From contig NW_001865042.1 in assembly GCF_000002865.3 (NCBI RefSeq), positions 409,933 to 473,932 of the forward strand: 64,000 bases of DNA. The letters are read 5' to 3'. The notes under the pieces are model-generated. The model searched no databases. It saw only the letters and a list, made by a program, of their open reading frames with translations, and was not told the origin of the DNA. Position numbers and translations under genes: made by a program. This document shows positions 1 through 64,000 of this stretch, piece by piece. Every line of letters starts with the position of its first letter. The stretch's first letter is position 1. This stretch comes from Monosiga brevicollis MX1. Taxonomy: Eukaryota.

Positions 1-382
1 AGATGGTCGCCCCCGCATCAGCGCAATCCCCCCTCCCCCACTTGCTTTACGTACCTTCGCTCTCGCCAGTTGATGTTGCCTCAAGCTTCTCTTTCCCCCT
101 CGCACGCGCCGGCCGCCGCGGATCCTCAGATCAACTTGCACGTCCCCACGAGGCCTCACACCTTGTCCGTTTGATTTGTTGATGTTTTAATGCTCAAAGC
201 AAAAACATGACGTATTACAACACAAACTACAAGCGAAGCTCTACACCAACTCCCTTTCAGTGCCTTGATCACCAGCACAAACGTACTTAATAGCGACACA
301 AACTCGAACCAAAAGTGCGGAAAAAGCAAGAAAAATGAAAAAAAAATTTCAAATTCATGAGTTGAGTTTTGACTGACACATC

Positions 383-3300
383 ATGATGATGCGACGGGCT
401 GCAGCGATCGCCTGCTTGGGACTGGTGCTGATGTGGGGCGGTGGGGCAAAGGGCGGGAGGGAGATGGTGTGGCATGTGGGGCCAGCGGGCAATCATGACT
501 TTATGAGCGTTCATGCTGCTGCTGAGGCGCTGGTTCAGAAAGAAGAAGATTTGGCAAACGTCACGCACTTGCGGATCGTGATCCATGACGGTCACTTAGA
601 TCGACCACTGCAGCTGAATGCACGCCACTCCTTGCCAGACGGCACCGTCACTTGGACCGGTGCCCAAGCAGGCCAACGCCTCACCACCGCCTTGCCTGTC
701 CATGGCTTTACGCGCAAGTCCAGCACACCGGATGGATCCAGCTTGTGGTCGACCGTGGTACCCGACCATGCAAACGCATTCACCGATGTCTACTGGCAGG
801 GCCAGGCCTTGACTCGAGCACGCACGCCCAATCTGGGCCAGTTTTTTGTATGGGATCGGCCCCTTTGCCCAGTACGTAGAGATTTCGGTCATCAACTTGT
901 TTGCAAGCCCTTGTGAGGTCTAATCGATTCCTTTGATCTGCCTCAGCTTGGTCCTAATGAGACACTGCGCATGTGATTCTTATATTCAGGATGTGCGGAC
1001 CAACGCCACGTGCGCAAAAGAAGCTCGTTTCGGCTTCTACTATGCACACAATGACGTCCAGGAGGCCTGGCGCAATGAGAGCAACGCCCAGTTTATGGTG
1101 TACCACGGCTGGACTGCGTCGCGTCACCACCTCCGCATCATCGACCCCAGCGCGCAGCGCGTGCTCTTCACCAATCCATCGGATCGCCCCATCGGCTACT
1201 GGCCAAACGTCGACAGCGAGGGGGGCGGTCGCTACTTTGTCGAAAACATTCGCAGTGGACTCGATGCAAATTTTGAGTGGTACTTTGACTCGACCACCCG
1301 CGAGCTGAGCCTGCTACTCCCAGAAACCCTGAACCTCACGGACGGCGACATCTGGATTCCCCAAACCGACAACCTGCTCTTTGTCAACGGCACCCACAAC
1401 CATGACTTTTCTGGCATCGACTTTACCTACACCAATTGGGTCTGCGGCCCGACAACTGTCTGTGACAAGCAGTCGGCTTCCTGGCAGAGGCAAGCTGCCA
1501 TCGATCTTTTCGATGTGGTCAATGTGACCTTTAGCAATAACGAAATTGTCGGTGCTGGTGCCTGCGCTGTCTGGGTCCACGGGTCCTCTGTCAATATCAC
1601 GGTTGATCGCAATGTGCTTCGCGATTTGGGGACGGGGGCTCTTCGCGTCGGGGATGAAACTCCGGAAGACGGGGTCCCTTATCGAGTAAGTCACTCTCCT
1701 CGTGACACTGCACATCAAGTCAAGTGACCGTGTCGCTCGGTCTCTCTTTGACTCGAAATCATGCCCACCTCAGGTGACTTTACAAAACAACATTATCCAT
1801 CGAGGTATGCCAAGTCCGCCCACTTGACAGAGTTTGGGCACAGTTCTGGCTGCTCACCACACGCCCAATGGTTTGGGCTGAGCTTCTGGCAGGTGGTCTA
1901 TCTTTTCCTTCAGGTACCCCCATCTTGATTCAAAAAGCCATCAACGTCTCTGTTGTGCACAACGAAGTGTCCTATTTCTCGTATGCGGGCATCTCGGTGG
2001 GCTGGAGCTGGAATTTTGAAGATCCGTCCTCCACGGCCAACGTGACCGTGGCATACAATCACGTTCATGACCTTGGCACTGGTACTTTTCGTCAGGTGTG
2101 TAGTCTTGATAGACGTGGCAACAATAATATGCCTTGCGCGCGACATAAGGGCATGTCTCAGATGATGAGTTGTGATTATACTGGGCATGACAATGGGTGT
2201 CGACCTCTTGTGATAGCTGGGTGACGCCATGGCAGCTGTGTACACACTGGGCGTGTTGCATGGCACGGAGGTGCACCACAATCTACTTCACGATGTGTAT
2301 GCATGGTATACGGGTGGCTTCTGCCTCTCGCAAGACCAAGGTACAGCTTCAATCAAAGCGTCTATGGAATACTTGGCACTTATGGCCTCGCTCTTCTTCC
2401 TAACATGTTTTGACTGTGGCCGTTTCTTCAGGCTCGAGTGACATTTCGTTTCATGACAACGTCTGTCATGGCACAACGGGCGCCTCGCAGACGCAACATT
2501 ATGGTGTCAACAACACGTGGGTTGTGGGCACCACCTCCACCAGCCAGCCAGCCAGTCAGCCAGCCAGTCAGCCGTGTCGCTCATTTGACATTTGCTTCTT
2601 CTACGATTTGCATTTATAGGTACGAAAACAACATCTTTGCTGCGGCCCTCACAGAGTCATGGACGTACCAAAATTCGCCGGGTATCCGCAGCGTGCCGCC
2701 AGACAACCAAGCACAACAGTTCATCTTTCGCCATAACATTGTCTATGTGACTAATTTCACAAATGCCACACAGCCCCTATTCTTGGTTGGTCTGTTGCAT
2801 TGTCCCTGCAAATGGCCCCGCTTTGATGTCATAAGCCTGTACCTCAATCATTCAAGCCTCCTCCCATGCTTGTATATTTCCGTGTGTGCCAGGGTTCATA
2901 TGAGGCCGATGCCTTCCTGAATGTGACCTTTGAGAGCAATCTCTATTGGAGCACGGTGCTGGGTGCAAATCTGACTGCGGCCCTTACATGGGGCGGCGAG
3001 GTCTGTTTTGCAGTTAGCCCAGTGAGCGAGAGCCGTTTTACTTGACTTGTTCCAACAGCTCACGGTTTTTGCTTCTTCTCGGGTGGGGCATGCCAACTCG
3101 CGTGTTGTAGGCCGGAGGGCTCAACAAAACCACCTTTGCGGATTGGCAGAATGGCTGCGGGACTAGCCGTGCTGCAAGCGCAGCAGGCACTTGCTCTGGT
3201 GGGTTTGCCAATGGGACGTGTCAACAAGCGACCCTGTGGCTCCTTTGGGCCTGACGCGCAAACCTGCTTGCAATCAAATCCATGTAGGCCCACAACAGGA

Positions 3301-3541
3301 CTTGGGCTCCCTCGTGGCAGATCCGCAGTTTAAGAGTCCATCGACGCTTGACTTTTCCATACCTGCTGGTTCACCGGCGTACCAGGTGCGCAGCCAGCAA
3401 GACGCGAGTGCGGCCTGTCCCAAACGCCGTGCTAACGTAGACCTGGTATCACTCGCATGCGCACAGGTTGGCTTCAAGCCGATTGACCTCAGCCAAGTCG
3501 GACCCCTCCCCTCCTTGCCCGATCAGATTATAAGTACTTGA
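383..3541 (+). CDS. Secreted right-handed parallel beta-helix protein (GH141-like / pectin-lyase fold), multi-exon
   Basis: N-terminal signal-like stretch MMMRRAAAIACLGLVLMWGGGA. Motifs LTRARTPN, YHGWTASRHH, GRYFVENIRSGLDANFEWYFD, YAGISVGWSW, VAYNHVHDLG and C-terminal SLVADPQF..DFSIPAGSPA/GFKPIDLSQVGP are typical of bacterial beta-helix glycoside hydrolases. GT-AG introns present, e.g. 872-989. Confidence 0.75.
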
Positions 3542-3634
3542 GCAACGGTGCCATCAGCATTCAAACGTCTGACCTGACCCACACTCACGCATTGCATGTT
3601 ATGTGTGGCCCCGCTCCCAATTTAAAAGTTGGCC

Positions 3635-3638
<4 letters not shown>

Positions 3639-3701
<63 letters not shown>
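3639..3701. repeat. (CA)n microsatellite
   Basis: Read directly. Confidence 0.95.
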
Positions 3702-3703
<2 letters not shown>

Positions 3704-3818
3704 CCAACAAAAATTCAACAAGTCCATCCAAAAAAAAAAAGTTGTGGATCAAACCAATAAATAATTTCAACAGCAAGTCAGCACACACACACACACACAC
3801 ACGCGCACTTGAAGCATC

Positions 3819-4598
3819 ATGGCAGGGACTACAGGGGCAGCTGCGGCTGGGGCACGCCAGCTGACTCTGGCATTGATCAAGCCCGACGTGGCTGCACACC
3901 CTCATCGAGTGGAAACCATTCTGCGCATCATGCGCACGAATGGGTTTGAAGTCCTGCAACGCAAGGTTTGGCCAACCGATTCATGCGCAGCTTGCCATGC
4001 TCGCTAGCCTCACACTGGCTCGCCTACGTGTAGCGTCTGCGCGTGCCCCGGGAGCTTGCAGAAACCTTTTACGGCGAGCATCGTGGTAAGCCTACAGCGA
4101 GGCGCACACGCTTTTGCTGGGCGATGCCACATGATGCTCATGCTGCGCGTTCCACGTGGTTGCATCTGAAAATGAGCAGAAAAGTTTTTCTTCCCTCGTC
4201 TGACCAACTTTATCACGAGCAACGACCTTGAAGCTCTGGTGCTAGCGCGCCCCGAAGCCATTTCTGTGTGGCGTGCCCTTCTTGGTCCCACCAAGGTCTG
4301 AAGCGTCTAAATTCCGGGTTGTATCCGAACATCCTGCCCCTGACTTGGCTCCTCTCCCAGTCTGTCTCGTTCTGTTTTCTCACGCCAAGTGGTTTGGACA
4401 ACAAAGGTTCACCGCACACGCATCACCAATCCCGGCACCTTGCGCGGCCTCTTTGGACTCTCAGATACGCGCAACGTGGGCCACGGCTCAGATTCTCCCG
4501 AGGCTGCCCGGCGTGAAATTGGTCTCTTCTTCCCCGAACTCGACTATGATCAACTTTGGGAGGCCGCGCAAAAGCCAGCTGCGCCGACATCTTCATAA
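3819..4598 (+). CDS. NME6: Nucleoside diphosphate kinase, NME6-like (group II NDK), multi-exon
   Basis: [62 protein letters not shown] (catalytic His) and REIGLFFPE across exons. Confidence 0.88.
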
Positions 4599-4804
4599 GT
4601 CTGCCTGTACCAGCCTTCGGGCCCACCAAACGGAGGGAAAAGCCCTCACACTCAATGCTCGTGGATACCAATTCCCCGCTTTGACCTGCAAGTTCTATAA
4701 TCGACTCAATGCCAAGAAACAGTTTTGCAGTTTCTCCTTAACGATGTTTGATTGGGTGACGCTCACGTTGCCAACAACGCACAAGCAACATCAAGCTGCG
4801 CCAT

Positions 4805-7800
4805 TTAGCCATGACTATCGTCCGTCATCATGCGCGGCACCACCGACATGGTCATGAGCTCCTGGAACAGCAGTTTGCAAGCGTACGGCAAACGAATGCG
4901 CGAAACCTGTCCAAGAGTGCATGGGAAGGGCGAGCACGAGCACACACAAGCATGAGGGCTGCGTGGGAGATGTTATGCAAGCAGAGTACGGCATCGGGTG
5001 AACTCAACACCAACGGTCCAAACTTACCCGAGTTGAGTTGCGGCAGCGTGTGCACTCAAACTCGTTCTTTTCCAACTTGGCCACACAAGGCAGGCCACAG
5101 ACATCGCAGACGTGCAAGCTGTAGGGATCTGAGACCTATGAAGCGCAAACAGAGCCGTGAGCAAGGTCCCAGACAGCCAACCCGATGTGCTTGCCGAAAA
5201 TGTGAGACAGATTCAGGGAATCAAATTGACACGAGTCTCCATACCTCAAAGAGACGTTCGCGCAGAAACTGGGCAGCGCCATGGGCAATCATGCAATCAC
5301 GCTCCATCTCTCCAAAGCGAAGGCCGCCATCGCGAGAGCGACCCTCCATGGGCTGACGAGTCAAGTTCTGCAGTGGGCCACGGGCGCGGGCATGGATCTT
5401 GTCGTCGACCATGTGCTTGAGGCGCTGGTAGTAAGTGGGACCCAGGAAAACTTGGGCCTGCATCTTTCGGCCGGTGAAGCCGTTGTACATGACCTCGTTA
5501 CCATAGCGCTGGAAATTGTAGCCCTCCAGAATATCAGCAACATCCGTCACGTTGACCTTGGTGAAGGGCGTGGCGTCACCAATGGTACCCGAGTGCGAGG
5601 CAGACCTGCCAATGCCAAGCAAAGGGAGAAATTTGTGAGGAGACGGCACACGACGTGGCAGAACTGCAAACAAGGACAGCAGGGAGGAACACAGAGCAAG
5701 CTAGACCATAAAAACGTACTTTCCAAGCAGACACTCAATCAAGTGACCAATGGTCATACGACTGGGAATGGCATGAGGGTTGACGATAATGTCCGGCACC
5801 ACACCCGAAGCGGCAAACGGCATGTCCTCTTGCGCGTATTGCATGCCACAAGTACCCTTCTGTCCGTGACGACTGGCAAACTTATCACCAATTTGCGGCG
5901 TGCGGACCGAGCGGACGCGAATCTTGACAAACTTCTCGCCCTTCTGGTTGACGCTGATCATAACCTGTCAAAATGCCATCAACCGAAATGGCGCGAGTGA
6001 AGAACGGAACAGCACCAGCTGCCAGGGAGACAAAGGAGAACAGTCGACATCATCGAGGTTGAAGGCAATAAGCTTGCATTTCCTGGTACTTACGCCATCG
6101 ATGATACCACTCTCACTGCTGCGCAAAAACAAGCTCTTGTCACGCTTCTCAAAGCGTCCACCCGATGCTTGGCGCGTCGCCTCGGGCAGCTCCAGCAAAC
6201 GACCCACAATGGCGTCATCTCCGCTCACGCGGATCCCCGGCGCGACAATGCCATCATCTTCCAGCTTGTCGTAGTTTGCACGACGCATGCCAATGCAGTT
6301 TTCGCGGCTCGGCTTGTCAATCTTGATAATCTCGCCGCGCTCCGAGTGCTCTGATGCCGCATATGAACGGTAAAAGACGGATCTACCAACACACGCACCA
6401 AAGGATAAGACCCAACCACTGGTTTCGAGACGTGAGGCAATGTACAGCACCACTGACCGGAAAAGACCACGCTCCACCGAGTAACGGTTCATAATGACCG
6501 AATCCTCCTGGTTATAACCAGTGTAGGTCATGATGCCCACGATTGCGTTAATGCCAGCAGGCAGCTCGGCAAACCGCAAGTAGTTCATTGAGCTAAAGAC
6601 AAACAAGGTACACATGAATGAGCTGGTTTTCAAGTGCAGTTATATTAGCTAGAGTTGAAAACCTGACGTACCGCGTTTGAACGAGGGGCCGTTGAGGGTA
6701 GTACAGCACGTGTGCCAGCGTGTCCATCCGCACATGAAAGTTGGTAATATAGACGCCCATGGCCTGCTTACCCATGGCCGACTGGTAGGTATTACGCGGA
6801 CTCTGGTTGTGATCTGGGAAAGGAATGATGGATGCACAAATGCTCAGAATCATGCTCGGGTGAATCTCGCAGTGCGTGTACGTGTTGCAGTAGCTCGTCT
6901 CCTCCAACGTGCCCTGGTCCCTACGTATTGAACAGCCAGCCGTAGGCATGAGTTCTAACAGTATTCGAGTCTGGCAAAGCAAGGAGGGCCAAGGGGTCAT
7001 GGCCGTACATGGCAATCATGGTTGTTTCCTCTTCGTTGACGTCAATATACTCGACGACACCGCGCTGCACGAGGTGGGTCCAGCTCATTTGCTAGGGTGA
7101 CACGATGCAGACAAAAATAACCAGGGGTCAGCTATGCAGGCTTTTAGGTCTCAAACAAGCGGTGGTACATACATCGTTGCGCAGTGCCATGACATGCGAG
7201 TTCTTCAGCGCAAAGCGGCACCGATTGGCGTCGTCCTTGTTCACGATCAGCAGAGGACGAGTGGTACGGCCCGAATCTATTCAAATCGCACGCAGCAAAA
7301 CAGCAAAGTGGTCAACACTGAGAATTATAGACGGCTTAAAGCAAATGCCAAAAACGAGGGGTCGGGAATAAGAGCACGGACCGGTGACAATGTGGACCTC
7401 GCGCTCGCGAATGTTGCGGAAGATGGACACCTCGGAAGCAACCGAGTGGGCTGCATCCAACAGCTCACCCTCAACGTCGGTACCACGGCGCATCCTATGG
7501 CGATCCAAGTTCAAAGGCAGCAACAAGGTGATGCAGGCGCGGATGCAATGCACAACTACCACTGGACCGGGCTGGACGAGGCTGGGCTGGGCAGGATAAA
7601 TGACGTACTGTCGCATTGTGGTGACCAATTCATCCGGGTGGCTGTGAATGCCCACCCAGTTGCCGTTGACAAACACCTTTGTTGCACTACAATAGCACAG
7701 CAGCAAAAAGATGCGTTAGATCAAGATGCCGTGCTCTCATCTAGAACACACACAAGGCGATGCTTGGCTGACAAAGCCAATCCAGTCACAATTGCCGCAA

Positions 7801-8829
7801 CAACGTGCAACGAAATGTAATTTGCCAACGGCGTACGTTTTAATGGCAGAGCGTGACGGCAAGCGATCGAGGTAATCAAGGCCGCTGGCGCCCAGCAGAT
7901 CATGGACAGGGGTATCGTCCGAGCCGACGGTCAACGAGGCCATGAGCGAGAGGTTCTTGACCAGACCTTTGAAAACAAGCGAGGGATTGGGAAGAAGGGC
8001 ATCATGAGCCGATGCAGAATAAAACGTTGTGCGAAAGCACAGGTGAAGCAAGCGATTCTCCTGTTGTGCTGGGTGGTGGGGACAGCTGGCAGATGACGAC
8101 AAGGTACTTGACGGTGGATCTGCCTCAAGACTCGTTTGACTGAACGTACCAACGGCGTGCCCCTCGGGGGTTTCAGCAGGGCAAATGTAGCCCCAATGGG
8201 TGTTGTGCAGTTGGCGAGGCTTGGCAATCTTGCCCGTGCGGTCAATGGGCGAGTTGAGACGACGCAAGTGTGACAACGTTGACGCAAACGTCAACCGATT
8301 CAACACTTGAGAAACACCCGCTCGGGCTTCGTGTGCCTTCTTCTGGTCACCCCAGTTGCCTGTGGCCAGAGAGTAACGCAAACCCGACCCCAGAATCTCA
8401 ACGTCAAGCAAGGTAATGACCATGAACTTGTGATTGCGGTTGACCAAGTCCGTGACCTTGCGCGTCAGCTGCAAGCAAGCGATCAGTGAATACGGGCACC
8501 AGTTGGAGCACGCAAAGACAAAACATTGTTGCACTCTCTCAAGATTCCTTCAATCCTGCCGAGTGCCTGGCCGAACCTTCTTGGTAAGCTGCTTGAACAG
8601 TGTGCGGAACAAGTAGGCCACGAGCGAGCCTGCCAGGTCCAGACGCTTGTTGCCGTAGTGGTCACGGTCGTCCAGCTCGCGGCGGCGCAGCGCGGCTTGC
8701 AAAGTGCGGTGCACCATGTAGCCCAGGAAGAATGCCTAAATGAAGACAAGATTCAAGTCAGGCAAGAAAGAAATGGAACCTCAATGACGGATAGTAAGCC
8801 GCGACACCACGAGTTGGTCTGCGGACGTA

Positions 8830-8869
<40 letters not shown>

Positions 8870-10686
8870 GCATGCTTCCAGTCACACAAAAGACCATCGC
8901 ATTTCGCAAAGTACGGACCTTGGCTTGCTCGCACTGAGGGCCGACGCCAATATGTGGCAGCATCTCCTTTTGGAGAATATCCCGTGCAAAGCGCACACGC
9001 ATGTCCTTGGACATGCCAACCGCAGCCATACTGCGGCGACCAATCAGGTCAAGCGCGACCTCCCGGGTCTGCACCACAAAGGCCTCATCCAGTGAAGGCT
9101 TGAGAAGTTCCATCATTTCCATGTCGTCAAAATCGTAAATGATGTGCTCGAGGATGCTACGATCGTCCTCAAATCCAAGAGCACGAAAGAGAACCACAAC
9201 GGGAATGTCCTGTCGGATGTATGGCAAGCTGGCATGAATCACTCGGCCAAATGTGGCACGTCCCTTGGTACCGCCGCTTCCACCGCGCAGCATCTTGACC
9301 ATCATGGTGCTGCCAGGCAGACAAGCGGGACAGACAAGTGAGGCAAACAAGCAAGGGTGATCAGTGTCAGAAGGGCTATTGGGGGCGGAAACGACCGAGA
9401 AAAGCCGTGCCCGGCTGCATCTGGCCCACGACGTACCTGGTAGGACGGTTGCTGTCCTCGACAATACTGCGCATTTCCGTAACAAACATGTGCTTGGAAT
9501 CCTTCTTCTCAAACACGTAGACCGTATTTCCTGCCATTTTCTCCTGAGCAATCAAGACCTGCAGCCATGGAAAAAGGAATGTGGTCAGACAGCAACACAT
9601 GGGGAGACAGGAAGAGGCCGCAGGACAAGGCAGATCGGAAAGAGCAGGCGCTCAACCAGGCTCGGAGAGGTACATGGCAATACTCTTGGCTCGACACAGA
9701 CAAGGCCATACCTTCTCGGACCCGTTGATGATAAAGTAGCCTCCAGGATCAAGCGGGCACTCGTTGATATCGTAAAAGTCACGGAAGGTCTCCATTTTGT
9801 TCAAGGTGCAGTACTTGCTGCGCAGCATCATGGGTACCTTGCCCAGGAGAGCGGGGGTGGTGGTGACCTCCTGCTCAATCTCCTGTGTATGGGGGTGGGG
9901 TGAACGAGAATGTGGGTCGCGGACGAGTGTGAGTGAATGCACCAACTATCCTGGTTAGCCACCCGATGTTAATGTGACGATTGTGAGTGATTGTGAGTGT
10001 AGCACGTACGCCTGTCTCGGGATTCTTCTGCTCGACGGTGTGTGTGATCTCGCATTGCATCAAGGACTGATAGGTCAGGTTGCGCAAGCGACAATCGTTC
10101 GGGAACACATGATCGTAGTTGCCATCCTCCTCTTTGTGTTGAGGCAGCGCAAAGCCTGCCTGCCCAAAAGAGATGGTGTGCTTCGGCTAATAATCGAAGC
10201 GTCGACGTGAGAAAAAGAACCAAAAGCAGTGGGCACGTGGCTGGAGCCAGGCTGATAGGACCGGCTGGGATGAGACGACGCGCCGTACCGGCTCCTCAAT
10301 CTCGTTGGAGAGGTACTGCAAGCGACCCTGCACTTCGATCGGAGGAGAATTCTTGATAATTTTCTGCACTGTGTAGGTGATAAAGTGGTCAAACGAGTCC
10401 AGCTGCTGGCGAACCAGACCCTTTTCGCGAAAGTATGCGTTGATGACTTCCCAGCAAGCCTCATCCCAGTTGTCAATGTCGGCATCATCATCAACGTCTA
10501 TCAAACAACAACACGCAACACCCACCACGACATGAGTCCGAGGAGATCTAGAAGCAGAAGCAAATGCATGCTGACGTTGAGAGGCAAGAGCCACCACAAC
10601 TCAAGCCGCTTGGTCTGGCTTGATTGGGTTGGCACCACGAAACGACACGCACAGGGATCATTATCCCAATCCGCCTCCATGTTCAT
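4805..10686 (-). CDS. RPB2: DNA-directed RNA polymerase II second-largest subunit, multi-exon
   Basis: [109 protein letters not shown], a C-terminal Zn ribbon and [11 protein letters not shown]. Stop TAA at 4805-4807. Confidence 0.98.
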
Positions 10687-11525
10687 GCTTGCGGTGGCTG
10701 TTGAAACGAGAAAGCGCAGCTAAACGTCTTGAACGTGACGATAATGCAACTGCCAAGCTCAACCGGGTCCGGTCCTGATGCCTGCAGCCCGTTGCGGCGC
10801 GCTGCCGCGTGTATCCCAACGAGCTGATGAGGTACCAAAGAGTTTACAACGCCCTTTCTCAAACAAGGAAGAAGCAGAAGGGGGGGGATTCTTGGCACTG
10901 ATCGCATTAGTCCCAGCAGCCGTGCATGCGCACCTCGAATGCACCGAGCCACTAGCGCTCACGACTGAGCTGCGTGCCAACTGCCAAGACAGATTTCAGC
11001 ATTGTTGTTCAGATGAGAAGGCGGGTCATACACTCCCGCGCACACACTGCACATGAGCTCCGCACAAGCACACGCTATCAAATCCAAAAGATTTTGAGCA
11101 GACCATCATACGTCCAATGAAACGAGCCCACTACACCCACCCGCTGCCGTTTGCCTGCACGTCCTCCCTCGCGTCGCGTCGCGCGCTCCGTCAACCGTCG
11201 CTGCTGCCTCACAGAGACAACTGACACTTGGTTCTCTCACTTGGTAGCAGGTTCATCGACGACTTCAATAAGTCATCGTTCCTCGACAATAACCTCTACC
11301 CCAGAAAACGTTGTTTTACCTTTGCACTAGCAGCCACTACTGCAAATACATCAGTAGCTGCAACATGGCCTGAACTGGCAACAACAACACACTGTCCCAC
11401 CGTGTTTCTCCCGTCCGTCCTTTGATCTGACAATTTGGAATGACAGATAAAAGGGGTCAACCATCTCAGCCATTTTCAAGTTGAGCCAGCTGCTGGTTCG
11501 CCGTCGCAAAACGGCAGCGACCAAG

Positions 11526-14500
11526 ATGGCGCTGGTCATCGGCAACTCGACCTTTGGGGATGTGACTCAGACCCTTGAGGCGCTCAAGCCTAGTACGTTG
11601 CGCTCTACAGTGTGTGATCTTTTTGCGTGCTGTGTTTGGGTTTACAACTTGAGCTTGCTTCGAGCCTGCGTCTCATGTCCGACGGTCGTCTCGTTAGAGC
11701 TCAGCCAACCGGGGCGGGCGCGCCTTGAGGGCTTGTACCGGCTCCCAGACATGCTCCGCGATAATCTCACTGCCCGGGCAATCAACGCCACTTTTTCGCT
11801 CTTGGCCAACGCCTTTACTCAGTTCGTGACCTCCATCGCCTGCCAAGCACTCAGCGAGTCGCGCCCTGCTCACCAATCGTCAATCTTTGATCTGACTGAT
11901 CACGGCTGTTAGAGAGGACAATGAACTGCGCTATGCTATCATGACGACCCTACAGCAGTGCCGAACCTTCATCATGCATGTTCGTAGATAGTGATGCGTT
12001 TCGAGCTCCTGTACGAGGTCGCCCATGCACATGTAATAACTAGCTCATCCACTGGCGCATGTGCTTGTGGCAAACTCTGAACAGACGGCCACCCTTGATT
12101 ACATCATCCCCAACTTTGTCAAAGTGCTGCATAGTAATGATGCTCTGGCCCGGACCCTCACGCTCAAGTCCGTGCCTGACCAAGCCCTGGGAAATTTCAG
12201 CCCCCTGATACACAGAACCCGCGCACTCGGCTTGCTCACGCATCTTGACTCCTCATCCCGCTGCTCAGGTCATTGCTGCCGCTTGCTGCGATGGCCGCCC
12301 AGCAAAGCGTTTTGTACGACCAGTACGTGCCCCTGCTCTTCAATGGGACTTGTTGCATTCCTCTTGGCCTGTACAAGATACCTGACTTTAATCTGCGAGC
12401 AGCGTGTTTCAATCTTTAGAAAGCCATCACTGGCCTGAGAAGCGTGCAGCTCTGCAACTGAGCAAACAGCTGTGTCGGTAAGGCGCAAACCGTGCACAAC
12501 TTCTGGCAACCACTCAAAATACCTAAACGCCTAGCTGTGGCTAGATTGTGTCCTCTTGCCACCAGCATCTCATCACACATGCTGGCCGGTGGGATGATGA
12601 ACTCCTCAAAACGAGCAGGCATTCGCAAGTGTTCGCCGCCCTGCTTCTGAATCAGGTTCAAACCTCACCCGCCCGCCACATTTGCTTCTTCTCTCTTTCT
12701 TGTCAGCCCACGCGTGTGAGCGTACCTGTTGTTATGCTTTCGCTTGCTCACGAACCAACCACGCTCGCACGCCCGCAACTCCAGCTTGAGCAACTCCTAC
12801 CCCGCTGCGAACTTGAGACAGTGCGCTGCGCCTATCTGCGACTCGCCGCAGAAGCTGCTGCTGCTTTTGCTGGATCGTTTGGAACTGATCTTGGCAACAC
12901 GGCGCCTGCTGCTTCAACCGCTGCAAGCCTCAGCCTTTATGGACTTGATCGATCCTGGTCGCCAAATGCCATTCGTCTACTTCGTCAACATCTGACCTCC
13001 CTGCCTTCGACGTACGCACTCGCAATTCGGACGGGCCCCGCCTTGTTGCTGACACGTGTCCTCACCTGAGCTTCTCCTTCCTGCTTGACGCAATGCTGGC
13101 GCCCTTGAACCTTTTTGGCACATCTTGATGCAAATGTACAATGCGTGACCTAGGGTCGAGGCGTGTATTTGCTTGCTGGCACTTGCCAAGTGTTTGCGGG
13201 CGCTGGTGGTTGATGAACAGACCACTCTTGATGTCTCGGCAACCCTCAATCATGTGGTACAAAGTTTACTGCGCGAGCGACCCACCGAGGACCATCCAGT
13301 GGTTTTAAAGTATGTTGTTGCGCTGACGCTGCGTGGCAAGGGCTCACGTTGCGCCACGGACCAAGTCTTGCATTTTGAAGTCTGGTCCTGGGACTTGTCT
13401 CACCCGCTGGATGGCGGCCATGCTGATGCCACGTTTAGTGCTCTGGTGGCCTGTGTACGAGCACAACCCGCCCTAGCTGATGCTGCGCTTTTGGGGCTTC
13501 TCCTGCCTAAGACACGCCTTCCACAGCTTTGCCCCCTGGTCCGTAAACGTGTCGTCCTCCCCAACGTGTGTGCTCACCCATCAAAGCTCACTCCTATACT
13601 TCCACCACCCCCAGATCCTAGATATCTTTGAGGCCGCGCTGTGCGTCCAAAATGAAACGCTGTACCAGCTTGATTCAGAGGCCCTCTGTGGCGTGTTGCA
13701 GCCGCTCCAGGCGACGCTGCAAGCACGCTTGCAGGATCCAGACACCAGTGTGGCCGTGGTACTTGTTTCCTTCAACGTCCTTGGTCGAGTTGCAGCTTTA
13801 CGTTACACTTCGCCGGCCCTGGAATCGGCGCTCCAGGACTGGCCCGCGCTTGAGCAGCGACAGGACATGTGGGGAGAATACGCCAGTCGATGCCTCCCTG
13901 ACCCAACGCGCTCGCGACCCCTAGCCGACCAAGTTGCAGATTTTAGTGCCTTGCTGCGTGACCTCGAGCGCGGATGGCTAGATGAGCTCACATGGGCTGC
14001 AGCTGCAAAACCGGCGATTCTTCTCATGCACCTCCTGCAGCGCGCTCTGACCGTGGACGTGACTCTTGTCAGCAGCGTGGCTGTTGGCCTCGAAAGCTTG
14101 GTTGCGGCGCTGCGTCGCGTGGCAGTAATGTGCCCCTCTGCTGTGCCCGATGACGTCGAGTGTGCTTTGATGGATCTCGTGACGGCCTGCATCGACCTTA
14201 TTGGTCAGCACGACAATGCGCGACACCTCTTGCCAACCCGCGTTGCTTCCCTTTTGGCGCTGGCTGCTGCCAACAGCGAGGAAGCAACTGTGGCTGTTCA
14301 AAGGTTGTATCAAACCGTTGTAGCGCAAAATGATGGCTGGCTCACGTATCGCCTGCAGCGCCGGCTCTTGATGAATGGAATGATGGTGGTGGCTGAGAGT
14401 CGACCCGTCTCTCCAGTGGATAACCCGGAGGGGGACAGTATGCACCCCTCAAAGCGTGCCAAAATAGCTTTGACCAACACGCGTCAGGTTCTGGGCCAGC

Positions 14501-15807
14501 TGCATGAAGCATTCCTGGCCATGGTGGATGCGATGGGTGAGGCTGAGGCAGCAGGCGGCCCTTTTGGGGCCGTTGAACAACATGTCACAGTGCTACAAAC
14601 AGCTTCCAACTGGCATTTTCAGCAACAGTACCTCGAGTTTCGCCGCTTGCTGCATGATGCTCTCAGTCTGGCGCTGCGTCAGCTGCGCCGTGGCTTGACA
14701 GGCCGCCTCAGTTGCCTCGGCCATGTACATCGTGTCTACCATCTTGTGCGAGCCTTGCTAGAGGACCACTACGCCATGGACGATGCCAGCTGGACCTACC
14801 TGGACACTTGGCGTTGGGTGCTAGCGCAGTTGCTCGATGCCTTGCAACGCCGGACCGAGGAGCGACCTGTTGCACCAGAGCTTGATTTACTTCGACCACG
14901 GCAGCTGCCCTCAGACGAGAGTCTTGGTCTTTTGGAGCGAGCGCAACAACTCATGTTAGCAAAAGCGCAATCAGCCAACGTTCTAGGGCAAGCCGTCTTC
15001 GATTTGCTGGCCCGACCCTTCCCTGTCCCACGACATTTTTTTCGTGACAGCAATTTGTTGATGGCGCGCCTCGAGTGCTCGCCCCAGCTGCGAGATGGGC
15101 GCCCTTTCACCGTTGCCCTTGACTCGTACTGCAACGTCTTTGTCGATGGCTCTCTGATCTTACCTGATGCCACATGGTTTACTCATGGCAAGTTGGCCCA
15201 TGCCATACGTTCACACCTTTGTTAATACAAACAAACTGCGCAAGACCCCGTGAGGCTCTCATCCATGTGCGCTGCTGCTGCCTGTGCGCTTGTTCGTAGA
15301 GCGACGACTGAGCAAGTTGGCCATTGTACTGACGCTGCAACAGGACCTTGGTCATGGCAAATACAAAGACGTGACCCAGCACGCAGCCGTAGCGGAGGTG
15401 TGCGCTTTTTCTTTTTTTTTTTTCTCTGCAAATGGGATTCTGAGTGAGCAGGGTTCAAATATGCAGTTGGAAGTGATCTGAATACAACCTTACGACTCGT
15501 CTGTGCGCCTTGTGGTATCTTCTTTTGGTGCAGCTACAAAATTTGGTTTTCCAACAATCTTTTAGCATTTCACTGCCGGTTGGGCAGGTGTCGATTCTCT
15601 ATGCCTGCCGAGTGACATTGACCGCCATCGATGTTAACAACCGTCGATGGAAGGTGCATTCAACCACCGGAACCCAGCTCATTGTATGTCTGCTCGTGTT
15701 GCCACGATCGTGTTTCGACTGCTGCTTCATCGCTGAACAATGACGTTGGATTGACCTTGATTGACCCCACCTTGCAGGCAGAGGGCCTCAATAACATGAG
15801 CAATTGA
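11526..15807 (+). CDS. INTS7: Integrator complex subunit 7-like HEAT/ARM protein, multi-exon
   Basis: AINATFSLLANAF, DNELRYAIM and VLHSNDALARTLTLK resemble animal INTS7 INSAFLKLADVF / NNFLRLCVL / VIHSNDPVARAITLR. C-terminal PFPVPRHFFR resembles the INTS7 PRYFFQ motif and is followed by a beta-rich domain. Confidence 0.75.
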
Positions 15808-16134
15808 AAACGCTGTTATCCGAGATGCCTTCGGCAGCTGCGCTGTGAAGGAAGACGTTGCTTCAGCTGGCCATGCATGTGAGTAGTGTCAATTGACGTG
15901 TTAGAACTAAGACGAAAAAGCGATTTAATCATGGCACAAAATTTTGTTCCGTGGCTAACCCCCAGCTGGTTCTGCTCTGTGAGTCTGTCTCTTGCAAAAA
16001 GACAAGCCAAAAAAAACACAGAAACTTTTTTTGGTGTTTTGTTTGTTTGTGTGTTATCGAGCGTGCACTGAAAATGTGGGGGGACAAAGACGCATCGACG
16101 AAGAAAAAGGAGCAGCAAGTAGCTCATGGGCCAC

Positions 16135-18569
16135 TTAGTCCCAAAGAGGAAGACCGTACCAGTCGTATGGGTCCAGATAGTGGTGGCGTAGATCAAGAGA
16201 GCGGATTTTGGCCATATCCTCGTCGTCCAGGGCAAACTCACCCACAGTCAGGTTCTGACGCAGCTCGTTTTCCCGCAAGCTAAAAGGCATTGTGTTCACG
16301 CCACGCTGCACACACCAACGCAGAGCAACCTGCACCCGGACCCGATATAACCACCAGAGCATGAGACATGGCTAGGGAAGGCGCGGAAGATGCATCAGAA
16401 CAGAAAACACCAACCTGCGCCGTCGACTTGTCGTGCTTATCGGCAATCTCCTTCAACACGGGGTTGGCTAGCACCGTCACCTCGTCGGCTTTTTTGAAGG
16501 CGCCTTTAGGACACGAGCATGCCAAACCGAGTCATGTAAGGAAGAGAGGTGTGCGCAGACGCAAGTGCGACGATAGCAGCCGGATCCGGCGATGACGAAA
16601 GGAAACGCACCATAGCCCAAAGGTGAATAAGCCATAAACTGGATGCCAACCTTTTGGCAAAACCTGCAGCAAGACGTGTGTCAGGCTGTATACGAGTCAC
16701 AATCTCAATGTTGGGCGCAACAAGACGGTGAGACACGTACTCCAGTTGGCGCCATTGCTGATTGTAGGGGTGGCCCTCATTTTGTAGAACGTGGGGGATC
16801 ATCGCATGATCGCCCATCATCAGCTCGTGCAACAATTGAATCTACAAGACACGGCGTGTTTGAGGGTTGGAAGCGTGGCGAAAATAGGCGAAGGCTGCTT
16901 CCTGGGGTGGCTAAGCCCGCCAATGTTTCGCATTTCTTTGGGATGGGTGACAAGTGCTTACCTTAAAGTTGCAAACGCCCAGTGTACGAACGGTGCCATC
17001 TTTGTGGCAATCAATCAAAGCATCCCAGGTGTCGTGGATACTGATGCCACGGGCCAAATGAGGCGGGGGCCAGGAGCCCTTGTAATCCTTCCACTGAACG
17101 CCCGTAATCTATAACAGGGGGCGCACGGACATTGGTCAAGAGAGAGAGAATTGGGCAAAACAAGCTCAAAAGCCACAACTTTGAGCGGTGGCGTACACCA
17201 GTGCATTGATCAGGCTCGTAGCTCTGTGGAAAGTCACGCTGGGTTTCATCAAAGGGCACATGAACAAAGGCCGTCGGCCAGTGCATCAGATACATGTCTA
17301 CCCGAGCGTCATCAAGCCGCCACAGAAGAAGCATGGGAGCATGTCGTGAAGTCGCGCAGGAACGCGGCCTATGCGGTGCGGTAAGGGCGACGAGCGGCCG
17401 ATGAAGAAGAGCAGGATGACCACGCACCCAAGTAATCGACTTTGAGATCCTTCATCGTCTTCTCGAGAGCAGGGCGAACGTGTTCGGGCCTGGCATGAAA
17501 ATTTCAAGGAATTTTCATGAGTATCCATCTGCACAGCAAGCATCCCATAAAGTTGGCGCGGTGGGACAGGAGGTCGCACTTGTGGTAAGGGTTGTTGAGC
17601 TTGGAGGATATGAAAAGCTCCTCGCGGGTGACAATGCCCTCGGCAATGCACTCGGCCACGGCATCGCCGATTTCTGCCTGTCAACCGGCGCGAATTGAGG
17701 TAACGTTCGGGTGGAGGTAGGCAGAGTGTCGCGGTGAGCCGACAACAGAACAGAGGAGCAAAAGCAGCACGGAAAGGAAGCAGACCTCATTGAGATAGTT
17801 CTGCGCAGCATCAACTACGCGCGGGTCACAAGCCGTTGTAAGACACAAGGCCCAACAGTCAGAAAAGATTGGGCGACTAGGTTTCGACCACCGGGGACCA
17901 CCAGACGTACTCATGCGACCCCCGAGACGGATCCACATCTTGACGGCGTTCTTCATGACGCCGGGTTCTATCCAAGCGGAAAGAATGAGGACAGAAGGGG
18001 GTTTTTTTTTGCGCTTGGTGGAATCTGGGTATTGAGGGTCGTCGGGACGCACCGGCCTGCTGGGTCAAGCGTGTGCCAGTGAAGGTGCCCATGCCGATGG
18101 CTGGGACCTTGTAGCCAGAAGGAAGATCAAAGTGCGGCAGCTGTGATGAAGAGCAAGCGTCGCGGAAAAGCCGAAAGTTGTAACCGGAATGAGATCGACT
18201 CGGTCTGAAACCAAGTGGAGCACAAGACGAGGGATTGGAGGCCGGCGGGGCTGACGGTAGGGTTGGGCGGCGTAATCTGAACGGCGTCGGGGTTGATGGA
18301 TGAGGCTGCGATCAGATTGCGGATCTTGAGAGAGAGGAGCAGTAGCAGCAAGATCAGATCGTGAGAACAGCAAGCAGGCTTTCTTTGATGAAGATGCCAC
18401 GTGAGGGAGAATGCCGGATCAATGGCACCCAGAGCCAGAGGCTGCTCGATGTCATCTTGAACGACACTGCCAGCGATCGGGTGCTTCATACCTGGTGCGC
18501 GGCACCTCGGCCATGCAACGAGGCCACACGCTGGCCCACACCTGTCATTCGCATCACCAAGGCCGCCAT
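16135..18569 (-). CDS. Aldo-keto reductase (xylose/aldose reductase-like), multi-exon, with ~60-aa N-terminal extension
   Basis: [20 protein letters not shown] (catalytic Asp/Tyr), [10 protein letters not shown] (Lys), DMYLMHWP (His), [22 protein letters not shown]. The start at 18569 is inferred from an in-frame splice path. Confidence 0.9.
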
Positions 18570-18611
18570 TGTTCCACGTGCCTGCGACCCGCTGCCAAAT
18601 CACAAAAAAAA

Positions 18612-18838
18612 AGACACACAGAGACACAGAGAGAGAGAGAGAGGGAGAGAGACAGAGAGAGACAGACAGACAGACAGAGAGAGACAGACAGAGAGACAGA
18701 CGGACAGACAGAGACAGACAGAGACAGACAGAGACAGAGAGAGACAGAGACAGAGACAGAGAGACAGAGACAGAGAATTGAATTGGTTTGGTCAGTTTGA
18801 GAAAGAGAGAACAGAGACAGAGAGAGACACACAGAGAC

Positions 18839-18871
<33 letters not shown>

Positions 18872-18941
18872 TACACAGAGAGGAGAGACACACAGAGACA
18901 CACAGAGACACACAGAGAGAAGAGAGAGAGAGACACACACA
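18612..18941. repeat. Compound GA/GACA/GAGACA microsatellite, probably in the AKR 5' UTR intron
   Basis: Read directly; a minus-strand acceptor (ttggcag) lies just 3' of the tract. Confidence 0.9.
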
Positions 18942-19454
18942 GAAAGCTTGCAGCAATTCACCAAAACACCAACAACTTCAACTTGATGCTCTTCTACGTT
19001 AACACAAAGCCTGGCAGAATAAACATCTTATTCTGCCACATCTTCTTACACTGTTAACATTAATATATCTTCTCAAATTATCCTTATCGCTACAATATCT
19101 TTTTCAAGATGTACGTTTACTTGAACCAAAATAGAATAAACCTGAATATCAAGGCAAAGTGCTCCTTTTGGGACGTCTGCCCCGGTCGATCGGTGCCGAC
19201 ATGCTTGCCACCTTGAAACAAAATGGAGACTGCTCTTGTGGCACATCCTGTATCGCATATTATTCAGATGCACAGGAGCATGGAGGAGCACAACAAAGTT
19301 GGGGAGACTCAATTGGTACAGACATGAAAAGGAATGACAACTCGGTATGCTTTTGGTCGCTTCATCCACAACAAAAGGCGCCTGCTAGATATGAAAACAG
19401 CTAAAAGGCCTCACTCAGCTCGAGTCAGCTCGAATGGTCACGCCTCTTTGACGA

Positions 19455-22390
19455 CTACTGGAAAAAAAGGCGCATTTCTTCCTCCTCGGCTGACTGTGCC
19501 TTGGGGTTTTGCCCATTATGGTCAGTTCGCTTGCGCGGTGGGGGTTGCGAGCGGTACATGAGCTTGCGCCCTGTCACCTCGCGCGGGGCCTCCTGGGCAC
19601 GCTGGAGTGCCCGGCGCACACGAAGCTCTTGTTGCCGCTTCTGCTCTTGCAACTTTTCTTCGCGCAAACGCTGGCGCCGCTCTTTGTCCTTGATCTAGAG
19701 CATGAGATCCAAGGCCATGAATGAAAAGCACGATGCAAAACACACAAGGCGCACGCACATCACCCGCACTCGATAAACCACTCAAAAGTCTGCACATACC
19801 TTTTCAGCTGCCGCCAACCGATCTGGAGGCATGGAAGACATGGCCTCGAGTAGTTCCTCCACCTTGTTCTCAATGTTGGTCAGCATCTGCAACGTGGAAA
19901 TACCCGCCTCATTTTGGCCGATGCAAGCGCGATATACTTCGCTGACCTACGCACACAGGCCCGTCTCATGAAAATCATGACCCTCCCACCAAGGACTTTT
20001 GAAAACAACACGCAGATGCCAGCCGACGCTGTTGGAAAGCCTTACCTTGTCGTCCAAGCGACCAAGCTCTGCTTCTTGGTCCTCAACTGTGGCAGCCGAA
20101 AAGTACTGGCAACGCTCTTTGAGCATAACAACCGTCTCCCGCTCGCGTTCGATTTGCGCCTCAAGATCTGACAATTGGTTTTCCATGCCAGTGCGCTCTT
20201 GCTGCAGCACCTGGCGCTCAGCACGGAAGCGATCTGACAGATCTTGCAAGTGCTCCTCACTGTCCTGCCCGTTAGTAATGAGCGACAAGTTCTCCTCCTC
20301 CAAAGACTCGAGGATGTTGACAAGTTCTGAGGGCTCTTGAAAGTACAGACTGGGCTCAAGCTCGAGATCCACCAGCTCAAACCGTTGCAAAGCGGTCTCC
20401 TGCTGCTGCTCTTGTTGTTGTCGGATCTCAGCAACAGAATTGCGCCCGGTCACGCTGGCTGCGCGCTCACGCCGTGACACGCTTGAACTGCGACGTCGGC
20501 GTCGGGCCGTACCAACCGACGAGCGGCGACGGCCGGCAGGCCGGGCTGAGGCCGCTGCCTCACTGGCGGCCGATGCCTGCCGTGAGCGCAGCGCTGTCAA
20601 CACCTGACGCTGCTTGAGCTCCTGCTCGCTCTGCCACGCCTACATCAGTGCCAAGCCCCAAACGCAAATTCATGTGTTTCCGTCCAACACGGGCGCCCGC
20701 ATGGTTGCGGTGCAGGCGTGAGAACACAGAGGGAAGTATAGTTACAGGCGCGCTGATATTCCGGACCAAGATCGGACAAGGTAGACCAGGATGCCACAAC
20801 CTACCGCTGGGGACAGCGAGTCGAGAAAGAGACGATACGAGCGCAATTCGCTAATTTGGTCCTCTTGCTTGGTCACCTCACTGCCAACGGCCATGATCTC
20901 AGCCTGTGACCACGCAAAAACGTGAGGGGACACTAATGTTGGAGGCAATCGAGCGCAGAGATACGAGATCAACAAGTGCCCACCTGTAGTCGCTTGATCT
21001 CGCTGGCCTTGTCTTGCTTGCGCGCCGTGGCCTCTTCAGCATCTTTGATGGCGCTGACTGCTGCACGGTCATTGTCACGGAGAAATTGATCAAACTTGGC
21101 GGCGTCGGCCTCCAGCCAACGTTCGGCTTCCTGGGGACACAAAAAAGATGGCAACAATGAATCCCGACAAGGGCATCCAACTGAAACATGCGCTCAAGGG
21201 CAGGAACCCGGTCATGAACAGCCTCTTGCAGCATCATCAACGCACATTGAGTTTGGCCTCTTCTTGATGAGCCTGTTCTTCCAGCTTTTGGATTTCAGCG
21301 CGCTTCACGTCGAGTGAAAACTTGAGCAGGAACACCTCGCGGCGCGTCTGAACGTATTCGGAGAGCTGCTCACGCTCAATGCGACGATCTCGTGTCTCAA
21401 TGGCCAGCAGGTCGAGTTGCTTGGTCAACTCATCCTTCTCAGCCGGTGTCAGTGTCTTATCCTCGAGTGCTATCACCAAAAGAGAATTTTTCGATCGTTG
21501 TGCCAAATCAGAAGGTGACAGGATGAACGCAAAATTAAAAGAGGGGGGAAGAGGCAAGATTCATGCAAGTCAGACCAGTGCCTTGCTCGCAACAAGGTCA
21601 GCCACGCGCACCTTGTTCTGCGGCCAACTCATCATCAATGTCTGCCACCAGGGCCTTGGCTGGTGGGCGTTGAAGGACTGTGCTGCGTTCGTGCACCGGC
21701 AGTTGGCGCAGTGTGGCTCGCAGCTACAAGCAGTGCACATGTGCATGCACACCAGACAAATAGTCGTGAGTGGGACTGTGCGCTTGCTTGGCCGACCTCA
21801 CTGTTGTGGACACACCTCTTTCTGCTCGGCTTTGGCAAGTTCGCGCGCGGTTAAAAGCTCGTCATTTGCTGGTAGAGCAAAAGGATTCTCGGGCTGAGCA
21901 GCGGCGCGAGTGCTGCGAAGCGTGTTCCGGAGGCTCTTGGTGCCAGACTGGGTCGTGCGTTGCGTACTGCCCAAGCCCTTATGACCCCGGGTGCTTCGCA
22001 GGGTGCTCTAATCATAATGCCAGCATGAGAAGTCAAAACGCAGTTGCCCTGGCCCCAACACACACCAGCAAAAGGAAACGTACAGATAGTGCCTTAGCAG
22101 CACCTTCGCGTCGCGGAGCAGACATGGCTACGAGCACGAAAGAGCGCGATGAGTTCACAACAGAGGTGGGGGTCGAAGGCGAGCTTGAGGCTCGAGATCT
22201 TGTGCTGAATCGCGGCGGGCCCGAAAGGAGCATTGTGTGGAAGGGGCGGATGGAGCAGAGAGGCGGAACAAGATAGAAGAGAGAGACGGCGGAGGGGGGG
22301 GGGGAGAGAACGCCAAGCTGTGACACTAGGGGCGGGGGGGTAGAGGGTGGCATGTGGTCACCAACCGCTGCCAATGTCGGCGCTCGCCAT
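19455..22390 (-). CDS. CFAP100: Cilia- and flagella-associated protein 100 (CCDC37/CCDC38 family, DUF4200 coiled coil), multi-exon
   Basis: ENPFALP, RREVFLLKFSLDVKRAEIQKLE, LEADAAKFDQFLRDND, EPSLYFQEPSELVNILESLEEENLSLITN, RALQRAQEAP..GRKLMYRSQPP, EEEEMRLFFQ. Exon 1 MASADIGS splices in frame to (A)MSAPRR. Confidence 0.85.
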
Positions 22391-22435
22391 CTCGCCGGCC
22401 CGCTTGCTGTGTGTGTGTGTGTGTGTGTGTGGATG

Positions 22436-22457
22436 GTTGTCAGGAGCTCTTGACAAC
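22436..22457. promoter_or_regulatory. Inverted pair of GTTGTCA RFX-like half sites upstream of CFAP100
   Basis: GTTGTCA-GGAGCTCT-TGACAAC, 46-67 bp upstream of the inferred ATG. Confidence 0.45.
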
Positions 22458-22995
22458 AATGATCCAAATCAGCTTTGTCATTGTCATCATTTTAAAATTG
22501 GTGACTTTTTTTTTTTTTTTCGACGTGTTTGTTCTCATTCGTGATTCGCAAGGCACGAGTCAAGGACCGCAAACTTCGGCAATAGTCATTCCGGACCCAA
22601 CGTAGCACGGCTAAAGTATTACCGGTAGCTACAAGACACAGGTGAGAGCAACTCATGCGAAAATGCCTCGTCAAGCAGCAATGAAGACGCTAAGAAGGAA
22701 GCCTATTGTGGATCCTTTTTCGAACAGTTTAGTTCAGTGCAGTTTAGTTTCACTTTTGTGTCGCGCAACTTAAGGCAGCTTTGGTGTTTCGCTGCCGATA
22801 GCAAGGGAGAACCCAAAAATATCAGAAAAGCAAAAAAGGATTCGAATTGGAAAAAGGTGGTTCATGGCTGGGTACACAGAGAGTACGGCGCAGAATAAAA
22901 GGACCGACGCAAACACACTCTGGCAGAGCCTGAAAGGCTGGGTACAAAACTAAGAGCACACTCAAAAAACGGATGGGAGAAAGAAGCAGAACCAT

Positions 22996-25900
22996 TTAGT
23001 TGCGCTTCTTGCTTGGCGCCACGCGGGTGCCGTTGTGCGAGAGGTACATTTCGACACCTTGGCGGCCGAGCTGCCAGATCTGATCGCCTCCCTTGTTCAG
23101 ATTCTCTGCCACCTCGGGATAGCGGCCAGAGTGGGAGACAGCAAACCACACGAGAACAGCCGCAAAGCTCAGGTACGTGACGTAGGCAAGCATGTGTGCA
23201 ATGGGATCCAGCTCAATGACATCCAGTACCACGCTGACAATGTGTACCAACAGAGCCAGCGCGCCAAAGGCCACCGGCGTCTGCAGACCCCGCAGCAGGT
23301 CTTTACCAGCGTTGTATCCCTTCAAACGTGTAAATCTAAGCACAACAAATCACACAAGTCGTCAGGAGGCACCGCAGCGGGCAGAGGCAGACAGTAGATA
23401 CGACGTACTCTTCCTCAATGTCCGTGGCTAGCTGTTCGCGAGCAGCTTCCCGGGCCTTGGAGCCACCAATCAGTTGCGCCGAGTCGAAGAGGCTCAGCGC
23501 GTCCTGGCGGCTACGTTCGTGTGACTATTTCGGCAAACGCACAAGGATTAGCCCTCTGTCCGGTGACAGTTGCGCACAGTCAACGCCCCGTGGCGTCAGG
23601 GCACAAACCTGGCTGAGTGTCTCCGTGTTCACAAAAGGCTTGCTGGGCCCCACAACATCACGCATTTGCGCTTCATAGGTCTCAAATGCCCGAGAGGAGA
23701 TGACCTGCAGTGTGGCGTCCGCTGTGGCCTTCATAATTGATTTGATCTAAGGCACACACAAAAAGTGGCACATCAGCAGCATCATCAGACCAACTAGCCA
23801 TGACCATCATCATCAGGCATGCAGAACGTCGGCTGTTAGTCATCCGAGCAGGAGGAACGTCGCAATGACTGACCTCGGGCAATTCGCCGTCGTTGAACGC
23901 GGCAACATAGGCCTCCAAAAATGCGCGCAGGCCACGGCAGGTAACTTCTTCACCGGCCACGCGCTTGACCAGCAAGGCATCGTCTTTTAGGACTGAAGGA
24001 ACAAAGACATCGAGATGCTCGCGAAAGTCCTCCTCCAGCAAATCAAGCTGGCCTGCAAACTCGGATTTCTTAACCTTCTTGCCCGGGTCGGGCAACAAGA
24101 AGCAGGAAATGTCCTCGTAGCAGCCGCGCAGCCACTCGCGCACTTCCCGCAGTTCCTCTGGTTGATCTGTCGGTCATTGGTGTGTTGCGCGTTCCGCAGG
24201 GCATCGTGAGCGAAAGTGAAAGCAACACTCTAGCAATATGCGATCTTTCGCCGAGAAAGGAAAGGCGGGAAAAAAACAGGTAGGAGCAACGGGCAGCGCA
24301 GGCAGGAAAGAAGGAAAAGAGTTGACAGCAAAACAAGACATAACAATGCAAAATGCATTGATCGAGCTGATGGTAACTGGCCGACGCTCACCTTCGCTGG
24401 TGGCTAGAATTGAGTCGAGATAGGCTTGGCCACCCTCGGCACCAGCGGGATAGTCTTCAAACTCCCAGTCGCGCACCAAAAACTGAATTTACCAAACCCG
24501 GGAGGGCCACGCACAGAAAATACATGTGCGAGCGAGTGCGCGAGTGAGTGGGAGAGAAGACTTTGCCTTGCGAATCAAGAAAGACCATAGAAGTGACCGA
24601 CCTTCAGTTCTTGGAAGGGACGCTCAGTCGACTGCTGGCGTCCAATCATGGCGCCAAACTCGGTGAACAGGTGCATTTGCTGTCAAGACAGACGACAACA
24701 GAAACACGATCAAAGTGAGCTTCGAGACTCGACACGGTAAGCGCTGCCAAGGATCGAAGGGTAGGTATCAGTGGTCGCACCTGCAAAATATCCTCGGAAA
24801 TTTTCTCCTTGATGTTGTAGATTTGCATCGAGCTGATCAGCGCATTAAAGGCGAAGATGCGCGTGTTTTGGTCCATGGACATGTGCTTGTCAAATGTGCC
24901 CTGCACCCTCAGTCGTACAAAACAGCATCAAAAAGAGGTTGCCATGGAACGGTTAAATGAGCTGCTTGAGCCCAGTTGCAAGCTGCCACGAGGCGAATGT
25001 GGGACTCTAAGAGCCCTTTGTCAAATGTCTAGGCAAAACCACCTGCGTATCAATAAGAACGATGGCGATTTCGCGGCCACTGGGAAGCTTGCGAACAAAA
25101 GGCTTGTTCCACATCCACACGCCTACACTCCCAATGAGATGAGAAAGGTCCTCGAAAGGAATACTCCTGTCGCCAACAGAGGCTCACCCGTCGTGTCGCG
25201 TTCGACACCATGGCGCCAGCGGAAGCCACCTTCCACCACGTCAGAGTGTTTTAGCTGCCAGTTGACCTAGATTGTGGCAGCAGGGTTGTATATGATGCTG
25301 AAGACGAGATGGCATGGCGGGAGGCGGATGCAGACGCGCGCGCCCGCGCGTACCGGGTCTTCCAAATAGCGGAGGAAGAAGTTGAGCATAAAGGATTTGC
25401 CTGTGCGGAAGGGGCCTAGAGCGCATTGCAGTTTGAGCGTGTCCAGGGAGGAGGGGGTTCAAGGCAAGAGTACATCTCCAAGCTCAGTCAGGGAAGGCGC
25501 ACCTGCGAGGGAGACAACGGCCACGGGTAGATCCTGCACGGCAGATGCTTCGAGCACAGCGGTCACAGCAGCATCATTCAAGACAAAGGTCGAGGAGCTT
25601 GAGTCAAAGTCAACAATCTGAATGGGGCGCGCTTCCTCAGCGGCCGTCAGGTAGGCCGGTACGCCTTGTCCAGAGGGTGCAGAGGGCGGGAAAGCGTGAG
25701 GCCAGGTGGGTCAACGTGCGTGCTGGCAACGATAAAACAGTAGGGTGTGTTTGACAACAGACCTCGGCGAAATTCGACGGTATCATCATCCCGAATCAAT
25801 GTGGTGACACGCTCAGAGCTGGTAAAATCAACCACTGTCTCCAAGCCTTGCGCACTGTCACCAGGCACAGATATCAGTCGGCCCAAAACTTTGGGCGCTG

Positions 25901-26179
25901 GAGGACAAAAGTCAAGGTGAGGGGCTGAGACAGACCTATGATGAAAGCCCGTGTGTGTGCGAAGGAGGTCTCCTTGGTCAGGTACAGCCTTCTTGATCAC
26001 CTTGCCGAGTTGCTGAAGGGTGACGAGGAACAGGCGACCGGTGAGACCCACGGCCTTTAGGCGCCCACGGATGCATCAGAAAGAAGAAGAGTCAGGGCAC
26101 ATACCACAAAGTCAGAGGCTTCAGGGCACTGCACCTCAACGGCTTCGCGCATGTGCGGCAGAAGAATGTTGATATACAT
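22996..26179 (-). CDS. ATL: Atlastin (ER-fusion GTPase, GBP superfamily) with two C-terminal TM helices and an extra N-terminal module
   Basis: G1 VVSLAGPFRTGKSFMLNFFLRYL, G2 RDTT-GVWMW, G3 IDTQGTFD, G4 FLVRDW, CFLLPDPG, and a hydrophobic hairpin before SGRYPE. The start at 26179 is inferred. Confidence 0.9.
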
Positions 26180-26803
26180 GGTTGAGGGTGCAGCTGAAGT
26201 CGACGTCTACTCGAAAAGCGGAGGCAGCGGCAAACGGCACGTGAAATGAAAAAGTCACATAGACTCGCACCTGTATTAACAAGCAAGGTAGACTTGAACG
26301 TGCGCCCGCCAAAGGCGGCTCAATAACCCAACACGGGCCCGCTTGTCTGCGCCGCTTGCCGCGCTGCCATTTTTTTTTTTTTTTTTTACAAACGCCGCGC
26401 CACACGCACCTCAGAAAATGCCACTTTCACTGCATTCGTGCTCTGCCCAAAACAGCTCCATACCACATGGTAGCAGTGTGTGATTTTATCTGACAATTGT
26501 ATCTGACATTTCTCATTGTGCTGGTGGTGAGTGCTTATACACACGTGGTGATGGTGGCGTTGCCTTTGTCCATCTCTTGATTGTGGTTGGATTTTATCAA
26601 GCATCTCTGGGTTTTAGACATCAAGGGCTCATGTCTCTGCTTTTAGCAGGGCTTCAGCGTGGTCGCTTGAAGCTCCAGACATCGTCCCTCTGAATCTATG
26701 ACCAACTCTTGCATGCTCTCTCACTTTCTTCGTCACGTTCGGCACTTTCTCTTCTTCCGGCTCGTCCAAGTCTTCTGGATCTCGAGGCGACGAGACCGGC
26801 GCC

Positions 26804-29800
26804 ATGTCGGGCATGCAGGTTGGTCTTGGATTGGCCCTGCCGTCTTTGCGCTCCGGCAGTTTGGACAGGCTCTTTGTGGTCTGGGGCCTGACTGCCTTGT
26901 TTTTTTTTTTTCTTTTTTTTTCTTCTTGGACGAGCGGTGCTGACGTGCTGGTCTCTTGGGTTACCGATTCTGGCGTTTGGCCTTTTAGCTCTTGGAGTTG
27001 AATGACGTTCGCGTCTTCAACTTGACAGCTGGTAAAGCTCTGCCGTCTTGGCTGAGCGAAAAGAAACGCCGACAGCTTTTGAAGCGTGATGTTGACCTGC
27101 AGGTACGTCTGACCTCGCGAGCCTCTCAAGGCTCTTGCGCGCTCTGCCTTGCTGGCTTCTGAAGTGCCCCATGAGGGTTTGAAACCTCTCACAAGCACCT
27201 TGCAACATCATCTTGCATGGTTTGTTGCAGCGTCGCATCGAACTCATTCAAGACTTTGAAATGCCCACTGCGGCCGATTGCATTCGAGTCTCGCCCGATG
27301 GCGAGTATATCATGGCCGCGGGTGAGTGCCTCAGACCTTTGGCTCTTGTAGACCGCTACGTTGCTCGATGTGGTCTCATCCGTCTTTTGCGTCTCTAGGT
27401 ACCTACAAGCCTCGCATTCGCTGCTACGACCTCGATCAGATGTCCCTCAAGTTTGAGCGCCACCTCAATTGCGAAGGTTCGTTGGCATACATGACCTCAG
27501 AAAGGGAATATCAAATGGTGTTGCCCGCGTGAGAAACGCCGTGCCTAGCCAACCTTGAGAGCACCAGCAATCGGGTGCTGCGGCCTCGGCACCTCACCGC
27601 GCTTGCCCACTTGGGAAATGTTGCACTTTTAGTGGTGGATATGGCCTACCTCTCCGACAATTACAGCAAGCAAGTCTTTCTCATGGCTGATCGCTACGTT
27701 GAAGTTCATGCCTCCTACGGCTACCATCACCGAGTCAGTTGAGCCAAGCCTATGTCGAGTATGCGTGCTCCAGTCTGGGTGGTCTCAAAGACACGGGCGT
27801 GGCAGAATGCCGTACTCGTGCTCACAAACACGTCTTGCCTGGCCATCACAGACGCGTACGCCCAAGAATGGCCGCAGTATCGCATATAATCACGAAACAT
27901 GTGATCTTTATGTTGGAGCCACTGGGCCCGAAATCTATCGCATCAACTTGGAGCAAGGACGCTTCCTCAAGTCTTGGGTGAGTTTTTTTTTTTTTTTTTT
28001 TGTTTTTTTTTTCTCGTCCCAAAGGTCGGCTCTTGCAGCCTCGACCTTCCATATGTCAACTTCTCATTTCCTCATCTCCACGCTGCACAGACCACACAAG
28101 CGCCTGCCGTCAACAAGGTGCTGATCAACGACTACTATGGCATGCTGGCCGCTGGAACCACCTTGGTATGCGTTCATGGAAGTGGCATCCACCTCTTGTT
28201 TGCTTTCACTGTGGGACCTTGTATCTCAAATAACATGTCATATTCGGCTCAATAGGGCATGGTGGAGTGCTTTGACCCTCGGGCTCGTGAGCGCATTGGT
28301 GTGCTTGATGTCACACGCGGTCTCTCCGCCCGTGCCCAGCGCCAGCTGTAAGGTTTTGCACGTGTCTTGATGAAAGCTCTCAGCCAATACTTCTGACCCA
28401 CACGCTCATCCGGCCGGTACACCTTTCGCACATGTAATAGCAAGGGTCAAATTCCGGCCATCTCGACCATGACTTTTATGCAAGACAATCTGACCCTCGG
28501 CGTGGGCACTACGGGCGGCCAAGTCTTGTTGTATGACATTCGTGCCGCAGAGCCGGTGCGTTTTCCAATCGGCACATGACACATGTCTTTGGGCTCAAGA
28601 CCATCGCGTTGAAATGATGGTCGCTTGACTCACTAGGGCGTTGCTTTGATTGTTTTCTAAAGGTTCTGACCAAGGATCACAGCTACGGCCTTCCTATCAA
28701 GCGAATTGTGCACCACGCCGCTTCCGATTCGGTGCGTCTTGTATCTCAAAGCAGGTGATGCCGAGGTCCAGTGCCAATGGCTCATGGCCATGTTTGCTGT
28801 TGTGCGGCTCTGGAACACACAGGTGCTGGCCGCAGATCAGAAGGTGATCAAGATCTGGAAGCGTGAGTCTGGTGAGGCCATTACTGCCATTGAGGCCGAT
28901 GCTGATATCAATGACATGGACATGTATCCTGATTCGGGTAAGGATGTCCCCCCTCCCTCCTTTTGCTTTTTTTCGGGTTCATGCTTGAGCGCGTGAGCAC
29001 ACCGAAGACCATAAGGTATTTTATCTTCATGTGCTTGTATGGTTGACTTGGCAGGCATGTTTTTTGTCGGAGGTGAGCAGTCCAAGATGATGATTTATTT
29101 TGTCCCCTCTCTGGGCCCTGCGCCCAAGTGGTGTCACTACCTGGACTCCATCACGGAGGAGCTGGACGACGGCGCGCAGCCAGCTGTGTACGATGATTAC
29201 AAGTTTGTCACGCGTGAAGAGCTTGACGCTCTTGGTCTGAGCAGCTTGGTGGGCACTGCCTTGCTCAAAGCACATATGCACGGCTACTTTATCGATGTGC
29301 GCCTTTACAACGAGGCCAAGGATGCCAGCAACCCCTTTGCCTACGAAGAATATCGGTGCGTCATTACTGAAATCGTTGCTCAGCATCGCCTGCCTCGTGC
29401 TCCTCGCTGAGCAAACCAAGGAGGTGAAAGTGCTTTGTCCAATCGCTCACCGCATTGTTCTTGCTGCTGGTTGTAGTCAACGCCTTATTCGCAAGAAGCT
29501 TGAAGAGGGTACTGAGTCTCGACTTCAATTGGCCAAGTATCGCAAGGAATTGCCAAAGATCAACAGGGCGTTGGCTAAGCGTCTGGTTGAGTTTAACGAG
29601 AACCAAGGTCAGGAGTCATCGGGCTGGTCACACCGCTTGTACAGTCCGCACTCTCATTGCATTGTGTCGGGTGCGAAACCTCACGTGGCTCTCAATCTGC
29701 TTTTCTCCTCGGTCGGGCACAGCCGAAAACACTGCAGCAGCTGCAGATGAAAAGGACACACCGGCAATGAGTAACCCACTGGGCGACGACCGTTTCAAGG

Positions 29801-30625
29801 CGCTCTTTTCGAACCCTGATTTTGAGATTGACATCAACAGTGATGAATATCGTCTGCGCCACCCGGCTGCTCGCGCTCAAGGCGCTTCAGATTTGCTGCA
29901 GGAGAAGTTTGCCTTGGTGGCTGATGAAGACGACGAGATTGAGGGTCGCGCCAGTGATGAAGATAGCGATGACGACTTGGAACTCGTGACCGGGCGCAAG
30001 CTGTATAACACGGTGCCCGAAGCGACTCAGGAGCCAAAGCCTCAGACTGCTCCGACTGGCCAGCGTGCTGAGAAGCGTCGCACTAGCAAGAAGGCAGATG
30101 ATGTTACCATGTACGAGCTCAAGGAGGGCGAGGAGGTTCGCGCTCTGACATCCCGGGCCAAGGTCACGGAACAAAACCTCAAGCGTCGAGGCAAGAGTTT
30201 TGCCTCACTTTTGGCCAAGGAACCGACGGCGCCTCGACAGGCGCAGGTGGCATCCACAGGCGCAGGTGGCAAGGTTATCCGCTTTGAGGTAGGTGTGGAT
30301 CAGAAGGCACATTGGCATTGCTCAGCGAAGCAGGCGACTTTTTCACAACGCATTCGTGCTTGCTTCTCTCAACCGCAGACCAAGAAGGCGTCAGAAGATA
30401 CCGAGGCGTATGTTTGCTGTCAATCCCCCCCCTTGCATCTGTTCCTGCTGACATTCAGTTCTCATTTCTTGCTTGTTGCCTGTGGTGGCTTGTGTTTTCC
30501 TGTAACGCAGTGCAAACGAACCATCCGAGGCTGAGCGCAAGCGAGCCAAGCGTGGCGTGCGTAGTCTGGGTCTCAGCAAAGGCCCCAAGCAGAAGTATTG
30601 GCGCGGCCGGCCTGTCAAGAACTAA
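26804..30625 (+). CDS. NOL10: Nucleolar protein 10 (Enp2), WD40 plus NUC153, multi-exon
   Basis: (MSG)MQ|LLELNDVRVFNLTAGKALPSWLSEKKRR, RRIELIQDFEMP, GTYKPRIRCYD, YRINLEQGRFL, PSLGPAPKWCHYLDSITEEL, MHGYFIDVRLY, DDRFKALFSNPDFEID. Confidence 0.95.
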
Positions 30626-30919
30626 GAAGCATGGTTTCCAAGCGCATCGCTCTTTTGCAAGCAAGTCACAGAGGCAAAATACGATCATTTTTCTAAGAGC
30701 TTTTGTTTTTAGCCCCCTGAGGGGGTCCAAATTTTTGTTCCTTGGAAGAAGACTCCGAGGAACCATACAAAATTGGAACGCGTCAACTTGCAGACCAGTC
30801 AATTGCGCACGAGTACTCTCATCCAACGGACGATGCACAAAAATGGCATCAGGCATAGCACACAAAAATAAACATGAAAACGGAAAACAACAACTCTTGT
30901 TAGCCGAGGCACGGGTTGA

Positions 30920-33900
30920 TTACGGAAGTTGGAGTTGCAGCCGTAACTGGCGATTTTCCTCCCGCAGCAACTCGAGCTCTGTGAGAGTTTCTTCGCGAAT
31001 AGATAGCGATTCAAATGATGCTTCCAATTCCGCCTGCAAGTGGATGTGCAGATGACGCACTGGGTGAGACGAGTTGCAAACAAGGGGGATAGCACGGGGC
31101 CTGTGAGCGTTCTTGCCTTTTGAAGCTCAAACTGGCGGATGAGTTCAACGTGCAAGTTGTGCACATCACGATGGAGGGAGAAACGGAAATCATCCAGCGT
31201 GCTTTGGACCACGTTGCGAATGAAATCGGCCTGAACACCAGCATCCAGGGGCATGTTTGCCCCCGCGTGACGATTCTCGATGTTGGCGCGCTCCAACTTG
31301 TGGCGCTCAAGCTCAAGCAGCTCTCGAGCGGCGCTGGTATTAGCTTGAGTTGGCTGCGATGTGTCGGCGGCACTCCGGTCTGTAGAGCCTGAAACAGTTG
31401 GGGGTGGCACATGCGGCGTCAAAGAAGGGGTGCCGCGCAACATGGCTTCTGAAGCGGACACGGCAAAGGATGAAGGTTGGCGAATGGGCTCGGTGGGCTT
31501 GGGTGGAGCCGTAGATGGCGTGGTATTAGCCGCCGCTTCAACGGGCAACTTTGATTGTGACTGGCTCGGTGGGCTGGCGACCGGGGCTGTGCTATTGGTT
31601 GCAGAGTCTCGCCGTGGGCTGGGAAAGGATGTGGGTTGTTGTTTTGGAGAAGGTGCACGCTCCATGGCGGCTTGCAGCTGAGCGAGTCGCGAGCGTAAAT
31701 CGTCCATGCTGGCAGGCGCGCTGCCCGTTTTTGATGTGGTTGCGGCCAAGGAGGCCGCAGGCTCACGTCGGATGCGTGCTTTGTTGGGAGCGGGTGTAAA
31801 CATTTCTGTTCAGGGGCGCCATGCATGGTGATCAAATGAGGCATGAGTGTGGCTGTGTGCAGGTCACAGGCAACGCATACAAGGGGTCAATGATGGCCAG
31901 AGCCTACCCTTCATCTGATTGGCAATCGTGGCCGAGAGGGATGGCAAAGCAGCTAGCGCAGTGTACATTTGGAGTGAGAGGACATGTATGTTCCGGCCAA
32001 ACCTGAACCTGGCTCAGTTCACATGGCAGATCATTGGGCAGTTGGATTAAATAGGCCTCATGCATATACGTACTGGGTGGGGAAATGGCACTAGGGCTTG
32101 CATCTGGTTTGGCTTTGGGGGCAACTTTGGCTTCAACTGAGGGAGGTGCTGGGGCAGCTGCTGATGTGCTGCCACGATTGGCAGACGCAGGAGCGCGAGC
32201 GGGCGTTGAGGTGGGCAGCATCCTGCCGGGCTCAGGCAGCTGAGGTGCGGTCGGCGTGGTTGTTGCGCTTGTGGCGTTTGTGGTTGAACGAGCCACGTTG
32301 GCTGTTGCAGCCATGGTCGCTGGTGCACTAGCCGCTGGTTGCGCTGCTTGTGGGGTGACAGCAGACGAGGTGGCGGCGCGATCATGGGACGCCACCTGTG
32401 TAACAAGCGCAGATTCCACCCAAGATCAGGGCAAAGAACAACGTGAAGGTCTGTCGGCGAGGCACACCGTAGCAAACGAATTCTGGCGGGGCAGATGGGT
32501 CGAGGCCGGCAAGCTCTCGCTCATGCACACCTTGCTAGCAGGCATGCTCCGACTACGTTTTTGATGTTGGAGCGCAATGCAGGAAACGGCTTGGGCCCCC
32601 ACGGTCCATCGCTGTGTGATGGCTTTGCTGCGAATGTCAACTTGAACGACTTGACCTGCCATTGGACGTCAAGCGTGAGAATGTGCGCCGCTTGCCGCAA
32701 AGATCTGCAGCAAGACTTTTCAATGTCATCTTTGCGACTTGAAGGCAAGGGAAGAATGGTAGGGGTGCAAGCACAGCCAACCGGTCGAAAGGCCGGCCAG
32801 AATGGATTTGGCGTCATAGAAGCACATGGATGTTACTGGCGTTTGCACGGGAATGGACATGGCCAATCTGGGCAAGGGGTTGGTTGGACGGCGCCCAGGT
32901 TATTTTACATGCTGTTGGAAAAAAGAAAAAAAAAACAAAAAAAAAAAACGGGCAAGGCAATGCCGGTGGGCAAACTGACTTTTGATTTCGGCCATCCCAA
33001 AAGCCAAGCGTGCCGTCCAAGGAGGCGGTGCAGCTCAACACCCCGTTGGCCGGAGAGAAGGCCACCGTCGTGACTTTCAAGGCAAACAGGTGTGCGTGTG
33101 TAAGCGCAGGGGAATGAGGGGGCAACTATACACAAGGGGGAATACTGCTTTCGGGCGAGGCGAAGAGATTGGGAGCAGGGGGAGAGGAGGTGAAACGAAC
33201 TGCCAGCTGTGTGCTCTTTGGCACTATAGAGGAGTTGCTCGGTGGAATGGTCGTACACGCTGTATAGTCCACTGTCGCTCCCGGCGGCCACCAGTGTGGG
33301 TCGGCGCCTCGAGAGTTGCACACAGCGAACAGCCTTTGGATGGAAGATAAAGCGTGAGTCGACACCAGGGCACAGCGTGCTCTATCCTGAATGTGGGGGC
33401 TGGTGTTGAGCGCACCGTCATATCAGCGGGGTGGTGAAGCTTGACAAAGTGTTGAGCATCAATGGCCGTGCTCACGCAGACATTGGCCGAGGCACCTTGG
33501 TGAGCAGGGTGAGCATGGGTGAGCGGAAATCACAGGTGAAGCATAAATGATCGCAGAGCAGAGCGGATCGCGAGAGTGAGCGAAAGGAGTTCGTACCAGC
33601 CCAGGCAAGGGCCGACATGTCTTGGTCGTAGTCGACGGTCAACACACTGCCAGTATCCTAGCGTCGCAGAAATCCATCAGTTTCATCGAGTTGGTTTGTT
33701 TGAGCGCGGCAGCAAGGTGACTCACTTTGAAGCTGCAGACCATCGCCTTTTCTTTTAAACTCCAGATAGCAACCGTGCCAGCAGCAGAGCCTGTTGCAAC
33801 ATGAGTGGCACTGCCCACGGCCAGAGCATTCAGAGCATCCTGTGACCGTGCAGGAAAGAGACTCGAGTAAGGGATGGCATGCACGATAAATTGAGCATGG

Positions 33901-34380
33901 AGTTTGCGAGAGGCTGTGAGGCCAACAGATGGACTTGCATGGTCTCGACTGCCATCGTCTTGCGGCAGGCGTAGCAGTGGTTGACCCTATTCAGAATGGT
34001 GTGATGAGCAAGTCTCGGCGGATCAGGTGAGAGGAACGTGGGCGCTGTGAGGAGCCACACGTACATTAGCTGTGCTGAGGGAAAGGTAGCCGTCGTGCCG
34101 CCCTGCAGCCATCAGCACCTTATTGCTCGTGGACCAACTGGTCTCGCAAGCGTGATGGTGGGCACAGAGTTGTGATGAGGAGACATGGCGCGCGGCACAG
34201 GTCACATCGTGTCAAGTCGGCAGAGCGAGTCACGTACCCGACGGCGGACACATCTCCGCGATTGGGGCTAAACACCTGCTCTGGCTCTGACTTGCTGATG
34301 GAAAAGATCTGTACCACGGAACCACTGCAGGCTGCAAACGAGCGGGGCGAGCCTGCACTCGCTGCTGCCGCCGCCGCCAT
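30920..34380 (-). CDS. NEDD1: NEDD1/GCP-WD, gamma-tubulin ring complex targeting factor, multi-exon
   Basis: N-terminal WD40 repeats (VATGSAAGTVAIWSL, VAFSPANGVLSCTASLDG), a low-complexity S/T/P/A linker, and C-terminal FIRNVVQSTLDDFRFSLHRDVHNLHVELIRQF...LREENRQLR matching the NEDD1 coiled coil. Confidence 0.85.
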
Positions 34381-34861
34381 TTGTGAGCGATTTCGTCCTT
34401 TTTTCTGAACTTGTTTGGGCGGTCTCTTGCTCAGAGACAATGCGCGCTGAGATGTGAGTTTCAGAGATTCGTGAGGATGGAGGTACACAAGTTTTGTGAA
34501 CATTAGAGTTTTGATGAGTAGTTTAGAGATATGTTGAGAACACCGCGATCAATCAGAGCAAGCAAGACGAAATACACATGACCGTTACAGTCTGACAACG
34601 ACCTTTCCGTTGGAGCTTTTCGCTGCGATGATGGAGATATGGGTGCATCTGGCCGTGCATCTGATCGTGTTGGCGCTGGATGGTGCATCTGCATGGCACC
34701 TGTGTGGCAGGAGTATGCGTGCGTGTTCGGGCATTGCACTTGGGTGGGATAGTTTGTTTTTTTTTTTGGTTCTTTTTTTGTTTTTTGCTACAACTCTTTT
34801 TCTCAAGGATGCTGTGCGCGCCATCAACTAAGTCGACGAGACCAGCAAGACTAATGATGAT

Positions 34862-36755
34862 CTAAAGATGAGACCGGTACATGGCGGTCCAGGCGACAAG
34901 AAGATTGGCAGCATCTTCAGCGCAGCCTTGCCAAATGGTCAGCCCAGAGCCTCCATGGCCGTAGTTGTGAATCAGACAGCTGGTCAAAACGGAGCGAGTG
35001 GTGAGGAAAAGTTTGGTGTTGCTCAGCTGGAGCCAAGGGTGGAGGCGACAGGCAACCGAGGGCAAGCTGAGAACAGCGATCCAAAGAGACGTACCGACGT
35101 TGACCGTTGTGCTCGCGTTCCTCTGCTTCGAGACGGACGCGACTGCGCACGGGGCGGAAGCCTGTCCAGGTTTTGAGCACCCGTGCGCTCCGCAGGGAGG
35201 GCTCCATGCGCATCGTTCGCCTTAGGATCCTATGAAAAGCGGCGATAATGCCCGCAAACAATGACGGATGCACCGTCAGCTTCAACTAAGCAGGAAAAAA
35301 AAAGTCCAAACACACAAGCCCGCTGTGCGGAGAGCATTGGCGGTCTCAAGGGGTCCGAGCAGGGGCGACACAATAGCGACGGACGTTTCGATTTCGTCAG
35401 CCGAGGCGCTGGTGCGATCGTCCTCGAGGACCTTAATGCCGCCAACAATGGCCACCTCGGATCGAGGAAACATGTGCGAAAACTCGCCCGGGCCAAAATC
35501 AGGAAGATCACTGGCAATCAGAAACTGGGCTCACGTCATCAAAGTTGAAACAAAGAGCAGGGTCAGCTTGTCTTGGGGCACAATGGCAAAAGGCACACGC
35601 TGCATTGGTGCTGCCATGCAACATACGTGTTTGAGCCAGGGCGCCTGGCAATGGAGCGTGACGCCACGAGCGCGGTGGACAAGGTCATCCTGGGCCAGCT
35701 GCCGAGAACCACTTCCCGTACAATTCACAACGACCGAGTATTGCTCAAAGAGGGGCTCGAAGCTTTCAATCTGACATGGACCGACGCATCGTAAGTTTGG
35801 GGTTTGAGTGCGTCCACGAGCGATGACCGATTGCTATTGATGTTGACGGCAGGCTTACTTTGCGTTGCTCAAAAACGATACCGCGCTCACGGCATCGCGC
35901 CATGAGATATTCGAGGAGGGTGGAAGAATCAATCATGATGGTGGTGTAGTGCCACGCCGTCTTGGCTTGGGCCCAGTCGGCGCCGCCAATGCTGCGCAGT
36001 TCGCTTTGTGATACATGTCGAAAGCCAAAGACCTGTGGCAAAAGAAAAGGGGCAAGGGACGTGGGCACGAAAAATGGCTCATCATGACATGCGATGCGCC
36101 CAAGGACATGGAGGGAGAGGGCTACGTCACGAGGAGCGCGGGGGAAGGGGGGGCCGGTGGGGGTGGGGGCACCCACCATGTCTTTCCAATAAGGTTCACT
36201 GCAGTCAGTGCCTTGCAGGTCGTAGCCACCACAGAGGAAGACGCCTGTCACGCCGAGGATCAATATGGTGAGACTGTTTTGAGCAAATCAAATAGGGCTT
36301 GATCAGCGCGCGAGATCGGACCAGCATCTTTGTTGCCACCATGGCGGACGATTCTCATGAGGTAGTCGTATGTTGCCTTGCACCAGCGTCTGTGCAGCCA
36401 CACGCGCCGGATCAAACACTTGTGACGAGGCATGGCTGGCGAGTGTTGGCAGAGGCTCGCATGCGTACCGCTGGTCTTCCTCTGGGGTGTCTTGAAGGAA
36501 GATGGGCCGCCACAGGGCTGGGATGTTAAAGGTCAGCGGGGATGCGGGGCAACACGCTGTGAGGCTTCTGCTTCCGCTGAAGCAGCGGGGTCAGTGCCAG
36601 AGGAGAGCACCAAACGAACCGCCTGCCCCATCGGACGTCGTGTGTGGTGTGTAATGCTCGGCAATGACTGTGATCTTGGCATCAGCAACCCGATGCCGAA
36701 TCTCCAAGGCCGTTGACAGCCCAATGACTCCGCCGCCAATCACCGCCACATCCAT
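34862..36755 (-). CDS. DAO: FAD-dependent D-amino acid oxidase (DAO/DDO family), peroxisomal, multi-exon
   Basis: DVAVIGGGVIGLSTA (FAD Rossmann motif), TTSDGAGG, VVNCTG, GFRPVR, IHNYGHGGSGLTIWQGCA, and C-terminal SHL. Confidence 0.9.
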
Positions 36756-36780
36756 CTTGAGCCTTTGAGTGCGTACAAGA

Positions 36781-36845
36781 GACACACAGAGAGCGAGAGT
36801 GAGAGCGAGAGTGAGAGCGAGAGTGAGCGAGAGCGAGAGCGAGCA
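36781..36845. repeat. GAGAGC/GAGAGT hexamer repeat upstream of the DAO ATG
   Basis: Read directly. Confidence 0.85.
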
Positions 36846-38325
36846 GCGCAAAAAGGTGTGTATGATTGAGAGATGACGCACGTTGATGTGTGATGTTGAG
36901 AGGAAATGATGGATGAGGTAGAGCTTTAGAGAATTTATCGTCAAAAACAAAAAGTTTTACGAGGTGAGAAGAAGCAATTTCAGAGATTGTGGACTGGACC
37001 TTGTACGCAGTCAGAGAGGATGTCTTGCGCCGACATGTTCTCAGAGAGGCTTGTCAATTTCGTCTGACAACGTTGAGGACGGTTGTGTTGCAGCAAGACA
37101 TCGCTGTCGCAACTATGTCGCAATCAGACACGCTGGTGTTGACAACACCTATTCTAACCGATCTATCCTCAACACCTGTTCTGTTTACCTCTCCCTGCGC
37201 TAGAGAAAAAAAAAAATCACTCCTGCTCCCACTCACCCAACCCAGCGTGGTCCTTCCTCCCCATAGCCACCACTCCTCTGTCGGTCACTTGACCCCGACC
37301 TTGTTAGCTTGACGTTGCATTGGCTTCACGAGACCACGCCCCTCGCCCCCCGCCCCGCCCCCAAGCTCTTACATGGGGATCATCAGTTTGCAAGGAATGA
37401 GTCGTCAGGAAGCAAGGGGATCGAAGTTTTTGGCTTCCAAGGAAACGCAGCAAATCAGCACTCGTGAAGGGCGAAGGGCGTATGTACACTTGCATCAGTT
37501 GATCAGACACCGTCTGAGTTTTATACGGCTTCCAACACCTTCACGCCAGGGACTTGATGCACATGTCAAGCCGGGCAAGGGAAGGCAAGAAAGAGAATTA
37601 GCTGATAATTATTCATCCGAGATGTATCGCGAGGAGGAAAGGGGCCTCTGTTTGTCTGTGACTTTCATCAAACGGAAGGATCTCTTCGGCCACAAATAAA
37701 CAGTTTGCTCATTGCTCTGAGCTTCTTCGAGGCGACTGGCATTGTCACTAGAAACCACGGGCTTGCGGCCCTGCCACTGAGACTCGGAGAAAAAGAAAGA
37801 AAAAAAGTCAATAGAACTTGATAGATTTCAGATGAGACAAAGGAGAGTGGCATCGAGCACAAACAGGGAGCAGGTCGGGAGGAGAAGCCACACGCAGAAG
37901 AAGAGGAAAAATGAAAAAAAAAAATCAAGAAGAGTCAAAAGGGTCACTGGCGCGTGCACTCACAAGAGCGCCATGCATTGCGGCAAATCACAAAGTACAA
38001 ATTATTATGGGCAATTGGGTCCAGCCACAATCACAAAGGCTGCTACCTCGTCTCATCAAGACTGAGGCACAGAAACAAATGGAAACACAACCATGAACAA
38101 GGGGCTGATCAAACCATGATCCACTCAGACCCGCTCAACCAGTCAAACCAGCATGAGCTAGAGGTCCAGCCAAAAAGAAGAAAACAGACCAAAAAAAAAC
38201 CGAAGGCAAAGACTGAAACGAATGCAAACGGTCAGAAAGGGCGTGTCGGCAATCCGGACAAGAATAGGGAGAGCCTGCTTGCTCGGCAGACAGGCACGGT
38301 TCTTGGCAGAATTGAATCAGCCCAA

Positions 38326-39264
38326 TCAGGCCATGACAACAACGCGGGGCTTTCTTTCAGCGGGTGGAGGAATGGGTTGAGCCACCACGACCATGACATT
38401 CCGGCCACTGGTGCTGGAATGACTTCGACAAACGACGATGAATGTGAGCTTGGTCCAAACGGTGTTGCCATCCAGGGTGTTGAGCTCTTCGATTGATTGT
38501 AGCAGTTGAACGTTACGTCTTGCGAGGGCGTCGTGGACGTACGCCTGGACGCGACGCTGCTGTTCGGCCGTGTGGAGCTTGAGTTCAAAAGCGGACTGGT
38601 TAACAATGGTGGCTCGGGAGGGGGCCCGGAACAGGCTAACGGTGGCTTCATTGCAGTCTAGGATCTTGAGCGAGTCCACGTCGGTGACAAAGAGAGCACT
38701 ATCCCGTGGCAAAAAGGGACTATGCAAGACAGCCTGCATATCACCACCACCAAAGTCAAATGTGGAGAGGTTAAGCTCGGGGAGGTCAAAGTCGGCGATG
38801 CTGAGGCCGTTGGTGACGGGAAGCATGGGATGACCACCGGTATTCATGGGGCCCAGAACGGATTCCCAAGATGTGGTCGGGTTGGTGGCGGAGCCGATGC
38901 CCGAGGCTGCGGTCAGCGGCGTTTCTGTAGAATCATAATTTGAGCCGCGGCTGCTCATGGCATCGCTACTCACGGGTGATGCGGCATCAGCCATCATGGA
39001 AGAACCGGATTGGGGCGTGGACGAGGTGGCCGCCGATGCAGTGGCCTGAGCGGCGGCCTGAGCAGCTTTGGCACGGGCTTCGGAGAGGGCTTCTGCAGCG
39101 GCTTCCATGACGGCGGCTTGTTCGACGTCATCCCCAAGTTCAAGAAAGGTGCGCATGGTGGTAAGTGCAGCCTTCATGCGATGTCGGCGAATAGTTTCCG
39201 TGTGACGATGTTGTGCATAGCGCCGATTGAGCTTGTCACGTTTGTTAGCATTGTTTGCCCCCAT
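38326..39264 (-). CDS. bHLH transcription factor with a C-terminal PAS domain (coding region intronless)
   Basis: Basic/helix 1 QHRHTETIRRHRMKAALTTMRTFL and helix 2 EQAAVMEAAAEAL. PAS-like SALFVTDVDSLKILDCNEATVSLFRAPSRATIVNQSAFEL...LDGNTVWTKLTFIVV...VMVVVAQPI. Start context gccgtcATGG. Confidence 0.72.
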   Translation of the reverse strand: MGANNANKRDKLNRRYAQHRHTETIRRHRMKAALTTMRTFLELGDDVEQAAVMEAAAEALSEARAKAAQAAAQATASAATSSTPQSGSSMMADAASPVSSDAMSSRGSNYDSTETPLTAASGIGSATNPTTSWESVLGPMNTGGHPMLPVTNGLSIADFDLPELNLSTFDFGGGDMQAVLHSPFLPRDSALFVTDVDSLKILDCNEATVSLFRAPSRATIVNQSAFELKLHTAEQQRRVQAYVHDALARRNVQLLQSIEELNTLDGNTVWTKLTFIVVCRSHSSTSGRNVMVVVAQPIPPPAERKPRVVVMA

Positions 39265-39879
39265 GACGGCGGTGGAACTTGATTCGTGCTACAAGGTTCT
39301 AAGAGGAGGCGATTCGATGCGCAAGATTGGTGAGGAGAACAAAATGTTGGAATCTTTCATCGCCCGGCACCCGGCACAAGAAGCAGAGCAAAAGGAATAC
39401 ATGGAAACAACACGATGGGCCACCAGCAAACCCCAACCCGATCCAACACTCCAAAAAAAAAAAAAATGGCAGCGCGGTCGTGTCATTCTCAACAACCAAT
39501 AATGCCGGGTACGCGGGAAGGGAAGATGGAAAAGTCGAGTCGGCACGCATTCATGCATGTGCGTTGCACATAGCACGGAAAGCTTCGAGGTATTCACTTG
39601 CGACAGGAGCAAGGTGGTGGGCTGCCATTTGGCAGACCACCAATGTCATACGATCCATCCCAAACTGAACAAACACAGATCACCTCCGTCCCAGCATCGC
39701 AAGGCCCAGCACAACACAACACAACACCTGAACAACCCGGAGAAGCCAATACGCAAGCACTCACATGCCACAAAACCTGGGCGTGACGATGCCAAAGACA
39801 CAAAACGCCCCTGATGCACAAGGGCAGTCAGTTGCAAACACGTACCAAGCGAAAAAAAAAAAAAAAAGAACGCGATGTT

Positions 39880-39883
<4 letters not shown>

Positions 39884-39944
<61 letters not shown>

Positions 39945-40005
39945 ACACACACACACACACACAGACACACACACAGACACAGACACACACACACATACAC
40001 ACACA
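39884..40005. repeat. (CA)n microsatellite, interrupted
   Basis: Read directly. Confidence 0.95.
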
Positions 40006-51116: not shown

Positions 51117-54100
51117 TCAATCCAGCTCGCCACCAAACGCTGCGGAGGTAGTGGCAACGTCATGCTTCACCGACTTGCATCCCATTGTCGGGGAAGACAA
51201 GTCGGAGGACCCCTCTGAACGGCGCTTTCGCGGACTAGCCACCTGCTCAAAAGTGCCCGGCGCCTGCAAAACAACGCCTGGCAGATTCTTTGCTTCAAGT
51301 TCCTTCCCTTCGTTATCAGACTTTTGCGCAAGGCTGCATCGAAGTTCCGCCAACGTGCTCTCCAGACCCGCCGTGCAACGCCTCGGCACACACTGGTTTT
51401 CAAAAGCCTGCAGAAATTCACCCATGGCTGAACTTGCCACAGATGACAGCGCAACTTCACAGCACAAGGGCCGTAGCTGGTCAAGAGCCTGGGCCAGTTG
51501 GCGGTCATCCGCCTAAAAAAAGGGAAGCAACAATGTTAACATTTCGACTCTTCCAAAGATGTACCTGCTCAACCTCCGTGCAGTCATAGGAACTCACTTC
51601 ATTGAAGAAAGAGGTACATTGTGATAGCACCACCTGCCAATCAACGCTCTTGCCTGCAGTCCTTGAATCCCCCGAGTTACGCACTTTCATCCACTCCACC
51701 AGATAATGACAGCAAAGATCCGTCACTAAGCCTGGCAAGGGCTGCGGTGTTGCAATGGATAGAAACAATATGTGAGCGCAAGGAAAAAAAAAAAAAAAAA
51801 AAACCTCGTTGTTCGATAATAAAACAAGTGATACGTGTGAATGCAGACCTGCTGCCGGCGACAGCACAAACCTCTGTTTCCGCAGGCACAATCTGGTCGC
51901 TGAGTCCAGCAATAAATTTGAGTCGCATCAAAAATTGCGTGCCTATCTCGGGACGAAAGCAGACCCGCCCCCCCCCCCCCCAAAAAAAAAAAAAAACATA
52001 CATGAGAACTTATCTAAGCGCCTGCCACTTCCAAAAAAGGCTCATTGTTCGTACCAAGCAAAAGATTGTCCTGATCAGACGAATCGTCATCACGAGCCAG
52101 GCCCAAGGCGACAGCCACATCAAGAAGGTCCAATAGCGCCGAGAAACTTTTCTGTGGAAGATTCCACACGTCAATAAGCTGTGATGCTCGGGGGGCTCAT
52201 GCTTCGTCAGGTGAAAGAAAGCCGGTCTTGGAGCAAACTTACCGAATTTGCCAGGGTGGCCATGCCTTGCATCGAAAGCCAAGCCCGGGGTGATAACCTG
52301 TCTAACAGATCACAGGTGTCAAAAAGATGCTCCGCTGCTGACTCCCAGAGGTTCAGCGCCGCCTGCATAACTTGAACGCCAACATGTAGAAGCTCATGAG
52401 AATTGGATTGTCCTTGGAAGGTTGCCAAACAAGTTTGGCAAAACCGTCGAAGTGGCACGGCAGCCGTGCTTGCTGAGGCCAACATTGTTGCGATCGAGGT
52501 CGCGCGCTCAGCTTTGAGGTCGTCAGTGCGGGAAAGCACCTCCAAAATCGTGTGCAACCAGTTGAGACCCCAAAGGGTGCATCGCTTCGGTGAAAGAAGA
52601 AGCTCCCAGAGAGCTGGTAGGTCAACCTTCAGATTCGGTTGCTTGGGCAACGGAGCGATCATATCGAGGAGCGCTGTATGCAAACATGCTCGGGCGCGTG
52701 GTGCATCGGCCATGTGCACCAGCGCAGCAAGTAAGTTTTCTGTCTGCGGGCCTTGCACAACATTCAAGGCCGGTCGCCATAAAGCGACCAATGCGTCGTC
52801 CGAGAGCAACTCCAATTGTTGATGAGTCCGACGCAGCAAATCCAACACCAGGGATGCGCTGACACCACAATCAAACGGACTTCCAGCAACATGCTCCAAG
52901 AACCAAGCAGCAATGCGATGACTGCCCCAGGGCGTCATGTCAACGAACTGCGTATCGGAGACAAGAGTAACCACAAGGCTCAGGTAGGCTGGTAGCTGAG
53001 TCTTCAGAACGGCGCGTCGAGTCCGAGTCACGGTCAAGAAGGGGTTACAAAGACAAGCCCAGTGCTGGGCAGGCAGGCACGCTTTGGCCACGGCACCTGA
53101 GTCTTGCATCTGAGCCATGCGCAGAAGACGATACAGCTGAAAGACACCGATGACAGCTGCTTCATCGATTGAAGCACCCTCTAGCGACTCAAAATCCGAC
53201 AACGTTTTGAAGGCAAGGTCAGCAATGCCTTGGACTGTGGAACCAGCCTGCCAAAGTAAGGACATGGTGCCCTGCAAGAGGTGGGCCAGAAGCCGTATGG
53301 ACTTTAGCTTGGTTGTCGCGGATCGAGCCTTTGATGGCGATAGCGCCTCAACAAGCGCACGCACTATCCGTGTGTGCACGTCAGCCACAAGCTCGCGTTG
53401 TGCGGCGGAGAGGGTAGCAGCCACGGCTTTGATCTCAGCACACAACGAGTTGTTTGACCAATCCTCTCCAACAGCAGCCTCAAGGCGTTCAAGCACTTGA
53501 TCAAGGGCCGGAACACGGACGAATGCCTGCAAAAGCCGCGCAGCTGCAGCCTGGGTTTCGTAATCCGCATGCCAAATCAGTTGCCAGAAGCGCTGCACAA
53601 TATCCAAGGGTAGGAAAGGTGCATTTCCAGGCATTGTCGCAATCACAGAGGTTGACCCAGCGGGAGAAAATAAATCTTGTGAGCGATAACCAAACCAAAT
53701 TTTTCGTCCGCTGTGCCAAAAGAGACAAGCGAGAGCAGGAAGCGATGCAAACTTGACAAGTATGCAGCAACCTACCTTGTCTTGCATCAAAGGGTAAAGC
53801 TGTTGTTGAGGTGCTGGTTCACGGGCGAGCAGGGCAAGACAAAATAACGCCCGCTGTGGATCGAGCTTAGCGCAGCCAGCAAGGCCAAACGCGTAGCTGC
53901 GAAGCTCTTCCAAAGCTATGGGCAGCAGAGCTGCTGCATTGGGCCCGCAGAGCCAAGTTTGAACGAGCGTTGCAATGCCTTGCCAATGCACGGCGATGGA
54001 CAAAGCTGCGGCCAGATGCTGCCAGACTGAACGAACGCATAGGCCAGACGGGGTGAGTCAAGACATGCCATTGATGGGGCAGATCCTTGCCCACCCTGTT

Positions 54101-57100
54101 TTAACAAACCACAAGACATACCAGGTTGCATGATACTAGATTGCCGCTTGGCAATCAAGGCAAGTAGTTGCCGACAGCGCTCGAGGTGCTCGTCGTAACC
54201 GGAATTTGAAAGGCTGGTCCTGCCGAGTTCAAACAATTGCTCGCGTAAAAACACAACAGAGTCAACGCCTAATTTCTCTTGCTTATCATGGGCAGGGGCA
54301 GGACTGCTTGGGTCAGGAGTAGCTAGTTTTTGACCCACAACCAAAGCCAGGACAATGTCAGCCTGTTGTGTGACCGAAGATGGACCCAAGGCAAGTCCAT
54401 CTTGGTCAGTCTGGCACGCATCTTTCGTGCCACAAGAAGCCAAGCTCGAATGGACCAAATCCAAGACTGCAGGTAAAGCGATTTGGTGCGGCCGATTGAC
54501 GAGCTTCAAGCTATTATGAAGGCAGATTGCATCGGCAACCACGCCAGACGCCATCAGTGACTGAGCCAAACGAGGTGCCCGTGCGGCAGCAAAGGCCAGG
54601 GGCCAAAGACATGCATCCAAACGACCATTTACACAGACTTGATCGCGCCCAACTCGATTGACACAAAGCTGCGCGACTTCGAGGGCAAGGTCCGACCGAG
54701 CCGGTAACTGGAGAGCAAGTGTACGCTCTGGGCTATCACATGTATTCATGGGCGTAACAGGATGTACACGTTGAGACTTGGCGCAATCGTCATGTAGCAT
54801 GTCAGCTTGCATAGCCAGAGCGTGGCCAATGGCTATGAGCAAGAGCTGGCGAGTTTTTGCGCTCTGGGGATGGAGGAACAAACGCTCAAGGCGGGCTGGT
54901 ACAGCGCAGAGCATTTTCAAAAGCTGCTCGCCAAGGACTGGGCCCCTGCAACCAGTCTGAAGGTGCTCTACCACGGCCCCCGCCAAACGCTCGTGCTGAG
55001 CCTGGTGGCTAGCATTCGCTGCTTTTGGTGACAACGGCGCATCAAGCAGCAGCTGCGCCCCCAAGTAAAGACACTGTAAATGTGCGGCTGGTGACGTGTT
55101 CTCCATCAGCTCAAGCAAGGTGGCACAGTGATCTGGATGCTGCAAGAGGTTTCCGAGCAGTAGCAAGCGGTTGGCTTGCAGACAACGGCTGACTGCAGAT
55201 TGCAACCCTTCCGACATGATCGAAAATGTCCGAGGAACAATGCTTTTGGGCTCAACACGCTCGTAGACGAGCAGGTAGGCTGAATAGGCTTTCATCTCGT
55301 TTGCGTTAAGGTACGAGGAGACTGACGCATCAGCATCAACTCGCTTGACCCCACCATAGCTTTGCTCCAAGAGAACGTCTGTGCTCACTGGCGTAACCTG
55401 ACGATCGTCAAGGCGCAGCCACTGGGAAGAATCGCGCTGCTGAGCAAACGCATAATAATGCCCAGACTGAGCTGAGCCAGAGTGTACCACCACTCCGGTG
55501 AGCCTATACAACTCGGCGGCTGAAATTGCTGCATCAGACATGTATGGTCGTAAGTCGAGGTCGAGAGGAAACTCACAGCGCTGGTGAATCTTGATTCGCT
55601 GCTGGCTTTCCATATCATATGCCATGCGCTTCAGGGAAATAATCACGCAGGCTGGTAATTGCCTGAGTCGAACCAATTTTTCTGCAGACACTCGCTCTTG
55701 ACAGTCTGCACAGTGATACTTGTTTTGGCCGTCTAGCAGCTCACCGCGCACAAATTCGGCCAAGGATTCTTGTAACGTCGGCTTGACGGCCACCTGCAAT
55801 GTAAAAAAAGATTGCTCGGTGGCGCTGACATGCCCACAATCCTAATGCAGGAGAGAACAGCCCAAGATACACCATCACGTCAGGCGATGAGCTGAGGATC
55901 TGCAATCTGGGCAGAAAGAATTCAAAACACAGCTCGAGCGCCGGAGATCCAAAGCCACTCACTCGCCCACGAATCTCTTGCCGCAATACACCACCAAACA
56001 GGTCTTGGACCAGATTTTTATCTGAACTCCTGTGTGCAACTGATTCCAGCCTGTCTAAGAACTAATGGTTCACACGACATTGTCAGTTCCACCTGAGATT
56101 TGTGCCGAAACAACGCCACGGCCTTGAAAGCGAGCTGTGACTGTTCCTTTGACCACCCTACTACCTCTCACTTGCCTTGACTCAGCAGGCAGACGAAGCC
56201 ACACACACGCGCGCACACACACACGCAGACACACACACACACACAAACCAATGCAATGCAATGCAATATGTTCCACGCCAGTTCAAAGACTCACCTGATT
56301 CATAAATTCATCCACATCAACTTGCTCGCGAGGATTGATGGGTTGACCGGCCATATCGGTATATGCTGCGCATAGTTCGTGCATTGGCACAAAACGCCCA
56401 ATGGAATACTTCAGCTCAACAAAGAGATCTTGCAGTTGAGGCAGCGGTGCAGAAAGTTGTGAATCCTGACTTTCAGGTGCGGCCTGGAAGGGAGAAAGCA
56501 AACGAACAAAGAGAAGCAGGAAGGCATCATTGTTTGGAAAAGAAAACCCGAAAGGAAAAAAAAAAAAAAAAAAAAAATTGAAAGAAAACACACGATTCAC
56601 AAAAGATGTGGAATCAAAGGGGTGAGGAAAGAGACTTACGCGGATGGCCAAAAGGCGAGCGCAAAAGGCTGGCATGAAAAACAGCTGTTGCAAAAAAGCA
56701 TTCATGTAGCATGTCGCACCCTAATCAAGCACGAGAATGATAAGAGAGCTGCGGCATGTTTGAAAAGCTTTCAAAAGTCAGCGCAACACTGAGTCGGACC
56801 GACAAAGAGTGCAGTTTGAAATGTTTGATCCGCTGAGAGAGCAGATTTCGATTCTCACCAAATTTTGAAGGCCGCAATAGCCAGCGGCAGCAATCAACTC
56901 AATGTCTGCCAAAGCGTTGGCAGCCTCGGGGTCGTGAAAATAGGGAGAGTGAAATTGGACCAAAGCAGCAACTGTTGTCTTTTGACCTGGTTCATCATGT
57001 GCTAAAAGAAGCCGCAAAAGCTTGCCGGCAGCCGCTCGAGAGTCGCGCATAACACACTGTTGATGGATCGGCGCATGCAATCAGGTTGAACACGTGTGAA

Positions 57101-59417
57101 ATTGAGAATGAAATCACTCGAGGATGTGCAGATAACGAACCAACAAAACGTGACAAACCTTTGGACACGTGGGCTCAGAGCGAGACACCTCGTCAGGCAG
57201 AGCGTAAAGAAACTGTGTGGTCAAGCACAATGCCAAATCATGGAATTCTATAAAGAGGAAGTATCAAGAGGAAGTGAGAAAAAAGGGAAGTCAGGCACTT
57301 TGAACGCAATCAGCGTCAGCAGATACTCTAAAACCGACCGGAGGTCATTGCGCACAAATCAAGTTTAGGTACGAGGGCGGCCAAAACCTCGAGGTGAAAC
57401 ACCAAACCAAAGTCGGTGGTGCTCACGCCGGGACATTCCTTGCTCTTCCATGTCAAAAGCGCTGCTTTCAGCATGCAAAACCAGCTCTGCAACAATGTCT
57501 GCATCGCTAATGGTTTCTCTGTGCTGGCCGTTGCAAATGTTGACTTGATGGCTGGTGTAGTTGTTGTGGATGTGTGTGGTGCTGCATCTGGCAAATGCTG
57601 TTTGAGCAAAGTGCGACAAACACCTTGGAGACGCAGCCAGCCAGGTGCATTGTCCAGCGGTGCCTCCCTCACTGCGCCAATAATCGCGCCGACAAGCAGA
57701 GCAATAGGCGCGCCTGTAGGTGCACGCGCTACGTCTGCACACTCTGGTCCGGGGGCAGTTGGAGATGAACCAAGTTGTTCGAGGATCTTGGCTGCGCTCT
57801 CGCCCAAGGGCAGATGCCCACGCCAGGCAACAAATGCAATCAGACGCGAACAATTTTCGTTGGTCACAAATTCTGCCCGCGCACGTGGAAAACAGCGTAG
57901 GAGCGCCTGAAGAGTTGGTAGCAAATGCACACACGACTCAGCCACAATCGGATGACCCTCCAAAACTCTGTTCAAAGCCTTGTTGACGCACTCAAGTACG
58001 GTAGCGCTGGACAGGCCTGGCTCCTGTGGTTCGCTGATCAGCATTGTACCCAAGCACTGGCAAAGAAGGGCGATGCACCGATCTACTTGATGAGGCTCTC
58101 CGGTGCTTGGCAGCGGATTTAAAAAGTGAGAAAGTGCTGCGACAGTTGCGGCGATGACACTTTCGTGACGCAAGCAAGGGCGCACATCAACACCAGTCGT
58201 TAGTTCTTGGTGCATCAGTCGGGCCAAGGTGGTGACTTGAAAAAGGCGACAATCGCCGAGGGCAGTCAGAAGCCTGTCCTTCGCCAACCATTCACCCAGC
58301 AACTCGGGACTGATGCGGACGTGCTCGAGCACGGTCGCGGCCAAGCTGGCCAATTTTTGCGGGTCTGCCAGGCTGTCTGTGCTGCCTCTTGTCAACTCAA
58401 ATAGGCATCGCAAGTGGCTTGGCTTATCCGCCAGCATGCATCTGGGCTGGATGTGCTGCAACGCCTGCACGGAGGCGTAACTCGAACGCGGCAACGCAGG
58501 GTCCGAGGGAAACGTGATAGAGACAGCGTCACGTAATCGGCGATTGGACCGCCGTGGCTTGACGATGAGGTCACAAGGGCCTAGTCCTGAAACGTGAAAC
58601 AAAAGTGGGTCTTCCAGAGACTGTAGCATGTCAGGAGAGGAGAGCGCAGTGCCTGTGGCTGTAGTTGGCACATAAGCATGAAGCCGGACCGGCAGCTGAC
58701 GGGAGTCAAAGGCCGAAGCTGGTGGGAGAAGTTGGGTCAAATGTGAGCTCTGATCAATAACATCCATGACGAGAGCCATGGAGGAGACGAAAATTGTTTC
58801 AACATTGACGTTGTTCTCCCACAGATTAAGTTGCAGCCAGCGTGGGGCGTGCGAGTGCAGCACAGAAGAGGAAAGCTTGACCATCATCTCGGCAAGCAAG
58901 CTCATCCACACAATAGCAGATGGCGTTCGGGAAGCCACGTTGGGAGCTGTCTGGGCTTCGGTGATGGCCCGGTCAATAAAATCCCTGCGAGCCTTGATTG
59001 CTCGTTCAGACGGCCAGGTATTACAAACAACGGTTGAAAGGAGGTCAGTCAGGACACTCGATCCATATTGAACAGTGTCCATCAGCTCGCCGTAGCCCCG
59101 GGGCGTGCATAATGTGAAAAGATCCATATGAGGACCTTTGAGCACAATTGATTGGTTCTCAATGCCCAGGTTGATAAAGAGCCGATGGAACAAAGGGGCC
59201 GCTTCTGGCCCAGCTAGCCCCATGTCACGTGCCAAGATTTGCAAAAGCTGCGCAGAAAAGTCACATCCGTAGAGGGTGTCACAACTCCAGGAACGAGCCG
59301 CCTGCTGATACAATGCGTTAAGCAAAAGACCCAGCCGACTCTGCGTCGGGAGAAGCATGTCCCAGACTCTAAGGAAGCAAAAGTCAGCAACACAGTGAGC
59401 AGGTCCACAAACACACA

Positions 59418-59468
<51 letters not shown>

Positions 59469-62400
59469 ACCAGGCATCCTCTTGACACACGCACGGGTGC
59501 CAAGGCTTTTCAAGATGTGCATCAAGTAGCATGACAACACCCACCCTTCCAGTTGCGGCCACGGCATTGGATATTGAAGATTATATGCGCGTAGCCAGAG
59601 CTGTATGATGCGCAGCAAGTCGGTTGACTCGGCCAGTGGCATCAGACCTATTAGCCCAGTTTGTACTTGCGCCTCGTGCAACAATTTTGCACCGGCATCT
59701 GGTACACGCAACGCGGCGTCGATGACACAGCCAAGCAAATTGAGGGCATGTGTCAACGACAGCTGGGGTTTGCAAAGGCTGACCAAGGCCAGCTGAGCGG
59801 CTTGCAGGATGGCTGGGCGTGAGAGGCTGCTCAAAAAGTCTTGAAGCAGGGCCAGGACGTCAGCAGCGCAAGGCAAGCTTTGAGCCTGGGTAGCGACATT
59901 GAGACAGTTCTCGAGGACGTGTGTGTTAGCGGCATCTGAGCGCATCAACGCTTGAGAGCAGATGATGAGCACCTTGCAATAAGCAAGGCATAAAGTCGGG
60001 GTCCTTGGCAAATCAGTCCCCCGTTTGCACATGTCCAAATGCAACTGAGATAAATGCTCCGCCGGGGCCATGTATAGGGCTGGCAAGCAAGCCAGGGCCC
60101 ATTGAGCCAGAGAGTCGTGTTTGCACAAGGCCACCTCCAACAGACGTTGCCACACATTGAGCGCAAGTCGGCCCTTGAGCGCTTGCAGCGATAAAAGTGG
60201 GCGCAAACGCTTTAAGAGTTCTTCGTGCAATTGATCGTGGACTAAATCCTCGAGGATATGCTCCCGTGCCAGCCACTCCGAGAGGCTATCGAGTTCATGA
60301 TCATTGAGCATAGGCTCTGCACAGTCACCTTGTTCCGGTTGTTGCTATAAGCGTCGGGTTAAGTCGCAGATCCGAAGCATGAGGACGATGCTGAAGAACT
60401 TAATGGCTAACATGGTGAGAGGATACCTGCGACGACCGTGCCCCCACTTACCGCGAGAGTTGGCGCAATCTCTCCCTACAGTGTCACGCAGGCAACCACG
60501 ATGAGCGCACATGAACAAAGAGATGGTTATGAAGAGAGAATCATGATTGCTCATCAGACACCGCCATCTTTCTGAGCACAACTACAAGCATGTGCTTTGG
60601 GTCTGTTGCGTACCGACAGGATGTTGAGAGCCAAGACCTGAGCTTGAAGGCTGGAGAGGCGCAAGCACTTGTTTAGAACAGCGTGCTTCTTGTCGCGCAC
60701 GAGGCTAGGCTCAAAAGCAGCAAGAGAGCTGATGGCACTTAAAAGCTTCAGAATCTGCTTCATTTCTGACACTGGGGCCACTTTGAGGCGATGACCTGGC
60801 AGCCTCAGCAGCCATCTGCCAATGTGAACAACGGACAATCGTGCGTTTCTATCAAAAACTTGTGGATCTTTGCTTCAAACTCGACGATATGATTGACTAT
60901 CCAGAGCAACTTACTCAAAAGACGCTTCTATCAGACGCCAAACGCTTGGCTGAAGCCTTGGATCAGAGCCAAAAAGCGCGACCTGAATGCCGACAATACG
61001 GGAAACCGGTTAAGGAAAACGGCCAGGCTGTACATTTGCAGCCCTTGATGTAAGCAGGTTTGTTTTCGCGCGAAGGAGTGCACCCACTTGTTGTGTGAAA
61101 GCCAACCACATGCGCAGCTGCTCAAACGAGCAGGCTGCATCGCAATTTTCTTCCAGTAAGATGCCGAATCGTTCGATAATGTTAGCTTGACACACGGCTT
61201 GAAGAAGATGCGCCAGAGACAGCTGATGGCAGCCCAGATGATCCTGATACAGCGGTGCGTGCAGGTTGCAGAGATCATGCATGGCTTGGTGCAGAGCAGG
61301 TGCCGTCAGACCAGCCGTTTTGGCATAAAAGTCGAGAATGCCTATTTTATAAATTGCGTGAGGCGCTGTGCAAAATCAAACAAGAAACGAGGCTGGGAAT
61401 GAGATACCTTGAAGGCAGTGTTGAGCGGCTTCAGCATGGGCTTTGTCTTGAACGTCACTATCCAACAACGGCATGGCGCATGAGAGACACAAGAAGCCCT
61501 CGTGTCAGCTGACATGCTCGAGGCGGCTCACTTTAAGTTCGCAAGGGTTTCTGTCAGGATGGGTATCTGTAGGCGGACTACAAGGCCTAGATGTTCGTGC
61601 GCATTGAGCTGGTCGTCGAGCTGCTTGGGGGTCATAAAAGTTGCGCCCAGCTCCAACAGCTCACGCGCCACCTGATGATGTAGATAGGTCAGATGTAGAG
61701 AAAGAGTGGTTGAGGAGAGCAATGGGCAAACCAGTCGGAGCGTGCCGTTGACGTCGGCAATTGAAGCAGCACAATATATAGCATCTATTTTGTCTTTTCG
61801 CCTGTGGCCTCCCAGTATCGCGACCTCTTGTGACGAAAGCCAAACGACAGGACACAAACCTCATCGAGGGCCGAGCAGATGTCCTGTACGCAACAGTTGC
61901 TGTCCGGGGCGCTGACTGTGTGTTGGTGGGTAGGTGGGCGCGCGCATGGCGGTGTGCCGATGAGCCGGTGTGTCGATATGTCAATGCGTCGCAGGACCCG
62001 CAAGCACGCAAAAGCAAAGCATTTGGGGACGAGCGATCAAGTCACGGAGACAAGCAACAGTCGACGTACCTGATAGCTTCGAAAGCTTGCTATGCCACCA
62101 GCCATAGTCATGATAGGTGCAGTGAGCAACGTCGATGTCGTCGGATACGTCCATGGTAGCTTGAGACAGAGGTCGGCTGGAGAAAACGACCTCGCTCGCG
62201 CGAAATGCCTACACCAGCAGAGCTTCACGTGGCCATTGCTGTAGGACACCACCATGGGAAAGAAGCCGAGGAAACGAGTAGATCGGTGTGCCGTGAGATT
62301 CGTGCCGCAGGCCTACCAAGAAGAAGAGGAGGANGAGGTGGTGGTGGTGGAGGAGGAGGAGGAGCAACAGGAGAAGGAGGCCCCTTTGAACCGGTTCAGT

Positions 62401-62577
62401 CGAGACACGTACCCAAATGGTTTGCCACTGGACCACCGGTCGAGCTCAGCACATGAAGTAACTGTCCACTGCAAAAGACAAGAGAGAATTGAGAGAGAAT
62501 TGGTGAGAGAGAGAAAGAAAAAAAAAGGCAAAACATGTAAACAACAAAGACACCAAGAAATAGTACAACTACCACAT
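51117..62577 (-). CDS. USP34: Large ubiquitin-specific protease (peptidase C19), USP34-like within the USP9/24/34 group, multi-exon
   Basis: Cys box GYCGLQNL|GATCYMNAFLQQLF, REQVDVDEF, His box YRLTGVVVHSGSAQSGHYYAF, LDDRQV, SAYLLVYER. Upstream LSEWL..HIL...LHEELLKR...GRL...LCKH resembles USP34. The start codon is uncertain. Confidence 0.8.
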
Positions 62578-62716
62578 GTAGTGTGAGAGAGAGAGAGAGA
62601 GAGAGACAGAACAGAGAGAGAGACAAGAGACTGAGAGACTGAGGGACTGACAGATGCTTCAGCCTAAGTCCAAGTGTGTAAGCGGGTACATTTTGGTCAG
62701 TGGTGCGGTCAAGAGC

Positions 62717-62806
62717 AAACAACGCAAACGCAAACGCAAACGCAAACGCAAACGCAAGGATGGCAGCTAACGGGCAACAGGTCGGTGTCGGTGTCGGTGT
62801 CGGTGT
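62717..62806. repeat. (AACGCA)n upstream and (GTCGGT)n downstream of TAT exon 1
   Basis: Read directly. Confidence 0.9.
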
Positions 62807-64000
62807 TTGAGGGCGGGGTTGGCATGTCTCGTCTGTGATGGGGATGGCGCTGTGGTTTGGAGAGCAAAGGCTGTCGAGCTTCAGGCTGGGTACTACAGCA
62901 CCCTTTCTAGCCTTGGTGAAAATGGCGCCAAAGGGGGCTAGAGGGGGTTTGATCGAGTGTGCACGTGTCAACGCCAACCTGCTCCTTGTCAGTGATCTAC
63001 AGCCTTGTGCGTGGCGCGCTCATGCCCACCCTGCCTTTGCGTACCAACACCGTGTGGATGGTCTCTGGTCACAATAAAACATTGCAGACAAAGTGGGCTT
63101 CGATCCCAGCCTGCGCAACGGCGCAACGCACGGTCAACCCTATCCGTGATTTGGTGGACACGATGGATCTGTCGGGCCATCCCGACAAGCCTATGATCCC
63201 CCTCTCCATTGGTCAGCAGCTTGATAATCGAGTGCAACTTTTTCTGCCGTTTTGGTCGCGTGCCGCCGTGTCTCAATAACGCCTGCCATGGGTGGCGCTT
63301 GGTTCTCATTGTCACATTCTTGGCTCCCCGCACAGGCGATCCAACTGTCTTTGGCAACCTAACAACTGCTGATGAGGTTCTGGAAGCTGTGGCCGCCAGC
63401 CTTCGCAGCCATAAACGCGATGGATACCCTCACTCGGCCGGTATGAAATTTGCCACTGGGATGCCAATGCCAGCGGGCTCGGCTTCGGCCTCGAGCTGCA
63501 ATATGTTCGTGTTTTGTAATTTATTTTTTTCCTTTGATTTTGCTAGGTTATCAGGATGCGCGTGCTGCTGTTGCCAAGGAGTACAGCAGTGAAGACCTCA
63601 CCTACACTGCCGAGGTCGGTTGCATTGGCCGGCCTGTTGAAAGTTTGGTACCACAAGTCATGCACGAATCCGAGTTGGCTGAAATGTAAAGAACATCTTG
63701 ATGTTTTATCTGCGCTTGTTAGGATGTCGTTCTTGCCAGTGGATGCTCAGGAGCCTTGGACATGGCACTGGGCGGTAAGGGCCCTCCTCCGTGCGTTATG
63801 AATACTGTAGCACCTTGGCACACTGATGCCGCGTGTGCCTCGGTGTTTGTGCTTGCTAGTCTTGTGCCGCCCTGGCTGCAACGTAGCCATTCCAGTCCCC
63901 GGCTTCTCCCTTTACCGCACCCTGGTGGAGGCGCGTGGCCACAACGTGCACACTTATCAACTGCGCGTACGCCGTCATGCTCGCCTTTGCTCATGAGCTT
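62760..64000 (+). CDS. TAT: Tyrosine aminotransferase (class I PLP aminotransferase), 5' part; continues beyond the window
   Basis: [80 protein letters not shown]. Confidence 0.9.

What the first reader, a model, noticed from the sequence alone, without database searches (positions are those of the whole stretch)
38326..39264. Non-canonical bHLH + single-PAS one-component sensor transcription factor
Seen: a 312-aa intronless ORF with an N-terminal bHLH (about 39070-39230), an A/S/T-rich and acidic linker, and a C-terminal PAS-like domain (about 38365-38706: ALFVTD..KILDCNEAT..LF..SR..IVNQS..L ... DGNTVW). The basic region H-R-H-T-E-T-I-R-R carries the H5/E9/R13 signature and parallels ARNT HSEIERRRRNKM, including the Met. 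Established: animal bHLH-PAS factors (ARNT, BMAL, CLOCK, HIF, AHR, SIM) carry tandem PAS-A and PAS-B directly after the bHLH. Inference: this protein has one PAS that reads more like microbial sensor PAS domains, placed about 120 aa from the bHLH, so it may be an independent bHLH-PAS fusion or a pre-animal form that couples ligand, gas or redox sensing directly to transcription. It lacks the LOV GxNCRFLQ cysteine motif, so a flavin photoreceptor is unlikely.
Basis: partly seen in the sequence, partly recalled or inferred. Interest (0 to 1): 0.88.

Follow-up and report, generated by a model that had tools for sequence, protein, structure and literature searches.

The report
Choanoflagellate bHLH plus single-PAS factor
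A real, expressed gene in a close unicellular relative of animals encodes a small DNA-binding bHLH protein with a single PAS domain; this kind of protein has been listed for choanoflagellates before but never studied.

Summary
Window 38326-39264 (-) is a 312-aa intronless ORF. It is transcribed and polyadenylated and under strong purifying selection: 12 synonymous versus 2 non-synonymous differences from a marine-metatranscriptome variant.

The query alone misses Pfam cut-offs: no HLH hit, PAS 17.3 bits against 22.6. It does align end to end with 17 relatives of about 300-470 aa. Of these, 12 come from Choanoeca flexa, C. perplexa and Monosiga brevicollis. Eight pass Pfam HLH and four pass both HLH and a PAS family.

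AlphaFold2 gives a confident helix-loop-helix (pLDDT 93) and a canonical PAS fold (Foldseek E 1.4e-6, VIA Z about 14). H19/E23/R27 (H5/E9/R13) are conserved across the family. The two domains are joined by a disordered linker of about 100 aa.

Best reading: a dimeric E-box-type transcription factor whose single PAS is a sensor or partner-choice module. This function is inferred, not shown.

Novelty is limited. Graham & Presnell 2017 and Annunziata 2019 already list single-PAS bHLH+PAS genes in M. brevicollis, although Mills 2018 states choanoflagellates have none. Whether it is a pre-animal form or an independent fusion remains unresolved.

The parts
37808..39672 (-). mRNA extent supported by assembled RNA-type contigs. 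It is unspliced. The 3' end (poly(A) site) is at 37808; the 5' end is at least 39672.
   Evidence: an X3 contig of 1,865 nt at depth 190.8 covers 37808-39672 with 0 differences, no gaps and no joints. Marine metatranscriptome contigs X8 (37808-39397) and X9 (37808-39294) stop at the same 37808. X8 carries a loose T20 run before 37808, which is poly(A) on the minus strand. A genome-like X1 contig of 10,119 nt runs on past both ends.
39265..39672 (-). 5' leader of at least 408 nt. It holds 10 upstream ATGs, including an in-frame 89-codon uORF (39558 down to 39289) that ends 25 nt before the main ATG.
   Evidence: (script on the window sequence), within the X3 contig.
38326..39264 (-). Coding sequence, 312 codons plus the stop codon.
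   Evidence: Purifying selection: 12 synonymous against 2 non-synonymous differences from the X8/X9 variant.
39172..39228 (-). Basic region (residues 13-31: NRRYAQHRHTETIRRHRMK) with H19/E23/R27 at bHLH positions 5/9/13.
   Evidence: E23, R26, R27, R29 invariant; R15 in 17 of 17 filled rows; H19 in 17 of 18; profile alignment to the Cbf1, HES-1, CLOCK and MAX bHLH domains.
39028..39228 (-). bHLH domain (residues about 13-79): basic region plus helix 1 to residue 41, loop 42-48, helix 2 from 49 to 79.
   Evidence: AF2 pLDDT is 89-96 in the full model and 93.3 for residues 1-85 modelled alone. 39 of the 41 Foldseek rows shown are bHLH proteins, but none has a significant E-value. 8 of 18 scanned relatives pass the Pfam HLH cut-off.
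38737..39027 (-). Disordered S/G/T/A-rich linker (residues 80-176). It ends in an acidic-hydrophobic stretch, DFDLPELNLSTFDF, which may be an activation motif or a PAS N-cap (inference).
   Evidence: pLDDT below 50 for 85-96, 101-115 and 117-165; composition. Both amino-acid differences from the marine variant (T83M, T130A) lie here.
38365..38736 (-). Single PAS domain (residues 177-300). The N-cap motif L180/S182/L185, the LDCN motif (D203, C204, N205) and W270 are conserved across the family.
   Evidence: AF2 strands 190-195, 200-204, 254-262, 268-279 and 290-298, and helices 206-212 and 234-248. Foldseek: at least 456 PDB matches at E<=0.001, best 1.4e-6. VIA Z 13.4-14.0. Conservation.
38329..38379 (-). 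Family-specific C-terminal tail (residues 296-312). Family consensus is QPxxxPxDG+x+V; the query has QPIPPPAERKPRVVVMA. The model adds an extra strand at 307-311.
   Evidence: Q296 15/17, P297 12/17, P301 15/17, G304 14/18 with R in the query, V308 11/18.
37808..38325 (-). 3' UTR, 518 nt.

Best explanation
This is a genuine, expressed choanoflagellate gene for a short transcription factor. It has an N-terminal basic helix-loop-helix domain, a disordered linker of about 100 aa, and one C-terminal PAS domain. It belongs to a fast-evolving family that is expanded in the Monosiga/Choanoeca lineage.

Most likely mechanism (inferred): the HLH forms a homo- or paralog-heterodimer. The conserved His5/Glu9/Arg13 basic region reads a CACGTG-like or NACGTG-like E-box half-site. 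The single PAS domain acts as a second interaction surface and/or a small-molecule or signal input that modulates dimer choice or activity, as PAS-B does in animal bHLH-PAS factors and as proposed for diatom RITMO1-type proteins.

Shown here: gene structure, transcription, selective constraint, domain folds and family membership. Inferred: DNA binding, dimerisation and sensing.

The confidence of 0.7 is for the whole statement. I put about 0.9 on its being a real bHLH plus single-PAS protein, about 0.75 on its being a sequence-specific dimeric transcription factor, and about 0.4 on the PAS being a signal input.
For: Real gene: the ORF is confirmed. An unspliced transcript-length contig and metatranscriptome contigs end at a common site with a poly(A) trace. 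There are 12 synonymous against 2 non-synonymous differences from a variant about 98% identical at the nucleotide level, giving pS 0.052 and pN 0.0028.

Family: an exhaustive HMMER search gave 23 hits at E<=1e-3. Seventeen of them are 297-469-aa proteins, and several align over both ends of the query, for example P0006 over 14-308, P0009 over 9-310 and P0013 over 10-305. Their sources are 8 C. flexa, 3 C. perplexa, 1 M. brevicollis (XP_001750280.1, which UniProt calls 'BHLH domain-containing protein'), 3 Logan contigs and 2 metagenome contigs.

Domains: of the 18 proteins scanned, 8 pass the Pfam HLH cut-off and 5 pass a PAS-family cut-off. Four do both (P0005, P0013, P0019, P0023). The family profile hits the bHLH of Cbf1 (E 1.1e-3), HES-1, CLOCK and MAX, and the PAS-B of HIF-3a, EPAS1 and ARNT (E about 0.01).

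Structure: the HLH has pLDDT 93.3 and its top structural neighbours are bHLH chains at rmsd 1.5-1.9 A. The PAS fold gives Foldseek E 1.4e-6 and VIA Z up to 14.0.

DNA-reading residues: E23, R26, R27 and R29 are invariant and H19 is present in 17 of 18 rows. Group B bHLH proteins bind CACGTG and group C proteins bind ACGTG or GCGTG cores (Simionato 2007, passage read). That H5/E9/R13 make the base contacts is recalled textbook knowledge.
Against: The query by itself gives no Pfam HLH hit even at E<=10, and its PAS scores (17.3 and 15.7 bits) are below the curated cut-offs. Its sequence search of solved structures found nothing meaningful. Seven of the 18 scanned relatives, including the query's two nearest (P0008, P0010), have no Pfam hit at E<=0.01.

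The Foldseek E-values for the isolated HLH are not significant: 0 of 62 matches reach E<=0.001.

No residue that would ligate heme or flavin is conserved in the PAS. For example, H244 in the F-alpha helix is not conserved, and there is no LOV cysteine motif. The 'sensor' part therefore has no direct support, and the PAS may be only a protein-interaction module.

No DNA-binding, localisation or dimer data exist for any member. In the RITMO1 2024 preprint, a term search found no mention of dimers, E-boxes or two-hybrid assays.
Confidence: 0.7

Rival explanations
1. Evolutionary reading A: a pre-animal form. The family is homologous to animal group C bHLH-PAS factors and to other protist single-PAS bHLH-PAS proteins, and it keeps an ancestral one-bHLH, one-PAS state with a PAS-B-like domain. 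Readings A and B concern origin, not function; both are compatible with the best explanation.
For: The family profile's top PAS matches in the PDB are animal PAS-B domains: HIF-3a E 0.0096, EPAS1 0.01, ARNT 0.019. These rank ahead of bacterial YtvA at 0.08. CLOCK and BMAL1 bHLH domains are also among the hits. For the whole protein, the nearest ESM-Atlas clusters are a diatom HLH+PAS cluster (0.89) and an ARNT cluster (0.88); scores under 0.9 are leads only. Annunziata 2019 argue from the domain organisation and branching position of the M. brevicollis protein for a common origin from an ancestor with single bHLH and PAS domains (passage read).
Against: All these E-values and scores are weak. 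Graham & Presnell 2017 found that the unicellular bHLH+PAS genes cluster together and not with any metazoan family (passage read). No animal or diatom protein reached E<=1e-3 in the single-sequence HMMER search. Structure does not discriminate.
Confidence: 0.45
2. Evolutionary reading B: an independent fusion. A group-B-like bHLH was joined to a generic, bacterial-type PAS within choanoflagellates or a near ancestor, converging on the bHLH-PAS architecture.
For: The best bHLH match of the profile is Cbf1, which I recall to be a group B protein. Outside the family, the query's PAS hits are long multi-PAS proteins; P0017, a Cyclobacteriaceae PAS S-box protein, is the only one looked up. The ESM-Atlas neighbours of the PAS alone are all bacterial, at score 0.94 and TM 0.72-0.74. 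The 100-aa spacer and the lack of PAS-A differ from the animal layout. Xing et al. 2023 report that several eukaryotic PAS domains have their closest relatives in bacteria (passage read).
Against: Bacterial PAS domains vastly outnumber eukaryotic ones in these libraries, so 'nearest is bacterial' is expected by sampling alone. The PDB profile ranking favours animal PAS-B. The same architecture recurs in Capsaspora, Guillardia and diatoms.
Confidence: 0.3
3. Functional rival: the PAS senses nothing and is purely a dimerisation or partner-specificity module. The protein would then be a constitutive bHLH factor regulated at the level of expression or translation, rather than a one-component sensor.
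For: No cofactor-ligating residue is conserved. The conserved PAS positions (D203, N205, W270, L180) are generic structural ones, by my reading. The 5' leader holds 10 uATGs, which points to translational control. Choanoeca has many paralogs, consistent with combinatorial dimers.
Against: Animal PAS-B domains bind ligands without any conserved cofactor motif: AHR and HIF-2a ligand binding is noted in Xing 2023 (passage read). Absence of a motif therefore does not exclude sensing.
Confidence: 0.35
4. Artefact or pseudogene: a chance ORF, or a decayed gene with no function.
For: The query alone misses the Pfam thresholds.
Against: A poly(A)-ended transcript exists. pN/pS is about 0.05, and both amino-acid replacements lie in the linker. 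There is full-length homology to 17 proteins, and the AF2 domains are confident.
Confidence: 0.01

Closest known systems
Monosiga brevicollis bHLH+PAS genes Mbr_29742 (XP_001750280.1 / A9VBZ9, which is P0007) and Mbr_26507 (Graham & Presnell 2017, S1 table; Annunziata 2019, SI 'Mbre2')
   Same: Same family and architecture: an N-terminal bHLH, a long low-complexity spacer and one C-terminal PAS, with a total length of 300-400 aa. P0007 is a direct HMMER hit of the query at E 3.3e-8.
   Different: P0007 is only 28% identical overall by HMMER and 23% in the BLASTP match over the PAS, and it lies on another contig. I could not obtain the sequence of Mbr_26507, so whether the window's protein is that gene, a third paralog, or an ortholog in another choanoflagellate is untested.
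Choanoeca perplexa P001460 and C. flexa P015470 (P0008, P0010; EukProt transcriptomes)
   Same: These are the nearest relatives in the family tree (support 89/90). Identity is 53-58% over the basic region and helix 1, and about 39-41% over the first 100 aa or so.
   Different: Their C-terminal halves are much more diverged and they give no Pfam hit at E<=0.01. All branches are long.
Diatom RITMO1 (bHLH1a) and bHLH1b, and other protist single-PAS bHLH-PAS proteins (Annunziata et al. 2019)
   Same: One bHLH plus one predicted PAS, with a short C-terminal extension (passage read). The nearest ESM-Atlas cluster for the whole protein is a diatom HLH+PAS cluster, at score 0.89, which is a lead only.
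   Different: Diatom proteins have an N-terminal extension, whereas here the bHLH starts at about residue 13. No diatom protein reached E<=1e-3 from the query. RITMO1 has genetic evidence for a circadian role; nothing is known for the choanoflagellate proteins.
Animal group C bHLH-PAS factors (ARNT/BMAL1, CLOCK, HIF-a, AHR, SIM, NPAS)
   Same: A bHLH followed by PAS. The basic region has the H-x3-E-x3-R pattern. The PAS resembles PAS-B by profile (E about 0.01) and by structure: ARNT PAS-B gives Z 13.7 at rmsd 2.2 A over 107 residues, with CYCLE and BMAL1 PAS-B at Z 13.5-13.6.
   Different: The protein is 312 aa, and no HIF-type or other C-terminal activation domain was detected. Published trees place the unicellular genes outside all metazoan families.
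Capsaspora owczarzaki and Guillardia theta bHLH+PAS genes
   Same: Unicellular bHLH+PAS genes that cluster with the M. brevicollis genes in Graham & Presnell's tree.
   Different: They were not recovered by the query's HMMER search, and no sequences were available here for comparison.
Aureochromes (bZIP-LOV) as a functional analogue
   Same: A small one-polypeptide factor that joins a dimeric DNA-binding domain to a single PAS-superfamily domain. The aureochrome 1a LOV domain is a structural neighbour, at Z 13.5.
   Different: Aureochromes use bZIP rather than bHLH. The flavin-binding LOV cysteine motif is absent here.

Membership tests
bHLH superfamily (Pfam PF00010) | The protein itself scores at or above the Pfam HLH gathering cut-off (20.7 bits). 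| tested here: not met
   no HLH hit for the query, even at E<=10.
bHLH superfamily (Pfam PF00010) | Full-length homology to proteins that do pass the HLH cut-off. | tested here: met
   One search gives HMMER hits such as P0003 (E 2e-14), P0004, P0005 and P0013 (aligned over 10-305); 8 of 18 scanned relatives score 22.1-31.6 bits against the cut-off of 20.7; the family profile matches the Cbf1 bHLH at E 1.1e-3 and HES-1 at 1.7e-3.
bHLH superfamily (Pfam PF00010) | A basic region with the E-box-reading residues His/Lys5, Glu9 and Arg13. | tested here: met
   H19, E23 and R27 in the query are conserved in 17/18, 18/18 and 18/18 family rows. They align with the H, E and R-R of Cbf1.
bHLH superfamily (Pfam PF00010) | Two amphipathic helices joined by a loop, matching solved bHLH structures. 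| tested here: inconclusive
   AF2 gives helices 3-40 and 49-81 at pLDDT 93.3. 39 of the 41 Foldseek rows shown are bHLH chains (TMt 0.67-0.79, rmsd 1.5-1.9 A for the best), but no E-value is at or below 0.001.
PAS fold (Pfam clan; PF00989, PF13426) | The protein scores at or above a PAS-family gathering cut-off. | tested here: not met
   PAS 17.3 bits against 22.6; PAS_9 15.7 bits against 27.
PAS fold (Pfam clan; PF00989, PF13426) | A five-stranded antiparallel sheet flanked by helices, matching solved PAS domains. | tested here: met
   AF2 pLDDT is about 80-95 over residues 181-280 and 291-310, with a dip to 63 in the 281-290 loop. Foldseek gives at least 456 PDB matches at E<=0.001, the best at 1.4e-6 with TMt 0.72-0.74. 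VIA: 746 of 1000 chains at Z>=8, with the top at Z 14.0. ESM-Atlas structure TM 0.72-0.74.
Animal group C bHLH-PAS (ARNT, BMAL, CLOCK, HIF, AHR, SIM) | Tandem PAS-A and PAS-B after the bHLH. | tested here: not met
   There is only one PAS, at residues 177-300. Residues 80-176 are disordered with no fold. No second PAS hit appears.
Animal group C bHLH-PAS (ARNT, BMAL, CLOCK, HIF, AHR, SIM) | Phylogenetic placement of the bHLH and PAS within or sister to metazoan group C. | not tested
Published trees disagree in emphasis.
Protist single-PAS bHLH-PAS class (RITMO1-like, sensu Annunziata 2019) | One bHLH, one PAS and a short C-terminal extension. | tested here: met
   the class description comes from the passage read.
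Protist single-PAS bHLH-PAS class (RITMO1-like, sensu Annunziata 2019) | Detectable sequence relationship to RITMO1-clade proteins. | tested here: inconclusive
   None reached E<=1e-3. The only link is an ESM-Atlas lead: a diatom HLH 98% / PAS 31% cluster at score 0.89.
LOV photoreceptor PAS | A flavin-adduct cysteine in the GXNCRFLQ motif. | tested here: not met
   The motif is absent from the sequence. The conserved C204 lies in the LDCN motif at the B-beta/C-alpha junction, not in E-alpha.
Heme PAS sensors (FixL, EcDOS type) | A conserved axial histidine in the F-alpha helix. | tested here: not met
   The only His in the 234-248 helix, H244, appears in 1 of 18 family rows. That the FixL-type ligand sits in F-alpha is recalled.

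The most novel reading that the evidence does not exclude
These short proteins are the choanoflagellate sister lineage of all animal bHLH-PAS factors and keep the ancestral one-PAS, PAS-B-like state. This contradicts the published statement that choanoflagellates lack the family. They would work as paralog heterodimers that couple an environmental cue, such as oxygen or redox state, or light-dark timing as for RITMO1, directly to E-box transcription. That would be the unicellular precursor of the HIF, AHR and clock logic.
Probability: 0.2. Interest if true: 0.75.

Novelty: new member of a known kind. Interest (0 to 1): 0.4.

Why it matters
bHLH-PAS factors run animal oxygen sensing (HIF), xenobiotic sensing (AHR) and the circadian clock (CLOCK/BMAL1), and their origin is debated. 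One widely cited analysis states that choanoflagellates have no members (Mills 2018, passage read). Two other papers list M. brevicollis genes without comment.

This window shows that at least one such gene is real, unspliced, transcribed in the sea and strongly constrained. It sits in a family with at least 8 paralogs in C. flexa, at least 3 in C. perplexa and at least 1 in M. brevicollis. Most of these fall below standard Pfam cut-offs, which may explain the conflicting reports.

The family offers a concrete, testable handle on the pre-animal state of this regulator class. It is not a new kind of system.

Tried and rejected
1. The query alone against Pfam and against PDB sequences gave only sub-threshold PAS hits and no HLH hit. 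The case rests on the family.

2. Word-index homolog searches were unproductive. One search returned only the 99% copy. One search, with the profile, returned 2 proteins because low-complexity words crowded the 8000 candidates. One search queried a neighbouring USP9/24/34-like exon to learn the organism, but the named hits were scattered eukaryotes at about 38% identity with no choanoflagellate among them. All three searches are now used.

3. A homodimer prediction of the full-length protein scored 0.15 against a mark of 0.32, so it gave no verdict and counts neither way.

4. The E-box CACGTG occurs 23 times in the window against 24.6 expected. The nearest copy upstream of the gene is at 40883, so nothing suggests autoregulation.

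5. No paralog lies elsewhere in the window (tblastn with 18 family members).

6. Rfam gave no hits in the window.

8. Structure could not separate animal PAS-B from bacterial PAS or LOV domains; all are tied within 1 Z unit.

9. I could not link the ORF to jgi|Monbr1|26507. No paper holds 'MONBRDRAFT_26507' and the supplements give only identifiers. The organism is therefore given only as a choanoflagellate, probably Monosiga or a near relative.

10. LOV and heme-PAS readings were rejected because the key residues are absent or unconserved.

11. Searches for 'Choanoeca'+'bHLH' (4 papers; none of those examined concerns bHLH-PAS) and 'choanoflagellate'+'RITMO1' (0 papers) found no description of this family's expansion.
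Full report
**1. Observation**

The window holds a 312-codon ATG-to-stop ORF at 38326-39264 on the minus strand. An in-frame stop lies directly upstream. The window is eukaryotic. No prokaryote genome is held for it. It also carries USP-type UCH, PIG-M and NUC153 exons, and GC is about 0.49-0.57 throughout.

**2. Is it a real gene?**

Public runs hold the locus, and four of them were laid on 37600-39900.

- Run X3 has one 1,865-nt contig at depth 190.8 covering 37808-39672 with no difference, gap or joint.
- Two marine metatranscriptome runs (X8, X9; cDNA libraries) have contigs covering 37808-39397 and 37808-39294, with 29 and 25 differing letters (about 98% identity).
- X8 carries a loose run of 20 T before 37808, which is a poly(A) tail for a minus-strand mRNA.
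- A genome-like contig of run X1 (10,119 nt, depth 11) continues past both ends.

The gene is therefore unspliced, with a 518-nt 3' UTR and a leader of at least 408 nt.

The tool warns that contigs in RNA libraries do not by themselves prove transcription. The poly(A) trace and the common stop in runs from two studies are the positive signs.

The 14 differences inside the CDS split into 12 synonymous and 2 non-synonymous (pS 0.052, pN 0.0028). Both replacements, T83M and T130A, lie in the linker. This rules out a chance ORF or a pseudogene.

**3. Domains in the query alone**

Pfam gives PAS at 17.3 bits (cut-off 22.6) and PAS_9 at 15.7 bits (cut-off 27), with no HLH hit even at E<=10. A sequence search of solved structures gave nothing meaningful.

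**4. The family**

The exhaustive HMMER search of 1.84 billion representatives gave 23 hits at E<=1e-3. They break down as follows:

- the query's own cluster;
- 17 proteins of 297-469 aa;
- one 143-aa PAS fragment;
- four long proteins that match only the PAS.

Of the four long proteins I looked up one, a Cyclobacteriaceae PAS S-box protein.

Several of the 17 align with the query from about residue 10 to about residue 305. Their sources are 8 Choanoeca flexa, 3 C. perplexa, 1 Monosiga brevicollis (XP_001750280.1 / A9VBZ9, which UniProt names 'BHLH domain-containing protein'), 3 Logan contigs and 2 metagenome contigs.

Pfam results for the 18 proteins scanned:

| Result | Count |
|---|---|
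| Pass the HLH cut-off | 8 of 18 |
| Pass a PAS-family cut-off | 5 of 18 |
| Pass both | 4 of 18 |
| No hit at E<=0.01 | 7 of 18 |

In the alignment, E23, R26, R27, R29, N205 and W270 are invariant. R15, H19, L43, L180 and D203 are nearly so.

The family profile matches the bHLH of Cbf1 (E 1.1e-3), HES-1 (1.7e-3), CLOCK (0.017) and MAX (0.031). It also matches the PAS-B of HIF-3a (0.0096), EPAS1 (0.01) and ARNT (0.019).

The window's organism is therefore almost certainly a choanoflagellate. I could not name the species (one search was uninformative).

**5. Structure**

With the family as its alignment, AlphaFold2 gives the following:

- helices 6-41 and 49-79, at pLDDT 89-96;
- a disordered stretch, with pLDDT below 50 for most of 85-176;
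- an alpha/beta domain with strands 190-195, 200-204, 254-262, 268-279 and 290-298, and helices 206-212 and 234-248.

The PAS half has at least 456 PDB matches at E<=0.001, the best at 1.4e-6 with TMt 0.72-0.74. VIA Z is 13.4-14.0.

Residues 1-85 modelled alone reach pLDDT 93.3. 39 of the 41 Foldseek rows shown are bHLH chains (CLOCK, BMAL1, MAX, ARNT, MITF, Cbf1, HES-1, TCF4, MyoD/E47). None has a significant E-value, as expected for a 55-residue hairpin.

**6. What kind of PAS?**

The evidence is mixed.

- The PDB profile ranking favours animal PAS-B.
- Single-sequence HMMER hits and ESM-Atlas neighbours of the PAS alone are bacterial.
- VIA ties LOV and bacterial PAS with ARNT, CYCLE and BMAL1 PAS-B.
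- For the whole protein, the nearest ESM clusters are a diatom HLH+PAS cluster (0.89) and an ARNT cluster (0.88), both below the 0.9 lead threshold.

No LOV cysteine motif and no conserved F-alpha histidine are present.

A family-specific C-terminal tail, with consensus QPxxxPxDG+x+V, follows the last strand.

**7. Mechanism (inferred)**

H19/E23/R27 sit at bHLH positions 5/9/13. This pattern is associated with CACGTG-type or NACGTG-type sites. The group B and C core sites come from Simionato 2007 (passage read); the residue contacts are recalled.

I propose a dimeric E-box-type factor whose PAS modulates partner choice or responds to a signal. Paralog heterodimers are plausible given the many paralogs per species. 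In the family tree the query groups with C. perplexa 1460 and C. flexa 15470 at support 89/90, and all branches are long.

**8. Literature**

- Annunziata et al. 2019: I read passages of the main text and searched the SI. They say that diatom bHLH-PAS proteins have a single predicted PAS. They include an M. brevicollis protein, jgi|Monbr1|26507, in their tree and cite its domain organisation and branching position in arguing for an ancestor with single bHLH and PAS domains.
- Graham & Presnell 2017: I read passages and the S1 table. They list Mbr_26507 and Mbr_29742, four Capsaspora genes and four Guillardia genes. They report that the unicellular genes cluster apart from the metazoan families.
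- Mills et al. 2018: in the passage read, they state that no members were found in choanoflagellates.
- Fortunato et al. 2016: in the passage read, they credit only Capsaspora.

The weak Pfam scores found here offer a simple reason for this disagreement.

I found no paper on the Choanoeca expansion or on any function. bioRxiv supplements were not available to me. The RITMO1 preprint's supplements may hold more identifiers.

**9. Verdict**

The evolutionary reading remains open, and the novelty claim is not supported. This is a new, or possibly already listed, member of a known but unstudied class.

Noticed in passing
window 39265-39672 (-): The 5' leader of the bHLH-PAS mRNA holds 10 upstream ATGs. 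One is an in-frame 89-codon uORF (39558 down to 39289) that stops 25 nt before the main ATG. This suggests translational control, or that the true transcription start lies further downstream.
   Followed up: partly
window 39294-39295 (-), run X9: The 1,645-nt marine metatranscriptome contig, which is the source of P0002, continues for 157 nt upstream of 39294 with letters unlike the window. The X8 contig stays colinear to 39397. This could be an alternative 5' exon, strain divergence or a chimeric contig.
   Followed up: no
window 39884-40038 and 41693-41773: Long (CA)n microsatellites of 75 and 40 copies lie just upstream of the gene. The first gives the HTHTHT-type pseudo-ORFs seen.
   Followed up: no
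window 52207-55841 (-): Large exons of a USP9/24/34-like ubiquitin hydrolase (Pfam UCH, E 3.7e-27). The best named relatives are scattered across eukaryotes at about 38% identity.
   Followed up: partly
window 47229-48134 (-) and 29428-30534 (+): Exons with GPI-mannosyltransferase PIG-M / PIG-U-type matches and a NUC153 domain. These are ordinary eukaryotic housekeeping genes.
   Followed up: no
window 13477-15225 (+), 42445-43872 (-), 57328-59580 (-): Three long open frames of 475-750 aa have no Pfam match at E<=0.001. They were not examined further.
   Followed up: no
family alignment A1, query residues 296-312 (window 38329-38379): A conserved C-terminal tail, consensus QPxxxPxDG(R/K)x(R/H)V, follows the PAS in most family members. 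I do not recognise it from canonical PAS domains, and the query has diverged at the DG positions.
   Followed up: partly
literature: Published statements conflict. Mills 2018 says choanoflagellates have no bHLH-PAS. Graham & Presnell 2017 and Annunziata 2019 list M. brevicollis genes.
   Followed up: yes
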